In this document: positions 1 through 64,000 of the stretch, piece after piece
Layout: the number at the start of each line of letters is the position of its first letter
How positions within the stretch are numbered: position 1 is the first letter of the stretch
Source of the DNA: Candidatus Methanimicrococcus labiotermitis
GTDB lineage: Archaea; Halobacteriota; Methanosarcinia; Methanosarcinales; Methanosarcinaceae
DNA length: 64,000 nucleotides
Assembly (NCBI GenBank): GCA_009784005.1
Contig: WRCE01000003.1
Coordinates: forward strand, 10,519-74,518
Reading direction: 5' to 3'
Notes under the pieces: model-generated
Databases searched by the model: none
The model's input: only the letters and a program-made list of their open reading frames with translations
Told to the model about the DNA's origin: nothing
Translations under genes and position numbers: made by a program

Positions 1-478
<478 letters not shown>

Positions 479-540
479 AAAAAACAACAAAGATACTGCC
501 GGCATTAAAAAAATACCGGCGGACCGGAAAATAAAAAAAA

Positions 541-834
541 TTATTTCGGCCGGTCGGCTTTGTTGAAAGCGTTTGAGAATTCATCACATGCCGCCATGAT
601 TTTGGCGGAGATGTCCTTTAAAATCTCAATCGGCTTCTCACCGGGCATTGTTTTGATGTAGAGAACCGGTTCTCTCTCAACGGAGTTGGAGAGTCTTTTC
701 ACGTCATAGAAAGCGGTTTCCACGCGCGGGTCTTCAAGAAGCGTCGCTTTGATGATATTCATAAGAGTGTGGGTTTCCCCTTTAACGAGAATTTCCATCT
801 CGTCTTTGCCTTGCGAAAGAATTGTAATTTCCAT
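541..834 (-). CDS. rpo11: DNA-directed RNA polymerase subunit L (Rpo11)
   Basis: MEITILSQGKDEMEILVKGETHTLMNIIKATLLEDPRVETAFYDVK...PVLYIKT matches the RpoL pattern (ExxxExHTLxNxL...). It is adjacent to csl4, as is usual in archaea. I prefer the ATG at 834 over the GTG at 846. Confidence 0.85.
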   Translation of the reverse strand: MEITILSQGKDEMEILVKGETHTLMNIIKATLLEDPRVETAFYDVKRLSNSVEREPVLYIKTMPGEKPIEILKDISAKIMAACDEFSNAFNKADRPK

Positions 835-929
835 AATTAATCTCACTTAAAACTGAATCAATAAAATCTGTTAATGTGGTTTCTGAAACAAATAATTTCT
901 GATTGATACTTGCAAAAAACGGAAAAGGG

Positions 930-2234
930 TTAAGGCATCGGAGCAATGCCTTTTCCGTATCCGTCAGCCAATTTGCGGCGCTCGCGGCTGCCGCAGTTGC
1001 CGCAAACCAAAACATCGCCGTCTCTTGTCAGTGATGTTTTGCATTTGGAACAATAAGCTTTTAAAACGCCGAGGCTGCTGTCAACAGTGGACAAGCCGAT
1101 TTTGCTGCTGTCAATCACTTTGGCGCGGACAATGTCACCGACGGAGAACTCATCGGCAACGGACTTGGCAAAACCGTCTTTGATGTTGGAAACATAAATT
1201 TCGGCATTGCCCTTGTTAACGATTTCTTCGTCCAAACTTTTTTCCGCCGCGACCAAGTCGACGCGGGCGTTGGATTCGCGAACGTCGGTAATCGAGACAA
1301 TGACAACATCGCCTTCAGTGATGGTGTTTAATGTCTTAGTCTTTGGAATAATTGCAATCATGCGGTGTTCGCTGTTGATGCCGACAACGCCCATAACGGT
1401 TGAGCGGATTGTGCCGTCATCGTTAACGGTCCCAAAACCGGGTTTGTATTCTTCGATTGTGCCGACGGCTTCGCCCGGAAAAACGAAGCGTTTCGTTTTC
1501 TCAAAAACAATTTTTTCGGGGCGCTTCTTCTTCTCGCCGGGTTTGCGGCCGCCTCTGCGGTCTCCGCCGCGGTCTCCGCGGTCGCCTCTGCCGCCGTTTC
1601 TGTCACGGTCGCCTCTGCCGCCGCGGTCGTCTCTGCCGCCGCGGTCGCCTCGGCCGCCGAATTCGCCTCTTCCGCCGCGTTCGCCACGGCCGCCGAATTC
1701 GCTTCTGCCGCTGCGTTCGCCGCCGCGTTCGCCGCTTCGTTCGCCTCTGCTGACGAATTCGCCTCTGCCGCTTTGTTCGTCTCTGACGGGGCGTTCACTT
1801 CTGACGACTTGTTCATCTCTGGCGGGGCGCTCGCTTCTGACAGGGCGTTCATCTCTGACGACTTGTTCGTCTCTGACGGGGCGCTCACTTCTGACGGGAC
1901 GTTCGCCTCTGCCGCTGTCGCCGTTTTGGCTTTCGGCCGGGCGGGCGTTTCCGGCAGGGGGCCTTCTTTCGCCGCGGGGTTCACCGCGGGGTTCGTCGCC
2001 GGCATCCTCTTCCTTATTTTCACTCACGCGGTTGACTCGCTTAACCGGTTTTTTCGCTGCCTCTTCTTTGGGAGCGATTTCGGGTTTGGGACGGCGCGGA
2101 ATTCTTGATTTTTGAGGAGCTTCGGGTACGGTTTCAACCGTTTCGGGCATTTCCTTAATTTCCTTAGGTTCGTCGGTTTTAGATGACACTTCTTTCAGTC
2201 TTCTTCGGATCGGTTTCTTTTGAACTCTGCTCAT
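930..2234 (-). CDS. csl4: Exosome RNA-binding subunit Csl4 with a ~245-aa arginine/glycine/glutamate-rich repetitive N-terminal extension
   Basis: The C-terminal ~185 aa (FVFPGEAVGTIEEYKPGFGT...IVRAKVID...CSKCKTSL...LVCGNCGSRERRKL) correspond to the Csl4 N-domain, S1 domain and zinc ribbon. The N-terminus holds RGG/RGD and RSERPVRDEQVV repeats. There is no internal Met upstream of the Csl4 core. Confidence 0.8.
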   Translation of the reverse strand: MSRVQKKPIRRRLKEVSSKTDEPKEIKEMPETVETVPEAPQKSRIPRRPKPEIAPKEEAAKKPVKRVNRVSENKEEDAGDEPRGEPRGERRPPAGNARPAESQNGDSGRGERPVRSERPVRDEQVVRDERPVRSERPARDEQVVRSERPVRDEQSGRGEFVSRGERSGERGGERSGRSEFGGRGERGGRGEFGGRGDRGGRDDRGGRGDRDRNGGRGDRGDRGGDRRGGRKPGEKKKRPEKIVFEKTKRFVFPGEAVGTIEEYKPGFGTVNDDGTIRSTVMGVVGINSEHRMIAIIPKTKTLNTITEGDVVIVSITDVRESNARVDLVAAEKSLDEEIVNKGNAEIYVSNIKDGFAKSVADEFSVGDIVRAKVIDSSKIGLSTVDSSLGVLKAYCSKCKTSLTRDGDVLVCGNCGSRERRKLADGYGKGIAPMP

Positions 2235-2535
2235 AAATGAACCTTCGTGATTTGATAATTGTGAATTTGATAATTGTAAAAGCGCCGACCCGATATTCTT
2301 TTGCTGAAAGCGGCGGGCTTAAATTTGAATTAATTTGAATTAATTTGTATGAATTTGTATGAATTTGTATTCGATTCTGAATAGACATATGTGTTAATTG
2401 TTAATTCACTCGGTCAATGAATAGACATTTAACATAGATAAAATAATGTGTGCTTTTGCGTCTTTCTGCGCTTTTTCTGTGCTTTTTCTGCACTTTTTCT
2501 TCGCTTTTTCCGCGTCTTTTTCCATGTCTTCCCAG

Positions 2536-3192
2536 TCAAATATTGTCTTGACCGGAATCGATTCTGTATATCTCGACATCAAACGTTTGAATGTCTTTCT
2601 TATGAAAGTCAAACGTTCTTCGGATTGGAAAGTCTGTTATAAAGCAGTTTGTTATAACAGCGGGTTTAATAAATTTTTCTATAAAAGCGCGGCTCCCTTT
2701 GTTATGAATGGAATAAACCGTGCCGCCCGCTTTGAGCGCCGCGGTTAAAAACGGCCTGTCTTGCCCCTTCTTCTGCGCCCCAAACGGCGGATTCATGAGA
2801 ACAGTATCCGCCCGCTTCAGCTTTTTGGATTCGATGCATTCCGGAATTTCCGTGACATTCTAAACGAGAAAATCGAGCGCTTCGTTCGCGCCCGTTTCAT
2901 CAATTTCCGCTTTCATCCCGGCCGCGTTTTTAACGGCGTTAGAGACGGCGCCGTCATCAATATCAAATCCGATCACTTCTTTTGCGCCGAGAAGCGCGGC
3001 GCCGATTGAAAGGATACCTGTGCCGCAGCCCAAATCGTAAACCGTTTTGCCTTCAATGTCACCGCTCATGAAAGCCAAATGGAGAAAAGGCGCCGCCACC
3101 GTTGCCGGCGTTTTATATTGTTCATAATTGACATTCGGCGTTTCAAACCCCTCCACCTTTTCAAGCGCGATTTCCAGCTTTCTGAGTTTCAT
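2536..3192 (-). CDS. METTL5-like SAM-dependent RNA (N6-adenine) methyltransferase (COG2263 type), interrupted by one in-frame TAG at complement(2860..2862)
   Basis: The two track ORFs (2860..3210 and 2536..2796) are in the same frame. The junction reads ...[43 protein letters not shown]... The SAM motif [10 protein letters not shown] lies upstream and the NPPFG, YSIH and FIEKF motifs lie downstream. Total length (~218 codons) is normal for the family. Confidence 0.65.
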
Positions 3193-3208
3193 GAATTGAC
3201 CGCCTTTC

Positions 3209-3263
3209 AATTAATCCTTTGAATTAATCCTTTCAATTAATTCTTTGAATTAATCCTTTCAAT
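3209..3263. repeat. Intergenic minisatellite, ~14-bp unit (CAATTAATCCTTTG)
   Basis: Four copies between the methylase and dph2. Confidence 0.8.
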
Positions 3264-3269
3264 TTTTGT

Positions 3270-4394
3270 TTAATCCTGTCCGCCTTCTAAAATTTCATCC
3301 AAAACCAAATCTTCCCATGCCCGCTCACCCAAAACGATTTCAAACTCTTCGGGCGTTAAAACAGAGGCGGGATACCGGCCGGAATCATCGATTGCCAATC
3401 TCGGACAAGCCGTATTCACAAAGGCGTCCGCTTTGAATGAAAGCATTTGGTCGGGCGTCACCAAATCCATAAACAGAATAAACGCCTGTTTTTTGTGCGC
3501 CTCAGCTTTCGTTTTTAAGGATTCGGCTAATTTTTTCCGATACTGACCGTTTTTAACGGAAACCAAAATACAAAAGATTTCAGCGTTCGCCGCGTTGCCG
3601 ATGACCGCGCTTCGCTGCATTAAAAATTTTCGGGAATCGAGTTCAAAAACCTCTGTTGTAAACGGGTCGGCGCAAACGACACGCTTTTTGGATGACAAAG
3701 CGGCGCCGATGGGATGAAACTGGCCGCTGCCGATGTATAGAAAAACGTCACATGTTTTCGTGACATCGGAATGCGCCGCCGAGAAATTGCAGCCGAGAAT
3801 CTGACCGGGATGCGCGATGCGGCTGTCGCCGTTTGAGATGACAACGGTTTTCCCCGCGTCTTCCAATATCTTCTGCGCCGTTTTCAACCGGTGAACGTGC
3901 TGAACCGTTGTCAAGAGGCCGACATTTTTTTCGGGCAACAGCGGGAGCGCCGAAATCACCGCGTTTGTGACATCAACTTTGGAACGGGTTTCGATGAAGC
4001 AAACCTTTTCCTCCGCCGCCCCTTGTTTTAATTCGGAATGGCCGAAATGGAAAAGAACGTCCGCGCATTCCAAAAGACGCGTATCCAAATCGCAGGCGCC
4101 GAAACACGGGTCGGCTGAGATGTAAACAACAGACCCCTTCGTTTCTTCGATTTGAGAGGAAATATGCAGGGCGTGCTTTTTCAAGCCTTCCGGGAATTGC
4201 AGGCCGACAACGATTTCGTTTGTTTGCCGCCCGGATTTTTGTGACAGAGCGTCGATCTTATCAAAAACCGTCTGCATTTCAAAATCATAAGACGATTCAG
4301 AGAGCGGTAAAGAAGAAGCGCGAGAGGAAGAGAGAGAAGAATCGCGGGAATCGCGAGAGGGAGAGAGAGAAGAATCGCGAGAAGAACGGTTCAT
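3270..4394 (-). CDS. dph2: 2-(3-amino-3-carboxypropyl)histidine synthase Dph2 (diphthamide biosynthesis) with a Ser/Arg-rich repeat at the N-terminus
   Basis: GLQFPEGLKKHALHISSQIEE...ISADPCFGACD...HFGHS is typical of archaeal Dph2. An alternative start is Met40 (complement 4275..4277). The gene overlaps hpt by 4 nt. Confidence 0.85.
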   Translation of the reverse strand: MNRSSRDSSLSPSRDSRDSSLSSSRASSLPLSESSYDFEMQTVFDKIDALSQKSGRQTNEIVVGLQFPEGLKKHALHISSQIEETKGSVVYISADPCFGACDLDTRLLECADVLFHFGHSELKQGAAEEKVCFIETRSKVDVTNAVISALPLLPEKNVGLLTTVQHVHRLKTAQKILEDAGKTVVISNGDSRIAHPGQILGCNFSAAHSDVTKTCDVFLYIGSGQFHPIGAALSSKKRVVCADPFTTEVFELDSRKFLMQRSAVIGNAANAEIFCILVSVKNGQYRKKLAESLKTKAEAHKKQAFILFMDLVTPDQMLSFKADAFVNTACPRLAIDDSGRYPASVLTPEEFEIVLGERAWEDLVLDEILEGGQD

Positions 4395-4981
4395 ACAACG
4401 CCCCCCGTCACCGTGACGCCTTTTTCTGAAACGTCGATGTCAACCAAAACCGTCACATCAATGCCGCTTTTCTCTTTGACGCGGGCCGCGCCGTCACCGC
4501 GACCGATGACACCATAGACGCCGGCAACGATTACGCCCATCCTTTTCAAAGTTTCCAAAAGCGGAATCAATGTTCCGCCCGTGCTGACCACGTCATCAAC
4601 AATTATGACACGCTCCCCTTCACGAAGACCGTTAATGAAGAGGGAACCTTTGGAATAGCCGGTGGACTGTGACAATTCCACTTCGCCGGGCAAACCGTAT
4701 TTCCTTTTACGAATAATGGAAACGGGGCGGCGCGTTTTCAAAGATAGGGCTGTCGCAATCGGAAGGCCCATGGCTTCGATGGTGACAATCATGTCATAAT
4801 CATTTTTCTGCGCCGAAAAAATGTAATCGGCAATTTCCTCCAAAATCGCCGGGTCGGTTTTTGGAATACCGTCAGAAATCGGGTGAATGAAATAATTGTA
4901 AATTTGCCCTCCGGATTCCTTTTGAATCACGGGAGCCTCTTCTAAGGACTTTTTTAACTTGTCAAGCATATTTTTATTCAA
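4391..4981 (-). CDS. hpt: Hypoxanthine/guanine phosphoribosyltransferase (archaeal type)
   Basis: YFIHPISDGIP...EAMGLPIATALSLKT..P...RKRKYGLPGEV....TGYS plus the PRPP loop VIIVDDVVSTGGT. This closely resembles the methanogen Hpt I recall. Confidence 0.85.
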   Translation of the reverse strand: MNKNMLDKLKKSLEEAPVIQKESGGQIYNYFIHPISDGIPKTDPAILEEIADYIFSAQKNDYDMIVTIEAMGLPIATALSLKTRRPVSIIRKRKYGLPGEVELSQSTGYSKGSLFINGLREGERVIIVDDVVSTGGTLIPLLETLKRMGVIVAGVYGVIGRGDGAARVKEKSGIDVTVLVDIDVSEKGVTVTGGVV

Positions 4982-5012
4982 GGGCGATTTCGGTATTTAT
5001 AGGTTTATCATA

Positions 5013-5125
5013 GGGAAAAAGGAAAGGGGTGGGAAAAAGGTTGGGAAAAGGGTTGGGAAGTGGAGTGGGAAGGGAAGTGGGAAGGGAAGTGGGAAGGGTT
5101 GGGAAAGGGTTTGAAAAAGGAAAGC
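5013..5125. repeat. G/A-rich minisatellite (GGGAAGGGAAGT-like units)
   Basis: Read directly upstream of hpt. It produces the spurious PTSLPTSLP ORF at 4974..5162. Confidence 0.8.
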
Positions 5126-5251
5126 AAAACCGGACCAATAAGATGCATCGCATTTCGTTCAAAAATGTTTACTTTTCATGCAATGCATACATTTTCGTGT
5201 AAAGCAAAAATTTAGAAATGTTTTTAATGGTGTTATGTTTTTTCCCTTAAG

Positions 5252-6091
5252 ATGATGAGAGTAGACAATTTAAAAGATTGTTTTGTTCAATTTTGCGAGT
5301 TAAGAGACAGAATCTCAAAGGGCGTATCGATAGAGGATATAGATTTCATGTATCCGACAACGCTGGTTCCGTTATTACCGCACATCGAATCCGGCATACC
5401 TGTCAACAAAGAAATCAAAGGTTACATTTCAAGCCTTTCAAAATCTGACGGAAAAAGTGAGAAGTATGTTTTTGAAAGGATAAAACGTTCGCAGGAGCCA
5501 CAGATGATATATCCTTGGATTTATGAATTTTCAAAACGGCACAATTATGATGCAAACTCATTGGCTTATTTCGTTTATGAGTTAATTGCAAACATCAGGG
5601 AACATTCAGATTTCACAACCGCTTTCGCGATGGCGCAGTCTTACGGAGGCCATAACAACTTTCTCGAATTTTGTTTATACGATGACGGAATTACAATTCC
5701 GGAATCTTTAAGACGTTCAGATGCAAGTTTTAAATTCCTTGATGATTGTGTTGTTATCAATGAAGCATTAAACGGAGAATCTTCAAAAAAAAAGGATAAA
5801 GGAAGAGGGCACGGAATGAATACCTCTGCGCAGGTTGTTGTTGACGGGTACAAAGGTGAATTATTTATCGCCTCATCAAACGGTTCGATAAATATCAAAT
5901 CCGGAACCGAACGGCTATGCCTTTACAACACGCAAAAATATTGTAAGATAGAAGGAACATTAATCAGTTTAAGAATACCGCACATAGAAAAGGAAGTACC
6001 GGAAAAGAAAGTATCTGTCTATACATATGTGGAAAAAATAAGAAAATTCAAAGGCGAGGTGATAGAAGATGGCCCAAACAGTGAATGTTGA
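5252..6091 (+). CDS. GHKL-superfamily (histidine-kinase-like / SpoIIAB-like) ATPase, standalone
   Basis: Bergerat-fold boxes are present: YELIANIREHSDF (N box), LYDDGITIPESL (G1-like) and KGRGHGMNTS (G2-like). The locus is AT-rich and overlaps the next gene by 23 nt. Confidence 0.6.
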   Translation: MMRVDNLKDCFVQFCELRDRISKGVSIEDIDFMYPTTLVPLLPHIESGIPVNKEIKGYISSLSKSDGKSEKYVFERIKRSQEPQMIYPWIYEFSKRHNYDANSLAYFVYELIANIREHSDFTTAFAMAQSYGGHNNFLEFCLYDDGITIPESLRRSDASFKFLDDCVVINEALNGESSKKKDKGRGHGMNTSAQVVVDGYKGELFIASSNGSINIKSGTERLCLYNTQKYCKIEGTLISLRIPHIEKEVPEKKVSVYTYVEKIRKFKGEVIEDGPNSEC

Positions 6092-6674
6092 AATAGATAT
6101 TGCTGACGCAATTTCGTCAAATCTGTTTTTGAGAGAATCCGCTATTGATTTTTTTAAGGATATCGAAAACAGAACGGAGGCGGAGGTAATTATTGATTTT
6201 GCGAGTGTCGATTTTATGAATCGGTCGTTTGCGCACGAATACCTGACACAAAAAAGCAAAAGCGCAAAAATGATTTCAGAAACACACGTCTCTGAAGATG
6301 TTCAAAATATGCTCGACATTGTTTTAAAAGTTCATCAAAATGAATTTAAAAAAGATAAAGCAGATCAACGGGATACGAAATTAATCAGACTGATCCTCCT
6401 TAATTCAATAGTTGTCGGCGGTGCTGACAGGATTGATCATGTAGCGGCCGCCGTTGTGGAAACGTACGATGCTGAAGAAATTAAGGAATTGATTACCGAA
6501 TTCAAAATGTTGAATCTCGGCGAGGCGATGTCACCTGCGATTATTGCCGTTTTTAATTTCATATTTAACTCACACATTCAAAATCCGCAGGTCGGAGATT
6601 CAGTTAAAAGCCGAACATTGCTGATCAATTCTATTTCTGAAAAGGCGCGCGAAAAAGGATTGAAGATCGACTGA
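6069..6674 (+). CDS. STAS-like (DUF4325-type) domain protein with a C-terminal extension
   Basis: The N-terminal ~90 aa (...AEVIIDFASVDFMNRSFAHEYL...) resemble the STAS-like DUF4325 family, which usually sits next to a small GHKL ATPase. The remainder is unassigned. Confidence 0.5.
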   Translation: MAQTVNVEIDIADAISSNLFLRESAIDFFKDIENRTEAEVIIDFASVDFMNRSFAHEYLTQKSKSAKMISETHVSEDVQNMLDIVLKVHQNEFKKDKADQRDTKLIRLILLNSIVVGGADRIDHVAAAVVETYDAEEIKELITEFKMLNLGEAMSPAIIAVFNFIFNSHIQNPQVGDSVKSRTLLINSISEKAREKGLKID

Positions 6675-6966
6675 TCACTTTTCATTTTTTTAATCAGCTC
6701 AAATCCCTGTCTTTATTCGTTAGTTTCATGACTCACAGGCTTTGCCGGTCAGCATGTAAAGGGCTTTGATTCAATCCGAGTGGTCAATGGCGCCAACCTA
6801 TAATTCGGCACCGGAATCGATTGCTGGGTTCAACCACCGCCTCCCCGTCACATAAAAAATTGCGTGTTGTTCCCGCCGGGAATCAAAAAAATAAAAATGG
6901 AAGAATGAAAAGAGATAATGTGGCTTGTTTTTTTAAAAAAATAAAGGAATGAAAATTTGATTCTCA

Positions 6967-9282
6967 TCAAATCTTCAAATTTCTCGGATCTGCGCGCGTC
7001 CTGTCAACCAGTTCCTGTCTCTTGCCGGCGTTCCAGCCGTCAACGGACTGGAGGTAGCCGGTAATCCGGGACAAGTGGTCGATGTTGTGAGAACCGCATT
7101 TCGGACAGCTTTCTTTGATGCCTGAAGCGACATAGCCTTCGTCTTTGCACACCGTCATATCGCGCGTGAAGGCGAAGTAACCGGTATGCGTGTTCTTGGC
7201 GATGTGCATAGCCATTTCCTGAAGGCCGTCGGGGTCGGGCGTTCCTTCGCCGAGCCAGATGTGGAGGATGTTTCCGCCGTCAACGATTGGGAAGAAGGTT
7301 TGCTCGTAATTGATCCTGTCAATAATTGAAATGTCCGCGCCCGGCGGGATGTGGGTGCCGTTGGTGTAGTAGACCGGCAAATCCTTTGAGACGCCGAGTT
7401 CTCTTTTCGTCAATTCGACATCGCCGTTCATATTCTTTTCAGCTTTTTCGGCGTATTCGGGATGCAAAAGGTCAGAAACGGCGAATCTCTGAGCGGTTGT
7501 CTCGGCAGGCGTTCTGGCAAGAGCGATTTCAATGCCGTTTTCCGAAGACAGCTTCTGAGCATACATTTTCATTTCATACATAATCCGAACCGCGAACTTA
7601 TAGGAGTCTTTAGATTCGTATATGGCTTTTCCGGTGTGGTATTGAACCATTTCATTGATGCCGACAACGCCGATTGTGTAGACGAGACTGTCAAAGTCAA
7701 CGGCAATCGCGCCTTTTTGGCCGGTGTTCGGGTCTTTTGGCGTCATCGCGGCGAACGGGATTCGGTTGCATTCCAACAAGTGGTCCATCCACTTCTTCTT
7801 CACGCGGAAGACTTCAATGGATTTGTCCATGAGATGTTTAAGCTCGCCAATCAGCTTTTGGTCATCGCGCTCGGCTTTGTAGGCGGCGCGCGGGCAGTTG
7901 AGCGACATAACCATCCATGACCCCATGGAGAAGTGTTTGCCGTCTTTGAAATAAAGCTTGTCGTCGAACAAATCGTCATCTTCGGGATTTGCTGAGAACT
8001 GGTAAGCGCAGCACTGGTAACAGCTGATGCCTTCGCCGGCGCCGCGGTATTCCGGAATTTGATTATCGAAATAGGGTGTTCCGAACTTGGCCGCCAACTC
8101 AAAGGTAAGGCGGTACAGTTCTTTGTAAGTCAACGCTTCGGGATGAGCGGCGTTAAACGCGTCATTCTCTTCCATGAAATCCGGTTCTATCGAAATTTCG
8201 GGTTTCGGGAAACTGAACGGCTTGCCCCAGGCATCGCCTTTAAGCATCACAACCATCAAAGCGCGAAAACCCTGACGGACCTCTTTTTCGAGCTCGCCGT
8301 AAGTCCACTTTTTGACGCCGTTTGTGCCGTCCCAGACTTTTCCCATCGCAACGATGGGCTTGTCTCTCCACAGCTTCGGAACGCCTGGGGAAAGCTGAAC
8401 GGATGAGAAAACCGTCTGGCCGCCGCGGGCGCACATCATCTGCATCATTTCGTAAACGAACATTTGCATGAGCTGTTCAAGGTCCTTGTCGGTTTTGCCC
8501 ACGAAGTAGGGCGCAAGGAAGGTTAAGAAGTTGTAAAAGCCCTGTCCGCCGGCAAAGTTGGTCTGGGCGGAACCCATGACCTTTACCGCGTGAAGGATAG
8601 CGACTTCAGCGTTCATTGCCGGTCCCGCGACGCTTGACTGGACACCGACGCCGTCGGGCATGAGGCCGTAGTAGAAGAAGTACCTGAGGTCCCAGTCCTG
8701 ACAAAACGGGCGGGTCCCGAAGTATTCCAAATCGTGAATATGGAAATCGCCGTTTAAGTGAAGGTCGGCCAAGTTGCCGGGCATCAGAAGAAGATTCTGT
8801 TCCTTTGACATCTTGTCGGCTTTCTTTTTGTGAGACGTTTCGGCGTTGTCCAACTGGTTAGCGTTATCATGCGATTCGAATCCGAGACCCGTGTCAATCT
8901 CGCAGGCGTCGTATACGGACGCGCCGACCCTTGTCATGACGTTACGCCATTCGGGGTGATTTCTTTCTAAAAGAATACAATTAACAATTTCACGGACAAG
9001 CGGGCCGGAAAGGAATCCAACCCCCATTTTTTTAATGCGCGCTTCTGTTTCTTTCGCGATATCCATCGCTTCTTCTTTGGAGATGCCGGAGACATTGTAG
9101 AAACGTTCCGCGAGGGGCGTTTCTTTCATCAGCTGGCGGACAATGACATTTCTGTCCCAATCCGTCATGTAGCCGCTGGTTGTTCTGACCTTGGGCATGG
9201 TCGGAACTGTACCGCCGTCAAGTGTTTTCTGGACTTGCCGCGTATCTTTTCCTTCCGTGGTTTGGCTGAATTCTGTTGACAT
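6967..9282 (-). CDS. nrdD: Anaerobic ribonucleoside-triphosphate reductase (class III)
   Basis: 771 aa. The C-terminus has a zinc site (CPKCGS) and the glycyl-radical motif RITGYLQSVDGWNAGKRQE. Confidence 0.95.
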   Translation of the reverse strand: MSTEFSQTTEGKDTRQVQKTLDGGTVPTMPKVRTTSGYMTDWDRNVIVRQLMKETPLAERFYNVSGISKEEAMDIAKETEARIKKMGVGFLSGPLVREIVNCILLERNHPEWRNVMTRVGASVYDACEIDTGLGFESHDNANQLDNAETSHKKKADKMSKEQNLLLMPGNLADLHLNGDFHIHDLEYFGTRPFCQDWDLRYFFYYGLMPDGVGVQSSVAGPAMNAEVAILHAVKVMGSAQTNFAGGQGFYNFLTFLAPYFVGKTDKDLEQLMQMFVYEMMQMMCARGGQTVFSSVQLSPGVPKLWRDKPIVAMGKVWDGTNGVKKWTYGELEKEVRQGFRALMVVMLKGDAWGKPFSFPKPEISIEPDFMEENDAFNAAHPEALTYKELYRLTFELAAKFGTPYFDNQIPEYRGAGEGISCYQCCAYQFSANPEDDDLFDDKLYFKDGKHFSMGSWMVMSLNCPRAAYKAERDDQKLIGELKHLMDKSIEVFRVKKKWMDHLLECNRIPFAAMTPKDPNTGQKGAIAVDFDSLVYTIGVVGINEMVQYHTGKAIYESKDSYKFAVRIMYEMKMYAQKLSSENGIEIALARTPAETTAQRFAVSDLLHPEYAEKAEKNMNGDVELTKRELGVSKDLPVYYTNGTHIPPGADISIIDRINYEQTFFPIVDGGNILHIWLGEGTPDPDGLQEMAMHIAKNTHTGYFAFTRDMTVCKDEGYVASGIKESCPKCGSHNIDHLSRITGYLQSVDGWNAGKRQELVDRTRADPRNLKI

Positions 9283-9382
9283 AAATTGTTCTCCGTTTTT
9301 GGCATAATTAAATTAAATACAAAATGAAATGGTAGACGTTTTTTTAAGTTATGGGAGGCCGATGTTAAATAAAAAATCAGCC

Positions 9383-9546
9383 GTAAATATTAAATTTTAA
9401 GTTCGTAAATGTTAAGCTCGTAAATATTAAGCTCGTAAATGTTAAGCTCGTAAATGTTAAGCTCGTAAATGTTAAGCTCGTAAATATTAAGCTCGTAAAT
9501 ATTTAATTTTAAAATATTAAATTCGTAAATATTAATTTCGTAAATA
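9383..9546. repeat. Intergenic minisatellite, 16-bp unit (GTTAAGCTCGTAAATR)
   Basis: About 10 copies between nrdD and the glutaredoxin gene. Confidence 0.85.
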
Positions 9547-9710
9547 ATTGACTGTTTAGATAATCGATAGTCAGGTAATCAGTCGTCAAGTAATTGACAA
9601 TTAATACAATAGATAATTGTTAGTAACAACAATAGACATTAACAAGTAATATAAAGGTAATTGGAAGGCGGGCGGACACGTTTATGAAAACGTTTCCTGA
9701 GGCGTTCAAT

Positions 9711-9962
9711 TTACGTGATCAATGACATGATTTCTTCTTTGACGGCGTTGCCTTCAAAGATCTCTTTGTAAGTCAGGAACGTATCATCGATCTGAAGGAC
9801 CGGCGCGACGTTTGTAAAGATATTGTTCATAGCCAATTCCGTGAGGGCGTCGGGCGTTCCCATATTCATTTCCTCATACGCGATGTTTTTGGATTGGAAA
9901 TAGCTTTTCAAAATTTTGCATTTCGGGCAAACATCTGTTGTGTATACAATAATCTTTGACAA
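9711..9962 (-). CDS. Glutaredoxin/NrdH-like small redoxin
   Basis: 83 aa with a CPKC active site near the N-terminus (IIVYTTDVCPKCKILK). It lies upstream of nrdD on the same strand. Confidence 0.8.
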   Translation of the reverse strand: MSKIIVYTTDVCPKCKILKSYFQSKNIAYEEMNMGTPDALTELAMNNIFTNVAPVLQIDDTFLTYKEIFEGNAVKEEIMSLIT

Positions 9963-10649
9963 ACTTTCACCTTAATATTGGTTCACTGGAAGACAAACGC
10001 AAGCGACTGTCCGATATAAAGAATAATAAACAATATAACCCGCGCTTTTATCCGGTTTTCAAAAAGGCAGAAAGCCTTTCACAGGATTAAATGAAACGTT
10101 TTTAACACCACATAATTAACATCACAATTAACACCATTTAAATTGCAATCCGGCGGTTTCGCGACCGAAAAGTTGGTGAAAATTAAATAACAGTCTCGTT
10201 GTTTAATAAGCTTTTTACTATCGGTTTTGTATTCAAAGTCCTGAAACGATATCGGAGCAACCAAAGACTTGTATTCGGAACAATTGAAGAAAATATATGA
10301 AAATCGTGTGCCGCCGATTGATAACTAAGTTGATAATAAACATGATAACAATTCTGCTGATGCTGATTTTAAATAGTAATCATTTCTATTAAGAGGAACC
10401 GTTCGGCTGATTATGTTTTCTAATCAGAAGAGTTACTAATTTGAAAACGACCATTAATCTGACAATTGACAAAAATTTTTCGATGCCTTAGTAAAACTCG
10501 GCACCTTGGTAAAATCAGGCTTGTGAGTGCCGCGCCCGCGCCCCGAATAAAACGTGATGAGTAGCCGACGGGAACAAAATAGTGCGTCGACAAAAAACGA
10601 CGAATGCGGCAACTGAAAAACAGAAACAAAGGGAAAAAACAAACTGAGG

Positions 10650-11585
10650 AAAATGAAACACCCCTTTCTTCGACAAAATAAGAAATGGGAACGCCCCTTT
10701 TCCCGAAACTCATCTTTCAGGTTTTAAAAAGAGGCGTTCAGGTTTTGAATAAAACGAACAAATCGGTGTTTCATTTTTTTAATTCTCTTTTAGCCCCTAA
10801 AACCGACCGTTCATTACGAATTCCGGTCTGAGCGCAGCGAAGAACGGAATCGGAATGAACGGCTATTATCATTATTTGCTGATGCTGATACTGATATTTA
10901 TGTTGATGTTGATGCTGTTGCCGGTTTATTGTCAATCTGTACTAATGAGAAAAATGTACTGATAATAGTGATGAGAATAAGTTGTGCGCCGCATTTTCGT
11001 CTTTCGTCCGCTTCGCTCCCGAAATCCGAAATTGCGGTCGTACTTGAACTTTTCAAAGAATAACAAAAATGAAACATCCTTTCTTCAACAAAATAACAAA
11101 AATGAAACACCCCTTTCTTCAACAAAATACGAAAAGGGAACGCCCCTTTTCCCGAAACTCATCTTTCAGGTTTTAAAAAGAGGCGTTCAGGTTTTGAATA
11201 AAACGAACAAATCGGTGTTTCATTTTTTCTTCTCTTTTAACCCCTAAAACCGACCGTTCATTACGAATTCCGGTCTGAGCGCAGCGAAGAACGGAATCGG
11301 AATGAACGGCTATTATCATTATTTGCTGATGTTGATGCTGATGTTGATGCTGATGTTGATGCAGATGTTGATGCTGATGCTGTTGCCGGTTTATTGTTAA
11401 TCTGTACCGATGAGAAGAATGTGCAGATAAATATTGATGAGAAAAATGTACTGACAATATTGATGAGAATAAGTTGTGCGCCGCATTTTCGTCTTTCGTC
11501 CGCTTCGCTCCCGAAATCCGAAATTGCGGTCGTACTTGAACTTTTCAAAGAACAACAAAAAAGAAACACCCTTTTATTCATCAAA
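10650..11585 (+). repeat. Family-1 composite structured repeat, two tandem units of about 440 bp (modules M3-M2-microsatellite-M1)
   Basis: Module M3 is a nested inverted repeat (TGAAACACC...GAACGCC...GGCGTTC...GGTGTTTCA). Module M2 is the hairpin CCGTTCATTACGAATTCCG...CGGAATCGGAATGAACGG. Then comes a variable (GCTGAT/GTTGAT)n core. Module M1 is GCCGCATTTTCG...CGAAATTGCGGT. The units are near-identical to the copies at 14.6-15.2 kb and 38.3-39.0 kb. Confidence 0.85.
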
Positions 11586-11624
11586 AAGGAAAAAACAACG
11601 GCAAAAACAGCAAACTTGAAAGAT

Positions 11625-12896
11625 TTATCTGACGTTTGTCAGCTTCCCGTCCTTGGATAAAACAACAACGCGGCTCGGCTCGGATTCGCCGGCGTATTGA
11701 TATCCGGCAAAGGACGCGATGTCATTCGCAAACGCCCGAATCTCTTCTTGTTCCGCCATGTTGGCGCGCGCCAGGCGCAGTCTTGAAAAGCCCACGTGCA
11801 TGTAGGATTTGACTTCAACGAAATCGGGCGCCGCGATTTTTATCAGTTCGGCAAGTCCGGGCGCGTCTGCCATGTTTAAGCCTTTGACAGCGGTCACCCG
11901 AATGACTGTCCTGACGCCTTCTGATTTCTTTTCTTTGAGAACCGCCAGGGACTCATTCACTTTTTCCCAAAGGTTTTTGCTTTTCGGGCGGCAAACGTTA
12001 TCATACATTTCAGGCGTGGACGCGTCTAAACTCATGTAAAGCTGAGTCGGTTTGATTTGACGAAGCATGTCGGGATTCGTTCCGTTGGTGACAAGAAAAA
12101 CCGTCATGCCGGCTTTTTCAAATTCCGTGACCAACTCAGGCAGCCGCGGATAAAAAGTCGGCTCGCCGGAAAGAGATATGGCGACGTTGGACGGGTTGAC
12201 GGCTTCTTCGTAGTGGCCGGGAACCGCGTTTTTTGACCCGCCGAAGCCGGTAATCAATTTTCGCTGGGCTTTGACACTCTCCCTCACAATCGTTTCCGGG
12301 TCGTCCCACGAATCGGGAATACCCGCTTCGACTTCCGTCGGGCGCCAGCAAAAAACGCATGCCTGATTACACATCAGGGTCGGCGTCATCTGAAGGCAGC
12401 GATGGGACGTCACGCCGTAAAAAGAAGATTTGTAACAAACGCCCGTGCCGTTCATTGAATTTTTCAGCCACGAGCATGTTTTAACGGCGGAATGGGCGCC
12501 GGCTTTCGCGTAACCCTGACGGCGCATCAGCTCGTCAATCGAAATGTCTTCGGGAGAATAATGAAAACGGCTTCTTTCTTCGGAAGGGGTGGGAGGAGAG
12601 GAGCCTTTAATCAGGCCCTCGGCTGAATCCCGAGTGGAATCGCAAGAGGAATCGCAAGGGGAATCGCGGGTGGAATCACAGGCGGAATCGCAGGCGGAAT
12701 CACAGGCGGAATCACAGGCGGAATCGCGGGTGGAATCGCAGGTGGAATCGCGAGCGGAATCACGGGTGGAATCACGAGTGGAATCACGGGCGGAATCACG
12801 AGTGGAATCTCGGATTGAACCTTCTCTTTTTTCACAATCAGTGACCGGTTTTTTTTCATTCATTTTTGTGACCCGAAATAAAAATACGATTCGCAA
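11625..12896 (-). CDS. taw1: tRNA 4-demethylwyosine synthase (TYW1/Taw1, radical SAM) with a repeat-encoded N-terminal extension
   Basis: Radical-SAM CX3CX2C (MCNQACVFCWR), an upstream Cys cluster (KTCSWLK...GVCYK), SLSGEPT, and FLVTNGT. The N-terminus carries (DSTRDSA)n repeats. Confidence 0.85.
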   Translation of the reverse strand: MRIVFLFRVTKMNEKKPVTDCEKREGSIRDSTRDSARDSTRDSTRDSARDSTCDSTRDSACDSACDSACDSACDSTRDSPCDSSCDSTRDSAEGLIKGSSPPTPSEERSRFHYSPEDISIDELMRRQGYAKAGAHSAVKTCSWLKNSMNGTGVCYKSSFYGVTSHRCLQMTPTLMCNQACVFCWRPTEVEAGIPDSWDDPETIVRESVKAQRKLITGFGGSKNAVPGHYEEAVNPSNVAISLSGEPTFYPRLPELVTEFEKAGMTVFLVTNGTNPDMLRQIKPTQLYMSLDASTPEMYDNVCRPKSKNLWEKVNESLAVLKEKKSEGVRTVIRVTAVKGLNMADAPGLAELIKIAAPDFVEVKSYMHVGFSRLRLARANMAEQEEIRAFANDIASFAGYQYAGESEPSRVVVLSKDGKLTNVR

Positions 12897-12920
12897 TGTA
12901 ACTTAAACAATTTGATTAAC

Positions 12921-13072
12921 AATGCCTTAAACGATACCTTAAACGATGCCTTAAACAATGCCTTAAACAATGCCTTAACGATGCCTTAAACGATGCCTAA
13001 ACAATGCTTTAAACAATACTTTAAACGATGTCTTAAACGATGCAGCTTAAACGATGCAGCTTAAACGATGTA
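12921..13072. repeat. Intergenic minisatellite, ~12-bp unit (GCCTTAAACGAT)
   Basis: About 12 copies upstream of taw1, reaching the 3' end of the 390-aa ORF. Confidence 0.85.
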
Positions 13073-14233
13073 ATATCTGTTGTTGCTGCTCGGCTTTTCC
13101 CGTTCCGTCACGTCGGCGCCGATCAGGCTGGCGATTTCCAGGCCGTCGCCGCAGGTATTCGCCAATGAGGAGTACAATTCGTCTTTGGAAATGTATTTCT
13201 CGGTACGCGTTCCGTCTGCCAGTTGTATCTTTATGGAAATTTCGGATTTGATGGGGCTTCTGCGGATGCACTCGGAAATAATTGCGGCGTATTGCGTGGC
13301 AATGATTTTCATGCAGTCGAAAATCAAATTGTTGGCAATGGCATCATCGTCGTCGATTAATATTTCCGTCAATTCAAAAGAAGAAATGCTTTTACGGATA
13401 TACTCGACAATGTTTTTCGGGATTTTCTGAAGTTCGGAATCCTCAATCAAAACCGCCAAATCCGTGTCAGCCGTGATGTCGCGGCCGTCATCGTAAACCG
13501 AGAAATTGCCGTTTTTACGAACAATGCGGATGATTTTCTTTTTGTTTTCAAGCTCCAAAGAGAAGTTATACAAATCATCGTACTGAATGGAAAGGATAAG
13601 GAATTCCGATAAACTGAGAACGCGCGGCTTTTGTTCTTTTGAGAACAGGCCGGTTGATGCCATAAACGGCAGTGAAAAGTCCCCGAGAAGTCTTTGAACG
13701 GTCAATTTTTCATCGGCAAAATGCAGCTTGTAATTGAATTTAAGACCGAAGGCGTAACAATAAAGCATGCCGCCAAGGACTTGGTCGTAAGAAATATCAT
13801 AAACGCGTTTGGAGCCGTAGACGCCTGAAATTAAAAAAGGGTTTAAGATTTTGATAATTTCGGCTTCCTTGGATTTGACCCGGATGTCAGAATCCTTTTT
13901 CAAGGAGGCGAGTGCGGCTTCGTATTCATCGTGCGTCCGGCGAATGAATTTATCGCAGACGTCCATGATTTCGCCGATGCACGGCTCTAAGAGAGCGGTC
14001 TCTTCGTTGTCGCGGTCGGTCGGCAGGGAATGAGAAAGGCCTACCTTGAAATTACTCAAAATAAGAAGTTTCCGTTCAAAAACCGAACTTTGGTCTTTTT
14101 CCAGGTCCTTCAATTCCATGATTTGGTTTTCAAGAGGCAGAATTTTTTCAAGGCATTCCACATAATTTTTCAAATCTTGAATAAAGTCCCTCTGGACCGG
14201 AAGTTCCGTCCCGTCCTGATAAGTGTAAAGCAT
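13061..14233 (-). CDS. Hypothetical protein (390 aa), no recognisable domain
   Basis: A long uninterrupted ORF with normal composition. I recognise no motif. Confidence 0.5.
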   Translation of the reverse strand: MLYTYQDGTELPVQRDFIQDLKNYVECLEKILPLENQIMELKDLEKDQSSVFERKLLILSNFKVGLSHSLPTDRDNEETALLEPCIGEIMDVCDKFIRRTHDEYEAALASLKKDSDIRVKSKEAEIIKILNPFLISGVYGSKRVYDISYDQVLGGMLYCYAFGLKFNYKLHFADEKLTVQRLLGDFSLPFMASTGLFSKEQKPRVLSLSEFLILSIQYDDLYNFSLELENKKKIIRIVRKNGNFSVYDDGRDITADTDLAVLIEDSELQKIPKNIVEYIRKSISSFELTEILIDDDDAIANNLIFDCMKIIATQYAAIISECIRRSPIKSEISIKIQLADGTRTEKYISKDELYSSLANTCGDGLEIASLIGADVTEREKPSSNNRYYIV

Positions 14234-14254
14234 AGGCGCACCTTTGAATTGTTA

Positions 14255-14355
14255 AAATTGTTAATAATGACGATAATAACGATAATGATGATAATGACGA
14301 TAATGACGATAATGATGATAATAACGATAATGTTGATAATGTCGATAATGAATAT
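14255..14355. repeat. Intergenic minisatellite, 12-bp unit (GATAATGACGAT/GATAATGATGAT)
   Basis: Read directly upstream of the 390-aa ORF. Confidence 0.8.
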
Positions 14356-14589
14356 AACTTAATTATGTTATTTTCTTTTTAAGAGTTTCGTAACTTATAT
14401 AAACGTGACAAATACCCGAAATTGTCACAAATTTTTGTGACGTTAATTCGCACTACCCTGTTTTTAAGTTCAATGTGTGAAAAAAACAAACCGATTTTGA
14501 AAAAACAAATGACGAAATGAAAAACGACAAAAACGAAACATCATTTTGAAAAAAATTGTAATCAAGAAACAAAATGAGAAAATTGTAAG

Positions 14590-15205
14590 AGAGAATGTAC
14601 TGATAATATTGATGAGAATAAGTTGTGAGCCGCATTTTCGTCTTTCGTCCGCTTCGCTCCCGAAATCCGAAATTGCGGTCGTACTTGAACTTTTCGAAGA
14701 ATAACAAAAAATGAAACACCCCTTTCTTCTGAAAATAAGAAAAATGAACGCCCCTTTTCCCGAAACTTATCTTTCAGGTTTTTAAAAAACGGCGTTCGGG
14801 TTTGAATAAAATCAACGAAAATCGGTGTTTCATTTTTTATTCTCTTTTAACCCCTAAAACCGACCGTTCATTACGAATTCCGGTCTGAGCGCAGCGAAGA
14901 ACGGAATCGGAATGAACGGCTATTATCATTATTTGCTGATGCTGATGTTGATACTGATGCAGGTTTGTTATCTGTCTATTTTCAGCCTATTGTCTGTCTA
15001 TTTTCAGTTAATATTGATGATGATATTGATGATGATATTGATGATGATATTGATGATGATATTGATGATGATATTGATGATGATATTGATGATATTATTG
15101 ATGATAATATTGATGAAAATAAGTTGTGCGCCGCATTTTCGTCTTTCGTCCGCTTCGCTACCGAAATCCGAAATTGCGGTCGTACTTGAACTTTTCAATG
15201 AATAA
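14590..15205 (+). repeat. Family-1 composite structured repeat (M1-M3-M2-microsatellite-M1)
   Basis: Same modules as locus 1. Here the variable core is (TGATGATATTGA)n at about 15005-15110. Confidence 0.85.
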
Positions 15206-15312
15206 TAAAAATGAAACTAATCGAAAAAACAGTAAACAAAAATGAAACTAATCAAAAAAACAGTGAGCAAAAGGAAAAAAGAAAAAAGGACAAGAACTTG
15301 CCCTTTCGAATT

Positions 15313-16275
15313 TTAAAGCAAAACGGCTCTGACCGGGTCCAAAATCTCATTGAGATATTTAACGCAGGACGATTTCAAGTCCATCGGGTGAACTTTTTCT
15401 TCGGCGAAGGCGGTTTCCAGTTCCATGTAAGAATTGTAAGTTACGTTGCCGCCGAACTTTTCGGGCTTCTCGATTGTGATGGCATTGCATCGCGGGAATA
15501 TGTGGTATTTGAACAATTCCATAATCGGGTTCTGCGCGATGTCGCCCTGTTTGCAGTAAGCTTTTTTGATCTTGTTGGCAACATCGTCGGCGGTGTCGTC
15601 CACGGAAATGAAATTGTCGTTGGACGAAGACATTTTGTTGCCGTCAAAGCCTGAGATGATTGGCGTGTGAACGCAGACAGGTGTCTTGAAACCGAGTTCT
15701 TTTAAGTTCTCGCGGGCAAGCATGTGAATTTTGCGCTGGTCGGTACCGCCGATTGCGATATCAACGTCCAGAAGAGCAATGTCAATCGCCTGCATAATCG
15801 GGTAGATGAGCTGAGAAACCATCGGGTTGTCCATGGCGCGGCCGACTTCGTCCATACTGCGATTGGCGCGGCTGAGCGTTACGGATTTGGCCATTTGTAA
15901 GACATAAAGCATATATTCCTGACCCAACTGATAGTCCGAACCCAAAACGAATTTGGTGTTTTTCTCACTCAAACCGAGCGCGATAAAGCATCTCTTGTTA
16001 TAATCCGCGATTTTGCGGATTTCCTCAAAAGTTCCTTTCTTATTGAGATAAGCGTGGACATCCGCGAGCAAAACAATCACTTCACAGCCGGCTTTTTGAC
16101 AGTCCAACAACTTGTTGACCGTCAAAACGTGTCCCATGTGAATCCGTCCGCTGGGCTCATAACCGACATAAACCTTCGGAGCGGGGTTGCTCTTGAAAAG
16201 TTCAGCCAGTTCTTCATCCGTGACGATTTCTTCCACGTTGTTTTTAATATGTTCGATCTTCTCTTCAGGGGTCAT
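15313..16275 (-). CDS. tyrS: Tyrosine--tRNA ligase
   Basis: Contains the HIGH-type motif GYEPSGRIHMGH and the KMSKS-type motif KMSSS. The start is taken at MTPEEK (ATG, complement 16273..16275) rather than at the longer track ORF. Confidence 0.95.
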   Translation of the reverse strand: MTPEEKIEHIKNNVEEIVTDEELAELFKSNPAPKVYVGYEPSGRIHMGHVLTVNKLLDCQKAGCEVIVLLADVHAYLNKKGTFEEIRKIADYNKRCFIALGLSEKNTKFVLGSDYQLGQEYMLYVLQMAKSVTLSRANRSMDEVGRAMDNPMVSQLIYPIMQAIDIALLDVDIAIGGTDQRKIHMLARENLKELGFKTPVCVHTPIISGFDGNKMSSSNDNFISVDDTADDVANKIKKAYCKQGDIAQNPIMELFKYHIFPRCNAITIEKPEKFGGNVTYNSYMELETAFAEEKVHPMDLKSSCVKYLNEILDPVRAVLL

Positions 16276-16642
16276 CTGAAAACTCCTTAAATAAAATATT
16301 CTAAATATGCGCTTCTTTAGCGCAGTCAATGAAATAAGTAATACAAACGGCACTTATGAGAGTTTTACAGATATAAATAATTCTCTTAAATAATTCTCTT
16401 TTTAAAAGACGATCCTTTTTTTCAAAAAATAAAAAAAGAAAAGCAAAAACCACCTTTTCTAAAAAATGAATGACGAACATTTTCCAATGCAAGAAAGGAT
16501 GCCGACTCTCTTGACACCGGTATCGAAAAGAATAATTTCAAACGAATAAGACCTATATAAACATTCCCAATTTTATAATTTCGCCGAGTAAATATAGTTA
16601 GTTACGATGAATATGTTTAAAAAGTAGACAGGAAGCCTCGTA

Positions 16643-17791
16643 ATGAACAATGAATTTTTTCAGGAACAACGTGAACAATCACTCATAAAAGCACAGATTG
16701 TTTCAAAATACTTCTCCGCTTGGGCGAACGTTATTCTCAACACACAAAAAAAGTATTCTAAGCATGATCAAAAGATGGCATATATTGACCTGTTCGCCGG
16801 ACCCGGGCGATATGATAATCAAAGTAAATCTACACCACTTTTAGTCCTTGAAGAAATTCTGAAAAGTCCGGACTTGCCGGACCGCATGATTACGTTATTT
16901 AACGACAAAGACTCAAAAAACATCGATAGTTTGAAAGAGGCAATTCGTCAACTCGACGGCATTGAAAGATTGAAGTATCCGCCGGGCTTCTTCAATGAAG
17001 AAGTAGGTGATGAAATCGCAAAAATGTTTAACGATTTGAACTTTGTTCCTACTCTTTTTTTCGTTGATCCTTGGGGCTATAAAGGCCTCTCTCTTAACCT
17101 TGTTTCTTCAATTATTAAAGATTGGGGATGCGATTGTATTTTTTTCTTTAACTATAACAGAGTGAGTATGGGTATCAACAACGAAGCCATAAAGCCTCAC
17201 ATGGTATCATTATTTGGCAACGAACGTTTAGATTCTGTCCGTCGTAAATGCGACACTGTTGTAAATACCAATGAACGTGAGAAAATAATCATTCAAGAGT
17301 TGTGCAATGCCTTGAAAGAGAACGGCAGTCGTTTTGTTCTGCCATTTAGATTTAAAAACAATGAAGGTACGCGAACAAGCCATCATTTGATATTCCTAAG
17401 TAAAGGTTTTCGCGGGTATGACATTATGAAAGATATAATGCATAGGGAAAGCACAGATAAATCAGGCGAAGTTGCTGCTTCTTTTGAATACAATCCTCTT
17501 GATTTGCGCGGTAGTAAGCAGTATACTCTGCGTGATTGGTTATCACCTCCGCTTAATGATTTAAGGGATATGTTATTACAGGAATATGATGGTCAAACGA
17601 TAGACTTTCTTCAGCTTTACGAAGAACATAGTGTAGATAAACCGTTTATCAAAAAGAATTATAAAGGTGTTCTCAGAACTTTATACGATGATAAGAGAAT
17701 CAAGGCGGTCGACCGAAAAACAGGTAAACCGCCACGCAAAGGAACATCATTTTCCGATAATATGCGAATCACGTTTGAGGGTGTGAAATGA
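16643..17791 (+). CDS. tcmP: Three-Cys-motif partner protein TcmP family
   Basis: The N-terminal pattern ...SLIKAQIVSKYFSAWANVI...YIDLFAGPGRY... matches the TcmP family as I recall it. It overlaps the following Gp37/Gp68 gene by 4 nt (ATGA). Confidence 0.65.
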   Translation: MNNEFFQEQREQSLIKAQIVSKYFSAWANVILNTQKKYSKHDQKMAYIDLFAGPGRYDNQSKSTPLLVLEEILKSPDLPDRMITLFNDKDSKNIDSLKEAIRQLDGIERLKYPPGFFNEEVGDEIAKMFNDLNFVPTLFFVDPWGYKGLSLNLVSSIIKDWGCDCIFFFNYNRVSMGINNEAIKPHMVSLFGNERLDSVRRKCDTVVNTNEREKIIIQELCNALKENGSRFVLPFRFKNNEGTRTSHHLIFLSKGFRGYDIMKDIMHRESTDKSGEVAASFEYNPLDLRGSKQYTLRDWLSPPLNDLRDMLLQEYDGQTIDFLQLYEEHSVDKPFIKKNYKGVLRTLYDDKRIKAVDRKTGKPPRKGTSFSDNMRITFEGVK

Positions 17792-18525
17792 GAGTAACAA
17801 AAATAGAGTGGACGGATAGAACGTGGAATCCCGTAACCGGATGTACAAAAATGTCAACAGGTTGTACTTATTGCTATGCTGAAACGATGGCGCGTCGGCT
17901 ACAAGCAATGGGGATGGACAAATACGCAAACGGATTTACCCCTACAATACATGAAGATGTTCTTGATGAACCTCTAAAGTGGAAACAATCACACACTGTA
18001 TTTGTTTGCTCCATGGCTGACCTGTTTCACGATTCTGTTCCATTCAGCTTTATTGACAAGGTCATGGATACAATTCGACAAACGAAACATCACCGCTACC
18101 AGATTCTGACCAAGCGCGCCAATAGAATGGCTGAGTATTTCAGCAAATCCGAGGTTCCTGAAAATGTATGGCTCGGTGTAACTGTCGAGGCGCCTTCCGA
18201 AAAATCGCGAATTGATTCACTTAGGGGATTACAAGCGGCAATTCGTTTTATATCATGTGAACCATTAGTGGAAGACCTCGGCACAATTGATTTAACAGGT
18301 GTCGACTGGATAATTGTCGGAGGAGAAAGCGGTGTAAAAGCTCGCCCAATGAAACCTGAATGGGTCCGTTCAATACGACATCAGGCAGATGAACAAGGTG
18401 TCGCTTTCTTTTTTAAACAATGGGGAACTTGGGGTTTTGATGGCGTAAAACGCAACAAAAAAGCAAATGGAAAAGCTCTGGACGGTAAAATCATTCAAAT
18501 GATGCCACAGTCGGCCGTGAGATAA
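17788..18525 (+). CDS. Phage Gp37/Gp68 family protein (DUF5131)
   Basis: KIEWTDRTWNPVTGCTKMSTGCTYCYAE is the family signature, with its three-Cys motif. IVGGESG appears later in the protein. Confidence 0.8.
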   Translation: MRVTKIEWTDRTWNPVTGCTKMSTGCTYCYAETMARRLQAMGMDKYANGFTPTIHEDVLDEPLKWKQSHTVFVCSMADLFHDSVPFSFIDKVMDTIRQTKHHRYQILTKRANRMAEYFSKSEVPENVWLGVTVEAPSEKSRIDSLRGLQAAIRFISCEPLVEDLGTIDLTGVDWIIVGGESGVKARPMKPEWVRSIRHQADEQGVAFFFKQWGTWGFDGVKRNKKANGKALDGKIIQMMPQSAVR

Positions 18526-18642
18526 AATTAAAAATAAACGATATTAAATAATAAACGACAAAGCAGACATCTCATTTCAGAATGAAACAACCTGAAAAAT
18601 AAAAACCGCCAAAAAGAAGAAATAAAAAAGAAATGACCGACA

Positions 18643-18900
18643 TCAGTCGTCGGCTTTCTTTTGGAAGCGGCGAATCACGTCGCGAATTAAAACAATGTCC
18701 GCCGCCGTGACAACCCAGCGGTAAGGAATAACGATACCGTCGCCGGCAATATCAAAGACATCCGTGTTGATACGGTTTGCGATTAATCCTGAAACGGATT
18801 GGCTTTCGACATCGATAATAACATCAATGACTTTACCGACATAAATACCGTTCACGGTGTAAATGTCAAGTCCAAAAAGTGAAGTCAGTTCGGTACGCAT
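18643..18900 (-). CDS. PRC-barrel domain protein
   Basis: 85 aa. The pattern ...LFGLDIYTVNGIYVGKVIDVIIDVES..VSGLI is typical of small archaeal PRC-barrel proteins. Confidence 0.7.
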   Translation of the reverse strand: MRTELTSLFGLDIYTVNGIYVGKVIDVIIDVESQSVSGLIANRINTDVFDIAGDGIVIPYRWVVTAADIVLIRDVIRRFQKKADD

Positions 18901-19148
18901 ATTTTCTCGCCTTGAACAAATGTGTGAAATTTATTGGGATTAAAAATGTGATTAATGAATTAAAGTATATATGGAAATGGAATATAAATTGTTTGTCCAT
19001 TACTGTTCCTTTTAGCCCTTCTCGGTCAATGAATATTTTATCCGATGTTTTATTTAGCCTCTTTGGTTTAACCGCTATGGTTTAGCCGTTGTTTTGAATA
19101 AATTCAATACTTTTAAAACCTTTGATACTTTTGAATACGATTCAATCC

Positions 19149-20771
19149 TCAATCTTCGATTTTAAACAAAACGGTTAAAAACATCGGGCCGCGGACATCT
19201 ATTTTCTTGTTGTTGCCGGTCATGTAGCGCTGGCCGAGATCGGTCAGTTTCATGTTGACCTCTGACAACATTTTAATCATACGAGCGCGGGATTCATGTT
19301 CTGAGGCGCCGGACAAGACGGCCTCTTCCGCTTCGGCGGCGGCGGCGGCGGCAAAGGCACCGGCGAATGTGAACCCGGTCCTTGCAGAGTGGTTCTCAAG
19401 CGCTTTTTTCCATTTTTTGTCATCGGGGACGCCGAGGATGTCGCCGTTGTAAGCCAAAACTTCGTTAAACGCTGCGGGTCCCGCCAGCGACGTGCCTGAT
19501 TCAGGCTCCGCGATGCTGACCGTCAATGTTTTTCCGCAAAGGGTTCCTTTCCAAACCTCAAAACTGCACGGGCCGGGTTCTTTGGCGTGTTTTTTGAAGC
19601 CTTCGACAATCGCGGCGGCGACGGCGCGGCCTTCTTCCGTTTTCGGGGTTTGGATGAGTTGGACTTGGCGCGCCAGTTCCGAATCTCCCATTTCCCATTC
19701 TGCGTACTGAGAAAACTGAGGATAAGTCATGGAGCGCATGTCTTTGGCGTCGTAAAGAATCATAGCCAAACGCTCAACGCCGAGGCCCAGATTCATGACC
19801 GGCATCGGAATGTTGTATTCGGAAAGCGCAGGCGTCGCGTAAATGCCAAAAGTCGCGACTTCAATCCAGCCGTCGCTGTATTTTGTGTTTGAGCCGTCCA
19901 GCTTCGGGTGATAAGCGTAAACTTCGATTTGCGTATCGGGCGCATAGTATTTGCTGCGCTTCTCATCGGCGCGGAACATGAATTTTTCAAAACCGAACTG
20001 AGACAGCAACCCTTCCGCAACCGCTTTGCCGTGGTCGAGGGTCACGTTTTCGTCCATGATAACACAAGAAGCCGAATAATAAGTCATCAGGCGGGAAGCG
20101 TCTTCCTGCTGTTCGCGGCGGAAGCAGCGGTCAATGGAGAAAAGAGAAAACGGCGGCTCATTTCGTTCAAGAAGTTCACAAAGCGTGATAAACCAGCCGC
20201 TGGTCATATGACTGCGAAGCGTTTTCGTCGTTCCTTCGGGTTTGAGTTCTTTAAATTCGGGGAAAACCTTATCGATGAGTTCGGTCACATAAACGTCGGT
20301 CACGCCAAGCTGTTTCGCGAGTTCCGAAACGAGGTCGTCGCCCTCAATAGTTCCTTTTTTGTAAGCGTGAAGCACTTTTCTGATGATTTCAATGCCATCG
20401 TCGGAAATGCCCTCAATAATCTCTTTTATTTTTCGGATACGGTCATCGGAAATGCCGACATTTGGGCGCGGAAGACCCGCCAAATAAAAACAGCGGTCGA
20501 GCACAGCCGGCGCTTCATCGCCGAACTGCTTATAGATATCCCGTTCTTCAACGATGAGCGGATTCATGTACTCGGCAAAACCCATGCGCATATACGCCTC
20601 CCTCAATTTCTGAATCGTTTCATAAACGGGATGGGGTTTTCCAAAAGACGGCTTCATGCGCGGATAGCTTTCCTCAAGCGTTGTTTTTCGGATATAACAG
20701 CCGGATTCCAGCCACGTTTTTTCAAAATTCTCATTTTTTCCCAAACGGACGTCTGCCGGATCAAATCTCAT
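19149..20771 (-). CDS. sepS: O-phosphoserine--tRNA(Cys) ligase (SepRS)
   Basis: MRFDPADVR...YPRMKPSFGKPHPVYETIQKLREAYMRMGFAEYMNPLIVEE..IYKQFG.EA.AVLDRCFYLAGLPRP closely parallels the methanogen SepRS N-terminus I recall. Length is 540 aa. Confidence 0.93.
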   Translation of the reverse strand: MRFDPADVRLGKNENFEKTWLESGCYIRKTTLEESYPRMKPSFGKPHPVYETIQKLREAYMRMGFAEYMNPLIVEERDIYKQFGDEAPAVLDRCFYLAGLPRPNVGISDDRIRKIKEIIEGISDDGIEIIRKVLHAYKKGTIEGDDLVSELAKQLGVTDVYVTELIDKVFPEFKELKPEGTTKTLRSHMTSGWFITLCELLERNEPPFSLFSIDRCFRREQQEDASRLMTYYSASCVIMDENVTLDHGKAVAEGLLSQFGFEKFMFRADEKRSKYYAPDTQIEVYAYHPKLDGSNTKYSDGWIEVATFGIYATPALSEYNIPMPVMNLGLGVERLAMILYDAKDMRSMTYPQFSQYAEWEMGDSELARQVQLIQTPKTEEGRAVAAAIVEGFKKHAKEPGPCSFEVWKGTLCGKTLTVSIAEPESGTSLAGPAAFNEVLAYNGDILGVPDDKKWKKALENHSARTGFTFAGAFAAAAAAEAEEAVLSGASEHESRARMIKMLSEVNMKLTDLGQRYMTGNNKKIDVRGPMFLTVLFKIED

Positions 20772-20934
20772 AATTAATGCCTCAATGAATGTCGTGTAAA
20801 AAATAATTAATAATTGTCAAATTTGTCAAATATAATCGTTTCGTGACCTGTTAAACTCACTCCCGAAATAATAAACCTTTCATTCCTTAACCCGAATGAA
20901 ACCTTGCATCCCTTAATCCAAATAAGAAACCTTC

Positions 20935-21040
20935 ATTCCTAAAAACCCTATATTGAAAGTAACCGCCGTTCCTAAAAACCCTATATTGAAAGTAACCGCC
21001 GTCCCTTAAAATCCTATACTGAAAGTAACTGCCGTCCCTG
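20935..21040. repeat. 33-bp tandem triplication that includes the 3' end of the presenilin-like gene
   Basis: The gene-terminal copy encodes GTAVTFSIGF-stop. The two downstream copies would encode GTAVTFNIGFL in the same frame. Confidence 0.8.
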
Positions 21041-22133
21041 AAACCAGAATGCCCACTACAAACCCGAGAATTGCGCCCGTATTCAAAAACGGCAAACCCG
21101 CTTGCGGTTTCCCTTTAGAGACCACATACATCAAGAGGGCAAAGCCGAAAAACGTCCCGACCATTGTGAAAAGAGCGGGCACGCCAATCCATCCGTCGTG
21201 CGGCAAAAAATGATTGGCCGAAATCACTAAAAGCGTTGGGATAACGGCGTCGCCGAGACCCATAAAAAGCGCATCGGACTTCTTTTCATTAATTTCTTTC
21301 TCAACTTTCGCAATACCGGTCAGTTCCCCAGAACCGGCAGCATCGGCAACATTTTCAGTAACGCTACCGGCAGCATTTCCGGCGGCTGTTTCGTTGACAG
21401 ATGCCGATTCGGCGGCCGATTCGGCGCCGCCGGAAAGCCCGCCATCATCGTTGGAAAGCCCGCCGCCATCGTTGGAAATCTCATCGTCATCGGAAAAATC
21501 TTCTTTGATGTAAGAATAGTTCCATTTTTTCGGGATCACAAAAAGGATCGGCAGTTTCAAATTCATCATGCCGTTGGCAAGCGTCAGCATATGCTTTGTC
21601 TTGTAAACGGAAATAAAATCATAGATGAGAAGACCAACCATCAAAACGATGATCGGCACATAAGAGAGAGAAACGCCGATAACGGCGCAGGAGCCGATTG
21701 CGATCAGCAGGCCGGCGATGTCGATAATGTACCACTCGGGATATTTGTACAGCAAAATTGTCAAAGCGACGGCCCCGACAAACGACACGCCCAATGTGAA
21801 ATAGGTGTAGCCGGCGGCTTTATCGAGAATCGCGAGAAAAATAAAGAACAGCATCGAACAAATGAAAAAGTAAATAACCGCTCGAATGATCGCCGTCTTA
21901 TTCTTTTTAATCATATAAACCATGACGGCCGAGAAGATCAACAGGACAATGATGTAATAAATGGAATAGCCGATGCTTTCCGGATTATCAGGCGTCTGGG
22001 AAGTGATATACTCCGTCTCTGACAACCAAAGGGCGCCGACTTGGACAATGAGAACAAAAACGGCCATAATGAAATAAGGCATAAATTCTTTCGTTTTTGA
22101 AAATAAGGAAACAGATACGTTATTTGTGTTCAA
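21006..22133 (-). CDS. Presenilin / signal-peptide-peptidase-like intramembrane aspartyl protease (A22 family)
   Basis: Polytopic membrane protein with the YD (LLIYDFISVY), GLGD (FMGLGDAVIP) and PAL (GVPALFTMVG) motifs. A repeat-encoded acidic/Gly loop sits between the two catalytic motifs. Confidence 0.75.
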   Translation of the reverse strand: MNTNNVSVSLFSKTKEFMPYFIMAVFVLIVQVGALWLSETEYITSQTPDNPESIGYSIYYIIVLLIFSAVMVYMIKKNKTAIIRAVIYFFICSMLFFIFLAILDKAAGYTYFTLGVSFVGAVALTILLYKYPEWYIIDIAGLLIAIGSCAVIGVSLSYVPIIVLMVGLLIYDFISVYKTKHMLTLANGMMNLKLPILFVIPKKWNYSYIKEDFSDDDEISNDGGGLSNDDGGLSGGAESAAESASVNETAAGNAAGSVTENVADAAGSGELTGIAKVEKEINEKKSDALFMGLGDAVIPTLLVISANHFLPHDGWIGVPALFTMVGTFFGFALLMYVVSKGKPQAGLPFLNTGAILGFVVGILVSGTAVTFSIGF

Positions 22134-22149
22134 AAAAATACCTCTTCAT

Positions 22150-22510
22150 ACACGTTATTAATATTCGTTATTCGTTACGCGACATTCATTGCGCGTTAAT
22201 TACGACACGTTATTCATTGCGCATCGTTGTTGCGCATTATTTATATCCGTTATTTATTGCGCGTTATCCACTGCGCGTTATCCACTGCGCGTTATCCACT
22301 GCGCGTTATCCACTGCGCGTTATCCACTGCGCGTTATCCACTGCGCGTTATCCACTGCGCGTTATTTATTGCACGTTATTCATAATTCGTTATTCATAAT
22401 TCGTTATTCATCACGCGTCATTCGTTGCGTATTATTTATTACCCGTTATTCATGACGCGTTATTTATCACGCGTTATTCATTACACATTATTCATTACAC
22501 GTTATCATAC
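22150..22510. repeat. Intergenic minisatellite, 14-bp unit (GCGCGTTATCCACT); 7 perfect copies at about 22259-22356 with degenerate flanks
   Basis: Read directly between the presenilin-like gene and truA. Confidence 0.88.
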
Positions 22511-22569
22511 ATGTTAACATTATGTATTCAAAAATTCAGGATTGCCATCGCGACGCCATCTGTTGGCGG

Positions 22570-23460
22570 TCAGTCTAAATCCATTTCTTTTTCAGGAGAT
22601 ATGATGAATTGATCCATAATTGTTGAAATCACGCGGAAACGATTCGATTCTCTCGTGAAAAAGTCATTCACCTGCTTGACGGCATACATGTCCACCGTCC
22701 ATCCCGGTTCAGGATTGTATTGAACTTCCTGTAAAACAAGTCCGTATGCCGGCGCGGGTTCAATTCCCTCTTCAAAATTTTCGGGGTCCAGCATTCGGCT
22801 GATCCATTCCAGCGGGCGGTTGCCGGTGCCGACAAGCGTCAGCGCCGAAACGATTTTGCGAATCATGTTCCATAAATAAGCGTTTGCGACGATGTCGATT
22901 TTAATAACAGACCCCTGCGTTCGGATATCCAGTTTTTCGACGTTTCGAACCGTCGGTTTCGGGTCCTTTTTGTCCTTCTTTGTAAAATTAGAAAAGTTGT
23001 GCTCGCCGATGAAAAGCTTTGCCGCGTCTCTCATTTTGGAGATGTCGTAGTCTTCGGCGTTTAAAACATAGCGGTATTTCCGGCGAACGGCGTGCCGCCT
23101 CGGGTCAAAATCATCAGCGACTTCGGCATACGCCCACGCCCAAACGTCGCGCGGAAGTTTGGAATTCAAAATGCGCGGGATTGCCATGCCGGGCTTGTCG
23201 GAAAAAAAAGACACGACCTGACAGATTGAATGAACACCGGCATCGGTTCGCCCGGCTGAAGACAAATCGGCTTTCTCAAAATCAGAGATGGCGCCGACTT
23301 CCAGCAGAGCTTTCAGAATCTCACCTTCAACGGTTCTTTGGTCCGGCTGAATTTGGGACCCGGCGAAACGGGAGCCTTCGTATCCGATTTTTAAAGCGAC
23401 TTTCATAAGCATCTTCATGTTGTTTGATATTTTAAATATATCCGAATGGCTTATATTCAT
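22570..23460 (-). CDS. truA: tRNA pseudouridine(38-40) synthase TruA
   Basis: KVALKIGYEGSRFAGSQ.Q and the catalytic motif SAGRTDAGVHS. The true start is probably an internal Met (MKMLMKVAL..., near 23406-23418). Confidence 0.88.
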   Translation of the reverse strand: MNISHSDIFKISNNMKMLMKVALKIGYEGSRFAGSQIQPDQRTVEGEILKALLEVGAISDFEKADLSSAGRTDAGVHSICQVVSFFSDKPGMAIPRILNSKLPRDVWAWAYAEVADDFDPRRHAVRRKYRYVLNAEDYDISKMRDAAKLFIGEHNFSNFTKKDKKDPKPTVRNVEKLDIRTQGSVIKIDIVANAYLWNMIRKIVSALTLVGTGNRPLEWISRMLDPENFEEGIEPAPAYGLVLQEVQYNPEPGWTVDMYAVKQVNDFFTRESNRFRVISTIMDQFIISPEKEMDLD

Positions 23461-23567
23461 TCCGATTAAATGACGCCGATTGGGGATTAAGACCTATTGA
23501 CCTCATTTTAAAGATTTTTTTTGATTCGTTTTGATTTGTTTGATTCGTTTTGATTTGTTTTGATTTT

Positions 23568-24797
23568 TTAAAGAATCCGAACATCCAAGCAAATATTAGA
23601 TTGATGCGGCGCATAAGAACGAACCACTCTTTTTTCGACAACCTCAATCGAGCGCCCTTTCTTTTCAGCCGCTGCGCGAATCAGTTCAACCGACCCGTCA
23701 AACAAATCGTCATCCGAAGTCATGGCATAACAATGAATCACGCCGCCCGGTTTACAGATGGCAACAGCCGTATCCAAGAAATCAAACGCGTTGTGAGGCA
23801 GATTCATTATGACATGGTCGGCGGCGTTTGGATATTTTTCAGACAGGAAGAGAGCGTCTTCGTTCAGCGCCGTGACGTTGGATACTTTATTCAAAGCGAT
23901 ATTTTCACGTAGCATTGCGACCGCGTCTTCGTTTTTATCGTTCGCGATAACGCAAGACGGCGATGCAAATTTAGCAAACAGGATACTGTAGGGGCCAACG
24001 CCCGCAAACATGTCAATAACGACATCGCCGTCCCGAATCTGCCCCAATATGCGGTGACGCTCGGTGGAAAGGCGGGGCGTGAAATAAGCGCGCGCCAAAT
24101 CAACATGATACCGACAGCCGTACTCCTTGTGGATGGTGGCCGTTTTGTCTTCGCCCTTCACAAAAACAAGCGGCCGTGTTCTGAATTCGCCGGAAATGCT
24201 GCCGGCGGAAAGCAAAACGGTTTTGATGGCGGAATGCGCTGTTAAAATCGCGTCGGCGACATCGGAAACATTAAAAGAGGGAACAGAGGGAACGGAAGGG
24301 ACAGAGGGAACGGAAGGGACAGAGGGAACGGAAGGGACAGAGGGAACGGAAGGAACAGAGGGAACAGGTACTTTCAGGTTTTCGTCGCCGGAAATTTTTT
24401 CGTCAATAACGGCAATGTCGCCGATGATTTCGTAAGCGACCGAATAGCCCAGAATTTCACTGACCGTCGGCACTTTCTTTTGGACTTGAAACGAAACGCA
24501 TTGCAAGTACCAGCTGTGAAATTCCACTTTCTTTTTCGGGTGCGGCAAAAGTGAAATAAGCGGCATGAGACTGTCCCTGAGGACAAGGCGCTCTTCTTTT
24601 TCCGGATACCGAACCAAAGGTAAATAGAGGTAAATGTCGTCGGCAAATGGTTTGCAAGAGTGATCGATCAGATCATACTCATCCAGCAAACGGCGAACGG
24701 GTTCTCCGTTTCCCTTGTGGGTGCGAAAGGACGTGCGTAAAACACAATCGGGATTGCCTGTGTGTTCGTTTTCTGTTGAATCAGACTTTTGTATCAT
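23568..24797 (-). CDS. trm5: tRNA (guanine37-N1)-methyltransferase Trm5 family, with an internal (PSV)n repeat insertion
   Basis: SAM-binding motif VIDMFAGVGPYS plus NDKN....L..N and VIMNLPH. Ten PSV repeats are encoded at about 24275-24365. Confidence 0.8.
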   Translation of the reverse strand: MIQKSDSTENEHTGNPDCVLRTSFRTHKGNGEPVRRLLDEYDLIDHSCKPFADDIYLYLPLVRYPEKEERLVLRDSLMPLISLLPHPKKKVEFHSWYLQCVSFQVQKKVPTVSEILGYSVAYEIIGDIAVIDEKISGDENLKVPVPSVPSVPSVPSVPSVPSVPSVPSVPSVPSFNVSDVADAILTAHSAIKTVLLSAGSISGEFRTRPLVFVKGEDKTATIHKEYGCRYHVDLARAYFTPRLSTERHRILGQIRDGDVVIDMFAGVGPYSILFAKFASPSCVIANDKNEDAVAMLRENIALNKVSNVTALNEDALFLSEKYPNAADHVIMNLPHNAFDFLDTAVAICKPGGVIHCYAMTSDDDLFDGSVELIRAAAEKKGRSIEVVEKRVVRSYAPHQSNICLDVRIL

Positions 24798-25175
24798 TTT
24801 TCTCAGTCGTGTTTTTATTTGTCTTTTTATTTGTCATTTTTTTATTTGTTTTGTAATAGAGGTTTGAGGTGACATCGCTTTTTTGAAATTTCGTTGCGAT
24901 GATACCTCTTCCTGTTTTTTTGTCAGCGGCGCCCGGTTGCTCGCTTTTTGAGGGCGCCGATTGATACAGGAAAAAGATAATTTGAAGTTATGGCAAAAAA
25001 CAGGCTTGGATTCCGCCATATTAATAAAATGAGAGGAGCGGTGAACCGGCGAACCGGTGAACCGGTGAACCGATGAAACTCCTAAACGCCGACAGCCTCT
25101 TAAAAAGAAAAATGGCGGCAAAATCGAGATGAAGCCGCATTTGTCAAAAAAATGAATTTTGAATTCATTTTTGAA

Positions 25176-25355
25176 TTAAACCAGAAGAGGCCAAGTACCG
25201 TAGAAATAAGAAATCATAATGACAAAGAGAGCAACGGCTGCGCCCGCTATTAAAACATAAATCGGTTTGAATGTAATTGCTTTCTTGTCCGCGTCAAAAT
25301 ATCTCATCAATCCCGCGGAAGACTGAAGTCCGTTCCCCTTCTTTTGCTTCGGCAT
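25176..25355 (-). CDS. secG: Preprotein translocase subunit Sec61beta
   Basis: My own translation gives MPKQKKGNGLQSSAGLMRYFDADKKAITFKPIYVLIAGAAVALFVIMISYFYGTWPLLV (59 aa). It has the SSAGLMRYFD motif and a single C-terminal TM helix. It falls below the ORF-track size cutoff. Confidence 0.75.
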   Translation of the reverse strand: MPKQKKGNGLQSSAGLMRYFDADKKAITFKPIYVLIAGAAVALFVIMISYFYGTWPLLV

Positions 25356-25436
25356 AAAAGTACCTTTCCTGAGTTTTTAAAAATAATAAAATAATAAAAT
25401 AATCATGAATCTTAAATTTTATCTTAAAGAGCGTGT

Positions 25437-25560
25437 GCTCTTATATAAACATTTATCTTTGCATTCATCTTGGGTTTACTTTGCATTTATTCTTGGGTTT
25501 ACTTTGCATTCATCTTTGCGTTATCTTGCGCCTATCTTGCATTTATCTTGCGTTTTAAAG
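25437..25560. repeat. Intergenic minisatellite (TTGCATTCATCTTGGGTTTAC / TATCTTGCG units)
   Basis: Read directly between Sec61beta and the nucleotidase gene. Confidence 0.7.
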
Positions 25561-25575
25561 ACGCCGACACGAAAA

Positions 25576-26061
25576 TCAGCTTCTTTCCAGCAGATAGGCC
25601 TTAACCGCCTGCCAGTCGGGAAACTTTTCCGACCCGAAATGTATCCATTCCCCTTCAAAAAGGCAGGCGCCGTTTTTGTCGCGGTCATCCACCAAAAAGT
25701 CACCTTTGTTTAAGTTTTTGTGATGCGTCAGGATAAGCCGCTTGTGCGCAGGCTCGCCTAAATTTTCTTTGACCCATATCAGTTTATCCGACCACGCGCT
25801 GTTGTTTTCCCAGGGGGCGGTGGAAAGGATATAGACATCGAATCGGCAGCACAACTCATGAAAACTCTCAATCGCGCCGTTAATTGGTTTCATTAATCTG
25901 AAAATATCCGGGATTTCATCAAAGGAAGACGGTTTGTTTCTTTCGGGGCAAGCGGCATATTTCTACTTGGTCTCCTCGTCCATTTCATCAATGACGGACT
26001 GGAAATCAACGAGAACGCCGTCCATGTCAATATAAAGAATTTTCTTATCGCCTTTAACCAT
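25576..26061 (-). CDS. 5'(3')-deoxyribonucleotidase (NT5C/HAD family), interrupted by one in-frame TAG at complement(25963..25965)
   Basis: My own translation from the ATG at complement(26059..26061) gives MVKGDKKILYIDMDGVLVDFQSVIDEMDEETK-TAG-KYAACPERNKPSSFDEIPDIFRLMKPINGAIESFHEL..., which continues into track ORF 25576..25893 in the same frame. HAD motif I (DMDGV) lies upstream of the TAG and the rest of the fold lies downstream. Confidence 0.65.
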
Positions 26062-26116
26062 ATAACCACACTCAACCGCACACGGACGAACACACGCGAA
26101 TGCGCCCGTATTCAAT

Positions 26117-27148
26117 TCACCCCAATATGATTTCATCAATCAGAATCGGCGGGTGATAGATGCCGTTTTCCGTGATGATGGCGGAAACGTTTTCCATCGG
26201 CGTTTTATCGAATGCCAGATTCAAAATCGGAACGCCTTCGGGTACGTTTTGTTCCTTCGCTTTGCCGAGGTAACGGATTTCATCGTGGCTTCGTTCTTCG
26301 ATTTTGATATGTTCTTCCCAACTTTCGGGATCTAACGTTGAAATCGGAGCCGCGACGTAAAAGGGAATGCCGTGCTCTTTCGCTAAAACGGAAAGGGAGT
26401 ACGTGCCGATTTTGTTGTAAACGAATTCTTGCGTGATACGGTCAGCGCCGACAATCACTTTGTTAATGACGCCTTCGCTCATCAAAAATCCGGCGGCGGA
26501 ATCTGTTATGACGTGAACTGGAATTTTATCCTGCTGCAATTCCCAAGCCGTTAGTCGGCTTCCCTGATTCAACGGGCGAGTTTCGCAGGCAATGACACGG
26601 ATTTTCGCGCCGCTTGAAACGGCGGAGCGGATAACGCCAAGAGCGGTTCCCCAATCAACGCAAGCCAAGCGGCCGGCATTGCAGTGCGTCAGGACAACGT
26701 CGCCGTCTTCCAAAAGTTTGGCGCCGTTTTTACCGAGCTTTTTATTGATTGCGATATCTTCGTTCGCCATTTTTTTGGCTTCATCCAAAGAAATATTTTG
26801 AATCAGGCGCGTGTCCATGCCTTCGACTTCAACGATTTGGATAATTTCGTCAACGCCCCAGCTCAAATTGATAGCGGTCGGGCGTGTCTTTTTGATGGCT
26901 TCGCCGGCGGCCTTGATGTCTTTCATCATGCCCTCCACCGTATTCGCGCTGCTGGTCCGCGCTGCCAACGCAACGCCGAGAGCGCCGCAAACACCAAGAG
27001 CCGGCGCGCCGCGAACGCGGAGATTTTGAATGGCTTCACAAATTTCGGCAACGTTTTTACATTTGATAAATTTCAATTCGCCCGGCAGCAAAGTCTGGTC
27101 AATCATTTTGACGGATGAATCCGAGTCGTCCCATTCAATTGTTCTCAT
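26117..27148 (-). CDS. mtnA: Methylthioribose-1-phosphate isomerase family (MtnA / aIF-2B-like)
   Basis: IDQTLLP....I.C.......AI..L.VRGAPALG plus the C-terminal ...GADRI... pattern of the eIF-2B-related isomerases. Confidence 0.82.
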   Translation of the reverse strand: MRTIEWDDSDSSVKMIDQTLLPGELKFIKCKNVAEICEAIQNLRVRGAPALGVCGALGVALAARTSSANTVEGMMKDIKAAGEAIKKTRPTAINLSWGVDEIIQIVEVEGMDTRLIQNISLDEAKKMANEDIAINKKLGKNGAKLLEDGDVVLTHCNAGRLACVDWGTALGVIRSAVSSGAKIRVIACETRPLNQGSRLTAWELQQDKIPVHVITDSAAGFLMSEGVINKVIVGADRITQEFVYNKIGTYSLSVLAKEHGIPFYVAAPISTLDPESWEEHIKIEERSHDEIRYLGKAKEQNVPEGVPILNLAFDKTPMENVSAIITENGIYHPPILIDEIILG

Positions 27149-27190
27149 TTTTTATCCTTCCGTTCATTCTTAATTATGGAATGTAATTTA

Positions 27191-27294
27191 GCAGAGTGTC
27201 AGTCAGCAAAGTGTCAGTCAGCAAAGTGTCAGTCAGCAAAGTGTCAGTCAGCAAAGTGTCAGTCAGCAAAGTGTCAGTCAGCAAAACGGTATCC
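27191..27294. repeat. Intergenic minisatellite, 15-bp unit (CAGCAAAGTGTCAGT), about 6.5 copies
   Basis: Read directly between mtnA and radB. Confidence 0.88.
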
Positions 27295-27319
27295 TGCGAA
27301 GTTGTATTCAGCTGAGTGT

Positions 27320-28009
27320 TTACCTTAACCCTTCTGACGTAATTGTAAAATAGCACACGTCTCCTTCAGGCCGGCAGCGGTGTTTGATAATTTTGGCGCA
27401 GCGCTCGCCCGTCCCCACTCGTTCAAATTTGAGGATGGTTTTTGAAATGTGTTCAATGCCGCGGCCGCCGATTGGGAGGACGTTGCCGCTGTTTTCGAAA
27501 TCACTGAAAATTTGGTTGGTGATCAAAACGGCGATGCCGATTTTTCGCGCCATGCCTTGAAGGAAACCGATTTGATTCGCCAGCTCCCGGCGACTTTGAA
27601 TTCTTGCGTCTTCGCCATCCGACTCTAAACGGTAAAAAGAAGTCGCCGAGTCAACGATGATTAAACCGATATTTTCGCTCAGCACTTTTTCGATTTCGCA
27701 AATGGCGGTGTATTGCTCATCAAAGCTCATCGGTTCATAAATGAGAATATTTTTAGCGATTTCTTTAGAGCGGATGCCGGCGATTTGCGAAAACCGGTCA
27801 AGTGACAGCCCTTCCGTATCAATGTAAATCACTTTTTTTCCGGCCGCGGAACACTCAACCGCCGCCTGAAGGCATAAATTCGTTTTCCCCGAGCCGGGCT
27901 CGCCGTATACCTGCGTGACAATGCCGCATTCGAGGCCGCCGCCAAGCAGTTCGTCGATGGACCCGCATCCCGTGGTCAGATAATTTCCGATATTTACACC
28001 CCTTTTCAT
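27320..28009 (-). CDS. radB: DNA repair and recombination protein RadB
   Basis: 229 aa. TGCGSIDELLGGGLE.G..TQVYGEPGSGKTN (Walker A), IYIDTEG. The short RecA-family length is typical of RadB. Confidence 0.88.
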   Translation of the reverse strand: MKRGVNIGNYLTTGCGSIDELLGGGLECGIVTQVYGEPGSGKTNLCLQAAVECSAAGKKVIYIDTEGLSLDRFSQIAGIRSKEIAKNILIYEPMSFDEQYTAICEIEKVLSENIGLIIVDSATSFYRLESDGEDARIQSRRELANQIGFLQGMARKIGIAVLITNQIFSDFENSGNVLPIGGRGIEHISKTILKFERVGTGERCAKIIKHRCRPEGDVCYFTITSEGLR

Positions 28010-28254
28010 TTGTTTGATAAATGTTAAAAGATAAAATGCTAAAATGTTATGATGAACGAATAAGTGATATAAAAATTCCTGCTAAAATGCCTGCCAAAAG
28101 TGCCTGCCAAAAGTGTCTGCCAAAAGTGCCTGCTAAAAATACCTGCTTCTTTAAAGATGAGCGGAAAAGCCGTTGAATCTCTTGTCGTTTTTCTGAATAG
28201 GCGATCAATGAAAACAGCCCTAAAATTAAATAGAAAGAAATTGTTGATGTTTTT

Positions 28255-28509
28255 ATGGCAAGTTCAATTCTCGCAGCGATTCTGTCTTTCTTCATCCCCG
28301 GCCTTGGTCAATTCTATTCAGGTCATTTCTTAAGAGGGCTACTGATCTTTATCATTTCTTTGCTGCTGGGCTCAACGTTGACCGGCCTTAGCATACTTCT
28401 TGTGATTACGCTTGTCGTTCCTGCTGTTTTATTCCTGATAATTTTCGTCTTTTGGATTTGGAATATCTATGACGCGTGGCAATTGGCTGCCAGAACGTCG
28501 ACTCGTTAA
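28255..28509 (+). CDS. Small membrane protein (TM2-like motif)
   Basis: 84 aa with two or three hydrophobic helices. AAILSFFIPGLGQFYSGHFLRG resembles TM2-type small membrane proteins. Confidence 0.45.
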   Translation: MASSILAAILSFFIPGLGQFYSGHFLRGLLIFIISLLLGSTLTGLSILLVITLVVPAVLFLIIFVFWIWNIYDAWQLAARTSTR

Positions 28510-28547
28510 TTGATGCATTGATGCCGAATCTCTGTTTATTGATTCGG

Positions 28548-28690
28548 TTTTCCGTTTTTGAGTCAGATTATCCGTTTTTGAGTCAGGTTATCCTTTTTTG
28601 AGTCAGGTTATCCTTTTTTGAGTCAGGTCATCCTCTTTGAATCCGGCCATCCACTTTAATCAGGCCATCCTCTTTGAATCAGGCCGCTCT
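28548..28690. repeat. Intergenic minisatellite, ~21-bp unit (GAGTCAGGTTATCCTTTTTTT)
   Basis: Read directly downstream of the RecJ-like gene, next to its stop codon at 28698. Confidence 0.8.
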
Positions 28691-28697
28691 CTTCTGT

Positions 28698-30143
28698 TTA
28701 TTGATTCAGCTGTCTGCCGATGTATTCGTCTAACAAAACGATAAATTCATCGGCTTTTTCGGGCGGGATTGTGCCGCCGGCCGCGATGTCATGGCCGCCG
28801 CCGGCGCCGCCGACAGCTTCGGTGACGTCATTCATCGCTTTTGATAAGTTCATGCCGCGGCGGATTAAGTCTTGGGTGCCGCGGGATGAGATTTTTATGC
28901 CGTCCTCCGAGTCGGCCATGCCGATGATGGGTTTTTTGCGATCTACGTTTTCCAATGACGACGCCATGCCGGCGATGATGCCGACAATCGTTTCTTTAAT
29001 TTCTTCGCCGGAATAGAAGTATTGGATATTTTTCAGCTGTGTGACACCGTTTTCGCGAACAAAATTCAAGCCGTTGACCAGATTTTTACGGTGTTCGGAA
29101 AGCAAGGTGCGGGCGGCTGATAACGCGTCATCCCTGTCACCCATACAAACGCGAACGCCTGTTTCGGCTTTGTCATAGCGGCCGGTCGCGTTTAACAGGG
29201 TTGAAAATTCAGACGCGTCTCTCATTTCCGTTCCTTCTTTTTCATTCAAAAGCGTGTAGCATTCCCGAATCAGTTCCTGTGTGCGGCGGGATGAAAAACC
29301 GCGTTCGTCACAGAATTTCATAAGCGCGGAGATGATGATTCGCTTTTCGTCCATGGAGAGTTCAATCCAAAGTTTTGCCCCGTCGCGTTGGTCGTAGCCG
29401 GCGCCGGCGGTTTGAAGGAAACGAATGCAAGCTTCTTCATCGCCGGTCAATCCCGGCAAATACGGTTCTGACGAAAACTGTAAAATTTTGAAAATCGGGC
29501 GCGTTTGTTTCCCGAAAAGCGACAGGTCGGGAGCGTATTTTATAACGCCGGCTTGTGCGCCTTGTTCCAATATTTCCCGATTCAGGCCGGCAAGTTTGCC
29601 GTATTTTCGGTTTTGCATATCGCCGATGGCGCCAACGATTGCGAGTCCCGCCAAATCGGTATTGTCCGTTTCTTTGCCGCCGATTTCGCAAGCCAAAATG
29701 TAAGAGACGCCCGAGCCGCTGATTTCAAAACCGCCGTTTGCGCCAAAGAGATGCGGGTTGATGTGATACGGAAACGTTGCCGAGTCCGCGGCAATATTTT
29801 CCGGCCTGCCGTTTGGCTGATGGTGGTCGGCAATGACGGCGCTCATGCGGTTGTCGACAATAAAATCAACCATGGCGCTTCCGAGGTCAGTAAAAACAAG
29901 CATCTCATGGTTTTCTTCCAAAAGACGCACCATGACGCGCTCGTCTAATTTTTTGACGAATTCGGCCGTATAAGGAATGCCGGCGCGCTCAAAAGAAAGA
30001 TTCATGATCGCGGCCGAAGAGATGCCGTCGGCATCGATGTGAGACACCAGATGAACCTTTTTCGCCTGTTTCAGTTTTTCAGCGCAAAGGGCCGCTCGCT
30101 CACTTAATTTTGCAAAAGTATCGGAAACCATGTTTTCACTCAT
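28698..30143 (-). CDS. DHH/DHHA1 phosphoesterase, archaeal RecJ-like (GAN/Cdc45-like) nuclease
   Basis: DHH motifs VHLVSHIDADGISS, DLGS and IADHHQP, plus DHHA1 GGGHDIAAGG. Confidence 0.8.
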   Translation of the reverse strand: MSENMVSDTFAKLSERAALCAEKLKQAKKVHLVSHIDADGISSAAIMNLSFERAGIPYTAEFVKKLDERVMVRLLEENHEMLVFTDLGSAMVDFIVDNRMSAVIADHHQPNGRPENIAADSATFPYHINPHLFGANGGFEISGSGVSYILACEIGGKETDNTDLAGLAIVGAIGDMQNRKYGKLAGLNREILEQGAQAGVIKYAPDLSLFGKQTRPIFKILQFSSEPYLPGLTGDEEACIRFLQTAGAGYDQRDGAKLWIELSMDEKRIIISALMKFCDERGFSSRRTQELIRECYTLLNEKEGTEMRDASEFSTLLNATGRYDKAETGVRVCMGDRDDALSAARTLLSEHRKNLVNGLNFVRENGVTQLKNIQYFYSGEEIKETIVGIIAGMASSLENVDRKKPIIGMADSEDGIKISSRGTQDLIRRGMNLSKAMNDVTEAVGGAGGGHDIAAGGTIPPEKADEFIVLLDEYIGRQLNQ

Positions 30144-30527
30144 TTGAATTAAAGCTGTAAATGCCTATGACATGTATTGCTGATTTAAAAAGATGATGAA
30201 ACGGCGCGTCAAAAATGAGCCCGCGCTTTTCATCGCCGGTGCCGGTTTCTCTGAAATGGCACGCGCCGCGATTGAATGCGTGAACCTTGAATTTTTAAGA
30301 ATCTTGATTTTTAAGAATCCTGAATATTTAAGAATCCTTAACTTTTGAAAAAAACATCGGCTCCCTCTTTCACCTCTGAAATTAAACCGGTTTTTTGTGA
30401 GAATCCCGAAAAGTCATTAAATTTATATTTGTTTTTGACCTTTCACTACTTTCTTTAAAGAACAAATAACAAGAACAATATTACATAATTGAAACACGAT
30501 TGTTGAATTATTTACCGGAGTTAAAAA

Positions 30528-31880
30528 ATGCCGATCCATCCGATTGAATTCCGTTACGGGACCAAGGAAATGAAAGACGTCTGGTCTCAGGAAAACCGAT
30601 TAAAAACACTGATTCAAACTGAAATTGCCCTCGCCAAAGCCGAAGCCGACCTCGGTATGATTCCGCGAGCGGCCGCCGACGAAATTGAAAAGACGCTTTC
30701 GCTTGTGAAATGGGAACGCGTCGATGAAATCGAACGCGAAATCAATCATGATATGATGGCGGTTGTGAAAGCCATTGCCGAACAATGCCAAGGCGATGCC
30801 GGCAAATGGGTCCACTTCGGCGCAACGTCCAACGATATTTTGGACACGGCGACAGCGCTTCAGTTAATTGCGGCGGCCGGCATTATGGAAGAAAAACTTT
30901 TCCGCTTGCTTGCCGTACTCGTTAAACTTTCAAAAGAGCACAAAAACACCGTTTGCTGCGGCCGGACGCACGGACAGATCGGCGTTCCGACAACTTACGG
31001 CCTCAGAATAGCGATTTGGGCTTCAGAAATTGACCGCCACATCGACCGCTTGAACGAACTTCGACCCCGTATCAGTGTCGGTCAAATGACAGGAGCCGTC
31101 GGCACGCAAGCGGCCTTTGGGAAAAACGGCATTGAGCTCCAAAGGAAAACAATGGAATATTTAGAAATCGGCTCGGTTGACGTGTCCAACCAATTGATTC
31201 AAAGAGACCGCCACGCCGAATTCGTGATGTGGATGGCAGGCGTTGTCACAACGCTTGACAAAATCGGAACGGAAATCCGCTCCATGCAGCGCAGTGAAAT
31301 CGGAGAACTCGAAGAAGGATTCGGTAAAAACCAGGTAGGCTCTTCGACCATGCCTCATAAAAGAAATCCGATTAAGTCGGAACAGATTTGCGGTTTGGCG
31401 CGCATTGTCCGCGGATTCGTGGAAACCGAACTTTTAAACAACACGCTGTGGGACGAACGCGACCTGACAAACTCTTCCGCCGAAAGAATCGTTTTCCCGG
31501 AAGGCTGCATTTTAACAGATCACATTATCAACCTCGGTATCAATGTTCTTGATAATTTGAGATTTAATCCGACCAACATTGACCGGAATTTGCATATTCT
31601 CAACGGTTTGAACATGGGCGAAGCCGTTATGATCGAACTGACGCTTCGGGGCGTCGGCCGTCAGGAAGCGCATGAAATTGTCCGCGTGGCCGCCATGAAA
31701 TCGGTTGAGGCGAATATCCACTTTAAAGACGCGCTGTTGGAAGACAAAGAGCTGGCCGCCGTTTTGACCGGCGATGATATTGAAAATCTGGTGAACCCGT
31801 ACAAATACATCGGAACGGCTGTCGAGCAGGTCGAGAATCTGAATCAAAAATTAAAATTAAAACACGGAAATAAGATTTAA
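30528..31880 (+). CDS. purB: Adenylosuccinate lyase
   Basis: 450 aa. Fumarate-lyase signature GSSTMPHKRNP. The N-terminus IHPIEFRYGT.EM is typical of PurB. Confidence 0.93.
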   Translation: MPIHPIEFRYGTKEMKDVWSQENRLKTLIQTEIALAKAEADLGMIPRAAADEIEKTLSLVKWERVDEIEREINHDMMAVVKAIAEQCQGDAGKWVHFGATSNDILDTATALQLIAAAGIMEEKLFRLLAVLVKLSKEHKNTVCCGRTHGQIGVPTTYGLRIAIWASEIDRHIDRLNELRPRISVGQMTGAVGTQAAFGKNGIELQRKTMEYLEIGSVDVSNQLIQRDRHAEFVMWMAGVVTTLDKIGTEIRSMQRSEIGELEEGFGKNQVGSSTMPHKRNPIKSEQICGLARIVRGFVETELLNNTLWDERDLTNSSAERIVFPEGCILTDHIINLGINVLDNLRFNPTNIDRNLHILNGLNMGEAVMIELTLRGVGRQEAHEIVRVAAMKSVEANIHFKDALLEDKELAAVLTGDDIENLVNPYKYIGTAVEQVENLNQKLKLKHGNKI

Positions 31881-31947
31881 GCGAGATTGGGCTTTGAAAT
31901 GAGGATTTTTCTGAAATTTTAAAGGTTATTGTTTAAGATTTGTAATC

Positions 31948-32110
31948 CTCATTCTTTTTTTTCACCCATTTTTTAATTCACTCATTCTTTTTTTCCACCC
32001 ATTTTTTAATTCACTCATTCTTTTTTCCACCCATTTTTTTATTCACTCATTATTTTTTTCACCCATTTTTTAATTCACTCATTATTTTTTCACTCGGTTT
32101 TTAATTCCAA
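31948..32110. repeat. Intergenic minisatellite, ~32-bp unit (CACCCATTTTTTAATTCACTCATTCTTTTTTT), about 5 copies
   Basis: Read directly downstream of purB. Confidence 0.85.
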
Positions 32111-32434
32111 CGGGATTTTTTTCTTGCATGACTGTCATTCAGATGGCTATATATATTTACATGACTTTAATTTGAATGGATGTAATTTGAATCGTTTGAA
32201 CTCCGGGACATACGATTTTAAATCAAAATCCAAGTATATTTAATAGATTTTATATCGATTTTTCATTAATAATTACCTTTATTAATAAGAAGATTTTATT
32301 GATTATTGTCTCTTTCTGAGAGACTTTGATGAATAATGTTTTTTCGGATTTCCAATTCATTTCAAAAAGAAATGCAAATCTGCAAATAAGAAATTAAATG
32401 AAAATCAGACATTAAATCGAAAACAAGTGATACG

Positions 32435-33148
32435 ATGACAGAAGAATATTGCGATTGCTGGGAATACGAAAAACCGATTTCCCTTCCTCTGATCGGCGAT
32501 GAAGCGCCTGCTTTTGAAGCTCAGACAACAAATGGTATGATGAAATTCCCTGAAGAATACAAAGGGAAATGGGTTATTCTTTTCAGCCACCCCGCTGACT
32601 TCACACCTGTCTGTACAACCGAATTTATCACATTCGCGACCATGCAGGCCGAGTTCGAAAAATTAAACACTGAACTCATCGGCCTTTCCATCGACAGCAT
32701 CTTCGCGCACGTCGCTTGGTTAAAAGAAATCAAAGACAATATTGAATACAAAGGCCTCAAGAACGTTGATATCAAGTTCCCCGTGATTGCCGACATCAAA
32801 ATGGAAGTCGCCAAAAAATACGGTATGCTTCAACCCAACGCTTCCGACACGAAAGCGATTCGCGCTGTTTTCATCATCAACCCCGAATCAGTTATCAAAG
32901 CCATCCTTTACTACCCTCTGTCTGCCGGCAGAAACATGCAGGAAATTAAGAGATTATTGCTCGCCCTTCAGTTGAACGCCAAAGAAGGCGTGGCAACGCC
33001 TGCCAACTGGCAGCCCGGAGATGATGTCATTCTCGGCGCGCCTGAAACCTTCAAAGACGCGAAAACAAGAGACAGCTGGAAATCCGATGGCGATAAAACC
33101 ATCCACTCTTGGTTCCTTGTTACTAAAAAGACCAAAAAGAGCAAATAA
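32435..33148 (+). CDS. Peroxiredoxin (Prx6/1-Cys-like)
   Basis: Active site FSHPADFTPVCTTEF. Downstream HVAWL and FIIDP-like (FIINPES) motifs. Confidence 0.9.
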   Translation: MTEEYCDCWEYEKPISLPLIGDEAPAFEAQTTNGMMKFPEEYKGKWVILFSHPADFTPVCTTEFITFATMQAEFEKLNTELIGLSIDSIFAHVAWLKEIKDNIEYKGLKNVDIKFPVIADIKMEVAKKYGMLQPNASDTKAIRAVFIINPESVIKAILYYPLSAGRNMQEIKRLLLALQLNAKEGVATPANWQPGDDVILGAPETFKDAKTRDSWKSDGDKTIHSWFLVTKKTKKSK

Positions 33149-33224
33149 TTCAAATGACGCGGCAATTGAGTATGAGTATTCGTACTCAATTGCATATTTT
33201 AACTCCATAAACACGACGTAACGA

Positions 33225-33415
33225 CAAAACGTACCAACCTTTATTTAAAAACGAACACAAAACGTACCAAAAAACGTTCCAAAAATCGTTCCAAAAATCG
33301 TTCCAAAAAACGTTCCAAAAAACGTTCCAAAAACGTTCCAAAAACGTTCCAAAAACGTACCAACAAAACGTATCAACGAAACGTTCCAACCTTTATTTAA
33401 AAACGAACACAAACC
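33225..33415. repeat. Minisatellite (CGTTCCAAAAA)n bracketed by a ~30-bp direct repeat (CCAACCTTTATTTAAAAACGAACACAAA)
   Basis: Read directly downstream of the peroxiredoxin gene. Confidence 0.8.
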
Positions 33416-33439
33416 CTTCAAAAACGAACGCGAAAGACG

Positions 33440-34660
33440 GTAAAATTGCCGGCTTTTCCTTTTTCCGATTTGATTGTGAAAATAGAAGAGCCCTATTTTA
33501 TTTCACCCGAATGGCTGACGGGCGTAGCCTTTTTCGGTTCATCACACCTCAGATTTATGCACTGTATGAATGCTTTGGCATTCAGTGCATAATTTATCCC
33601 ACCACAAAACAAAAACACACACAACCACAAATCCGTATCAGAAAAAATGACACGGTAAAAGCCGGCAATTTTTGCCGGCAATCCCTATTTTGAATCAGAA
33701 CATGAAAAAACGAATCATTTTTTGATTTAACAAAAAATACACAAGCGGAGCCGTTTTTGGCCCATCGCGTTTATGCGCCGCATGATTGCTTTGTCATCCG
33801 GTGCATAGATTACTCCAACATCCATACACACAAAAACACACACAAAACACAAACAAAACACAAACCGTGTCAAGAAAAATGACACGGAAAAAGCCGGCAA
33901 TTTTTGTCGGCTTATCTCCATTTTGAATCAAATCATGAAAAAACGAATCATTTTTTGATTTAACCAAAAATACACAATCGGAACCATTTTTGGTCTATCA
34001 CGATTATGCACTGAATGAATTCTTTGTCATCCGGTGCATAATAACCCCACCACAAAAACGAAACACACACAAAAACACACACAAAACGTAAATCCGTGTC
34101 AGAAAAAAATGACACGGTAAAAGCCGGCAATTTTTGCCGGCAATCCCTATTTTGAATCAAATCATGACATAAACGAATCATTTTTTGATTTAACCAAAAT
34201 GACGAACGGAACCGTTTTTGGTCCATCACGTTTATGCACCGTGCGAATGCTTTGGCATTCGGTGCATAATTTATCCACCACACACAAAACACACACAAAA
34301 ACACACGCATGAAAAAAATCCGTGTCAGTAAAATGGCACGGAAAAAGCCGGCAATTTTTGCCGGCTAATCCCTATTTTGAATCAAATCATGACAAAACGA
34401 ATCATTTTTTGATTTAACCAAGAATGACGGACTGAACCGTTTTTTGATTTAACCGAAAATGACGGACGGAGTCGTTTTTTGATTTAACCAAGAATGACGG
34501 ACGGAGTCGTTTTTTGGCCCATCACGTTTATGCACCGCATGAATGCTGTCATCCGGCGCATAATTTTCTCCACCATACACACAAAACACACACATGAAAA
34601 AATCCGTTTCAGAAAAATGACGCGGTAATAGCCGGCAATTTTTGCCGGCTAATCTCTTTT
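33440..34660. repeat. Family-2 tandem array: five units of about 216-284 bp, each with the same set of hairpins and a CA-rich tract
   Basis: The anchor AGCCGGCAATTTTTGCCGGC recurs near 33660, 33892, 34131, 34347 and 34631. Each unit also has CCGTGTCA-N7-TGACACGG and TATGCACCG(TGC)GAATGC-TTTG-GCATTCGGTGCATA hairpins and a (CACACAAAA)n tract. Confidence 0.85.
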
Positions 34661-34671
34661 TTTAAATCAGA

Positions 34672-34860
34672 TTCTGAAGGCTCAGAAGATCCCGAAGGCT
34701 CAGAAGATCCCGAAGGCTCAGAAGATCCCAAAGGCTCAGAAGATCCCAAAGGCTCAGAAGATTCCAAGGCTCAGAAGGCCCCAAAGGCTCAGAAGGTCCT
34801 AAAGGCTCAGAAGATCCCAAAAGCTCAGAAGATCCCAAAAGCTCAGAAGACCCCGAAAGT
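34672..34860. repeat. Minisatellite, 18-bp unit (GAAGGCTCAGAAGATCCC), about 10 copies, abutting the 3' end of the kinase-like membrane gene
   Basis: Read directly. It yields the spurious LGSSELLGSSE ORF. Confidence 0.88.
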
Positions 34861-35517
34861 TTCAAAAATAAACAGCATGGCAACCATTAATACGCCGAAA
34901 ACAATCGGAATCAGAAGGTTGTCATCCACTCGAATTTGCTTGCTGTAAATTTCAGAAACGGCTGTCACCGGAATGGAAGCAATCGCTGCCAAAATGAAAG
35001 GGGCGTCCAATTTCAAAACAACGGCGAAGCCCGCTAAAAAAAGATAGGAAACGCCGATAAAGGCGAGCGTTCCTTCAACCGATTTTCCGTTCTTGAATTT
35101 ATGTTTCCCAAAGCGCATGCCGATGAGCGCAGCGAAAGCGTCCCCGAAAATCAAAATAGTAATGCCGAGCATAGCAACATATTTCGGGAAGAGAAGAACG
35201 GATAAAAAACAGCCGAGCAAGAACCAGTTGGAACTGATATAGCCGTATTTTTCATTGTCGCGCAAGATGAAAGAGAAATATTTGACTTTGATGTCATTCA
35301 AAAACTTGAGTTTTGAATACAAAAGCAAAGAATTGCAGGCGAAAAGAAGAATCAAAGCAATGCCGATAACAAGACATGCCGCCGTCCTGTCGGTAAAATA
35401 AATGAAAACAACGATTAAAAACGCAAGCATATGAAGGATTTTCCGGGAAACCTCATTTCTGTATTTTTTTCCGGAAGCCGCCTTCTCATTTTGGGATGAA
35501 TTTTGAATGCCGGTCAT
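34843..35517 (-). CDS. Polyprenol/dolichol kinase-like membrane protein (CdsA-related CTP-transferase superfamily)
   Basis: Polytopic protein. SRKILHMLAF... and FGDAFAALIGMRFGKHKF..GKSVEGTLAF match this family. Confidence 0.6.
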   Translation of the reverse strand: MTGIQNSSQNEKAASGKKYRNEVSRKILHMLAFLIVVFIYFTDRTAACLVIGIALILLFACNSLLLYSKLKFLNDIKVKYFSFILRDNEKYGYISSNWFLLGCFLSVLLFPKYVAMLGITILIFGDAFAALIGMRFGKHKFKNGKSVEGTLAFIGVSYLFLAGFAVVLKLDAPFILAAIASIPVTAVSEIYSKQIRVDDNLLIPIVFGVLMVAMLFIFETFGVF

Positions 35518-35574
35518 TGAATCAATAATTAAAGTTTCTTTATTGTATTTAACCGTTCACAAAAGATTATTGAT

Positions 35575-35860
35575 TCAAGAACAGGACACGGAGATATATC
35601 GGTTTGAGAACAAGACACAGAGAAATTTTGGCAAGACAAACAAGAACAAGAAATTTTTGACTCAGGGCAAACAGGGCATAAGAAATTTTGGACTCAGGAA
35701 AAACATGACGCCGAAAATTTTGGCTCAAGACAAACATGACACCGAAAATTTTGGCTCAAGACAGACAAGGCACCGAAAATTTGCCACAGGACAAACAGGG
35801 CACAAGACAAACGAGCCGCAAAAATTTTTTGCCTCAAGAAAAACGGACCCAAAAAACCAA
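35575..35860. repeat. Intergenic minisatellite, ~36-bp unit (GACAAACATGACACCGAAAATTTTGGCTCAA), about 7 degenerate copies
   Basis: Read directly upstream of the kinase-like membrane gene. Confidence 0.8.
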
Positions 35861-36203
35861 CGCAAATGACGTGAGGCGCTGAATTCCGACTCAACTCAGA
35901 TTGCGTAAAAAGCAAACGTGGTTAATATAATCGAACAAAATGTATTTATTTGATAATAGCAATTCACCCATGATTTCATCAAATATCGGTTTGATGTTTT
36001 TGAAAAGGGAAGCGTTATTTTTGTCGTTATTAAAAACAAAAAGTAATAAATGAAAATCTGCGGATGAAACGAGTAAAACAACTTGTTATGATTAACAACG
36101 GATTTTTGATTTAAAGCGATTCGATATCGAGTCGCGAAAAATGATCTTCGCCGAAGCAAAAACATAATTGACCCATCAATGAAATTTCTGCAGGTGAAAA
36201 TTC

Positions 36204-38120
36204 ATGAACATGCTCATTATTTTCGGCGTTATCCTGGCAATCTATACATTATCTTTGCTGGGCGTCGGATGGTACTATAATAAAAGACAAAAATCAGTCG
36301 TAGACTTCTGGCTTGCCGGAAGAAAAATCGGTTACATACCGCTTGGTCTCTCCGCGGCTGCTTCCTGGATTACGGGCGGCGGTATTTTAGCGGTGACGGC
36401 GGCCTATTTACTCGGCGGTGTCGGGTCCATTTGGACATTCGCCGCCCCCAACTTTATCGCGCTTTTCTGTATCGGTCTTTTGGCCTCCAAAATAAAGAAT
36501 TTACCGGCTATCACACAAGCCGAACTTTTAGAACAGAGATACGCAAGCTCTATTCGTTTACCCGTTGCAATCATTATTACAATTGTTATGATGCTTTTCG
36601 CGGCGGCCGACGTTTCAGGTATGAGACTCATCCTCAGCGTCTTTTTCGGAATTGATCCGGTATACGCCGTGGCCATTATCGCGATTTCCGTTTCCGCGTA
36701 TATTTTGCTCGGCGGTTTTTCCGCCGTCGTTTGGACGAATTTGATTCAGTACAGCCTTTTGGCAGCGGCAACCATCATCATGACAATTGCCGTTTTGTTT
36801 GTGGCATCCGATGTCAGCATGCTTTCTGTCAGCGATTTCGTCACAACCTCGCAATCGTCCACCGGCTGGTGGAATCCGTTCACCATCGGAATACCGCTCA
36901 TCCTCATTTTCTGTATCGCAATCATTCCGGGATGGATTTCCGAACAAGACCAATGGCAAAAAGTTTGGGCCTCAAAAGATGAAAAGAATGCCAGAAAAGG
37001 TTTCTTCCTCGGTTCATTTTTAGTTTTCATCATTTTCGGTGTTTGCTGCTGTCTCCTTGGTCTTGGTCTTCGCTATCTTTTCCCCGAAATCACAACAATG
37101 GGTGATGCCGAAGTCGCTCTTTTGCACTTCACGATGAGCAATTTCTCAGTCGTCGGCGTTGTGTTGATTTCTCTCGGTTTGACGGCCGCCGCCATGTCCA
37201 GTATGGACACGTTCGCGACATCCGGCGGTTCTACGCTCTCTCGTGACCTTTACCAGAGATACCTCAGACCTGACGCAACAATGAAGGAATTAAAAGTCGT
37301 AAACAGAGCCACCGTTTTAATCATCATTCTCGGCGCCTCCGCCATCTCCTTTACGGATATCAACATCATTGAATACATCCACATCGCGACGTACATTGCA
37401 AGCGCCGCCTACTTCTTCCCGCTCATGGGAGGGCTTTTCTGGAGCAGGGCAACCAAAGAAGGCGCGATTGTTTCTCTGCTTGTCGGCGGAACTGCCCAGA
37501 TTTTTATGATTATACTCGATCTGTACATGGGCAAAAACGCGGCCGGCATTTACTACTTTGACACGATTCACCCGATTTTGTCATGTCACGGCGTCATCGT
37601 CGCAATGGCGCTCAGCGGCGCTTCATTGTTCATCGTTTCCATGATGACAAAGAAATCTTCCGTCTACAACTTAGCGCCGTTCTTTACAAAAGAAGCCAAA
37701 GCGCTTGAGAGAGACGAAGTGAACGTTGTTGACAAAGAGTCTGCCGAATACGGCGGTTACCACGGCTCCTTAAGAGTGAAACCCAACGGTGACCGTGAAC
37801 GCCTTCAGCTTGACTTGAAAGCTTCTGCCCCCTTGAACTGGGAACGCTTTGTCGCGGAACTCAGAATGAAGAACGAAGCATGGTTCACTTCCTCAGGAAG
37901 AAACACGCTTTATCGCCTGACCCACGGAGACTTGCTCTCTTGTCCGACGATTTCACGCGGCTCCAACGAACAGGAAATCTGGATTACAGCTGAACCGCGC
38001 GTTGAAAGCACATCTGTCGTGCAGGTGGAAATCTATCTGGCATACAATGAAATTATGGAGACGCTCAGATCCATGGGCATCTTAACCGATATCATGAAGC
38101 CGGACGAACGATCCTTGTAA
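36204..38120 (+). CDS. Sodium:solute symporter family transporter with a ~150-aa soluble C-terminal extension
   Basis: About 13 TM helices with SSF-like patterns (FWLAGRKIG, ...GGFSAVVWTNLIQ). A GGTGA RBS lies upstream. Confidence 0.82.
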   Translation: MNMLIIFGVILAIYTLSLLGVGWYYNKRQKSVVDFWLAGRKIGYIPLGLSAAASWITGGGILAVTAAYLLGGVGSIWTFAAPNFIALFCIGLLASKIKNLPAITQAELLEQRYASSIRLPVAIIITIVMMLFAAADVSGMRLILSVFFGIDPVYAVAIIAISVSAYILLGGFSAVVWTNLIQYSLLAAATIIMTIAVLFVASDVSMLSVSDFVTTSQSSTGWWNPFTIGIPLILIFCIAIIPGWISEQDQWQKVWASKDEKNARKGFFLGSFLVFIIFGVCCCLLGLGLRYLFPEITTMGDAEVALLHFTMSNFSVVGVVLISLGLTAAAMSSMDTFATSGGSTLSRDLYQRYLRPDATMKELKVVNRATVLIIILGASAISFTDINIIEYIHIATYIASAAYFFPLMGGLFWSRATKEGAIVSLLVGGTAQIFMIILDLYMGKNAAGIYYFDTIHPILSCHGVIVAMALSGASLFIVSMMTKKSSVYNLAPFFTKEAKALERDEVNVVDKESAEYGGYHGSLRVKPNGDRERLQLDLKASAPLNWERFVAELRMKNEAWFTSSGRNTLYRLTHGDLLSCPTISRGSNEQEIWITAEPRVESTSVVQVEIYLAYNEIMETLRSMGILTDIMKPDERSL

Positions 38121-38274
38121 TTTCAAAAACAGCAACAAAACGTATGTTATTTCCGCCGCCTTTGGTCGACAACAAATTAATTGTTTCGGCTGAAGGCGGT
38201 TTTTTTATTTCCTTTCGTTTATTTTCGTTACATCGTTTTTTCCTTTTGTTTCTGTTTTTTCCTTTTTTTTGATG

Positions 38275-39003
38275 AATAAAAGAGTGTTTCATTTTTGTTA
38301 TTCTTTGAAAAGTTCAAGTACGACCGCAATTTCGGATTTCGGTAGCGAAGCGGACGAAAGACGAAAATGCGGCGCGCGACCTATTTTTATCAATATTATC
38401 AACATCCTTCTTCTCATCAGTACAGATTAACAATAAATCGACAACTGCATCGGACAATAAACCGGCAACAGCATCAGCACCAGCATCAGCAAATAATGAT
38501 AATAGCCGTTCATTCCGATTCCGTTCTTCGCTGCGCTCAGACCGGAATTCGTAATGAACGGTCGGTTTTAGGGGCTAAAAGAGAAGAAAAAATGAAACAC
38601 CAATTCATTCGTTTTATTCAAACCCGAACGCCGCTTTTTTAAAACCTGAAAGATAAGTTTCGGGAAAAGGGGCGTTCCCTTTTCTTATTTTTTGAAGAAA
38701 GGGGTGTTTCATTTTTTTTATTCATCGAAAGTTCAAGTACGACCGCAATTTCGGATATCGGGAGTGAAGCGGACGAAAGACGAAAATGCGGCGCACGACC
38801 TATTTTTATCAATATTATCAGCATCCTTCGTTCCATTAGTACAGATTGGCAATAAACCGGCAACAAGAAGAAAAAATGAAACACCAATTCATTCGTTTTA
38901 TTCAAAATCAGAACGCCGCTTTTTTAAAACCTGAAAGATAAGTTTCGGGAAAAGGGGCGTTCCCTTTTCTTATTTTTCTAAGAAGGGGGTGTTTCATTTT
39001 TCT
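38275..39003 (-). repeat. Family-1 composite structured repeat, inverted orientation (M1-core-M2-M3-M1-M3)
   Basis: Reverse complements of M1 (about 38301-38390 and 38722-38805), M2 (about 38480-38580) and M3 (about 38585-38710 and 38870-39000). Confidence 0.85.
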
Positions 39004-39147
39004 CAGTTATTTTGCCGCGTCCTTTGAGGGCGCCGGATTGATGCGGATGACAGATACTTGAAGCTGATGACAGATGCTGAAAACCTTCGTAAAATAATCT
39101 TAAATATAATAACTGCCTTTAATGGCAAAAGTTCAAGGAACATTTTT

Positions 39148-40221
39148 ATGAGCTACACAAAGGAAGACATACTCAGAGTTTTAGATACGTACGATTTAGA
39201 CAACATTGTGATTGCCACAATCTGTTCTCATTCCAGCCTTCAGATTTTTGACGGCGCGCGCAAAGAAGGGTTTAAGACGCTCGGTATTTGTTTAAGAGCG
39301 CCCCCGAAATATTACGACGCTTTTCCGCTGGCGAAACCGGACGAGTTTTTGGTGCTTGACCGCTATGACCAGCTTCTTGATAAAGTTGAAGAGCTGAAAG
39401 CTAAAAACGTTATCATCATCCCCCACGGTTCTTTTATTGCTTACATGGGAACCAAGAAATTCGTCGAACTCGGCCTTCCGACCTTTGGAAACCGCGATGT
39501 TTTGGAGTGGGAATCCGACCGCAAGAAAGAAAGAACATGGCTTGTCGGCGCCGGCATCCACATGCCCGATGTTGTCGAAGACCCCAAAAACATCGACGGC
39601 CCCGTCATGGTGAAATACGACGGCGCGCACGGCGGCAAAGGCTTTTTCATTGCCAAAACCTACGAAGACTTCTTAGAACACATTGACCCGACAAAGACGT
39701 ACACGCTTCAGAAATTCATAACGGGAACCCGCTATTACTTGCATTACTTCTACTCGCCGATTAAAGAAGACGGCTACAAGCTCAGCCAGGGCAGTTTGGA
39801 AATGCTCAGCATGGACCGCCGCGTTGAGTCCAACGCCGATGAAATTTTCCGCCTCGGCTCCCCGAAAGAATTGATGGAAGCCGGCATCATCCCGACATAC
39901 GTCGTCACCGGAAACATGCCGCTCGTTGCCCGCGAATCCCTTTTGCCGCTTATCTTTGAACTCGGCAGCCGCGTCGTTGAAGAGTCGCTGAAAAAATTCG
40001 GCGGCATGATTGGCCCCTTCTGTTTGGAAACGGTGTTTACCGACAATCTGGAAATCAAGGTTTTTGAAATTTCCGCAAGAATCGTCGCCGGTACCAACCT
40101 TTATGTCTCAGGCTCCCCCTATGCCGACCTCTTGGAAGAAAACATGTCCACCGGTCGCAGAATTGCCAGAGAGATCAAGAGGGCGAAAGAACTGAAAAGA
40201 CTGAACGAAATTATCTCTTAA
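39148..40221 (+). CDS. purP: 5-formaminoimidazole-4-carboxamide ribonucleotide (FAICAR) synthetase PurP
   Basis: IATICSHSSLQIFDGARKEGFKTLGIC..., ATP-grasp core, archaeal-specific enzyme. The start is taken at ATG 39148 (MSYTKEDIL) rather than at the TTG of the track ORF. Confidence 0.88.
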   Translation: MSYTKEDILRVLDTYDLDNIVIATICSHSSLQIFDGARKEGFKTLGICLRAPPKYYDAFPLAKPDEFLVLDRYDQLLDKVEELKAKNVIIIPHGSFIAYMGTKKFVELGLPTFGNRDVLEWESDRKKERTWLVGAGIHMPDVVEDPKNIDGPVMVKYDGAHGGKGFFIAKTYEDFLEHIDPTKTYTLQKFITGTRYYLHYFYSPIKEDGYKLSQGSLEMLSMDRRVESNADEIFRLGSPKELMEAGIIPTYVVTGNMPLVARESLLPLIFELGSRVVEESLKKFGGMIGPFCLETVFTDNLEIKVFEISARIVAGTNLYVSGSPYADLLEENMSTGRRIAREIKRAKELKRLNEIIS

Positions 40222-40332
40222 AAATCGCCTAAAGCGCCGGCACAACTTTCAACAACTTTCATAAAGAAGGACAGGCCGGCGTCTATCCGTCTTTTTTACG
40301 TTCATATTTTTTACTTTGATTCATTTTGCGGC

Positions 40333-40592
40333 ATTCTTAACGGCTTGAATATCAGTCTTAACGACTATTGTCAGTCTAAACGGCTTATTGTCAGCCTTAA
40401 CGGCTGTTGTCAGTCTAAACGACTATTGTCAGCCCCTTACAGCTTAAATCAGTCCCTAAACGGCTTGATTATCGGTCATCCCCTAACATCTTAATTATCA
40501 GTCCCTAAACGACATAATTTATCAGTCCCTAAACGACATAATTTATCAGTCCCTAAACGGCATAATTTATCAGTCCCTAAACGGCTTAATAT
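40333..40592. repeat. Intergenic minisatellites, ~21-24-bp units (TGTCAGTCTAAACGRCTAT; ATCAGTCCCTAAACGACATAATTT)
   Basis: Read directly downstream of purP. Confidence 0.85.
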
Positions 40593-40801
40593 CGGGTTTG
40601 AACCCCCTTAAAGCCGGAACAGAAAAATTGAAGCGGGCGCCAAGGCGAAGGCATCAATTTCAAAAAGATATTTTCAGAAAGATATATATACTTACGATGG
40701 TAAACCTTGATTTCAATATTCGGTAAACATTAGAACTTTATGATATCGTTTTTCAGTATAACTGCGTGTTTTAACTTTTTAACTTATATCAGGTGAAATA
40801 T

Positions 40802-42058
40802 ATGGTCAAAAAAACATTTTATTCTGCGCTATCGGTTTTTCTCATCTTAATACTCGCTGTATCGCTCTTTTCGGGAACAGCCTCGGCATCATCGCCGGGT
40901 TTGAAAATAACGCTGGTGGACCAGACGCCGTATCCCGTGCAAGCAGGACAACAAGTGCGTTTCTGGATTCAAGCCGAAAACATCGGCAGCGGCCCGATGA
41001 ACAATGTCACGATTGAAGTTGTTCCCGACGGCATCTTCTCCGCGTCAGCTCATGATATTTCAAGAACTTACAGTACGATTCATTCAGGCACGAAGGTTTA
41101 CCATGAGTACATTATGTTTGTCGCAAGCGACGCGCCCGACGGGCCGCGCGACTTGACAGTCAGGCACAAAGTCGGCAACAGCACTTTATGGATTGAACAG
41201 AAATTCACAATCGGAATCGGCGGCATCATTGACCCGAGCAGCCGCGGAACGCTCATTATTGAAAAAGTGAGCAGCAGTCCCGAAGTTTTCATGCCTGGAG
41301 ACACGGGCATTATTTGGGTGACTTTGAAAAATAACGCGACGGCAATGACCGCAGGGTCCAATACCACAAACGCGAGAATCCAGTCAGCTGACCTTTATTC
41401 TAAAGATAACATCATTGTGACAAGCGAAGCCGTCAATGCGCTCGGCATCATCGCCCCGGGAGACAACATCTCAATACCGTTCCGTGTCAGCATTCCCGAA
41501 GACACGGCCGACGGCACTTACCTGTTAATGCTTGGCGTTAACGGCAGCTCTTTTGAGTACAACATCAAAAGAAACATTGAAATCAAAGTCGATGCCGCGG
41601 GCATCAGAACCATCCAATCCAAAGCCCCGTACGCGTCCGCCGCCGGCAAAACGGTTGAAATCGACATCGTCAACTACCACCAAGGAACCGTTCGCGGCGT
41701 TTCCATCATTCCAATCGCCGAGGGTATGACTTTTTACCCGACCGAATATTTCATCGGCGAAATGAAACCGGATGACTTTTTCACCGCCAAATTCAACATC
41801 ACACAGGGCGCCGGCAATTCAAGCGTTGAATTCAAAGCCGTTTACTTTAACGGCGACAACGCCCATGAAGACAGCATGATCTTTGATATCGGCCCCGCCA
41901 TCACGCCGCCGTCCAAAGTCATGACATTTGTAATTTACCTCGCCATTATTCTCCTGCTTGCCGCGGTTGTCGGGCATTTCTATCTCAAGAAAAAGAAGAA
42001 CATGTCTCTTTTAGAGTATTTGAAAAAAGGAAGAAAACAGACTGAAAAGAAGGAATAA
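40802..42058 (+). CDS. Exported S-layer-domain-like (COG1361/CARDB-like) protein with a signal peptide and a C-terminal TM anchor
   Basis: Signal peptide (...LAVSLFSGTASA), repeated beta-rich modules, and a C-terminal hydrophobic helix followed by a KKKK stretch. Precedes two MacB-type permeases. The ATG at 40802 follows AGGTGA. Confidence 0.6.
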   Translation: MVKKTFYSALSVFLILILAVSLFSGTASASSPGLKITLVDQTPYPVQAGQQVRFWIQAENIGSGPMNNVTIEVVPDGIFSASAHDISRTYSTIHSGTKVYHEYIMFVASDAPDGPRDLTVRHKVGNSTLWIEQKFTIGIGGIIDPSSRGTLIIEKVSSSPEVFMPGDTGIIWVTLKNNATAMTAGSNTTNARIQSADLYSKDNIIVTSEAVNALGIIAPGDNISIPFRVSIPEDTADGTYLLMLGVNGSSFEYNIKRNIEIKVDAAGIRTIQSKAPYASAAGKTVEIDIVNYHQGTVRGVSIIPIAEGMTFYPTEYFIGEMKPDDFFTAKFNITQGAGNSSVEFKAVYFNGDNAHEDSMIFDIGPAITPPSKVMTFVIYLAIILLLAAVVGHFYLKKKKNMSLLEYLKKGRKQTEKKE

Positions 42059-42308
42059 GGAAATTAAGGATAGGAAATTAAGGATAATCCGCGCGGCTGA
42101 GTTTTCGGGAAGAGGGCGTGGCGAACGGCGGGCTTTGCCCGCCGCGCCCACCCGTCCTCTCTGCCGCTCGGCCGGTCCATAATTTATCCGTTCAATATTG
42201 AAACCTGAACCAAAACGAATTCGCGTTATTGAGTTTGAAATAATCGAATTCGCATTACCGAATTCAAGTTATTGAATTGCATTCATAAAAAATGAAAGAG
42301 ATGCCGAA

Positions 42309-43523
42309 ATGATCAGTCTGGCCTATTGTTTTAAAACGGCGGTTGCAAGCTTGAGGAGCGCCAAGCTTCGATCGGGACTGACCGCTCTGGGCATTATCGT
42401 CGGCATCGCCGCCGTGATCGCGACTTTTACAATCGGCAGCAGTTTTACCGGCTATTTTATGGATGAACTGGACACGCAAGGATCCAATTACATCGTTGTG
42501 TTCTCATTCCAGCAGAATCTTTTTCGTGACGCACAACTGGACGTTATCCGAAATACACCCGGCGTGACGGGTGTCGCGGCGGAAATTTCAAAGGTGGGTC
42601 TCGTCTCTTTTGCAAACGGAGAGAAGAATCTCTCGATATCGGGAATGCATGAGGCCGCGGTGGAAATCGGGTCTATTCCGATATATGAAGGGCAGATGTA
42701 TTCGGATAAAGACACCTATGTCGCCGTTGTCGGGAAAGATACGGCGGAGGATGCGTTTCGCCGGGAAATCGGCCTAAGGAACACGATTGACATAACGCTT
42801 TACAACTCCGAAACGAGAGAATACGTAACGGAATCATTCAAAGTTATCGGCATTGTCGGTACCGACAGAACCGACATGTTATCCGGCAGCGGAGAATATA
42901 CAATGATTTTCATCCCGATGCAGACAATGCAGAAAATGACGGGAGAGAAGTCTTATAATCTGATTTACGCCATGTCCGATTCGCGCGAGGACATTAACGA
43001 GACATCGGATGAAATCAAAAAGCGCCTTGCGCGAAGTTTGGGTGTTTCCGAACGCGACTTGGATGACAATGAAAAAATTCCGTTTATGGTCATCAATCAG
43101 GCGGAAATTTTGGAACTGGTCGGCACTTTGACAGGAACACTTCAATTGTTTTTACTTGCAATCGGCGGCATTTCACTGGTTGTCGGCGCTGTCGGTATCA
43201 TGAATATCATGGTCGTGACCGTCACGGAAAGGACGCGCGAAATCGGAACATTAAAAGCGCTCGGTTATTCGTCCAATGACGTTTTGCTCATATTTGTCGT
43301 TGAATCCATTGTCATCAGCTGTATCGGCGGGCTGATCGGTACTGTTATTGGTTTGATTATCGCTTACATCGGCACGAGCTATCTTGGGATCTCTATGGCG
43401 ATTCCGATTTCGGGCCTTTTGGTCGGCACCGGCTTATCTGTTTTGGTCGGCGTTTTGGCAGGCGCGCAGCCGTCTTACCGCGCCGCGAAAATGAATCCGG
43501 TTGATGCATTGAGGAATATTTGA
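42309..43523 (+). CDS. ABC transporter permease, MacB/FtsX family
   Basis: N-terminal TM helix, periplasmic MacB_PCD-like domain, and C-terminal FtsX domain (ERTREIGTLKALGYS...). Confidence 0.85.
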   Translation: MISLAYCFKTAVASLRSAKLRSGLTALGIIVGIAAVIATFTIGSSFTGYFMDELDTQGSNYIVVFSFQQNLFRDAQLDVIRNTPGVTGVAAEISKVGLVSFANGEKNLSISGMHEAAVEIGSIPIYEGQMYSDKDTYVAVVGKDTAEDAFRREIGLRNTIDITLYNSETREYVTESFKVIGIVGTDRTDMLSGSGEYTMIFIPMQTMQKMTGEKSYNLIYAMSDSREDINETSDEIKKRLARSLGVSERDLDDNEKIPFMVINQAEILELVGTLTGTLQLFLLAIGGISLVVGAVGIMNIMVVTVTERTREIGTLKALGYSSNDVLLIFVVESIVISCIGGLIGTVIGLIIAYIGTSYLGISMAIPISGLLVGTGLSVLVGVLAGAQPSYRAAKMNPVDALRNI

Positions 43524-43545
43524 GGAGTAATTTGAGGGGATAAAA

Positions 43546-44760
43546 ATGATTGATATTTCTCAAAGCGCGAATATGGCGGTCAAAAGCTTGAAAAGCTCTA
43601 AACTGCGTTCCGGATTGACGGCGCTTGGCATTATTATCGGCATTGCCGCCGTTGTCGCCACTTTTACCCTCGGCGCCAGTTTCGGCGCTTTCTTCTCAGA
43701 ACAAATCAGCTCCAGCGGTTCCAATTACATCATGGTCATTTCTTCCAAAGACAATCTGTTCTTTGACCAGCAGGTGGAAGTTGTTCGAAACACGCGCGGC
43801 GTCACAGCCGCCTCCCCTGTTCTCTCGGCGTCGGGCGCAGTGTCATACATGGGGGAATCCAAAAATTACACCATTTACGGCATTCAAGAGGATTACGCGG
43901 AGATAGGCTCTATTCCGATGTATGACGGCATCTTTGTATCCAACAGGGATACTTCCTCGGCCGTTATCGGCAAAACCATTTCGGAAGATGATTTTAAAAA
44001 TCAAATCTCAACGCGGGGATCTGTTCTGGTTACAATTTACAATACCGAAATTCAGGATTATGTGACCCGCTCGTTCAGCGTGAAAGGAATTTCCGGAACG
44101 GAGCAGACGACTCTTGTTATCGGAAGTAATTATAATACGGCGGTTTATATTCCGCTTTCCGCTATGAAAGAGATGACCGGAAAATCGGATTATCGTATGA
44201 TTTTCGCCATGACCGAATCCGACGACACGGTCAAAGAAACGAATGACGAAATTAAGAGAAATCTGGCCCGAAATCTGGGCGTTTCTGAAAGAAATTTGGA
44301 TAACGCTGAGCTGCTTCCTTTTACAACCTTTAATCAGGCGGAAATTTTGGAACAGGTCGGCTCTATGACGCAGACACTTCAGCTTTTCTTAATCGCCATT
44401 GGCGGCATTTCCTTGATTGTCGGCACTGTCGGCATCATGAACATCATGATTGTAACCGTGACGGAAAGAACAAAGGAAATCGGAACGTTAAAGGCGCTCG
44501 GCTACACATCTTCTGACGTTTTGGTTCTGTTCCTTGTTGAATCCGTTGTTATCAGCGTCATCGGCGGCGCAATCGGAACAACGCTGGGTCTGGCCGTTTC
44601 GTATGTCGGTTCAGCTTTCCTGGGCATTTCAATGTCCTTATCATTCGGCGCAATCGCCGCCGCCATTTTGATTTCGATATTCATCGGTATTTTGGCCGGC
44701 GTTTACCCCGCAAAGCGGGCCGCCGACATGAATCCTGTCGACGCGCTCAGATCGATTTAA
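43546..44760 (+). CDS. ABC transporter permease, MacB/FtsX family (paralogue of the preceding gene)
   Basis: Same architecture as the preceding gene (ERTKEIGTLKALGYT..., ...MNPVDALRSI). Confidence 0.85.
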   Translation: MIDISQSANMAVKSLKSSKLRSGLTALGIIIGIAAVVATFTLGASFGAFFSEQISSSGSNYIMVISSKDNLFFDQQVEVVRNTRGVTAASPVLSASGAVSYMGESKNYTIYGIQEDYAEIGSIPMYDGIFVSNRDTSSAVIGKTISEDDFKNQISTRGSVLVTIYNTEIQDYVTRSFSVKGISGTEQTTLVIGSNYNTAVYIPLSAMKEMTGKSDYRMIFAMTESDDTVKETNDEIKRNLARNLGVSERNLDNAELLPFTTFNQAEILEQVGSMTQTLQLFLIAIGGISLIVGTVGIMNIMIVTVTERTKEIGTLKALGYTSSDVLVLFLVESVVISVIGGAIGTTLGLAVSYVGSAFLGISMSLSFGAIAAAILISIFIGILAGVYPAKRAADMNPVDALRSI

Positions 44761-44854
44761 TGATAATCGGCGGTTTTTATTTTGGAGCGCCTGCGGCGCT
44801 CCGGCTATTCAGAAAAGGAGCCTGTGGCATCCCATTCTCTTTGGAAAAAAACTG

Positions 44855-45058
44855 AGACAGATACGAACAGAAAAAGAGACAAACGGAAATAAGAGGCAAA
44901 CGGAAATAAGAGGCAAACGGAAATAAGAGGCAAACGGAAAAAGAGACAAACGGAAATAAGAGACGAACAGAAAAAGAGACAAACGGAAAAAGAGACAAAC
45001 GGAAAAAGAGACGAACGGAAAAAGAGATAACCGAGAAAGAGAGATAACCGAGAAAGAG
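44855..45058. repeat. Intergenic minisatellite, ~18-bp unit (AAGAGRCAAACGGAAATA)
   Basis: About 11 copies upstream of the CobW-like gene. Confidence 0.85.
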
Positions 45059-45065
45059 GTGTTTC

Positions 45066-46241
45066 ATGAAAGTTTTCATTATTGGCGGTTTTTTGGGCAG
45101 CGGAAAAACAACAACGGTTTTGAAGCTGATTAAAAAAATGGCGGCGGACAATAAACGCGCGGCATTGATTGTAAATGAAGTCGGCGAAATCGGGATTGAC
45201 GGCAGCGCGCTGGAAGTCGCGGGAATACCGTCCAAAGAAATCACAAACGGCTGCATCTGCTGTTCTTTGATTTACAGCCTGAGAGTAACGGTTTCGGAGT
45301 TAGCGGACATTTACAAGCCCGATATTTTAATTGTGGAGCCGACCGGGCTGTCTTTTCCGAGTCAAATACGGGACGAACTTCTCAGAATCAACGTGATGAT
45401 GTCGTTTGCGCCAATCATTACGCTTGTCGATGTGTCTCGGTTTACGTCGGAAATGAATCAAATTCCCAAATTCGTGGAACAGCAATTAAAAGAAGCGGAT
45501 ATCATCGGAATTAACAAAACGGATTTGGCAGACGAAGAAAAAATCCAAGCCGTTGAAACTTTTTTGAAAGAAATGAATCCCGATGCCTATCAAATTCGGA
45601 TGTCGGCGAGAGAGAACGAATCGGTTGATAAGCTGTACCGGCTGATGATGGCAGAAGGCGAAACCGTTTTCAACCCAATCGACGCAGGCGGCGCCGAAGC
45701 GCGTTCAATAGTGACGGAGAAGGCAAATTCGATAGAAGTGTCAAATATCAGCGCCTATTCGGGATTATATCACGCTCACGCCCAAGGAGGACAAGGCAAA
45801 CAGGAGGGGCAAGGAAGACAGGAGGGACAAGGAAGTCAGGAGGGGCAAGGAAGACAGGAGGGACAAGGAGGACTCACCGTCAAAGACGCCGGCGCCCTTT
45901 TGGAACAAATTGTAACGACTGCAGGCATTGAGATTGCGAAATTGAACTCGTCATTTGTCGGGCACATCAAAATGGCCGTGAAGGTCGATGATACGCTCAT
46001 TAAGGTCAGCCAAACGGCGGGGCCTGACGACAGACAGATTGAAGCGGAATATATCCTTCAGGAAAAAATTGAAAACAACGGCGAATACGAACTGCGGTAT
46101 TTGTCGGCTGTGACAAACGTTAAAAAAGCGGCTTTAGAGGAAATCGCGAATAACGCGATAAGCGCAGCTTTGACGGCGAAAAATTTGACGTTTAAAAAAC
46201 AAGCTTCAGAAGGGGATTTGAAAAAACCGATTCTTCTTTGA
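45066..46241 (+). CDS. CobW/G3E-family GTPase (metallochaperone-like) with an internal (QEGQGR)n repeat
   Basis: P-loop GGFLGSGKTT, the GCICCS motif, and INKTD (NKxD). The repeat is encoded at about 45783-45875. Confidence 0.8.
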   Translation: MKVFIIGGFLGSGKTTTVLKLIKKMAADNKRAALIVNEVGEIGIDGSALEVAGIPSKEITNGCICCSLIYSLRVTVSELADIYKPDILIVEPTGLSFPSQIRDELLRINVMMSFAPIITLVDVSRFTSEMNQIPKFVEQQLKEADIIGINKTDLADEEKIQAVETFLKEMNPDAYQIRMSARENESVDKLYRLMMAEGETVFNPIDAGGAEARSIVTEKANSIEVSNISAYSGLYHAHAQGGQGKQEGQGRQEGQGSQEGQGRQEGQGGLTVKDAGALLEQIVTTAGIEIAKLNSSFVGHIKMAVKVDDTLIKVSQTAGPDDRQIEAEYILQEKIENNGEYELRYLSAVTNVKKAALEEIANNAISAALTAKNLTFKKQASEGDLKKPILL

Positions 46242-46352
46242 AATTTTTTTCAGAATATTGACACTGAACAGTAACCGAACCTAAAATTGAAAAAAACAGA
46301 AATAAGAAAAGGCAATTGCCTTTTCTCTGATTTTAATAAATAAGCAAACAGC

Positions 46353-47366
46353 TTACTGGAAGTATTTGTCTCTTGCCGCAACCATTTCTCTGATGTTGGC
46401 GGAGGGTGTCATCGGTGCGATACCGCAGCCGGGCGCAAGGATTGCGACTTTGGCGTCAAGAGCGCGGTTCACAGCGTCTTGGACTTTGGCGGCGTCGCCG
46501 CTCAAGAGGACGAAGGGGCTGGAAACGTTGCCGATCATGGTTGCGCGGCCTTTTGTTTTGTCAACAGCGCCGGCAAGGTCTTCGACTTTTTCTTCAACAC
46601 TGAGGCCCTTGCAGTTGCAGTTTGCCATGTCGTTGAGGATGGGTGCCACGTTGCCGCAGACGTGAAGAACAACGGGTGCGTTGACTTTGTCTGCGAATTC
46701 GGTGATGACGCCCATGAGTTTGTCATGGAAGTCCTGCGGGCTCATCAAGTCGGGGGAGGAAACGGGGTCAGCGATACAGATGATGTCTGCGCCGGCTTCG
46801 ACCATCATGTTTGCGTATTCGATCGCGGCGTCGTTGGCAAAGGAGTTTGCTTTGGCGAGCGCGTCGGGGTTTTTGATGGACCATTTCATATAAGATTTAA
46901 CACTGACGAGGTCAGAAGCGAGTGTGACGGGGCCTTCCATGCCGGCGATGATCGGAACGTCGGGACCGATTTTTGCGCGGATTGCTTTGATGGCTTCAAT
47001 AACAGCGGGGATTCTGCCTGCTGTCTTCAAGTCGGGCTTTGTTGCCGCGTCAAGCATTTCGGGCTTTTCGTACGGGTGAGCAATAACAGAGGGCTGTCTG
47101 TTCTTTGTTCCCATGTTGACTTCACAGCCCATTGCTTCGGCAAGGACGGTCAAACAGTAGGGGACACGGACAGCTTCAAGACCGCAAAGTTCGTGCGCGG
47201 CGATGGCAAGGTCTGTCATCATCTTTGCATTGGACTGGGAGTCCGGCCACGGTGCATTGACAGCATCCATCAATTCAACAGTTCCCGTTTGTGTCATGGA
47301 CACGACGGGGGTCTTTGCAACTTCTTCGCCATTTAAGGCTTTTAACAAATTCTCTTTAAGCGTCAT
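46353..47366 (-). CDS. mtaA: Methylcobamide:CoM methyltransferase (MtaA/MtbA, uroporphyrinogen-decarboxylase family)
   Basis: GLEAVRVPYCLTVLAEAMGCEVNMGTKNRQPSV..HPY, MEGPVTLASDLVSVKSYMKWSIK and ADPVSSPDLMSP are near-identical in pattern to the Methanosarcina MtaA I recall. I cannot separate MtaA from MtbA by eye. Confidence 0.85.
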   Translation of the reverse strand: MTLKENLLKALNGEEVAKTPVVSMTQTGTVELMDAVNAPWPDSQSNAKMMTDLAIAAHELCGLEAVRVPYCLTVLAEAMGCEVNMGTKNRQPSVIAHPYEKPEMLDAATKPDLKTAGRIPAVIEAIKAIRAKIGPDVPIIAGMEGPVTLASDLVSVKSYMKWSIKNPDALAKANSFANDAAIEYANMMVEAGADIICIADPVSSPDLMSPQDFHDKLMGVITEFADKVNAPVVLHVCGNVAPILNDMANCNCKGLSVEEKVEDLAGAVDKTKGRATMIGNVSSPFVLLSGDAAKVQDAVNRALDAKVAILAPGCGIAPMTPSANIREMVAARDKYFQ

Positions 47367-47596
47367 GGTATGTCAATCCTTCAAAAATTGTTAACATCCC
47401 TTCACTATCAATCGAAATTATTGATTGTTACAACAAGGGATTGGAAATTAACATTACAGACAGAAAAGAACAACGTAATTATAAAGATTTTGGATTATTT
47501 GAAAAAAAATTCAATTCATTTTTAAAATGAGAAATAAAACGTATTGGAAACAAAACGAAAAGGGAAATACCGGTCAAGGAAATACCAAGAACAGGT

Positions 47597-47664
47597 CGTA
47601 AACAGCGGAAGGAAAAGCCGTAAACAGCGGAAGGAAAAGCCGTAAACAGCGGAAGGAAAGGCCG
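47597..47664. repeat. Intergenic minisatellite, 22-bp unit (CGTAAACAGCGGAAGGAAAAGC), 3 copies
   Basis: Read directly between mtaA and the MATE gene. Confidence 0.85.
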
Positions 47665-47696
47665 AGTAAACACCGCCGGCCAAAATTATCAAAAAA

Positions 47697-49115
47697 TCAA
47701 ACCGCCGCTGCCGGCTGCCCTCTTATTAAATTCTCTTCATTTTCCATTGCCGTCAGCCTCTTAAACTCCCGATAAACGAAAATGAAAGCGACCGCCGCTG
47801 AAATGCCGTCGGCGATCGGCCCCGCGTACAAAACGCCGTCTAAGCCAAAGTACAGCGGCATGACAATCACAAGCGGGATCAACAACAAGACCTGACGGAT
47901 CATTGCCAGTAAAATGCCTTTGTATGATTTGCCGATCGCCGTAAACAGAATAGAGGCGGCGGGCTGGATACCGATGATGATCATCATGAACAAATAAATC
48001 CGGCAGAACCTGACGGCGAATTCAAAGTATAATTCACTGCCGCCGCCGAAAATTTTAATGATCGAAAGCGGAAAAAGCTGAAAACACAGGAATGCGATCA
48101 GCGAGATAAACATTGATACTTTAAGAACCAATTTGAAAACTTCTTTGACGCGGCCGTAATTTTTAGCGCCGTAATTGAATCCCGCAATCGGCTGCCCGCC
48201 TTGAGAAACGCCGATGATGACGGCAATAAAAATCATGCTGACCTTGGAAATGACGCCGGTGACGGCGAGCGGAATTTCGCTGCCGTAAACAGAAAGGCCG
48301 CCGTAATAAGCCACCGTGTTATTCAAAAGAATCTGAACGGCCACCATGGAAATCTGATTCAAAAAGCTGGAGGCGCCGAGGTAAAAAATCATCTTGGTAA
48401 CGGATCGGTTCAAAACAAAATCTTTCTTTTCCAAAACAACCGATTTAAACCGCGTAAAATAAAGCACGGCGATTAAAAAAGAAACAAACTGGCTGATAAC
48501 GGTCGCCCAAGCCGCGCCGGCAAGGCCCATATTCAACCCGAAAATAAAAAACGCGCTCAAAACAACATTCAAAAAAGCGCCGGCCAGTAAGCAATACATG
48601 GAATATCTCGGGCTGCCGTCGGCGCGAATAATGCTGCTGGCGCCTGTAGAGAAAATCAAAAACAACATCCCAAACGACGTAATGGTAATGTATTCAAACG
48701 CCAGCGGAAAAACAGCGTCCGTCGCGCCGAATAATGTCACGAGCTGTTCCAAACACAAATGAATAACAACAAAAACGAGGACACCGGAAGCCGTCAATAG
48801 AAAAATAGAATTCCCGACAACCTTTTTAGCTCGTTCCTTATTGCCGGCGCCGAGACAAAGACTAAAATTTGAAGCGCCCCCGATTCCGAAAAGCAACCCG
48901 AGAGCCATTGCGATGATAACAAGCGGAAAAGCGACATTCGTTGCCGCGTTGCCGAGCATGCCGACACTGTGCCCGATGAAAATCTGATCAATAATATTGT
49001 AAAAAGCGCCGACAAGCATTGCAATGACGCCCGGAACCGCAAACCTAAACAGCAATTTTTTGACATCTTCCGTTCCGAGGATATTTTCTCTCGTATTTGA
49101 TTTCGTCTCGCTCAT
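47697..49115 (-). CDS. MATE family efflux transporter
   Basis: 472 aa, 12 predicted TM helices, with a typical MATE N-terminus (...LLFRFAVPGVIAMLVGAFYNIIDQIFIGH). Confidence 0.88.
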   Translation of the reverse strand: MSETKSNTRENILGTEDVKKLLFRFAVPGVIAMLVGAFYNIIDQIFIGHSVGMLGNAATNVAFPLVIIAMALGLLFGIGGASNFSLCLGAGNKERAKKVVGNSIFLLTASGVLVFVVIHLCLEQLVTLFGATDAVFPLAFEYITITSFGMLFLIFSTGASSIIRADGSPRYSMYCLLAGAFLNVVLSAFFIFGLNMGLAGAAWATVISQFVSFLIAVLYFTRFKSVVLEKKDFVLNRSVTKMIFYLGASSFLNQISMVAVQILLNNTVAYYGGLSVYGSEIPLAVTGVISKVSMIFIAVIIGVSQGGQPIAGFNYGAKNYGRVKEVFKLVLKVSMFISLIAFLCFQLFPLSIIKIFGGGSELYFEFAVRFCRIYLFMMIIIGIQPAASILFTAIGKSYKGILLAMIRQVLLLIPLVIVMPLYFGLDGVLYAGPIADGISAAVAFIFVYREFKRLTAMENEENLIRGQPAAAV

Positions 49116-49499
49116 ATCTGTCGCCGCCGGCGCCGAAGGTCATTAATGGTGTTTTTCCGTAAACGAAACAGACAAAACCGAAGTAATATATAAAGCGAAC
49201 TGATGTGAAAAGAACAAAAGGAGCGTATTAAAGTAATAAAAATAAAAAAAATAAAGGCCTGCCGAGTGTGCATCAACTTATCCAAACGCCTTTGAGTCAG
49301 CGAGTTGATAATTGTTGTTGATTAAGCATGGCAGGAATTATTAAACGAGGTTCCTCTTAAAACTATATATACGTTTTTATATACGTGGAATTTTTAGGGC
49401 ATTGAAGTACCGATTTAACTTGCCTTTCGTGCAAAGCAATGATGCTCCATATCTAGACAAAATAAACTAAATCAAAATAAAACGGCGGCAAACTTCAAA

Positions 49500-49790
49500 T
49501 TACTCTTCATCGAGCAATTTATCCAAAACCGCCGCTGCGTTTTCAAATTCTTTTTCGTCCTCAATATCAATTAACTCATAATCGTCGCCGGTTTCTTTGT
49601 AGCCGTAAATAATAACATCATCGGAGTCCAACGGAGCCAAAGCAATGTATTCTTTACCGTTGGCTTCAAAAATGCCGATGACTTCACATTCTATTGTTTC
49701 ATCATCTATTTCAAGGAAAAATGTTAGGTCTTCGGGGTTATCGCCGCAGCTGCAGCTGTTACATTCTTTGTGGTCGTGGTTGTGTTCCAT
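49500..49790 (-). CDS. DUF1292-like small acidic protein
   Basis: 96 aa, very acidic. ...CEVIGIFEANGKEYIAL.P......VIIYGY......YELIDIEDEKEFE resembles DUF1292. Confidence 0.6.
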   Translation of the reverse strand: MEHNHDHKECNSCSCGDNPEDLTFFLEIDDETIECEVIGIFEANGKEYIALAPLDSDDVIIYGYKETGDDYELIDIEDEKEFENAAAVLDKLLDEE

Positions 49791-50080
49791 GTTACTAAAC
49801 CTCTTATTTTATAGGAATTTATAAGATGTAATTGAATACCGAGTTATATATTTACTCTTATGTAACCTGAATTAGATTAATACTTTCGCCATGCAAGATC
49901 TAGAATTAAATTCAAAGACATTATTAAAATACGATAGAAGTTGTTCCATTACCTGATTTTTTTACCTCGACAAGAATTTATATTTAATAATTCTTCTATT
50001 CTTGTATTGTGCGTTCAAACGTGCTAAGCGATTGAGGTGCGGGAATTAGAAAGGAATACGAGAAACGGATTTCGATTCAA

Positions 50081-51334
50081 ATGGATTCAGAATGGTTGAC
50101 TCCCAAAGAAGCCGGAGTTAAATGGGGAATAAAAACGAGGCGCGTACAAGCACTTTGCTTAAAGGGGCAAATAAACGGTGCGGTTCGCATAGATCGATTT
50201 TGGTTAATTCCTAAAAACACTCCAAAACCCATTGATAGTCGAACGAAAATCAAAAAGCAATTACATAGTCAAGTGAATGAAATTGATACAGTCAAAGATA
50301 ATAATAAACCACGATTAATTTCATTATTCTCTGGTTGCGGTGGTCTTGACCTTGGTTTTGAAAAGGCGGGATTTGAGAGAGTGTGGGCTAATGACTTTGA
50401 TTCAGATGCACAAGCTGTTTATACCCGTAATCTTGGTAAAATAGATGGGCGGGATATATTAAGCGTAGATGAAGACGATATTCCTGAAGGGGATATATTA
50501 ACAGCTGGATTTCCCTGTCAACCATTTTCTAATGCTGGGAACCGTAAAGGTGTTCATGATTCTAGGGGTATGCTATACAAGGAATGCCTTCGAATTATTG
50601 AAAGTAAAATGCCAAAGGTTATTGTATTTGAAAATGTAAAAGGATTATTGTCAACAAAATATATTGATGGGCGCAACTTGGTTGACGTCATTAATGAAGA
50701 TTTGTCAACAATTGGAGGCGTGGGTTACAATGTTGTTCATAAACTTCTAAACGCTGCTGACTACGGCGTTCCACAAAACAGGCAAAGAGTTTTTTTTGTT
50801 GGGATAAAAAAAGATTTAAAAATTAATTTTGTTTTTCCCGAAAAGCAAATAAAAAATAATTTGACAATTCGGAATGTTCTGGAAATGCCCAAAGATTTAC
50901 CCAATCAAATTGATTGGGGGTTGTCACCCCAAGCACTTGAAATGATTGAATACATACCAGAGGGTGGTTCTTGGAAAGATATTCCTTATGAGCAATTAGC
51001 GCCTCGTTTTCAACGAATAAGAGATGATATGAAGAAATATCGCTCGCCTAATTTTTATAGACGTTTTTCGCGTGATGAAATTAACGGAACAATTACAGCA
51101 TCGGCTCAACCCGAAAACTGTGGTATTATCCACCCGACCGAAAATCGCCGTTATACGATTCGTGAAATTGCTCGAATACAAACTTTTCCAGATGATTTCC
51201 TATTTATTGATGACACACCAAAAAACATTACAGCAATGTATAAAGTCATTGGAAATGCCGTGCCCGTAATCCTAGCTCAGAATATAGCCTCTTCGATTAT
51301 GGAACAAGTTTTCAAAGGAGAACAGGCATGTTAA
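50081..51334 (+). CDS. DNA (cytosine-5)-methyltransferase with an N-terminal helix-turn-helix (excisionase/MerR-like) domain
   Basis: C5-MTase motifs I LFSGCGGLDLGF, IV GFPCQPFS, VI FENVKGL, VIII QNRQRVFFVG and X IGNAVP. The N-terminal ~50 aa (WLTPKEAGVKWGIKTRRVQALCLKGQI) look like an HTH. Confidence 0.9.
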   Translation: MDSEWLTPKEAGVKWGIKTRRVQALCLKGQINGAVRIDRFWLIPKNTPKPIDSRTKIKKQLHSQVNEIDTVKDNNKPRLISLFSGCGGLDLGFEKAGFERVWANDFDSDAQAVYTRNLGKIDGRDILSVDEDDIPEGDILTAGFPCQPFSNAGNRKGVHDSRGMLYKECLRIIESKMPKVIVFENVKGLLSTKYIDGRNLVDVINEDLSTIGGVGYNVVHKLLNAADYGVPQNRQRVFFVGIKKDLKINFVFPEKQIKNNLTIRNVLEMPKDLPNQIDWGLSPQALEMIEYIPEGGSWKDIPYEQLAPRFQRIRDDMKKYRSPNFYRRFSRDEINGTITASAQPENCGIIHPTENRRYTIREIARIQTFPDDFLFIDDTPKNITAMYKVIGNAVPVILAQNIASSIMEQVFKGEQAC

Positions 51335-52896
51335 TGAATACCGATAAAGCATATCTTTTTGGTTTGATAATCGGTGGTGGGATTTGGCGAAACAACGAAG
51401 ACGGATTCATAATCCACCTCCCGTATAGGAAATGGGGTTCATATGACCAGAATCCCAGACGTGCCTCTCAAATATCAGGAGACATTGTACAATTTTTAAA
51501 CCCATTGTTTAGAAACATTTACGGCCTCAATATTTCTTTTGATGGAACTGCTCGCGGTGATTGGAATATTTTGTTTGAGGGAGATTTGACAGAGTTGAAA
51601 TCCGATTTGCAGTCATACGGTATTGAATGCGAAGGCGAATTGCGTAGTACTGCAAGTATTGGTGGGATAATTGCTGATTTATTTGATGAAAATATGAAAC
51701 GGAGATTTATTGCAGGACTTGCCGATACCATAGGTAGCACAAATAAAAACCACCGGCGATTTTCAGCTGAAATCCAAACTTTATCGTTTGAGTTAAAAGG
51801 CTTTAATTTCTCATTCGTTTGTGAGTTGTGCCGCCTTTTGTATAGTGTAAACTGTTTACCCGATCAAATTCTGTGGAACCATCCCAACTTCCAATCAGCA
51901 AGTGACTCTTACTATACGAAATGGAATAAAGGTACCAAACTCCGCATCCAACTTGATCAATATGCTAAATTCGGAGCGTTTGCTTTCAAAACAAAGGCGG
52001 AATCATCTATCGAAAATCGTAGCTTGCAGCAACAAACGCATAGTGCAGTTTCGTGCCCCGAACGCGAAATTCGAGCGAAAACTTCCTGCTTTCATCCCGG
52101 AGAGAATGATAAAAGGTTGCCTGATTGCATCCGTGGAGGACATTATCTCCATAATCGCCATGTCTGTGCTGTTATGGGATGTGAAAATGCACCATATGAT
52201 ACTATTAGAGGCTTATTTTCAAATGTTGGAGATTTAATTATTCCTTTCCCAATATTGTGTAAAAATACAATACAGAAAATAGAAGAAATAATTAAAGAAG
52301 AGCCGTTGCTTGCTAATCGAGAGTATTCTATTGCAAACGTTAGTGTAAAATCATTATACGAACTTTATAAAGCAGACCATAACGCATTATTATTTGGAAA
52401 CAATGCTAATAATGGGTACCCTATTGCCAAAATAATCCAAGGCATATCTTATGTGATTGCTGATGAAAATGAATTAAATGGCGCACGCCCCAAAGGCAAC
52501 TTTGAAAAGATTGTAGAACATCGCATACATCATGAAATGAATAATAAATACCCAAATATTCTTTCTAGGTTTGAAGTTCAAGAGTCAAATTTTATTATTG
52601 CTGAAAATACTGAAGGAGTTTCCTATACAGTAAATGCTGATGAGCTAAATAAACACCCTAAAAATAAATCACTGATAGACTTAGGGCGTGATTTGTCTAC
52701 CGCCACTGGCCTTATGGTCGAATTCCGTAAACCTGATTTGTTAACACCTTTAGTAATCACTGGAAATGGTCGAGGTGTATTGATTGGTGCGCATAACCCG
52801 AGTGTTTATGAAAAACTTGTTACGATTGCCCCGGATAATGAATATAAATTGTGTGTCCGCCCAATAACTGAAGGAGATTTGCGTAATGCGAAATGA
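51328..52896 (+). CDS. Hypothetical 522-aa protein with two degenerate LAGLIDADG-like motifs; candidate nuclease or specificity partner of the upstream methyltransferase
   Basis: KAYLFGLIIGGG (aa ~7-18) and RRFIAGLADTIGS (aa ~124-136) resemble LAGLIDADG motifs at roughly the spacing expected of a double-motif LAGLIDADG enzyme. The gene overlaps both neighbours (7 nt and 11 nt). The functional assignment is tentative. Confidence 0.45.
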   Translation: MLMNTDKAYLFGLIIGGGIWRNNEDGFIIHLPYRKWGSYDQNPRRASQISGDIVQFLNPLFRNIYGLNISFDGTARGDWNILFEGDLTELKSDLQSYGIECEGELRSTASIGGIIADLFDENMKRRFIAGLADTIGSTNKNHRRFSAEIQTLSFELKGFNFSFVCELCRLLYSVNCLPDQILWNHPNFQSASDSYYTKWNKGTKLRIQLDQYAKFGAFAFKTKAESSIENRSLQQQTHSAVSCPEREIRAKTSCFHPGENDKRLPDCIRGGHYLHNRHVCAVMGCENAPYDTIRGLFSNVGDLIIPFPILCKNTIQKIEEIIKEEPLLANREYSIANVSVKSLYELYKADHNALLFGNNANNGYPIAKIIQGISYVIADENELNGARPKGNFEKIVEHRIHHEMNNKYPNILSRFEVQESNFIIAENTEGVSYTVNADELNKHPKNKSLIDLGRDLSTATGLMVEFRKPDLLTPLVITGNGRGVLIGAHNPSVYEKLVTIAPDNEYKLCVRPITEGDLRNAK

Positions 52897-53458
52897 AGTA
52901 TCCTATTACCCAGAGATACAGACTTTTATCGAAGCGCAATTAAGAAGCAATTTTTTGGCGAGTAACCGCCGCGAATTGTATGTATATTGGGGAATCGGCG
53001 AATTGAAAAACAATCTCCAACGTATCATTATCGAGCACCCCGACAAATGTGCTTGCGTTTCAAAATTCGCAGAGCGTGTTCCACCGTTAAGTCTTGATAT
53101 ATTTGCTCTGATTACAGATGGGATAAAATTCGAACTTTTGATTTTAGAGATCAAACTTTTGAATGCCGTAGGGTTGAAAGAATGGTCACAACTTGTGGGA
53201 TATTGTTTTGTATCAGGTTCAAAATATGGGTTGCTTGTCAATATCAACAACGGGGCCAGTCCACGCTTAACTCAATTATTGCATACTGAACATCATATAT
53301 CTCACATACAGACAATAGTTAATAGTGAGCCTTGTGAACATATGCTTGGATTCATGCAATGGAATGACCTTACCCAAAATTTTGAATATAGCAATTTCGG
53401 TTTTATTAAATCGTTATCGGAATTAAGTGATAGACTCGCAGCCGAATTTTCAAAATAA
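52886..53458 (+). CDS. PD-(D/E)XK-like nuclease-fold protein (candidate restriction endonuclease subunit)
   Basis: PPLSLDIFALITDG...FELLILEIKLL gives a D...ExK arrangement followed by ...SQLVGY. It is the last gene of the operon. Confidence 0.5.
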   Translation: MRNEVSYYPEIQTFIEAQLRSNFLASNRRELYVYWGIGELKNNLQRIIIEHPDKCACVSKFAERVPPLSLDIFALITDGIKFELLILEIKLLNAVGLKEWSQLVGYCFVSGSKYGLLVNINNGASPRLTQLLHTEHHISHIQTIVNSEPCEHMLGFMQWNDLTQNFEYSNFGFIKSLSELSDRLAAEFSK

Positions 53459-53749
53459 ATTCAGCAAATAAAAACATTTATTAAACGTGACAAACGAACC
53501 TAATACCACATAAAAAAAGAAAACGTAATGGAAAATCCCTCTTATCTTCAATCAAGAAGTGCATAATTTCATGACTCCATTTGCATTTGGAATTATGGTG
53601 ACAATGAGTTTTGTTTACTAAACGAGAATATAAAAAGATCATTGAAAGTGGCACCCAATTCTCATTATTAATGAAAAAATATTTCTAATATTATAAGAAA
53701 AATGGATACAATTCAATGAATATATTATATCGGTTGGATTCATTATAAT

Positions 53750-54670
53750 TTAACTGATTTTTTTAACTTCTGATTCGAGTTTCTCAAGATTCTTCTTATG
53801 TTTCCGAATATTTTCTCTTATTTCTTTGCATTTCTCAGAATTAAAACTAACATTCTTTTTTTTATTTTTGAAGTATTCAATGCCATTTTCATTGCATAAA
53901 ACAGAATGAGCGAAAATATTTCGAGGTATTATAATTTCATTATGATATTCCCTTGAAAAATCATCCAGATCTAACTGATTTAATATTTCACCAATTGCTA
54001 AAGATTGTTGATATGACGAAAAGAGAAGAGGATCGGCCATCAAATCATCAATCGAACATTCGAGTTTGCACTTTTCAAAATATTTGGACTTGGACCTGAG
54101 ATGAGTGGCAATTTCATCAAATATTTTTTTTGATAATTGTTCTGTATCTAACTCAGCGCATTTTGTACATGAATTGATGATTTCAAAAGCCGCAGCGTCT
54201 AATGAGCTGGTTTCATGCATAATCATACCGCGCATGGCAATTATATGCTGAAATTTTTGAATTGTCAAATCAATAAGTTTAATAATTTCATTATAAACTG
54301 ACTTATGATGAGTTTCAGAAGAGAATTTGGAAGTTTCTAAAAATGTGCTACGATTAATTTGACCAATATCCCTTAATTTTTTTGCAGTATAGAATAAAAT
54401 TTCTGTGGAAATGTTTGATTGGCGAATAAGTTGAATTATTTGATCACCGTTTTTTCCTGTGGATTCATCCTCCACTAGATTATAGTCTATAAGCATGAGA
54501 TCAAAATCCTCATTTAGGGATCGCTCAAAATCGTCAGAATTTGAAATTGAGATAATGGATGGTTCAAATCCATGATTAGATAAATGCACTTTTACTTTTT
54601 CAAGCCAGTCATCATCAATAAAATCATTAATACGATCATCTAACCATAGAATGTTATACCTTAGTTTCAT
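53750..54670 (-). CDS. Receiver (CheY-like REC) domain protein with a C-terminal HEPN-like domain (RNIFAH motif)
   Basis: REC features: acidic pocket ILWLDD, phospho-acceptor candidate D62 in DLMLIDYNL, and T95 in LFYTAKK. The C-terminal half is all-alpha and carries Rx4H as R250-N-I-F-A-H255 (complement 53906..53923). It overlaps the kinase gene by 4 nt. Confidence 0.6.
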   Translation of the reverse strand: MKLRYNILWLDDRINDFIDDDWLEKVKVHLSNHGFEPSIISISNSDDFERSLNEDFDLMLIDYNLVEDESTGKNGDQIIQLIRQSNISTEILFYTAKKLRDIGQINRSTFLETSKFSSETHHKSVYNEIIKLIDLTIQKFQHIIAMRGMIMHETSSLDAAAFEIINSCTKCAELDTEQLSKKIFDEIATHLRSKSKYFEKCKLECSIDDLMADPLLFSSYQQSLAIGEILNQLDLDDFSREYHNEIIIPRNIFAHSVLCNENGIEYFKNKKKNVSFNSEKCKEIRENIRKHKKNLEKLESEVKKIS

Positions 54671-57324
54671 AGTCCCAACTCTATAATAAAAACAGTTTTT
54701 ACATTTTCTTCAGAAGAAACCGTTATTTTTCCTTTCATATCTTTTTGAATCGTTGATTTTATTATATACAATCCAATACCGGATCCGTCTGTCGTTGTAA
54801 AACCTAAATCAAAAATTTGATCTAGATGCTCCGCGGCAATTCCTTTGCCGTTATCTTCAACGGCTATCCTCAATCCTAAATCTGTAACATTAAAATCAAA
54901 ATAAATGTCACTAGCGCCTGCTTTTTCTGCGTTATTAATGAAATTATCAATAAGAATTGTAACCTCAAGAGGGCTAAATTCTTTTACGAACTCCTTATTG
55001 TTATCTGTTAAATGGATCTTTAATTTTGTATTTAGAAGCGGTTCAGAAGATAGGTAAATTTCTTCAACATATTCCTTTATGAATTGAACAAGATCTCTAG
55101 TTATTGAATTGGAGTTTACGCCGAAATTTGCTCGTGTAATGAAATTCGATACGGATTTAATTTTGGAGGATTCTTTCATGATTGTATAAATTTTAGCTAA
55201 ATCTTTTTCTGAAACATTTTTACTCCTCAATAAAGAATTAGCATTCTCAATAATCCGGCTAGAAGAATGACCAATGTTGTGTTGAAGTCCCATTATGTGT
55301 TCTTTGTCCATCCCAATTAGAGAACTTTGAAACAATCTTCTCTTTTTCTCTTCATTGAATTTCACAACGGCTTCTTCTCTTTCTTTCTCTGCATTTGCCC
55401 TTTTTTCTGATTCGTCCTTAGCTTTTTGTTCTGCCTCTTTTCGAGCAAACTCTTCTTCACGCTTTTTAAGCTCTGCTTCTCTTTGAGCAAGTTCCGCTTT
55501 TTCTCGTGCTTCTTCTTCTTTTTGTCGTTCTGTTTCAGCTTTCTTCCTAGCTTCTTCCGCTTCTTTTCTCTTTTGTTCTGCTTCACGCTTTTTAAGCTCT
55601 GCTTCTCTTTGAGCGAGCTCTGCTTTTTTTCGTGCTTCTTCTTCTTTTTGTCGTTCTGTTTCGGCTTTCTTCCTAGCTTCTTCTTCCGCTTTCTTTTGTT
55701 CTTCTGCTTCTATTCTCTTTTTTTCTTCCTCAATGAATTTGCGTTCAGTTTCCATTTTTTGATTTAATAATACCACATACTTTTTTTCAGCATCCTCAAC
55801 GCTTTTAAACAATTCTGAATTATTTGTTTTCGTAGCAATTTTTGAAATGTCTTTAAATATAGATGGATTTACTTTTTCAAGATTATCCTTAATTATTGAA
55901 AACAAATCTTTATCATACTCTAAAATTTCAATATCTTTATTGTCAGATAGTTTTTTTATGATTTTTACAAGATGAAACCGACTTCCCAGATTCTTTTGAA
56001 TTATAGACGTGTCTTCTCGATTCTTGTCACCATCAAGAAGTTCTTTCTCCGTGAAAAACCCCTTGGACTCCCATCCAAGACCCCATTGAACAAACCCAAT
56101 ATACCTTTCCAACGGTTTAAGGGATTTTTCAAAAAATAATTCTTTAAGAATGAGGTATTCGGGTGTTTCTACAAGACCCCCGTCACGACTCGATGCTTCA
56201 CGGAAATAAGATGAATCGGTTATTAATTCGATTCGACCAAAAAGATCCCTTGTACCCAAAAAACGCCGATTTCCTTGTTGATGCCTAAAATCAATGCCTA
56301 AGCTATCGTCTCCAAGAGCTCCGTATGGAGAAACTCTAAATCCATTTTTAAAAAGGAATATGGAGCCAAACCTAACCGGCTCAATACCCATTGTTCTCGT
56401 AAAATTTGTTTTTGCAATAGTATTTAAATAATAGATATGAAACGAAGCGTCATTTAAAAAAGAACTATGAATATTTTTTTCACGAACTTTATAGATTAAT
56501 GTTCCACGGTCAACCAATTCGGTTGTAATCCACTCATCGGACATTGACGTTTTTATTTGAGTTGTTTTTAAGTTCAATTTTTCAAAAATAAAATTATTTA
56601 CCGGACCATTGACCTGAGTTAAGTATCGACCAGTTCCTTGGCGATGAATTCTCTTACGGCTAGACTTACCTTTATCATCTTCTGAAAGGTCAGATGTACT
56701 AGTAAGCCAAATTTCAAAATCAAGAGAATCAAAGGGATTAATAAGCTTTTCCAACGATTGTTTTAATTCAATTTTTCTCTCATAATCCCACTTGGAACGT
56801 AAAGATGAGATTTCAAGAACAACTCCGCTATCGAAATAATTAGAGACTGTCTCATGATTAACTTTTATTTGATAAAATTCTTTTTTCGGGTCTTTTTCGA
56901 ATGAATCCCAATCAACATAAACTCTTTCGGTAAAATCAGTACCTTTTTTGCGTGATGTTAGCACTAATTTTTGACCTACTCGATCACAAGAAAAACGTCC
57001 GATACCTTTGGAACCAGCATAATATTTGCGCTTAATATTATCACGATAACTGGTATTTTTTTCAGAGGGCAAATCTTCAGTTCCATCTATTTTTGCAGAA
57101 TATGCAACAAATAACCATTTATTAATAATATCCTCTAAGGACATGCCCTTTCCATCATCCTTGATAATAATTTTATCAGGTTCAAAAATGATTTCAACTT
57201 TTTTTGAAAAAGCATCATATGAATTTTTTACAAGTTCAAAGATTGCAATGAAATCATCAGTAATTAAATCTTTACCGATGATACTTTTTAATGCAGAACT
57301 AACTTTAAAAGACAATTCATCCAT
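54667..57324 (-). CDS. Dual-GHKL protein: N-terminal MORC/Hsp90-type ATPase module, charged coiled coil, C-terminal histidine-kinase module
   Basis: N-terminal module: ELVKNSYDA (N box), IKDDGKGMS (G1), GSKGIGRFS (G2). Residues ~520-650 are a K/E/A/R-rich coiled coil with an internal ~41-aa duplication. C-terminal module: H-box-like LQHNIGHSSS, N box IDNFINNAEKAG, G1 VEDNGKGI, G2 GSGIGLYIIK. Confidence 0.72.
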   Translation of the reverse strand: MDELSFKVSSALKSIIGKDLITDDFIAIFELVKNSYDAFSKKVEIIFEPDKIIIKDDGKGMSLEDIINKWLFVAYSAKIDGTEDLPSEKNTSYRDNIKRKYYAGSKGIGRFSCDRVGQKLVLTSRKKGTDFTERVYVDWDSFEKDPKKEFYQIKVNHETVSNYFDSGVVLEISSLRSKWDYERKIELKQSLEKLINPFDSLDFEIWLTSTSDLSEDDKGKSSRKRIHRQGTGRYLTQVNGPVNNFIFEKLNLKTTQIKTSMSDEWITTELVDRGTLIYKVREKNIHSSFLNDASFHIYYLNTIAKTNFTRTMGIEPVRFGSIFLFKNGFRVSPYGALGDDSLGIDFRHQQGNRRFLGTRDLFGRIELITDSSYFREASSRDGGLVETPEYLILKELFFEKSLKPLERYIGFVQWGLGWESKGFFTEKELLDGDKNREDTSIIQKNLGSRFHLVKIIKKLSDNKDIEILEYDKDLFSIIKDNLEKVNPSIFKDISKIATKTNNSELFKSVEDAEKKYVVLLNQKMETERKFIEEEKKRIEAEEQKKAEEEARKKAETERQKEEEARKKAELAQREAELKKREAEQKRKEAEEARKKAETERQKEEEAREKAELAQREAELKKREEEFARKEAEQKAKDESEKRANAEKEREEAVVKFNEEKKRRLFQSSLIGMDKEHIMGLQHNIGHSSSRIIENANSLLRSKNVSEKDLAKIYTIMKESSKIKSVSNFITRANFGVNSNSITRDLVQFIKEYVEEIYLSSEPLLNTKLKIHLTDNNKEFVKEFSPLEVTILIDNFINNAEKAGASDIYFDFNVTDLGLRIAVEDNGKGIAAEHLDQIFDLGFTTTDGSGIGLYIIKSTIQKDMKGKITVSSEENVKTVFIIELGL

Positions 57325-58531
57325 TCAATTCACCCATTTCTTTTAACGCTAATCCTGCAAGCTCACCGAACAGGGGTGGAATTGCATTTCCAATTTGTGT
57401 GTATCGAGGAACTTCTACTTTCCTCAAAAGCCCCCCTGTCGTATATTTTGCTTTTATTTTATAAGAATCTGGAAATGATTGAATCCGAGCGTATTCTCTT
57501 ACAGTTAAAATACGTGGTTCCGAGTAATGGATATAGTCATCGGGATGTGTTGTCAGTGTAGGACATTTGGAAGTACCGTCCAAGATTGAAATTCCTCTCT
57601 TTTTTACCCCCCACTCATCTCTTTCTTTACTAGTCAATCTTTTATTCCGAGTAGGATATTTCTCCAAAAGATTAGAAAATAACAATTTAGTTTCAGGGTT
57701 ATGTTTTGCAAAACTGTGACTATCTGCCACATCCCCCTTTTGTACGGTATTCGATCTCATTAATTTTTGATATGAACTTTCAGCGCTATTGTACCTACCT
57801 GCACGGAAATTCTTACGATCAGGGCAAGGTGTTGTACCATTTCTCTCAAACAAATCCGATATTGCTTCCGCTACTGTGACAGTTTCAGAGATGCCTTTCA
57901 TTGAAAGAAAATCACTTTTCATGTCATTAATTAACATAAAAAAATCCTTAGCTTTTTTGGATGAAGATTTTTTTAGTACGCCTACTAAAATAAAACGCTT
58001 GCGTCTTTGAGGAATGCCATAGCTTGAAAAATCCACTACATCTGATTCGACATCGTACCCCATATCTTTTAAAGTCTCCACAACAATTTTAGAATAAGGA
58101 ATACCTCGTTTGTCCTCTTTGACAAAAGAATAAGTAAAACCCATAACATTTTCAAAGAAAATAAGTTTGGGGCGAACTAAATCAATAAATTCAATATATG
58201 AATAAACGAGTTGATTTCTTTCATCTTCTTCAATGCGTTTGCCAGCCATTGAAAACCCTTGACATGGCGGGCCACCAGCAACAAGATCGACCTTCCCTCT
58301 TAATGCCATCAAATCATTTCTGTTTTTTTTCAATAATTCGTTGATGTCATGATTAGATTCTTCAAGCCAATCTGGAAAATTGAAATGCTTCCGCTCATCA
58401 ATTAAGTTTGCTTTAAGAGTGGAGAAAGCAAAGGGACTTTTTTCAACTGCAAACAGACCAGACCATCCGGCGTTGTGCAAACCTAGAGAAAGACCCCCAC
58501 ATCCCGCAAATATATCAATATAATTGGGCAT
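57317..58531 (-). CDS. DNA (cytosine-5)-methyltransferase
   Basis: Motifs I IFAGCGGLSLGL, IV GGPPCQGFS, VI FENVMGF, VIII QRRKRFILVG and X IGNAIPP. Overlaps the downstream dual-GHKL gene by 8 nt. Confidence 0.9.
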   Translation of the reverse strand: MPNYIDIFAGCGGLSLGLHNAGWSGLFAVEKSPFAFSTLKANLIDERKHFNFPDWLEESNHDINELLKKNRNDLMALRGKVDLVAGGPPCQGFSMAGKRIEEDERNQLVYSYIEFIDLVRPKLIFFENVMGFTYSFVKEDKRGIPYSKIVVETLKDMGYDVESDVVDFSSYGIPQRRKRFILVGVLKKSSSKKAKDFFMLINDMKSDFLSMKGISETVTVAEAISDLFERNGTTPCPDRKNFRAGRYNSAESSYQKLMRSNTVQKGDVADSHSFAKHNPETKLLFSNLLEKYPTRNKRLTSKERDEWGVKKRGISILDGTSKCPTLTTHPDDYIHYSEPRILTVREYARIQSFPDSYKIKAKYTTGGLLRKVEVPRYTQIGNAIPPLFGELAGLALKEMGELNG

Positions 58532-58622
58532 ATGACTATAATAAGTATGGGAAGAATAAAAAGATACCGGTAAGGACTATTTCTGAAAAATATAAAAAAG
58601 AAAAAGTAACGGGAAATCCCCA

Positions 58623-60089
58623 TTACTTCAAATTCTCTTTTGCCCATTCATATCCGGCTTTCAAAATCTGCAGATTCAGCTCAATCAATTTGGGCCTGTC
58701 CGCGAATGATTCCGCAATCGCCTTTTCAAATTCTTTTTCGGTCAAATCGACTTGGCCGAGTGACAAAATAACGCCGAGCATAACCGTGTTCACGGCTTTT
58801 GCGGATCCGCTTTTCATTGCGATGTCAACGGCGGGGACGCAATACGCTTTCACGCCGGCGGGCGGCGTGTAATTGTCAACGGATGAGTCGTAGATTAAGT
58901 AGCTGCCGGGGCCGACGTCTTTGTCAAACTTCTCAAGCGAGGGGCGGTTAAGCGCAACCAAGATGTCAGGCGTGTAAACGACGGGAGAGCCGATTGGGCG
59001 CGCTGACAAAACGACGGAACAGTTGGCTGTGCCGCCGCGCTGTTCCGGGCCGTATGACGGGTACCATGAGACGTTTTTGCCGCCGTAGATACCTGCCTGA
59101 GCCAAAATCGTGCCCATTGACAAAACGCCCTGACCGCCGAAACCGGCGATTTTTACCAAACACTTCTTAAAGTCCGGGTCAGGCGTTGCGTATTCAACGC
59201 TTTCGACGATGCCGAAAACTTCATCCAGCTTGGCTTTGGAGAAGTCACTGTCGGGGCGAATAAGCGGGGTGGTGTCAGCGATTCTGTCTCTGAAATTGCC
59301 GAGCGGGAATTCTTTTTCCACCTCGTTGTTGATGAAATCAATCGATTCTTTGGAATCTTGTCTCAAGTTGTTCGGGCAGCCGGCGAGGATTTCAACGAAA
59401 GCGTATCCTTTGCCGTCGCGCTGAACTTCAAGCGCTTTCTTAATAGCGATTTTTGCTTTTCGGATGTGTTTGATATCAGAAACCGACACGCGCTCGATGA
59501 AGACGGGCGCCGTCAGGTTGCTCAAAATCTCACACATGTGAAGCGGGAAACCGGTATAGTCAGAGTTTCGGCCTTCCTGACAAGTGGTGGTGATTTCACC
59601 GACAAGCGTGGTTGGGGCCATCTGACCGCCGGTCATGCCGTAAATTGTGTTGTTGACGAAAAAGACACACATCTTTTCGCCGCGGTTGGCAGCCTGAATC
59701 GTCTCGTTGAGGCCGATAGACGCCAAATCGCCGTCGCCCTGATAAGACATGACGACCGCGTTGTCACGCGCGCGGGAAATGCCCGTTCCGACCGCAGGCG
59801 CGCGGCCGTGAGCGGCTTGGACGTTGCCGATATCAAAGTAATAGTAAGCGAAAACGGCGCAACCGACCGGGCTGATTAAAACGCAGCGGTCCTGAATGCC
59901 GAGGTCATCAATCGCTTCACCGATCAATTTGTGGATGATGCCGTGGCCGCAGCCTGAGCAATAGTGCGTTGCCGTCGGCGCGGCGCCGCCTTTTCTGAGA
60001 TAAATCTCATTCATGCTGTCGGGTCTTTTGTATACCTTTTCCGAACCCGGAGCACTGCATTTTTTCTGAATTTCACCGGCCATTTTCAC
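58623..60089 (-). CDS. korB: 2-oxoacid:ferredoxin oxidoreductase, fused beta (TPP-binding) and gamma subunits
   Basis: The N-terminal half is a TPP-binding beta subunit (YCSGCGHG..., GDGD). The C-terminal ~190 aa are gamma-like ([14 protein letters not shown]...SYGPEQRGG). Confidence 0.88.
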
Positions 60090-61147
60090 ACCTTCCTGTT
60101 GTTCGCGATGTCGCGAATCTTTGCCATGACTTTCGTGGTTTCAATAACGTTTCCGCCGAGACGGTTGACCAAATCAACGGGGCGCTTGCAGCGAATGGCA
60201 AGCATGATGTCATCGCGCATTTGGCCCGCGCTCATTTCAACGGCAATAAATGTGACGTCGCGTTCGGCAATCTTTTGAATCTCTTTTTCCGGGAACGGGA
60301 AAAGCGTAATCGGGCGGAACAGACCGACTTTTAAGCCTTCTTTTCTGGCTTCGTCAACAGCGCTCTTGGAAATACGGCTGCTGATGCCGTAGGAGACCAA
60401 AACGATGTCTGCGTCATCCGTCATATATTCTTCAAAAAGCGGTTCTTTGTCGCTGATTTCCCGGTACTTTTTCTGAAGTTTTTCATTAAAAGCTTCCTGC
60501 TGCGCGAAGTCCAAGAAGATGGACGAAATCAGGTTTTTCTTGGTTTCTGTATTTCCCGAGACAGCCCAAGTTGTGTCAATGACGGGCGCAATCGCTTCTT
60601 TGGGGAAGACGACAGGCTCCATCATTTGGCCCAAAACGCCGTCAGACAGAATGATGACGGGGTTTCTGTATTTGAAAGCCAAGTCAAATCCTTTGTATGT
60701 CAAATCGCACATTTCCTGAACCGAATTCGGCGCCAGAACGATGCATTTGTAATTGCCGTGGCCGCCGCTTTTGACAGCTTGGTTGTAGTCCGCTTGTTCG
60801 GGGCCGATGTTGCCGAGACCGGGGCCCGCGCGCTGGATGTCAACAATCACTGCCGGCAATTCGGCGCCGGCCAAATAGGAAAGGCCTTCCTGCTTCAAAC
60901 TCATGCCGGGGCCGGCCGATGCCGTCAAAACGCGGTGGCCTGCTGCCGCCGCGCCGTAGACCATATTGATGGCCGCTTCTTCGGATTCCGCCTGAACCAT
61001 TTTGCGCCCGACTTTTGGGAAGTAATGTGACGCTTCGTGAAGAATTTCATTGGCGGGCGTAATCGGGTAACCGAAATAACAGTCGCATCCGGCATACATC
61101 GCGCCGATGATAACGGCCGTGTTTCCTTTAACCAATCGAACAGACAT
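60086..61147 (-). CDS. korA: 2-oxoacid:ferredoxin oxidoreductase alpha subunit
   Basis: [30 protein letters not shown] is typical of KorA/PorA-type alpha subunits. Overlaps korB by 4 nt. Confidence 0.9.
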
Positions 61148-61150
61148 AAT

Positions 61151-61402
61151 TTAAGCCTCCGCTTTTTCTTTTTTCGGTACGTGTACAGAAACGGCGTTGG
61201 GTTCGGGGCAGGTGTAGAAGCAGTTGCTGCATCCGCTGCATCCCTCTCCTTTGTATGTGACAAAGGCGTAACCGCGCTCGTTCAAAACTGTTCCGAGCTC
61301 CAAAACATGTTTCGGGCACTCCAAAACACAGCGGCCGCAGGCCTTGCATTCCAGTGCGTGAATAACAGGATAAGGAGATTGTTTCTCTTGTGTATCAGAC
61401 AT
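61151..61402 (-). CDS. korD: 2-oxoacid:ferredoxin oxidoreductase delta subunit (2x[4Fe-4S] ferredoxin)
   Basis: Two Cys clusters: CKACGRCVLECP and CSGCSNCFYTCP. Confidence 0.85.
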   Translation of the reverse strand: MSDTQEKQSPYPVIHALECKACGRCVLECPKHVLELGTVLNERGYAFVTYKGEGCSGCSNCFYTCPEPNAVSVHVPKKEKAEA

Positions 61403-61662
61403 TGTTCACCTCTATAAAAACAACTTGAGAAGCCTCTATAAAAAATAACTTGAAGAGAGTCGCTCATCATTTTTAACCTATTGGAAGGAATAACAATATT
61501 TAAAATTAATGAGAGTGAGAGAACAAACCGCCAAGACAAATGACAAATAAAAACGACGGCGGAAAAGGTCCGCCGATAAATAAAAGAAAAAGAAAACAAT
61601 TGCAGTAAACCGAATTGTTTTGAAATTATTTTTGAGTTGTTGTGAAGTTGTTGAAAATTCAA

Positions 61663-61757
61663 GATTGTTCAGAATGTTCTGATTGTTCAGAATGTTCTGA
61701 TTGTTCAGAATGTTCTGATTGTTCAGAATGTTCTGATTATTCAGAATATTCAGAAAA
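61663..61757. repeat. Intergenic minisatellite, 18-bp unit (GATTGTTCAGAATGTTCT), about 5 copies
   Basis: Read directly between korD and the acyl-CoA synthetase gene. Confidence 0.88.
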
Positions 61758-61771
61758 CTGCAGCGGCTTAA

Positions 61772-63490
61772 TTATTTTTTGGGAGCGCCGGCGTCTTCTT
61801 CGCGGATTTCAACACGGCGGATTTTGCCGCTGATTGTTTTGGGAAGCTCAGTCACGAATTCGATGTGGCGCGGATATTTGTAAGGCGCCGTGATGTTTTT
61901 GACGTGGTCCTGAAGTTCCTCTTTGAGTTTATCGGAAGCTTTTTCTTTGTAATCCTTCGTCAAAACGATTGTCGCCTTCACCGCTTGACCGCGGACAGGG
62001 TCGGGAACGCCGGTGATTGCGCATTCTAAAACGGCGGGGTGCTGAATCAGCGCGCTTTCGACTTCGAAGGGACCGATTTTGTAGCCTGAACTTTTGATGA
62101 TGTCGTCGGTTCTGCCCACGAACCAGTAGTAACCATCTTCGTCACACCAAGCGGTGTCGCCCGTGTGATAAAATCCGTCATACCAAACATCGTCCGTCTT
62201 TTTCTCGTCGTATTTGTAACAGGAGAAGAAGCCGGGCGGCAGCGCCGAGATGTTTTTGGAACCGGGGCCTTCGGCGACGCGAATAACGATTTCACCCTCT
62301 TCGCCGACGTCGCATTTTTTGCCGTCGGGGCCGAGAATCATGATGTCATAACACGGAACGGGCTTGCCCATTGAGCCGGGTTTTGGTGTCATCCACGGCA
62401 GAGTCGCGATACACACGATTAATTCCGTTTGGCCGTAGCCTTCCATGAGCTGCATGCCGGTGAATGATTTGAATTTTTCAAAGACTTCGGGATTGAGCGG
62501 CTCGCCGGCAACGACGCAGTACTGAAGCGTGCTGAAGTCGTATTGGGATAAGTCTTCTTTGATGAAGAAACGGTAAGTTGTCGGCGGCGCGCAAAATGTC
62601 GTTACGCCGTACCGAGAGATTTTGTTCATCATGTTGCCCGCGTCAAACTTCGCGAAATCGTAAATGAAAACGGCCGCGCCGCAAATCCATTGACCGTAGA
62701 TTTTGCCCCAGACGCATTTCGCCCAGCCGCTGTCCGCCATTGTGTAGTGAAGGCCGTCATCGGTGACGTTTTGCCAATAGGCGGCTGTTAAGATGTGGCC
62801 GAGCGGATAGGTGAAGTTGTGGCAGACCATTTTCGGAAAACCGGTGGTGCCGGATGAGAAGTAATAGAGCATATCATCTGTGTTGATGACCGCTTGGTCG
62901 CCGGTCGGCCGGACAAAGTCGGCGGAGGACGCTTCGAGTTCCGCGACAAAGTCAAGCCAGCCTTCTGCGCCTTTTGAGTTGCCGCCGACATTGAATTTCA
63001 GGAAGTTAGGTTTGTTCAGCTGGCGAAGCGCTTCTTCAAAGCTCAAATCGAGTTCGCCTTCTGAAATGCCGACAACGGCAACCGCGCCCGACTTTTCAAG
63101 GCGGTAAGCGATGTCGCGGACTTTGAGCATATGCGTTGCGGGAACGGCAATCGCGCCGAGTTTGTGAAGCGCGGGAAGACAAACCCAAAACAAGTAATGG
63201 CTTTTCAATGTCAAAATGACGGGGGAGCCTTTTTTGATGCCGTGTTTTTTGAACAGGTTGGCCGCTTTGTCGGTTTGTGTTTTTAATTGTTTGAATGTGT
63301 AAGTTTGTTCGTTGTCAAAGTCATCACACCAAACGAACGCGATTTTATCGGGGTCTTCTTCGGCGTAGCGGTCAATCACATCAAAAGCAAAATTAAAATT
63401 ATCCGGAACATCGATTCGGAAATTGTCTTTAAACTCTTCATAAGATGTAAATTCTGTTTTTGGAACAAAGTGACGGATCAGGTTACTCAT
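61772..63490 (-). CDS. AMP-forming acyl-CoA synthetase (medium-chain/ACSM-like)
   Basis: AMP-binding signature [13 protein letters not shown], plus the GYGQTE and ...TGD...DEDGY.W..GR.DD motifs. Confidence 0.9.
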
Positions 63491-63532
63491 AAATCTCTCT
63501 CGTAAATTCGTAAATGGTATTTCAGGTATAAT

Positions 63533-63640
63533 CGTGAATCATAAAGCGTGAATCATAAAGCGTGAATCATTATAGTGTGAATCATAAAGCGTGAATCATA
63601 AAGCGTGAATCATAAAGCGTGAATCGTGAATCGTAAATCG
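63533..63640. repeat. Intergenic minisatellite, 14-bp unit (GTGAATCATAAAGC), about 7 copies
   Basis: Read directly upstream of the acyl-CoA synthetase gene. Confidence 0.88.
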
Positions 63641-63679
63641 CTGAATTGTATGCTGAATTGTGCGCATTGAATTGACAAA

Positions 63680-64000
63680 TTATAATATGATTGCCAAGAA
63701 CTTGGCCGGCTTGCCGCCCAATGCTTTCATCGCGTGCGGATAGTTGGAATCAAAGTAAATTGAATCGCCCGGATTCAAAATGACTTCGTTGCCGTGGATA
63801 TAAATTTTTAAGCTGCCCTCTAAAATGTAATTGAGTTCCTGGCCCGGGTGGGCGTGAAGTGTCGGTTCTTCTTCTTTGGGCTCGGCCGTTACGATAAACG
63901 GTTCTATTTTTTTGCCGATGAACTTTTCCGCCAATGACTGATATTTGTACTGGCTGCGGCGCTCAACGGTGACGCCTTTCCCGTCGCGTGTGACCGTAAA
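63680..64000 (-). CDS. Cupin-domain protein, probably the C-terminal half of an XRE-cupin regulator; the gene runs off the right edge
   Basis: The frame stays open upstream of the track start (...[27 protein letters not shown]...). Cupin motifs [14 protein letters not shown] and [12 protein letters not shown]. Confidence 0.7.

Follow-up and report, generated by a model that had tools for sequence, protein, structure and literature searches.

A single in-frame TAG codon, probably read as pyrrolysine, in a METTL5-family methyltransferase gene of Methanimicrococcus

The methylamine methyltransferases MtmB, MtbB, and MttB use pyrrolysine (Pyl) in catalysis and have it at a position that different taxa share. 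The gene described here would share the tRNA-Pyl/PylS decoding of these enzymes, but the position of its TAG codon is variable, and Pyl is probably incidental there. Thg1 of Methanosarcina acetivorans (Heinemann et al. 2009) likewise has one in-frame UAG at a nonconserved site of a housekeeping RNA-modifying enzyme in the Methanosarcinaceae, with no PYLIS element, and in bioRxiv 10.1101/2024.09.30.615893 and PMC12626013 it serves as the case of neutral evolution, read as drift enabled by the Pyl machinery. We read the TAG codon of the METTL5 gene in the same way, although Thg1 belongs to another enzyme family and its Pyl insertion and activity were shown by experiment, whereas here they are predicted. 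Kivenson et al. (bioRxiv 10.1101/2024.09.30.615893) predict over 1000 "Category 1" genes, in which homology at >30% identity flanks the TAG in both directions and the extension exceeds 15 aa, and they name Methanimicrococcus among the genera with numerous internal-TAG genes.

Two views of UAG in Pyl+ archaea have been published, complete reassignment and ambiguous decoding. The former, termed "Genetic Code 34," was demonstrated with proteomic data for M. burtonii and M. alvi (bioRxiv 10.1101/2024.09.30.615893), whereas in M. acetivorans UAG is ambiguous, acting as both stop and Pyl, with RdmS made in a long and a short form (Shalvarjian et al. 2025, PMC12626013). Like the METTL5 gene, RdmS is unrelated to methylamine use and carries its UAG internally, in a Pyl+ species of the Methanosarcinaceae, and it predicts a mix of full-length and truncated product tuned by pyl expression; the RdmS case was established in a genetic model by western blotting. 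The METTL5 gene fits the Category 1 definition, and TAG is rare or absent as a terminator around it, as under Genetic Code 34. No paper mentioning both pyrrolysine and METTL5 was found in the literature searched; the METTL5 TAG is a further example of a documented phenomenon, represented by Thg1 and the Category 1 genes, and not a new phenomenon. We consider it probable (roughly 0.8) that UAG-111 of this gene is decoded as pyrrolysine and the full 218-aa enzyme is made in a Pyl-decoding Methanimicrococcus.

The window, that is, the whole 64-kb stretch of DNA analyzed here, carries the METTL5-family methyltransferase gene on its minus strand at 2536..3192. The gene starts with ATG at 3192, ends with TGA at 2536..2538, and has 218 codons, one of which is an in-frame TAG. 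The TAG, a candidate pyrrolysine codon, occupies complement(2860..2862) on the minus strand as codon 111 and is the single internal stop in the translation of the gene, with the junction reading ...EALDFLV-TAG-NVTEIPE.... Across 2400..3400 of the minus strand, this frame is open from the ATG at 3192 to the TGA, and the TAG is its sole break. The open reading frames (ORFs) flanking the TAG, 2860..3210 (116 aa counted from a TTG) and 2536..2796 (86 aa), lie in one frame. The first-pass annotation had taken these two ORFs for one gene of normal length, split only by the TAG and free of frameshifts, and both the translation and the end-to-end alignments agree, the two closest orthologues also having exactly 218 codons and no indels. 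Its figure of 116 aa for the truncated product did not hold: every orthologue begins MKLRKLE, so the ATG at 3192 is the real start, and the truncated product is therefore 110 aa.

Codons 1-110 (2863..3192, minus strand) encode the N-terminal helix, the EQY motif, S-adenosylmethionine (SAM) motif I (DLGCGTG), the GFDID acidic motif, and strand beta-3, and codons 112-218 (2539..2859, minus strand) encode Asn112, the catalytic NPPF(G) at 134-138, DRPF, YSIHN, and the FHKK C-terminal sheet. The motifs that the first-pass annotation had reported as kept on the two sides, DLGCGTG before the TAG and NPPFG, YSIH, and FIEKF after it, were all found. In a 41-sequence alignment, DLGCGTG at 53-59 and GFDID at 75-79, both upstream of the TAG, fall in invariant columns, as do the N-terminal E24-Q25-Y26 and, downstream of the TAG, NPPF at 134-137; all 29 of the 29 family-invariant positions downstream of the TAG are kept. 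The motifs of the C-terminal half (codons 112-218) are all needed for a functional enzyme. Pfam returned generic methyltransferase matches only (PrmA, MTS, and Methyltransf_31), all on codons 1-110. A separately translated C-terminal fragment beginning at Met133 was considered and ruled out, with Met133 being family-invariant and the fragment being without strand beta-4.

The source is a metagenome-assembled genome, and the ENA contig and the window differ structurally elsewhere by an inversion between repeats, both of which speak for a sequencing or assembly error that turned a true TTG or TCN codon into an artefactual TAG. The METTL5 locus lies outside the repeats, however, and the sequence is 100% identical, including the TAG, in the NCBI/JGI 77.8-kb contig, the ENA MEGAHIT assembly (ERZ27257304 k141_1639260), and Logan SRR10512951; the reads behind these may overlap, but the same one-base consensus error in three assemblies is unlikely. 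We therefore give an artefact hardly any credence and treat the TAG as a real codon of the gene.

By motifs, sequence, and fold, the gene is an intact member of the METTL5 family, with its product predicted to be a small-subunit rRNA N6-adenosine methyltransferase. Single phmmer alignments crossing the TAG were obtained with PDB 1wy7 (Pyrococcus PH1948; E 4.8e-41, query residues 4-212) and with human METTL5 (PDB 6h2u; E 1.2e-31, residues 2-210); PDB 1ne2 matched at E 2.5e-22, and the next-best matches, to unrelated methyltransferases, were at ~1e-5. A search of 5.8 billion proteins yielded 2215 homologues, the best of which are uninterrupted proteins of 204-234 aa from Methanimicrococcus species, 73-85% identical and named "METTL5 family protein"; the best 120 of the 2215 matches span 189-234 aa. 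Each of the 40 aligned orthologues has its full length and encodes an amino acid where the window gene has the TAG. An AlphaFold model was made of the closest orthologue (218 aa, 85% identical), which was the query in place of the TAG-containing sequence itself, with pLDDT 86 and pTM 0.87. Its best structural matches were 1wy7 (TM 0.78-0.88), the human METTL5-TRMT112 structures 9ohl and 6h2u (0.71-0.80), and 1ne2 (Ta1320), with the next structural match at E ~1e-9. Human METTL5 makes 18S rRNA m6A1832 and carries the motifs 126-NPPF-129 and Tyr29, and Haloferax volcanii HVO_1475, which binds Trm112, is the proposed maker of 16S m6A1432 (PMC6735865). The gene here shares fold, length, and motifs (GxGxG, NPPF, and the Tyr of EQY) with METTL5, PH1948, and HVO_1475, but, unlike it, none of these characterized members has a recoded stop codon.

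Methanimicrococcus belongs to the Methanosarcinales, one of the two orders that the first-pass annotation had named as decoding UAG as pyrrolysine, and all cultured members of the genus reduce or grow on methylamines and carry pylBCDS (PMC11362671). A search of the rest of the genome for pyl genes had been proposed as a check on read-through, and a complete pylT-pylS-pylB-pylC-pylD cluster was found on contig k141_2839615 of ERZ27257304 (L092), which shares its sample and accession block with the window. tRNA-Pyl(cta) was identified by ARAGORN at 9890..9959 of this contig, directly upstream of pylS (10001..11332; MCL2863039.1, "MAG: Methanimicrococcus sp."), and the cluster further comprises pylB (11440..12561; MCL2863038), pylC (12778..13956; with a Pfam ATP-grasp_3 domain), and pylD (14087..14926; MCL2863035). 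The cluster was located with M. blatticola PylS, itself obtained by a genome scan, as query of a protein search followed by accession look-up; in M. blatticola, tRNA-Pyl lies directly upstream of pylS. A query with M. mazei PylRS returned no protein named Methanimicrococcus among its best 120 matches, nearly all of the named ones being Methanosarcina, and two look-ups among the weakest matches listed traced to the unrelated sample ERZ25039545.

The window contig and the pyl contig are both present in metagenome sample ERZ27257304. The window proteins, MCL2862614-56, include Csl4 (MCL2862614), Dph2 (MCL2862616), NrdD (MCL2862620), SepRS (MCL2862629), MtaA (MCL2862649), and also MCL2862656, and they fall with the pyl cluster (MCL2863035-39) in one NCBI accession block, both labeled "MAG: Methanimicrococcus sp." A second Methanimicrococcus strain in the same sample has a separate block of its own, with METTL5 as MCL2549742 and PylD as MCL2549878, and the MCL28630xx pyl cluster thus goes with the MCL28626xx block of the window. 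From accession contiguity and the shared sample, in place of a closed genome, we infer that the pyl contig and the window come from the same genome. No repeats common to the two were found. Within the window, neither tRNA-Pyl nor any RNA family was detected (ARAGORN; Rfam at gathering threshold), and Pfam scans of ~36 ORFs gave no pyl or methylamine methyltransferase genes. The mtmB, mtbB, and mttB genes were found neither in the window nor in L092, with the window having only an MtaA-type methylcobamide:CoM methyltransferase (46353..47366).

Other TAG codons of the genus, beside these genes and elsewhere, support a sense reading of UAG at the level of the genus. This MAG and M. blatticola agree in the end of the gene that precedes pylT, ...LLTL-TAG-QL(P/T)A-stop, with the TAG and four codons conserved; L092 holds one TAG-ending gene, in which a TGA follows after 4 conserved codons. 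In a repeat protein of M. blatticola, VGGxVG repeats run on in frame past a TAG.

Stop usage was surveyed in 62 non-overlapping ORFs of >=70 aa within the 64-kb window; TAA closes 37 of them, TGA 22, and TAG 3. The 3 TAG-ending ORFs are the METTL5 gene, 10420..10713, and 14453..14719, and the latter two were rejected as genes, both lying in dispersed-repeat DNA and not being credible. Among the window ORFs of >=150 aa, none has TAG as its terminator. Credible TAG terminators thus number 0 in ~59 genes, while 9.4% of the stop trinucleotides, counted over both strands, are TAG. The probability of finding none in 59 is ~0.003 at 9.4%, ~2e-4 at 13.5%, and ~0.05 at 4.9%, the last two frequencies being the reported TAG-terminator share in Pyl-minus Methanosarcina and the family median in Pyl+ members, respectively. 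TAG terminators are thus apparently rarer in Methanimicrococcus (0 of ~59 here) than the family median of 4.9%.

A second gene interrupted by TAG, encoding a 5'(3')-deoxyribonucleotidase of the NT5C family, was identified on the minus strand at 25576..26061, with 161 codons and an in-frame TAG at complement(25963..25965), residue 33. Its Pfam match (PF06941, E 1.4e-13, residues 7-143) runs across the TAG, and PDB nucleotidases match as well. The catalytic DMDG motif precedes the TAG, and most of the domain follows it; 17 homologues (~150-220 aa) align end to end, and the TAG column is variable. With an internal TAG and homology on either side, the METTL5 and NT5C genes are both Category 1 genes, and the NT5C TAG counts as supporting evidence for UAG as a sense codon. 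Two TAG-containing genes and zero TAG terminators in 64 kb suggest complete or nearly complete UAG reassignment in this Methanimicrococcus lineage of insect guts.

The only serious rival to Pyl read-through is a recent pseudogene, in which a nonsense mutation struck a dispensable rRNA methyltransferase of a genome-reducing gut symbiont, leaving only a nonfunctional 110-aa fragment and little decay as yet. The intestinal Methanimicrococcus clade does have reduced genomes (PMC11362671), and UAG is able to terminate even in Pyl+ cells (PMC12626013). The TAG at codon 111 is, moreover, unique to this population: a second population carrying it did not turn up, and the 110-aa fragment sits alone in its cluster. 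As a singleton gives no age, a recent nonsense mutation would look alike. Against a pseudogene, the METTL5 and NT5C genes are both broken by TAG specifically, with no TAA or TGA break or frameshift noticed in an unsystematic look, and the missing TAG terminators (0 of ~59 genes), the presence of the pyl machinery, and the intact invariant residues all point the same way.

Selection on the gene was analyzed with the window gene and its two closest orthologues (L002 and L004), each of 218 codons without indels. A contrast of dN/dS between the N- and C-terminal halves was dropped as a test for a pseudogene, and the comparison was made from branch to branch, because truncation would relax both halves. 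On the window branch, 36.5 synonymous and 27.5 nonsynonymous changes were counted over the whole gene (omega ~0.22), with 18 and 13 in the N-terminal half and 18.5 and 14.5 in the C-terminal half, omega being ~0.22 in both. The sister branches had 24.5 synonymous and 11.5 nonsynonymous changes (L002, omega ~0.13) and 20.5 and 17.5 (L004, omega ~0.25), so that the window branch lies inside the sister range. Nonsynonymous changes make up 43% of those on the window branch vs ~78% expected under neutrality. Decay downstream of the TAG had been named beforehand as a sign that would count against read-through; no extra stops or indels were present, and omega on the window branch stayed within the sister range. 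The window branch is under purifying selection, with no relaxation, and a pseudogene would have to be recent; by a rough binomial bound, up to about a quarter of the branch could have been neutral. Taken with the evidence above, we judge a pseudogene unlikely.

The first reading of this locus, that the TAG is read through, probably as Pyl, and marks no pseudogene, is supported by the homology across the TAG, the pyl cluster, the avoidance of TAG, and the unrelaxed omega. Under Pyl decoding, a single-base change would have turned an ancestral TTG (Leu) or TCN (Ser, via TCG) into UAG at codon 111, a variable site in the loop just past strand beta-3. The cell would charge Pyl-tRNA(Pyl, CUA) from its pylTSBCD genes, and TAG would have been almost purged as a terminator; with such a charged tRNA and so few TAG terminators, ribosomes would insert pyrrolysine at UAG-111 and go on to the TGA, yielding the 218-aa enzyme. 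Where aRF1 competes, part of the product may end at 110 aa, as happens with RdmS in M. acetivorans; since UAG is ambiguous in that species (PMC12626013), a substantial share of the METTL5 product could be truncated. The lack of TAG terminators in the window leans toward complete reassignment, as far as ~85 kb of sequence can show.

At the TAG column, the 40 orthologues have Ser in 23, Cys in 7, Leu in 3, Thr in 2, and Ala, Met, Lys, Asn, and Ile in one each, and PH1948 has Gly. Few columns of the protein are as variable. The codon at the site is TTG (Leu) in the closest relative, whose gene is 83% identical in nucleotides, and TCA (Ser) in the next closest. A small residue had been expected here, and Ser in 23 of 40, Cys in 7 of 40, and Gly in PH1948 bear this out, although Ala or Gly, the residues named in advance, fit only approximately, and Leu occupies the site in the closest relative. 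Because the column is variable, the distribution that of a singleton, and the origin one-step, the TAG at codon 111 is most likely a neutral TTG/TCN-to-TAG change tolerated through Pyl decoding. The orthologue model places residue 111 at the start of the loop that follows the strand at 105-110. It directly precedes residue 112, which is Asp, Asn, or Glu in 41 of 41 aligned sequences (Asn here and Asp in most orthologues), and class I methyltransferase topology would put the loop at 111-112 near the SAM adenine. Pyl is bulky and would sit beside residue 112, and its tolerance at 111 is assumed, though Lys, Met, and Leu do occur at the column.

Both the identity of the residue at 111 as Pyl, and not another, and the efficiency of read-through at the UAG are inferred. 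A near-cognate tRNA (Gln, Lys, Tyr, or Trp) or some other suppressor could instead insert a standard amino acid, at a position that tolerates many residues and after which no PYLIS-like RNA structure is supported on the 3' side (z = -0.05); according to published work, downstream RNA structure is not required for Pyl insertion. A dedicated CUA-anticodon tRNA and its synthetase are present, and no standard amino acid was seen at TAG positions when M. burtonii and M. alvi were examined by de novo-assisted searches. Read-through with a standard amino acid is accordingly very improbable, and pyrrolysine is the residue that we favor.

A further possibility, which we also consider improbable, if somewhat less so, is that the UAG has been kept for an adaptive or regulatory end. 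Full-length METTL5, and hence 16S m6A near the decoding center, would then scale with charged tRNA-Pyl and so track the supply of Pyl from methylamines, or Pyl at the pocket for the SAM adenine would alter the activity of the enzyme. If true, such a switch would couple ribosome modification to methylamine availability. In M. acetivorans, pyl genes are up >=fourfold on trimethylamine and UAG gives long and short forms (PMC12626013), and residue 111 of the gene here directly adjoins residue 112, which is Asp, Asn, or Glu throughout the alignment. Yet the TAG is conserved in no relative and its column is among the most variable, such singletons are probably neutral according to Kivenson et al. 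(bioRxiv 10.1101/2024.09.30.615893), and we found no positive evidence for a switch.

If UAG-111 is read as pyrrolysine, the gene adds an enzyme of the translation apparatus, a METTL5-type rRNA methyltransferase, to the predicted dependants on UAG-to-Pyl decoding. TAG codons in housekeeping genes are regarded as committing a lineage to the expanded code, since loss of pyl would then cost more than methylamine use. The locus is a clean case that illustrates annotation errors in Pyl+ MAGs and would be no surprise to a specialist. Standard gene callers split or drop TAG-containing genes, and the annotation of Pyl+ archaeal MAGs, together with estimates of their completeness and pseudogene content, therefore needs TAG as a sense codon. 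At the METTL5 locus, the ENA and JGI gene calls are the 110-aa and 86-aa fragments, whereas exact look-ups of the 110-aa, 116-aa, and 86-aa fragments returned none under NCBI; the 116-aa TTG-start fragment and the 572-aa end gene had no record at all. NCBI has some protein for the locus, since exactly one accession, MCL2862615, sits between Csl4 (MCL2862614) and Dph2 (MCL2862616), and the gene may already be annotated at full length there.

The NCBI numbering in the window assigns MCL2862614 to Csl4 and MCL2862616 to Dph2, which leaves the METTL5 locus (2536..3210) with exactly 1 NCBI protein, MCL2862615. None of the 3 METTL5 fragments (110, 116, and 86 aa) was recorded under NCBI, and the public NCBI annotation of this locus may already read through the proposed pyrrolysine codon.

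An in-frame TAG was also identified in a gene of the NT5C-family 5'(3')-deoxyribonucleotidase (25576..26061, minus strand), located at complement(25963..25965), with the DMDG motif 5' of the TAG and the bulk of the domain 3' of it. The alignment with homologues spans the TAG, and the residue at the TAG column varies. In the cultured type species, M. blatticola, the locus carrying pylT and pylS (L090) includes a gene for a repeat-rich surface-type protein (13749..14864, minus strand) with VGGxVG repeats, a pattern that goes on past an in-frame TAG; this is an internal-TAG gene of that species. Further, a gene encoding a protein of approximately 280 aa with weak terpene-cyclase-like repeats was found immediately 5' of pylT, on the plus strand, both in the pyl-cluster contig attributed to the MAG (L092, 8716..9576) and in M. 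blatticola (L090, 6858..7694). The C-terminal end, ...LLTL-TAG-QL(P/T)A-stop, is common to the 2 genomes, and the conservation of the TAG together with the 4 following codons suggests that this near-terminal TAG, adjoining the pyl cluster, is read through.

Short tandem repeats with units of 9–16 nt occupy many intergenic regions of the window, including 3211..3265, 9361..9570, 12904..13043, 14252..14359, and 15011..15121, and one of these, with GGATTAATTSAAAG-like units, lies directly 5' of the METTL5 start codon. Approximately 14 tandem 12-nt repeats (GGAATCNCNGGN, plus strand; 12597..12845) encode the N-terminal region of a TYW1-like radical-SAM wyosine enzyme (11625..12896, minus strand). 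The window contains at least 6 copies of a dispersed repeat of approximately 450 nt without a meaningful match in Rfam, with direct copies at 10638..11586 and 14594..15217 and inverted copies at 38264..39008. The segment bounded by inverted copies (approximately 11.1–38.3 kb) is reversed in the ENA contig k141_1639260 relative to the window; the difference is due either to ambiguity in the assembly or to a genuine inversion polymorphism.

Csl4, the exosome cap subunit (930..2234, minus strand), has a low-complexity N-terminal extension of approximately 240 aa, abundant in Arg, Gly, Glu, and Asp and containing RGG/RGD-like and SERPVRDEQ repeats; the protein of the relative in L004 is comparably long, at 411 aa. 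A defence-like island was observed at 50081..58531, where several ORFs had no Pfam match and where 2 C-5 cytosine DNA methylases (50081..51334 and 57317..58531) are encoded, along with a protein of 885 aa (54667..57324) in which HATPase_c_3 and HATPase_c domains were recognized.

Follow-up and report, generated by a model that had tools for sequence, protein, structure and literature searches.

A probable BIME/REP/BOX-like mosaic of palindromic intergenic repeats in a Methanimicrococcus-like archaeon

Palindromic repeats of the REP, BIME, REPIN and BOX types are a classic feature of bacterial genomes, where they affect mRNA stability, transcription termination and genome plasticity. To our knowledge, mosaic families of palindromic repeats have barely been documented in archaea. 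The foot of the REP palindrome carries a GTAG or CGTC tetranucleotide tag (PMC3733652), and no archaeon has been seen to carry a TnpA of the RAYT type (PMC6006769). In the stretch of archaeal DNA analyzed here (64 kb, hereafter the window) we characterized a repeat that, like the REP and BIME elements, is extragenic and dispersed, and is built of alternating imperfect palindromes joined by conserved linkers. We consider it probable that this repeat is a lineage-specific, non-coding, mosaic palindromic intergenic element with an architecture like that of BIME, REP and BOX. Its structural description as a mosaic, permuted and modular non-coding repeat is well supported by the observations reported below.

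A regex scan of the window recovered six copies of a module termed M1, four of M2 and five of M3, distributed over three intergenic loci that were also linked to each other by repeat finding. Locus 1 (10637-11594, plus strand) consists of two full units, each of the form M3-M2-spacer-M1, followed by a decayed half-M3 tail, and it is flanked by the TYW1 stop codon (11625, minus strand) on one side and by the long spacer upstream of nrdD on the other. Its first unit comprises a 120-nt nested palindrome, M3 (10654-10773), a 56-nt hairpin, M2 (10807-10862), a spacer (10863-10987) and a 51-nt hairpin, M1 (10988-11038), and the same elements recur in the second unit at 11103-11222, 11254-11309, 11310-11479 and 11480-11530, respectively. 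Locus 2 (14581-15244, plus strand), with the stop codon of tyrS (15313, minus strand) on one side and the promoter region of the gene at 13061-14233 on the other, is made up of M1 (14629-14679), M3 (14712-14832), M2 (14864-14919), a spacer with an (ATATTGATGATG)n expansion at 15011-15116, M1 (15130-15180) and a half-M3 tail. Locus 3 (38239-39013) is inverted, on the minus strand; on one side of it a sodium:solute symporter gene ends (stop codon at 38120, plus strand), and on the other lies the purP promoter. It comprises M3 (38877-38996), M1 (38742-38792), M3 (38593-38711), M2 (38506-38561), a spacer, M1 (38323-38373) and a half-M3 tail. The module counts and positions given for these three loci in an earlier note on the window are thus borne out, although the arrays are slightly wider than the limits drawn there, and so is the near-identity of the modules that it had claimed: the M2 copies of the window are identical over 56/56 positions, those of M1 share 96-100% identity and those of M3 87-97.5%. 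The six matches to the M1 pattern in 64 kb contrast with two chance matches, both bacterial, in 596 Gb of reference genomes, as scanned with an exact-stem pattern that misses diverged relatives, and none were found in three pattern scans of viral contigs. Given this rarity elsewhere, the recurrence in the window is far beyond chance.

Module maps revealed that the order within a unit is M3, a 31-nt linker, M2, the spacer, M1 and a 30-nt linker leading to the next M3, with the linkers constant at 29-33 nt across loci. The unit is about 390-450 bp in length, or about 390 bp prior to expansions, and units are arranged head to tail in numbers of 1.5-2.5 per locus. The arrays begin and end at differing points, and include M1 alone, M1-M3, M2-M1 and M3-M2-M1-M3 configurations. 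The spacer between M2 and M1 is about 95 nt long where no expansion has taken place (L021, L019, L013) and has in all copies a common scaffold of the form CTATTATCATTATTTGCTGATGC...GTTGCCGGTTTATTGTCAATCTGTACTGATGAGAAGAATGTGCTGATAATATTGATGAGAATAAGTYGTGC. Within this scaffold, the first unit of locus 1 shows a small (GCTGAT/GTTGAT)n expansion and the second an (TGCTGATGTTGA)n expansion at 11324-11386, for which TRF reported a period of 6/12; the repeats that it reported at 15011-15116 and 38430-38475 have periods of 12 and 24, respectively. Taken by copy, the window expansions have periods of 6, 12, 12 and 24 nt, and those of L012 and L022 have periods of 12 and 28 nt, respectively. As different short repeats have grown inside one conserved scaffold, the segment that had earlier been described as a hypervariable microsatellite is a product of local repeat expansion. 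A different tandem repeat is indeed seen in each copy, but M2 and M1 do not close it into a loop. More generally, TRF returned 96 rows for the window, with tandem repeats in almost every spacer. A CRISPR array, in which short identical repeats alternate regularly with unique spacers, was rejected, as the unit is about 450 bp long and combines three different modules, and what would be the "spacers" share a homologous scaffold. When whole units are folded on either strand (z = -4.9 and -5.8), M1 and M2 form separate hairpins that do not pair with each other, and each module taken individually folds far better than shuffled sequence on both strands (z -3.8 to -6.1), which upholds the previous proposal that each of them forms a stem.

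We observed that a covariance model of M1 matches the reverse complement of every M2 (about 21 bits, E of about 0.005), indicating that M1 and M2 are one imperfect hairpin type in mutually inverted orientation. The minus strand of M1 reads TTTCG-GGA-GC-GAA-GC-GGA-CGAAA, and the plus strand of M2 reads TCT-GA-GC-GCA-GC-GA-AGA; both thus present a GC-GNA-GC cap with G/A-rich symmetric shoulders, which on the complementary strands become pyrimidine mismatches. Folding energies favor the minus strand in 16 of 17 distinct M1 copies and the plus strand in all 11 copies of M2, while the preference of M3 is mixed, and the notion of a single favored strand for the element, as judged from wobble pairs and energies, was accordingly abandoned. 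It follows from the inversion that the module order is identical on either strand, namely M3, a capped hairpin, the spacer, the complementary hairpin and M3. Loop variants across the copies retain G-N-A (GAA, GGA, GTA and GCA), other than AAA in three copies. The sequence GCGNAGC is an unusually stable DNA mini-hairpin (PMC13037366), and the apical seven bases on the better-folding strands, GCGAAGC in M1 and GCGCAGC in M2, correspond to it, with the variants likewise keeping G-N-A. The mini-hairpin is a chemical motif rather than a family of genetic elements, and that the caps may fold as such DNA structures is a lead resting on the literature chemistry (PMC13037366). At the feet of the hairpins (...GTGC-GCCGCA and TGCGGT-CGTAC in M1; ...CCGA-CCGTTC and GAACGG-CTAT in M2) neither the GTAG nor the CGTC tag is present. 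Analysis of covariation within the lineage gave modest support for M2, with 94% of cells paired, three pairs changed at both positions and the observed score reached in 5 of 500 shuffles; three of its copies have hybrid outer arms that fail to pair. The corresponding signal for M1 is weak. Within a lineage such signals are weak because the copies are too similar, and because the outer M1 stems are fixed by the way in which the metagenome loci were found.

The third module, M3, is a palindrome with an outer stem TGAAACACC/GGTGTTTCA and an inner stem GAACGCC/GGCGTTC, and continues at one end into an A run and at the other into 5-7 T residues. In the window its outer stem is 9 bp and its inner stem 7+5 bp long, whereas the M3 of one metagenome locus (L014) forms an almost perfect palindrome over 127 nt, has outer arms of 18-19 bp and an inner stem of 16 bp (z -7.3), and folds with -63.5 kcal/mol as against about -33 kcal/mol for the window copies. 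By this comparison, the window copies are partly decayed. Given the flanking runs, a transcript arriving from either direction would meet a hairpin and then U residues, and M3 could plausibly serve as a bidirectional transcription stop, as far as its sequence indicates.

A search of metagenomes with the M1 pattern uncovered 17 further real loci, all in the JGI datasets Ga0123353/55/56. These share only the repeat with the window, with modules at 77-100% identity, and not the flanks; their neighbors are ordinary genes such as ppk, asd, msrAB, XPF, and those for a P-type ATPase and a cation efflux protein. Like the three loci of the window, all 17 are intergenic. Some are orthologous to each other (L010 with L014; L009 with L016; L015, L019 and L021 at msrB), so that they reduce to about 14 independent sites. 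As the flanks at the 17 loci are unrelated to those of the window, simple segmental duplication, a possibility that the earlier note had itself raised, is excluded. A viral or plasmid origin was likewise set aside, with the viral-contig scans empty and distant BLAST searches of plasmid and phage collections returning no match. The genes that flank the arrays in the window are archaeal housekeeping genes (TYW1, archaeal TyrRS, PurP, NrdD and the sodium:solute symporter), and the closest named relatives by their products are Methanimicrococcus hongohii and M. stummii (TYW1, 81%) and Methanolapillus millepedarum (PurP, 84%). By these gene affinities, the host is a Methanimicrococcus-like archaeon of the Methanosarcinaceae from an arthropod gut. 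Its relatives are methyl-reducing Methanosarcinaceae of arthropod guts, belonging to a clade whose low coding density has been noted (PMC11362671). One contig from ENA (L023) matches the window at 99.7% identity and breaks off within locus 1; two tandem-repeat arrays differ between the two sequences. It was also observed that the contigs L023 and L025-L027 all terminate in or beside repeats of this family.

Comparisons between species provide the best evidence that the hairpin itself, beyond its sequence, is conserved. M. hongohii (strain Hf6, CP131059; analyzed as L028) retains the gene order tyrS, hyp390, TYW1, nrdD, and both spacers orthologous to those of the window, tyrS-hyp390 and TYW1-nrdD, as well as a third spacer, contain hairpins that share the cap. 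Their stems are TTTCC/GGAAA and TTCAC/GTGAA as compared to TTTCG/CGAAA in the window, such that three stem positions have changed on both sides. Thus, the check on covariation that had been proposed for the stems found its clearest support in these compensating changes across species. An M3-like palindrome (GGAACGCC...GGCGTTC) follows about 45 nt after the hairpins (TGAAACATC...GGAACGCC...GGGCGTTC...GATGTTT), and M. hongohii is a carrier of a diverged sister family, located at 7800-8300, 11200-11850 and 17360-17790 of L028. An apparent flip of the element in M. hongohii, which looked inverted relative to the same genes, was dropped, as a module order that is the same on both strands makes such a comparison of orientation meaningless. 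The M1 model gave nothing convincing in the stretches fetched from M. stummii, strain At1, Methanolapillus millepedarum and L003. At the msrB locus, which is represented in three lineages, the element is 88-89% identical as against 81-83% for third codon positions of the gene, which shows that it is inherited vertically there and is not fast-decaying. In a sister lineage (L025; TYW1, 86%) the tyrS-hyp390 spacer is devoid of the element, with the flanking blocks retained, implying that copies are gained or lost at the scale of species.

The placement of the element with respect to genes is non-random. In 10 of 11 independent informative loci, comprising all three loci of the window and seven of the eight others, the M1 side adjoins the end of an opposite-strand gene, 80-200 nt past its stop codon (one-sided binomial of about 0.006); the sole exception (L017) is located between divergent genes. 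The likely promoters are situated outside the element, with an TTTATATA box near 14390-14400 for the gene at 13061-14233 and TTAAATATA near 39100 for purP. It is thus the stretch between the end of one gene and the promoter of the next that the element fills. Several T runs precede the first hairpin and may already end transcripts upstream of it. A scan for promoters and terminators was uninformative, its models being bacterial and the host archaeal. The symmetric module order gives no account of the orientation bias. We noted that the strand of the element flips together with the local genes across a divergent switch near 30.3 kb, and replication direction may be the true correlate of orientation. 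A replication origin at the switch itself is unsupported: the genes there encode a RecJ-like DHH protein and adenylosuccinate lyase, no Orc1/Cdc6 gene or shift in GC skew was detected at this point, and the skew is flat.

Under the reading that we favor, a mosaic palindromic intergenic repeat, the arrays would grow and shrink by slipped-strand events or unequal recombination, and the same processes would generate the short tandem repeats present in almost all spacers of this genome, including the segment between M2 and M1. Dispersal would make use of the hairpins as folded single-stranded or cruciform DNA recognized by a putative host or transposase protein, and M3, with a T run on both strands, would act as a bidirectional stop or a protector of 3' ends for the flanking genes. 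A more specific proposal is that the capped hairpins, which every unit has on both strands, are recognition sites in folded single-stranded DNA for a putative dedicated protein, with a domesticated Y1/HUH enzyme as a candidate, or else that the element is a self-contained bidirectional terminator and insulator cassette copied between genes; we regard this as unlikely, and advance it tentatively. It is possible, though on balance improbable, that the element is instead a cis-acting RNA selected by the host, which would make up the upstream gene's 3' UTR when read as the reverse complement of the orientation given here, block 3'-5' decay or end transcription, and persist by benefit to the host rather than by spread. 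The consistent orientation past stop codons at 10 of 11 loci, the T runs beside M3 on both strands, the conservation of the msrB element in excess of third codon positions and the hairpin architecture kept in M. hongohii all speak for such a function. Yet the sister lineage does without the element at the tyrS site, any single transcript would have one of the hairpins in its weaker, pyrimidine-mismatched form, the M3 copies of the window are decayed in comparison with the near-perfect ones, and several T runs lie ahead of the first hairpin. The suggestion in the earlier note of structured RNA genes with a variable loop fared poorly. The strong folding z-scores, some compensatory changes and the AT-rich, TATA-like stretches ahead of M1 are what an array of independent small-RNA genes might display, but a search of Rfam 15 yielded no match at the gathering score, nor at E up to 10, with the best sub-threshold scores at 12-20 bits against thresholds of 39-98 bits, and no tRNAs were detected. 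Furthermore, M1 and M2 prefer opposite strands, which is a misfit with one transcript, the tandem repeats are not enclosed by a stem, the module sets are truncated and permuted, and a conserved promoter was not found; we hence judge an array of this kind quite unlikely. CUGAUGA-like strings in the spacer look like a C box or the core of a hammerhead, but the hammerhead models give no match, the scores of the C/D-box models stay far under threshold, and the spacer has no D box at the right distance.

Mobility, the other suggestion made previously, receives partial support. The family is dispersed at 17 further loci, non-coding and modular with truncated and permuted units, and differs in presence between sister lineages, all of which is compatible with a non-autonomous mobile element, but no target-site duplication, parent transposase or defined ends were recovered. 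Specifically, an examination of the flanks of 17 arrays showed neither direct duplications nor sharp ends, no transposase, HUH, Y1 or integrase gene was encountered among 38 ORFs scanned in the window or 20 neighbor genes at the metagenome loci, and no matching IS or transposase was found in about 64 kb of the window and about 150 kb of loci. A composite of the MITE type, in which M3 would be moved in trans by an IS transposase, with M1 and M2 either carried along or small elements in their own right, draws on the terminal inverted repeats, which only M3 possesses (TGAAACACC/GGTGTTTCA arms of up to about 20 bp, and 18-19 bp in the near-perfect L014 palindrome), on the decayed copies elsewhere, and on the dispersed and polymorphic occurrence of the family. 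Against it stand the missing duplications, with the A and T runs beside M3 being complementary parts of the palindrome and hence not direct repeats, the failure to find a parent IS with matching ends in the window or fetched loci, and the conserved linkers between modules, which imply that the unit behaves as a single piece. The element is accordingly not demonstrable as a MITE, and we deem this origin very unlikely. A type I toxin-like locus, with a small hydrophobic peptide whose start ATG would be concealed within the M2 3' arm, is extremely improbable. An ORF does start at this ATG in 16 of 18 copies, and at TTG or GTG in the other two, encoding a peptide of the form MNGYYHYLLM(LM)n...LPVYC, and the window expansions, with periods of 6, 12 and 12 nt, keep its frame. 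However, the length of the ORF ranges between 11 and 97 aa and its C-termini are unrelated, the peptide of copies lacking an expansion is about 25 aa long and not hydrophobic, substitutions are not biased toward third positions, a second frame stays open over an equal length and one expansion has a 28-nt period. As six-frame ORF lists for all three loci likewise revealed no conserved ORF common to the copies, protein coding was rejected.

The family shows that a REP/BIME-like architecture, with alternating hairpins, conserved linkers and tandem amplification, has arisen in a methanogen. It helps explain the low coding density reported in gut Methanosarcinales (PMC11362671), and accounts for the breaks of short-read assemblies at such sites in these organisms. 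The clean hairpin motif could be used as bait for a putative binding protein, and experiments would be feasible in M. hongohii, a cultured relative with the sister family. Were such a dedicated protein to exist, its partnership with the capped hairpins would be the first archaeal counterpart of the bacterial REPIN-RAYT pair.

Several known systems offer partial parallels. The Borg elements of Methanoperedens carry tandem repeats in spacers and gene ends (PMC9879509), and resemble the window in the density of these short repeats and their fast change in copy number, but the window is a chromosome fragment of a Methanosarcinaceae gut methanogen, rich in housekeeping genes, with imperfect repeats (63-100% matches) and a dispersed unit of 400 bp. 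The LDR repeats of E. coli differ in that no conserved small hydrophobic ORF is present here. The BOX elements of Streptococcus pneumoniae, boxA-boxB(n)-boxC, are likewise intergenic and dispersed in many copies, with three conserved modules, a variable middle of the unit and predicted stable secondary structure. Their sequence is unrelated; moreover, it is the whole unit that is tandemly repeated in the archaeal family, and what varies within it is a set of short local tandem repeats, as opposed to the copy number of a defined module. REPINs similarly comprise two inverted copies of one hairpin type around a spacer, are lineage-restricted and persist vertically over species-level divergence, as seen here at msrB. 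A strict REPIN is ruled out, as M1 and M2 are diverged and stay separate hairpins in whole-unit folds instead of pairing into one long hairpin; the spacer, at 80-320 nt, is also far longer, and no RAYT was found in the window or among neighbor genes at the loci. The parallel with the BIMEs of E. coli, especially the tandemly amplified BIME-2, extends to an extragenic location mostly just after the 3' ends of genes, to imperfect palindromic units of alternating orientation with conserved linkers, in which a two-unit motif is amplified in tandem, and to a species-specific sequence, with related species keeping related elements in the same spacers. The archaeal repeat departs from them in having no sequence similarity, hairpins of 51-56 nt as opposed to about 35-40, no associated transposase at the loci examined, and a third module, the 120-nt M3, along with an expansion-prone spacer. 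It is therefore an archaeal family, unrelated in sequence to BIME, REP and BOX, that has an extra long palindrome.

Comparison of the window with L023, a near-identical ENA contig which ends inside the Family-1 array at locus 1 (10637-11594), revealed 99.7% identity between the two. The differences were confined to the surroundings of two tandem arrays, at 22166-22505 and 24276-24367 (with periods of 14 nt and 9/18 nt, respectively), and to the vicinity of the contig end at locus 1. This restricted distribution points to rapid changes in copy number of tandem arrays between near-identical genomes. The Family-1 array at locus 2 (14581-15244), including the 12-nt repeat, was identical in both sequences. 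In the sister lineage represented by the contig L025, TYW1 is directly followed by a long (GCTGTT/GCTGCT)n microsatellite (L025 11060-11334), and three independent assemblies end at this microsatellite (L025 and the contigs L026 and L027). Hence, the site of locus 1 is taken up by a different repeat in the sister lineage. At its 5' end, the long ORF of TYW1 itself contains an in-frame 12-nt repeat, GGAATCRCRGGY, of about 13-16 copies (12621-12813), which would read (RDST/RDSA)n. The gene calls disagree here: the 300 aa prediction (P0121) starts downstream of the repeat and the 412 aa prediction (L023) includes it.

The M. hongohii version of the element (CP131059; L028 7800-8300, 11200-11850 and 17360-17790) has a GC-rich variable region preceding the GC-GNA-GC-capped hairpin, in which GCGGCTCGCG..., (GCAGC)-like runs and several occurrences of the motif AAAAGACAGTYGCAGAC are present. 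The small ORFs publicly annotated across this region are probably spurious. A second long-period array in the window, at 33609-34444, comprises 3.7 copies of a 233-nt unit holding the short hairpins CCGTGTCA...TGACACGG and GCCGGCAATTTTTGCCGGC, and bears no relation to Family-1.

In the tyrS-hyp390 region, a T-rich non-coding block of 60 nt (14495-14554) shares 95% identity with L025 within a spacer that is otherwise diverged or replaced relative to that contig; it lies upstream of the hypothetical gene at 13061-14233, for which it may be a conserved leader or regulatory element. Between the PRC-barrel gene and tyrS lies a gene pair encoding TcmP (three-Cys-motif partner) and DUF5131 proteins (16643-18525). 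L025, M. hongohii and M. stummii all lack this pair in the syntenic regions, so it is probably a small inserted island. The stretch 50081-58531, with a GC content of 33-38% as against ~45% in the rest, codes for two C-5 cytosine methylases and for a protein of 885 aa that carries two HATPase_c domains; several of its ORFs matched no family. This stretch probably represents an acquired restriction-modification or defence island.

Across the whole window, nearly all intergenic spacers and some gene ends contain short tandem repeats with periods of 9-47 nt, each spacer having its own. TRF reported 96 rows in the 64 kb, for example at 9391-9546, 12621-12813, 12918-13070, 22166-22505, 27190-27285, 33259-33389, 44859-45044 and 61663-61751, a density that is unusual for a prokaryotic chromosome. 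It is reminiscent of Borg elements and their tandem repeats (PMC9879509), but unlike those, the repeats of the window are imperfect.

Follow-up and report, generated by a model that had tools for sequence, protein, structure and literature searches.

The window analysed here, a stretch of 64,000 nucleotides, carries on its minus strand a gene for an NT5C-type 5'(3')-deoxyribonucleotidase, referred to below as nt5c, whose reading frame is interrupted by a single TAG. The window is archaeal and methanogen-typical and comes from a metagenome-assembled genome (MAG) of Methanimicrococcus sp. (Methanosarcinaceae). Its genes include those for O-phosphoseryl-tRNA synthetase (SepRS), RadB, an aIF-2B-family isomerase, Trm5/Taw2 and Taw1, together with a presenilin-type SPP, GAN/RecJ, PurP and an MtaA/MtbA-like URO-D methyltransferase; the four proteins at the window ends had no exact match on record. 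The features of the nt5c locus are as follows.

25576..26061, minus strand: the whole gene for an NT5C-type 5'(3')-deoxyribonucleotidase, with 161 codons, one of them an in-frame TAG, and TGA as its stop
26014-26028, minus strand: HAD motif I, DMDGV, inside the 32 codons before the TAG
25966..26061, minus strand: N-terminal 32 codons, read by translation and absent from the public annotation
25963..25965, minus strand: in-frame TAG, codon 33, the proposed pyrrolysine codon (from translation, alignment, the TAG in relatives and the model)
25894..25962, minus strand: 23 codons from the TAG to the annotated internal ATG, non-coding if the 105-aa ORF alone is translated
25576..25893, minus strand: annotated 105-aa ORF (P0010, "hypothetical protein FWE54_00845"), a truncated mis-call

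The nt5c reading frame and its product

Translation of the minus strand from the ATG at 26059-26061 gives MVKGDKKILYIDMDGVLVDFQSVIDEMDEETK-TAG-KYAACPERNKPSSFDEIPDIFRLMKPING... and continues to a TGA stop at 25576-25578; the TAG at 25963-25965 is the sole interruption of this frame. A first-pass annotation, made from the letters of the DNA, had described a seamless in-frame TAG at this place, and the frame is indeed open on both sides of it; the frame arithmetic given there was also right. The listed ORF 25576..25893 starts internally, at Met57 of nt5c, and its 105-aa product is 100% identical to FWE54_00845 from a Methanimicrococcus sp. MAG.

The read-through product matched the Pfam NT5C family (PF06941) over residues 7-143 with an E value of 1.4e-13 and 51.5 bits, against a cut-off of 24.8 bits; the match covers profile positions 2-151 of 180, the TAG included. 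An AlphaFold model of the same product consists of a single NT5C/HAD fold (mean pLDDT 90.2, pTM 0.84), and a Foldseek search with this model returned 3bwv (TM 0.74), 2i7d (TM 0.70) and 1mh9 (TM 0.71), with probability 1.00. The assignment to the HAD/NT5C 5'(3')-deoxyribonucleotidases, first made without database searches, is therefore borne out by a family match that spans the TAG and by the fold. The HAD motifs D12-M-D14-G-V, S80/T81, K115 and D125/D126 show little or no variation in an alignment of 22 sequences. As had been proposed, the catalytic motif precedes the TAG and the remaining fold follows it: D12 and D14 lie upstream, and S80/T81, K115 and D125/D126 lie downstream, so that neither half of nt5c would be a working enzyme alone. 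Residue 33 itself falls in a coil (model residues 26-37) of the variable cap insert, which separates motif I from the core; the sequences of the solved cdN and mdN structures do not align to this segment. Across the NT5C family, the column of residue 33 holds Q, R, K, E, N, A, I or T.

The closest full-length homologues belong to Methanimicrococcus and Methanolapillus, and the full-length homologues P0001-P0008 share 72-80% identity with the NT5C query over 96-99% of its length. The protein resembles human cdN and mdN and a bacterial NT5C-like protein (2i7d, 1mh9 and 3bwv) in its Pfam NT5C match, in its DxDxV, S/T, K and DD motifs, and in fold, with TM scores of 0.70-0.74. It differs from them in being short (161 aa), with a reduced cap, in having a UAG codon, and in an 8-residue insert specific to intestinal Methanosarcinaceae; this insert of the archaeal clade sits just after the TAG position. 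An intact, functional gene for an NT5C/HAD 5'(3')-deoxyribonucleotidase, with predicted dNMP phosphatase activity, is the best explanation of the locus.

Beyond Methanimicrococcus and Methanolapillus, the nearest NT5C homologues are bacterial, at 55-66% identity (Bacteroidales, Ignavibacteria, Spirochaetes and Mycobacteria), and other Methanosarcinales do not appear among the top matches. Since the nearest homologues outside the clade are bacterial, the distribution suggests that the gut-associated archaeal clade took up nt5c from bacteria.

Stop codons and further TAG-bearing genes

The first-pass annotation had counted nt5c as the second gene of the window with an in-frame TAG, after a methylase. 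That methylase is a METTL5-family gene on the same strand, and a third TAG-split gene was found in an 11-kb locus of a relative, L002.

2536..3192, minus strand: METTL5-family class I methyltransferase with an in-frame TAG at 2860-2862 (from translation, Pfam and relatives)
10040-10918 of the L002 locus, minus strand: hisG (ATP phosphoribosyltransferase) with an in-frame TAG at 10229-10231

In the METTL5-family gene, complement(2536..3192), the TAG follows a GCGTG SAM-binding motif and precedes an NPPF motif, and the column that holds it is variable in relatives (L, S, C, K or Q). Its closest relatives, at 83-85% identity, are unsplit, so this TAG is lineage-specific and younger than that of NT5C. 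The hisG TAG of L002 lies inside the HisG_C domain, and Pfam HisG and HisG_C matches span it. In the published metabolic table of Lab288P3_bin190, hisG, mtmB, mtbB and mttB are all marked "ND", a pattern that fits the loss of TAG-split genes by standard annotation; for hisG, the entry is probably an artefact of code-11 annotation and not a real loss.

The terminal stops of the 35 Pfam-supported genes in the window (13,460 codons) are TAA in 20 and TGA in 15, with no TAG, and the in-frame stops in the same genes are two TAG, no TAA and no TGA. No Pfam match in the window was cut in a manner suggesting a TAA or TGA split. An equal frequency of genes split by TAA or TGA, which the first-pass annotation had named as the sign of general pseudogenization, was thus not observed. 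The count by itself is weak evidence, because a random nonsense spectrum would give TAG in 31-35% of hits and hence two of two with P about 0.10 (three of three, P about 0.03-0.04); the argument for read-through rests on evolutionary conservation and not on stop counts. Moreover, with TAG-stop usage at 4-5%, about 1.5 TAG stops are expected in 35 genes, so a sample of this size cannot separate full reassignment from ambiguous decoding. Same-frame ORF pairs in all six frames of the window (129 joined by TGA, 101 by TAA and 22 by TAG) lie mostly in non-coding frames and are uninformative.

Several other TAG-containing candidates were rejected as genes. The only TAG-ended ORFs of the window, 10420..10713 and 14453..14719, are low-complexity repeat translations with no Pfam match. 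The TAG-joined pair at 30165-30167 lies upstream of GAN/RecJ, whose L002 orthologue has an equal length of 481 aa, and the pairs at 23910 and 37073 are antisense to real genes. The pair at 34365-34367 lies in a repeat-like stretch with no Pfam match; in the minus frame of 33960-34448, which likewise has no Pfam match, the motif …CHDLIQNRD… is duplicated around a TAG, and this stretch, too, is likely to be a repeated non-coding element rather than a gene.

The window also holds repeats and an island of unusual composition. An intergenic repeat of about 450 nt occurs three or four times, its copies 75-96% identical, at about 10638-11594 and 14581-15244; microsatellite-like 12-nt and 9-nt tracts lie within it, and it yields spurious low-complexity ORFs, among them the two TAG-"terminated" ones. 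Two tandem arrays with 12-nt units occupy 12597-12845 and 12904-13043. One of them, with a consensus of approximately GGAATCRCRGGY, falls within the 5' portion of a Taw1-like radical-SAM ORF, 11625..12896, implying that this ORF has a repetitive N-terminal extension or is an over-long call; the other is just upstream of the ORF. From about 50000 to 58600, GC content is 0.33-0.38, compared with about 0.45 elsewhere. This island encodes two C5 cytosine DNA methyltransferases (50081-51334, plus strand; 57317-58531, minus strand), an 885-aa protein with HATPase_c_3 and HATPase_c domains (54667-57324, minus strand) and several ORFs without a Pfam match; horizontal acquisition of a restriction-modification or defence island is the probable explanation. 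Finally, the only Pfam match of the 434-aa ORF at 930-2234 (minus strand) is to the exosome Csl4/Rrp4-type ECR1_N domain, at residues 250-284; either its start was called too far upstream or a Csl4-like protein carries a fused N-terminal region of 250 residues.

Conservation of the TAG and selection on both sides

Related nt5c loci were collected as DNA from GTDB genomes and JGI metagenomes, and the homologous codon was compared. Four further diverged sequences carry TAG at this codon (L001, L002, L066 and L067), all four from termite-gut metagenomes; L002, which is the same as L068, is Methanimicrococcus sp. Lab288P3bin190 from the termite Labiotermes. The flanking codons vary among the five TAG-bearing sequences (AAG-TAG-AAA, AGA-TAG-CGA, AGA-TAG-GAA, AGG-TAG-AAA and AGA-TAG-AAA), and none of the five has any other stop or a frameshift. 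At this position, CAA (Gln) or CGG (Arg) stands in the sister sequences. With the TAG codon left out of the distances, the five TAG-bearers were monophyletic in 498 of 500 bootstrap trees, which indicates a single origin of the nt5c TAG followed by its retention.

Pairwise Nei-Gojobori estimates among the five gave dS values of 0.34-1.2; dN/dS was 0.02-0.15 upstream of the TAG, where 26 codons could be aligned, and 0.07-0.19 in the 126 codons downstream. For the 23 codons between the TAG and Met57, pN/pS was 0.11-0.40, and for all 49 codons outside the annotated ORF (26 + 23) it was 0.06-0.21; the synonymous excess in these 49 codons was significant in every pair (binomial P 0.0065 to 2.8e-7). 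Judged by these rates, the sequence on both sides of the nt5c TAG is under strong purifying selection. Along the dS tree of the TAG clade, 1.79 in length, a neutral triplet would remain unchanged with P about 0.005, while retention of the TAG at the average non-synonymous rate of NT5C has P = 0.61. The TAG therefore evolves as a sense codon under ordinary constraint would and is not a lesion, but these values do not show it to be conserved beyond its neighbours; because its retention does not rise above the expectation for an average residue, nothing shows selection for pyrrolysine (Pyl) itself. The proposal that UAG is systematically read through, and that the gene is not undergoing random decay, had been made from the window alone; it is supported by the TAG conserved in orthologues and by the constraint on both halves, and the orthologues are not decaying.

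Decoding of the UAG

Methanimicrococcus and Methanolapillus are H2-dependent, methanol- and methylamine-reducing methanogens of arthropod guts, within the Methanosarcinaceae, and nearly every genome of this intestinal clade is reported to have the Pyl pathway (PMC11362671). Recoding of UAG as Pyl is already known for the genus: Methanimicrococcus is among eight genera with numerous internal-TAG "Category 1" genes (Kivenson et al. 2024, bioRxiv 10.1101/2024.09.30.615893). Within the 64-kb window, ARAGORN predicted no tRNA genes, tRNA-Pyl included, and no pyl or methylamine methyltransferase genes were found. A search with an approximate M. mazei PylRS query returned no Methanimicrococcus PylRS among the best 120 matches, all of which were Methanosarcina or unnamed. 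For Lab288P3_bin190, a MAG that is 84.5% complete, the published table lists pylD, mtmC, mtbC, mttC and mtbA as present and pylB, pylC and pylS as "ND".

We also looked for a cis-acting signal after the nt5c TAG. The 120 nt that follow it have an MFE of -20.8, compared with a shuffle mean of -20.4 (z = -0.13), and in an alifold analysis of five homologues the covariation term was +1.76, with compensatory pairs at 1 of 30. At gathering thresholds, no Rfam family, the PYLIS families included, matched the window. A cis recoding element was therefore rejected, as the sequence folds no better than shuffles and shows no covariation; a PYLIS-like structure is absent after the nt5c TAG. Such an element is not needed for Pyl insertion (bioRxiv 10.1101/2024.09.30.615893; PMC12626013).

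Given this Pyl-encoding lineage, read-through of the codon is almost certainly Pyl insertion, and we consider it very probable that the UAG in nt5c is decoded as Pyl, giving an intact enzyme in Methanimicrococcus. Pyl-tRNA(Pyl), with its CUA anticodon, would read the UAG at codon 33 and insert Pyl, and translation would continue to the full 161-residue enzyme; ribosomes that stop at the UAG would release a useless 32-residue peptide. Decoding would need no dedicated recoding signal and would rely only on the pyrrolysine machinery of the cell, which methylamine-reducing methanogens would keep for their methylamine methyltransferases. The codon may have passed from CAA for Gln through CAG or TAA to TAG, in a loop of the cap insert that tolerates change; the TAG would have arisen in the common ancestor of the termite-gut Methanimicrococcus clade and been retained since, most likely as a near-neutral substitution. 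As the column is variable and the position lies in a coil, near-neutral replacement of Gln by Pyl at a tolerant surface position would be the simplest history. We infer the identity of the inserted residue, the presence of pylTSBCD in the source MAG and the neutrality of the substitution.

Each of the other explanations that we weighed is improbable. A nonsense mutation that turned a Gln codon into TAG, leaving a pseudogene that is decaying or was recently broken, would agree with the 105-aa fragment in the public annotation and with the Gln of sister lineages, which makes the TAG derived; the enzyme is also probably dispensable and may be horizontally acquired. This account is highly improbable, however, for a TAG that five lineages have held over 1.79 of dS tree length, an outcome with P = 0.005 under neutrality, with dN/dS of 0.02-0.19 on its two sides, no frameshift or second stop in any lineage and all catalytic motifs intact. 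The same recurrence bears on the quality of the sequence: the TAG is present at the same codon in four diverged sequences from other samples, and the 564-nt stretch that holds it was found identical in an ENA megahit contig and in a Logan contig, two copies that may share source reads. Although the source is a MAG, the chance that a sequencing or assembly error, or a chimeric contig, produced a spurious TAG is negligible.

The remaining two accounts accept the TAG as genuine and differ over what the ribosome does with it. If translation ended at the UAG and began again at the internal ATG (25893), the 105-aa protein would be real, possibly as a non-catalytic product. Gene callers do choose this ORF, and ATG57 is kept in four of the five TAG-bearing sequences, the fifth, L002, having TTG, another possible start. 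We regard this as very unlikely, since the 26 codons upstream and the 23 codons from the TAG to ATG57 evolve as coding sequence (pN/pS 0.06-0.21), the 105-aa piece has neither the nucleophile Asp12 nor the Asp14 of HAD motif I, and position 57 is not Met in several full-length NT5C homologues, such as L003. Alternatively, a standard residue could be inserted, either by a suppressor tRNA (for example, a Gln- or Trp-accepting tRNA with a CUA anticodon) or by near-cognate decoding. The ancestral residue is Gln, and reassignment of TAG to Gln occurs in other organisms; in addition, the window has no pyl gene or tRNA, and pylB, pylC and pylS are "ND" in the related MAG. Insertion of a standard residue is nonetheless quite unlikely, because in the Methanosarcinaceae tRNA(Pyl) is the known decoder of UAG, members of the genus use methylamines and have genes for Pyl biosynthesis, and proteomics of Pyl archaea showed TAG positions without any other amino acid (Kivenson et al.).

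Decoding of the nt5c UAG as Pyl would be in keeping with several known systems. The methylamine methyltransferases MtmB, MtbB and MttB have a catalytic Pyl that is conserved throughout, and a PYLIS stem-loop is present in mtmB. Their UAG codons are read as Pyl by the same machinery that is proposed for nt5c; in contrast to them, the nt5c site lies in a variable cap loop, was ancestrally Gln and has no structure after the UAG. There is also a likeness to the Category 1 genes of Pyl-encoding archaea and the proposed Genetic Code 34: nt5c, too, encodes an ordinary enzyme whose parts before and after the TAG both have homologues, it has no PYLIS, TAG is rare or absent as a terminator, and the public annotation gives fragments. 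Identity on both sides of the nt5c TAG is 72-80%, where the Category 1 threshold is >30%, and the extension is 128 aa, where it is >15 aa. Mass spectrometry has confirmed Pyl at such codons of Methanococcoides burtonii and Methanomethylophilus alvi, and of the Pyl sites outside methyltransferases, most are reported to occur just once within a genome or genus (bioRxiv 10.1101/2024.09.30.615893), whereas the nt5c site is common to at least five diverged lineages of one genus.

In the account of it cited in bioRxiv 10.1101/2024.09.30.615893 and PMC12626013, the tRNA-His guanylyltransferase Thg1 of Methanosarcina acetivorans acquired Pyl by neutral evolution. As cited there, Thg1 is, like nt5c, a housekeeping-type enzyme outside methylamine metabolism with a non-catalytic, tolerant Pyl site and no PYLIS; it belongs to another enzyme family, and for nt5c neutrality is suggested by the variable column and by retention at the average dN. 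The UAG of rdmS in M. acetivorans gives a long Pyl form and a short terminated form (Shalvarjian et al. 2025, PMC12626013). As in nt5c, this is a UAG in a non-methyltransferase gene of the Methanosarcinaceae, and two products would likewise be expected wherever the release factor competes with Pyl-tRNA; the short form of nt5c would differ in having only 32 residues and in being non-functional.

It is conceivable, but unlikely, that the conserved UAG of nt5c (with those of METTL5 and of hisG in the relative) acts as a translational gate, or that Pyl has a function in substrate binding by the cap loop. With such a gate, the nucleotidase would be made only if Pyl-tRNA(Pyl) beats the release factor, and the output of a housekeeping enzyme would be tied to the supply of pyrrolysine and hence to methylamine availability. 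Returning to decoding of the UAG as an ordinary Pyl codon, we put at about even the chances that reassignment of TAG to Pyl (Code 34) is complete in the clade and that nt5c is an older, fixed non-methyltransferase Pyl site.

The nt5c case reveals no new mechanism. What it offers is a correction of annotation, by which a public 105-aa hypothetical protein becomes a complete 161-residue deoxyribonucleotidase, and an indication that genes of gut methanogens are under-reported by standard code-11 calling, which plausibly explains why hisG, mtmB, mtbB and mttB are "not detected" in the related MAG. As a non-methyltransferase Pyl site that appears to have been kept across several species-level lineages, nt5c would be useful for dating the drift of UAG from stop to sense.

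Follow-up and report, generated by a model that had tools for sequence, protein, structure and literature searches.

Tandem repeats that fill intergenic spacers have been described for Borgs (Schoelmerich et al., 2023, PMC9879509), and "few archaeal genomes" besides Borgs were noted to be rich in such repeats (PMC9879509). The array described here and its surroundings share with the Borg repeats the head-to-tail arrangement, the species specificity and fast turnover, the filling of many spacers, the start of some arrays inside gene ends, the A-richness of one strand and a host within the Methanosarcinales in the broad sense, and slippage or recombination is the origin proposed for both. However, the present array lies on a chromosome with housekeeping genes and not on an extrachromosomal element, its copies are imperfect (78–88% identity) instead of perfect, its composite unit of about 230 bp is far above the typical Borg length, and it has a recognisable source in an older, conserved functional module.

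Arrangements of serial 3' ends are also known. Archaeal termination relies on T/U-tracts, with aCPSF1 cooperating, and not on hairpins (PMC8716108); archaea are known to have terminators in series and, in some cases, 3' ends associated with hairpins, and in M. mazei there is folding potential upstream of the termination sites (PMC7237163). The present locus resembles the hairpin plus U-tract and consecutive terminators of these studies (PMC7237163, PMC8716108) in having, in six relatives, a hairpin (hairpin B below) with T7–T9 behind the gene, as well as serial T-tracts and a position between convergent genes. It differs in its five to six full tandem copies, the internal ones of which have no adjacent plus-strand T7, and termination is here predicted from the sequence.

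In bacteria, NsiR1 of Nostoc, an RNA of about 60 nt, is encoded in 12 tandem copies with a promoter each (PMC9045159). As in the NsiR1 array, the outer copies of our array are more diverged than the inner ones. In contrast to NsiR1, which has a defined promoter motif and demonstrated transcripts, our array is known from sequence and has no recognisable promoter; its units are four times longer, and it belongs to another domain (Archaea) with a different transcription machinery. The REP/BIME elements of bacteria are likewise clustered imperfect palindromes at convergent gene 3' ends, sometimes in tandem, but a genome has hundreds of REP copies scattered over it, whereas the present family occupies one locus. 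Our literature search on repeats of Methanimicrococcus found no reports.

An array between two convergent genes

We analysed a 64-kb stretch of DNA, referred to below as the window. Comparison of the peroxiredoxin encoded next to the array identified the host as an archaeon of the genus Methanimicrococcus: the protein is 89% identical to that of a Methanimicrococcus MAG (L004) and 81–83% identical to those of named species. Because the host is archaeal, promoters and terminators cannot be judged by bacterial rules, and the sigma-70 and intrinsic-terminator scan, which is bacterial, was used only to locate hairpins followed by T-runs. The assignment of the peroxiredoxin rests on Pfam (AhpC-TSA, 5.6e-33, plus 1-cysPrx_C) and NCBIfam (PRK13189, 2e-91). 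Its gene converges on that of a 224-aa membrane protein, which is syntenic in L004–L010, and the order ADSL, Prx, convergent membrane gene, SSF is common to the relatives. The "kinase-like" label given to the membrane protein in the initial annotation found no support, as the protein has no family match in Pfam, NCBIfam or PDB. The scan for tRNA and tmRNA genes returned none. Genes for GAN (RecJ/Cdc45-like) and RadB lie 4–6 kb from the array. The features of the locus are as follows.

32435–33148, plus strand: peroxiredoxin gene (1-Cys/AhpC-TSA type), 3' end towards the array
33162–33554, plus strand: m0, decayed founder copy, recognised by an inverted repeat, nhmmer and comparison with L004 and the units
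33259–33389, no strand: nested 12-bp array (AAAACGTTCCAA), 11 copies, inside the C/A tract of m0 (TRF)
33555–33770, plus strand: m1, with hairpin A (33555–33592), CA tract, hairpin C (33633–33655), hairpin B (33661–33679) and D/E
33771–34003, plus strand: m2, with hairpin A (33771–33807), long CA tract, hairpin C (33865–33887), hairpin B (33893–33911) and D/E
34004–34231, plus strand: m3, with hairpin A (34004–34041), CA tract, hairpin C (34094–34117), hairpin B (34123–34141) and D/E
34232–34527, plus strand: m4, with hairpin A (34232–34269), CA tract, hairpin C (34320–34341), hairpin B (34347–34365) and D/E
34528–34676, plus strand: m5, truncated last copy, with hairpin A (34528–34563), CA tract, hairpin C (34604–34625) and hairpin B (34631–34649)
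34677–34859, no strand: 18-bp array (AAGGCTCAGAAGATCCCA), 10 copies (TRF)
34843–35517, minus strand: conserved ORF that runs towards the peroxiredoxin gene and encodes the 224-aa multi-pass membrane protein

The five head-to-tail units of about 230 bp that had been proposed are present according to TRF, nhmmer and motif matches. TRF reported a period of 233 with 3.7 copies, 83% matches and a score of 1109 at 33609–34444. The nhmmer unit profile matched 33611–33839, 33844–34069 and 34071–34296 at E values of about 1e-71, with partial copies on either flank. The word GCCGGCAATTTTTGCCGGC was found at 33661, 33893 (one mismatch), 34123, 34347 and 34631; over both strands it has nine matches, compared with 0.07 expected. 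The motif CCGTGTCA-N6-8-TGACACGG starts at 33633, 33865, 34094, 34320 and 34604, and the outer arms of hairpin A, TTATGCAC...GTGCATAA, at 33555, 33771, 34004, 34232 and 34528. The AATCAAA/TTTGATT stems and the CA-rich tracts were confirmed as well. The proposed division into five modules was borne out (m1–m5, 33555–34676, mutual identity 78–88%), but the ancestral register adds the decayed founder copy m0 directly behind the peroxiredoxin stop codon. The units are 216, 233, 228 and 296 bp long (range 215–296 bp). An independent metagenome contig (L084) is 100% identical across the array, which is therefore not an assembly artefact.

The copies have decayed and grown in different ways. In m0, hairpin A' (33162–33193) and ATATTTTAACTCC are present, and the C/A-rich tract is enlarged by the 12-bp array, which is polymorphic among assemblies (one unit fewer in L084, rearranged in L085). 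Of hairpin B, just the 3' half (TTGCCGGC at 33447) is retained, the D/E part is degenerate, and the matches to m0 are partial with nhmmer (33418–33609, E 2e-21) and weak with a covariance model (33160–33256). One A.C mismatch occurs in hairpin C of m1, which scored 171.9 bits with the covariance model R1, built from the five units. In m2, hairpin A has a G.U wobble and a broken inner stem, and hairpin B has a G.U wobble; in m3, hairpin A has a U.G wobble and again a broken inner stem. In m4, hairpin A is perfect and hairpin C has a U.G wobble. In m5, hairpin A has one A.C mismatch and hairpin C is decaying; hairpin B is followed on the plus strand by TAATCTC and T7, an end of the ancestral type. 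The D/E part is built from a 35-bp unit, present in two to three diverged copies, and the D and E hairpins are A/U-rich pairings between neighbouring copies of this sub-repeat. An internal triplication, previously assigned to the last unit, does exist (35 bp in 3.2 copies, 34405–34516), but it enlarges the D/E part of the fourth module, the fifth being truncated. Altogether, the copies contain nested repeats of 12, about 11 and 35 bp. The 18-bp array downstream begins within the last codons of the membrane-protein gene, and its remainder is non-coding (stop codons in the frame of the gene).

A single-copy module in related species

Comparison with related genomes, which the initial annotation had suggested for unit number and covariation, revealed a single copy; hairpin B covaries between species, which a terminator would explain equally well, but among the units covariation does not exceed chance. 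In the closest relative, L004, the module is present once at the same position between the convergent peroxiredoxin and membrane-protein genes, whereas the array genome has the founder plus five copies. The nhmmer unit profile matched L004 at 3410–3483 (E 6e-6), and R1 matched 3316–3451 over its full length (41.8 bits, E 2.7e-6; E 5.8e-9 in local mode). Under R1, the L004 module keeps helices A and B and lacks helix C; hairpin C is new in the array lineage. Weak R1 matches overlap the module downstream of Prx in L006 (950–1073), L008 (6724–6859) and L009 (6713–6861).

In five further species, the same place is occupied by a GCCGG...CCGGC hairpin with T7–T9 behind it on the sense strand of the peroxiredoxin gene, and three of these five also keep hairpin A and the CA-rich tract. 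Thus, plus-strand T7–T9 after hairpin B is found in L004, L006, L007, L008, L009 and L010, and hairpin B has a GC-rich stem of 7–13 bp in these six species. The sequence of its inner stem varies across species while complementarity is kept. On the plus strand, hairpin B of L007 requires two G.U pairs, and hairpin A of L006, L008 and L010 requires one. The module starts 14–17 nt after the peroxiredoxin stop codon in the array genome and L004 and 24–50 nt after it in L006, L008 and L010, and in none of these five genomes is there a T5 tract in between. Because the module follows so closely and without an intervening T5, a 3'UTR is its simplest reading in the relatives. The 35-bp D/E unit is homologous to a 32-bp array of 6.7 copies at the same spot in L004. 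The units diverge from each other by 12–22%, compared with a divergence of 25% at third codon positions from L004.

The explanation that we favour, with somewhat better than even confidence, is that the array arose when the whole 3'-end module between the convergent genes was amplified in tandem, specifically in this lineage. The ancestral module would read on the peroxiredoxin sense (plus) strand and would have comprised, in this order, hairpin A (TTATGCA...TGCATAA), a short stretch of A/T with TCC at its end, an unstructured tract rich in C and A, the GC hairpin B and T7, followed by a short T-tract-rich repeat of about 35 bp that faces the membrane-protein gene.

Folding and variation of the stems

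The view of the units as strings of hairpins was upheld by folding and by the inverted repeats. Compared with shuffled sequence, the folding of a unit is about 5 sd better, whichever strand is taken. The bulged stem with GAATGC/GCATTC exists as described in m1 and m4, where it is perfect, but only there. The differences between units, which had been regarded as compensating, are uncompensated: GATTGC, GAATTC and GTCATCC in m2, m3 and m5 break the inner helix of hairpin A, which is 73% paired among the units. Covariation among units was not above chance (one double change in 31 pairs; 263 of 500 shuffles did at least as well). Between strains, there is no variation in the stems from which covariation could be read: L084 is identical across the array, and L085 differs from it at four positions, all outside stems.

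The main rival to an amplification of a 3'-end module is a battery of small RNA genes on the plus strand. Each unit would then give rise to an RNA of about 100–120 nt in the peroxiredoxin sense, with a C/A-rich, single-stranded 5' part that includes a CUCC/CCACC motif, followed by hairpin C and hairpin B; the module of the relatives would be an sRNA gene, either independent or derived from the 3'UTR, and the array would have raised its dosage, as in the case of the cyanobacterial NsiR1. We regard this reading as possible but unlikely. Tandem sRNA gene arrays are known in bacteria (PMC9045159), and it has been suggested that the intergenic tandem repeats of Borgs are non-coding RNAs (PMC9879509). 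Stems A (outer), B and C have fewer variable columns than the remainder (9 of 50 compared with 38 of 82; Fisher p 0.0013; p 0.018 without the CA tract), and hairpin B is unbroken in all five copies despite the divergence of 12–22%. The lower variability of the stems together with the intact hairpin B hints at selection on individual copies. Moreover, the elements of the module persist across clades with near-saturated synonymous sites (about 54% third-position identity). The wobbles within the units, five G.U on the plus strand versus two on the minus strand, point to the same strand, but this bias is not significant. The chance level of covariation argues against the sRNA battery, as does the absence of an Rfam family: the search of the window gave no match at the gathering score, and the best sub-threshold matches (EBV sisRNA, rseX) reached about half of the threshold and are unrelated, with a similar result for the orthologous module of L006.

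Signals on the two strands

On the plus strand, the segment from hairpin A to hairpin B has no T-run of at least five except the T5 in the loop of hairpin B, and two to four T5–T6 tracts lie downstream of each such segment. This asymmetry of the T-runs between the halves of the unit fits the plus-strand orientation. In the sRNA battery on this strand, the weak TATA-like word TTTATGCA in hairpin A (5' arm) would set the start of the transcripts, and the T-tracts behind B their end. The word is kept in four of the five units (m3: ATTATGCA) and in L006, L008 and L010 (L004: CTTATGCA), it is more conserved than the stem requires, and it is the only recurring TATA-like word on the plus strand upstream of the stretch without T-runs. 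However, it has two mismatches to the methanogen TATA consensus (the scan found a box with at most one mismatch at 8 of 29 protein genes), no A-rich BRE directly precedes it in the units, and its distance to the conserved TCC/CA tract ranges from 23 to 40 nt across species.

The GC hairpin had been described as terminator-like owing to a T-run on the minus strand. It is indeed a conserved element of the terminator type, but in six species its T7–T9 is on the plus strand. The minus-strand T-run after GCCGGC exists as T4–T5, but it is no longer than that, and it is absent in m5. A GC-rich stem with a short loop and, within 0–2 nt, a T-run on the sense strand is present right behind the gene in the single-copy orthologues but not on the plus strand of m1–m4, and on the minus strand only m4 passed the scan. 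The plus-strand site that the scan located at 34629–34651 (m5) has T7 at 7 nt beyond the GCCGGC stem. In m1–m4, the plus-strand T-tract behind hairpin B is reduced to T4 at a distance of 8–9 nt, and an A4–5 run has been gained upstream of B, resulting in a hairpin plus T4–5 on the minus strand; with these two changes, the internal copies are unlike the ancestral plus-strand terminator.

These minus-strand signals bear on the small RNAs envisaged in the initial annotation, which would run over E and D and end at hairpin B with U4–5, with hairpin C and U5–7 as a backup. We consider such transcripts quite improbable. In m1–m4, the minus strand does have T4–T5 directly after hairpin B and T5–T7 in or after hairpin C, the D/E segment of m3–m5 is free of minus-strand T-runs of at least five, and folding of the minus strand (z −4.9) is no worse than that of the plus strand. 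However, the orthologous hairpins of six species have GGGGT or CGTTAT in place of a minus-strand T-run, m5 has no such run either, and most of the stem wobbles become A.C mismatches if read on this strand. Furthermore, the pairing of D and E between neighbouring 35-bp sub-repeats speaks against these RNAs, and no TATA-like word recurs on the minus strand, according to the same, poorly calibrated scan.

With an amplified 3'-end module, in contrast, the plus-strand T5–T6 tracts and the minus-strand T4–T7 after hairpins B and C suggest that the 1.2 kb between the convergent genes may act as an iterated, bidirectional transcription stop and as a hairpin buffer for 3' ends. Peroxiredoxin transcripts probably end already in m0, at the T5 tracts near 33465–33535. 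The hint of selection on individual copies speaks against an array of terminators, since redundant terminators past the first functional stop would not obviously be selected, and so does the unlikeness of the internal copies to the ancestral plus-strand terminator.

Origin-like and other identities

An archaeal origin with an ORB array is recognised by an orc1/cdc6 gene next to it, by ORB repeats on both sides of an AT-rich unwinding element and by a skew switch. The units appear unlike the ORB box consensus, which we take as a lead only. The origin-like reading proposed earlier gained no support: none of the 36 ORFs scanned across the window encodes Orc1/Cdc6, no GC-skew switch occurs at 33–35 kb, and the genes that converge on the array are housekeeping genes. 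More generally, the array could act as DNA, either as an origin-like region or with palindromic sites for a dimeric DNA-binding protein of the nucleoid or segregation type, and we consider this highly improbable. The palindromes are symmetric, so that both strands look alike, the outer arms TTATGCAC/GTGCATAA of hairpin A are conserved as sequence, one change in m1 is mirrored on both arms, and GAN and RadB are encoded nearby. However, the spacing between the hairpin A arms varies from 7 to 21 bp across species, which fits a hairpin and not a fixed dimer site. In addition, asymmetries of the G.U type are tolerated, the site between two convergent 3' ends offers no promoter to regulate, and the relatives have a single copy.

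In the sequences searched, the family is confined to this locus. Word, nhmmer and R1 searches found no copies outside 33.1–34.7 kb in the window, and the hairpin A pattern occurs once, at this locus only, in each of the three assemblies of the Methanimicrococcus clade that carry hairpin A. Further afield, a 22-mer of hairpin B had three unrelated single matches in 185k species genomes, a 20-mer had eight unrelated single matches in JGI metagenomes with no similarity past the hairpin, and two words had one match in IMG/VR, which fell by chance in an AT-rich coding region of a phage. Dispersed or mobile elements (REP/BIME, MITE) were rejected on account of this confinement. A CRISPR was rejected because repetition extends over the whole unit and leaves no unique spacers, and coding units because the ORFs are short and differ from unit to unit and the unit lengths are not multiples of 3. 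By inspection, the bulged hairpin A contains no tandem G.A pairs and no CUGA partner, so that a K-turn or C/D-box was dismissed as well.

Tandem arrays in the other spacers of the window

The array belongs to an ordinary kind of object, that is, an imperfect tandem duplication in an intergenic spacer. TRF found 48 merged arrays in the window, which account for 9.3% of the bases; 21 of the 28 spacers carry a tandem array, and arrays make up 27% of the spacer bases. Relatives have different arrays in the same spacer. Many other arrays of the window have 63–90% matches, and the repeats inside its ORFs all have periods divisible by 3. Of the characteristics of Borg repeats, pervasive, unrelated, species-specific arrays are thus found here, whereas perfect, recently formed short units are not.

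The amplified copies of the 3'-end module probably arose through out-of-register recombination or replication slippage, possibly promoted by the palindromes and the (CA)n tracts, and the same genome-wide process probably filled the other spacers. The amplification would then not have been built as a device, and its present function would be that of its parts.

Since the unit is traceable to a 3'-end module conserved in the genus, the locus provides a rare, clean view of the birth of a long composite "satellite" on an archaeal chromosome, from the founder copy through amplification to the nested 12-bp, 35-bp and CA-type sub-repeats, with the gain of hairpin C. Attention to spacers mostly filled by species-specific arrays has until now centred on Borg elements, and this genome may be tractable for studying the drivers of tandem-repeat formation in archaea and the transcription of arrays. 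If the units are expressed, they would form the first archaeal tandem sRNA battery. We tentatively put forward, as a proposal that is less probable than its opposite by a wide measure, that the conserved module encodes a regulatory sRNA of Methanimicrococcus that was amplified into a tandem battery of five to six genes. This sRNA would be 3'UTR-derived or independently transcribed and would have a C/A-rich seed with the CUCC/CCACC motif plus terminal hairpins. If true, the pervasive tandem-repeat process of genomes of the Methanosarcinales type would create functional RNA gene dosage.

Host and gene neighbourhood

The peroxiredoxin encoded in the window is 89% identical to that of the closest relative, the Methanimicrococcus MAG L004, and 81–83% identical to those of M. 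stummii, M. hongohii, M. blatticola, M. hacksteinii, and 'M. odontotermitis'. Together with a local gene order common to the window and the Methanimicrococcus relatives, and with SepRS and further archaeal housekeeping genes in the window, these identities mark the host as a methanogenic archaeon. For such a host, sigma-70 promoters and Rho-independent terminators are the wrong frame. Termination in archaea is based on U-tracts, with aCPSF1 cooperating (PMC8716108), and some archaeal 3' ends are accompanied by hairpins (PMC7237163). Two convergent genes flank the array:

Ends at 33148, plus strand: peroxiredoxin gene
33162–33554: m0, the decayed founder copy, immediately after the peroxiredoxin stop codon, with hairpin A', ATATTTTAACTCC, a C/A tract expanded by (AAAACGTTCCAA)x11, and hairpin B reduced to one half
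33555–34676: units m1 to m5, pairwise identity 78–88%
34677–34859: 18-bp x10 array, starting within the last codons of the membrane-protein gene
Ends at 34843, minus strand: gene for a conserved 224-aa membrane protein

Read in the frame of the membrane-protein gene, every unit of the 18-bp array contains stops, while an alternative frame encodes (GSSEPL/S)n. The orthologous gene of L004 likewise has an array over its end, but a different one (32-bp).

Reality, anatomy, and age of the array

The repeat described in the initial annotation is visible on reading 33000–35200. TRF reports a period of 233 bp (3.7 copies, 83% matches, score 1109), and a unit profile search recovered three full copies (E ~1e-71) with partial copies on both flanks. 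The GC hairpin GCCGGCAA-TTT-TTGCCGGC occurs 5 times, versus 0.07 matches expected, and an inverted-repeat scan recovered the remaining stems. The folding of one unit exceeds that of shuffles by ~5 sd on each strand, as expected because the units are palindromic. The whole 230-bp array is identical in L084, an independent metagenome contig (ENA ERZ27257304); the sole difference in its spacer is one unit of the adjacent 12-bp repeat. The array is therefore no assembly artefact. A third contig, L085, has four differing positions, all outside stems.

Each D/E part is built from a 35-bp sub-repeat (TTTTTTGATTTAACCAAGAATGACGGACGGAGTCG) present in two to three diverged copies. The sub-repeat is homologous to the 32-bp repeat of L004 and has expanded again in m4 (x3.2); 'hairpins' D and E form by A/U-rich pairing of adjacent sub-repeat copies. 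Unit m5 is truncated, with GCCGGC-TAATCTC-T7 retained on the plus strand. Hairpin C (CCGTGTCA/TGACACGG) is without a counterpart in L004 and therefore arose in the lineage of the window. The units diverge by 12–22%, slightly less than third codon positions diverge from L004 (25%), which places the amplification around or after the L004 split. Within the spacer, the (AAAACGTTCCAA)n array (33259–33389) is the only part that differs between near-identical strains, with one unit fewer in L084 and several units plus a 22-bp flank rearranged in L085; its turnover is therefore much faster than that of the 230-bp units.

A single-copy module in related genomes

The same spacer of L004 contains the parts of the module once each, in this order:

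Part 1: hairpin A, TTATGCAATTTGAATGCCTTTGCATTTTAATGCATA
Part 2, after hairpin A: TTTAACTCC
Part 3: C/A-rich stretch
Part 4: hairpin B, GCCGGCATTTTTGCCGGC
Parts 5 and 6: T7, then a 32-bp x6.7 array

The unit profile matches this region (E 6e-6). The covariance model R1, which was derived from the five units and includes helices A, C, and B, gives a full-length match at 3316–3451 of L004 (41.8 bits, E 2.7e-6), with helices A and B retained and helix C missing. The loci L006, L008 (M. blatticola DSM 13328), and L010 of related species carry at the same place:

Element 1: TTTATGCA-loop-TGCATGAAA
Element 2: (A/T)TCTCC
Element 3: AACACACACAA...AAATCTAAAC
Element 4: a longer hairpin, GCCGGAT...ATCCGGC, then T7

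The loci L007 and L009 retain the CA tract, hairpin B, and T7–T9, and weak R1 matches in L006, L008, and L009 overlap the module elements there. The hairpin A pattern occurs once per assembly, at this locus only, in the three Methanimicrococcus-clade assemblies carrying it. The inner stem of hairpin B varies among species yet remains complementary (AATCAAA/TTTGATT, TAATCA/TGATTG, and AACCGT/ACGGTT, one species each), and in L007 two G.U pairs are required on the plus strand. In every relative, the T-tract 3' of hairpin B is on the plus strand. These parts identify the ancestral object as a single-copy 3'-end module of the peroxiredoxin gene, in plus sense. Its elements persist across clades that are identical at only ~54% of third codon positions, and the module is therefore functional in some way.

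The M. blatticola DSM 13328 contig reaches its start (L008 6990–7128) in a long poly(A)/A-rich low-complexity stretch, ~300 bp beyond the peroxiredoxin terminator; thus, the same spacer is unstable or unassemblable in the type strain too.

Constraint, strand logic, and readings of the array

In the unit alignment, 92.9% of cells pair. Covariation does not exceed that of column shuffles (263/500), a double change is seen in just one pair, and m2, m3, and m5 each have a broken inner helix of hairpin A (GAATGC/GCATTC). The variants that initially looked compensating are therefore simply decay. Variable columns are fewer in stems A-outer, B, and C than elsewhere (9/50 versus 38/82, p 0.0013; p 0.018 when the ambiguous CA tract is left out), which hints moderately at constraint on the array copies. 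It is mainly for this reason that functional readings keep a sizeable probability. A battery of plus-strand sRNAs is such a reading, possible although we doubt it; single-sided stem changes give five G.U on the plus strand versus two if the minus strand is read, a non-significant difference. Rfam gave no match for the window or the orthologous L006 module, dispersed copies of the unit were absent from the window, the Methanimicrococcus-clade assemblies, and genome, metagenome, and viral scans, and an ORF scan of the window with unit comparison revealed no conserved ORFs in the units.

On the plus strand, the A-to-B segment (120–140 nt) is without T-runs of at least 5 except T5 in the hairpin B loop; it has two to three A-runs of at least 5, that is, T-runs on the minus strand. 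In the D/E segment, two to four T5–T6 runs lie on the plus strand; the minus strand of this segment in m3–m5 has no T-run of at least 5. This pattern would be expected if a unit represents a whole convergent spacer, one half being the 3'UTR of the plus-strand gene and the other facing the minus-strand gene, with hairpin B between them. In m1–m4, the plus-strand T7 beside hairpin B has shrunk to T4, and an A4–5 run upstream of it provides T4–5 on the minus strand; judged by sequence, a present-day unit transcript could therefore run in either direction. The minus-strand T-run reported for the GC hairpin is present in these units, but not in the relatives. Minus-strand sRNAs, as proposed initially, appear improbable.

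A DNA-binding or origin array is the least probable reading, and very much so: orc1/cdc6 was not found among the 36 window ORFs scanned for domains, the GC skew shows no switch, and the spacing of the hairpin arms varies among species. Somewhat better than even, in our judgement, is that the array arose as a by-product when an array-forming process, which may be slippage or unequal recombination, acted on a convergent terminator module rich in hairpins and (CA)n. Its present effect would be iterated stops, T-tract plus hairpin, in both directions.

Dispersed repeats and a low-GC island

A dispersed intergenic repeat family (~450–700 bp, 79–92% identity, copies in both orientations), unrelated to the 230-bp units, is present at 10650–11600, 14590–15217, and 38253–39014 (inverted). 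At 15800–17470 of L084, otherwise 99.6–100% identical, window position 38715 is joined to 11093 in reverse, which implies a ~27.6-kb inversion (11.1–38.7 kb) relative to the window. Both breakpoints (~11093, ~38715) are inside inverted copies of this repeat; the inversion may be a true polymorphism between strains, or else one of the assemblies is misjoined. The region 50000–58600 has a GC content of 0.33–0.38, versus ~0.45 elsewhere:

50081–51334 and 57317–58531: C5 cytosine DNA methylase genes
54667–57324: 885-aa protein with HATPase_c_3 and HATPase_c domains

Four ORFs of this region have no Pfam match. The region resembles a restriction-modification or defence island gained by horizontal transfer.

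Pervasive tandem arrays

The window contains 48 merged tandem arrays (9.3% of bases), and an array occurs in 21 of the 28 spacers above 50 bp in length, arrays making up 27% of spacer bases. Examples, with mutually unrelated unit sequences, are:

9391–9546, 12918–13070, 22166–22505, 27190–27285, 28535–28685
31948–32123, 35609–35807, 40335–40590, 44859–45044, 63533–63639

In relatives, the same spacer holds arrays of different, unrelated sequence, and their array content is 0–7%. Repeats within ORFs of the window all have periods divisible by 3 (9, 12, 18, 21, 24, 27, 33, 36, 42, 54, 126), whereas many intergenic periods are not:

1557–1994, 4311–4386, 12621–12813, 21403–21492, 24276–24367, 45785–45873, 55451–55728

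Such periods yield in-frame amino-acid repeats in housekeeping proteins; the ORFs encode Rrp4-like, Dph2, TYW1-like radical SAM, signal-peptide peptidase, Trm5/TYW2, CobW-like, and HATPase proteins. This array pattern has been described for the Borg elements of Methanoperedens, with discussion of slippage and possible non-coding-RNA roles (PMC9879509). The window resembles them in its pervasive arrays and genic periods divisible by 3, but here the pattern is chromosomal and the copies are imperfect. A Borg-like array pattern in an archaeal chromosome may outweigh any single array in interest.
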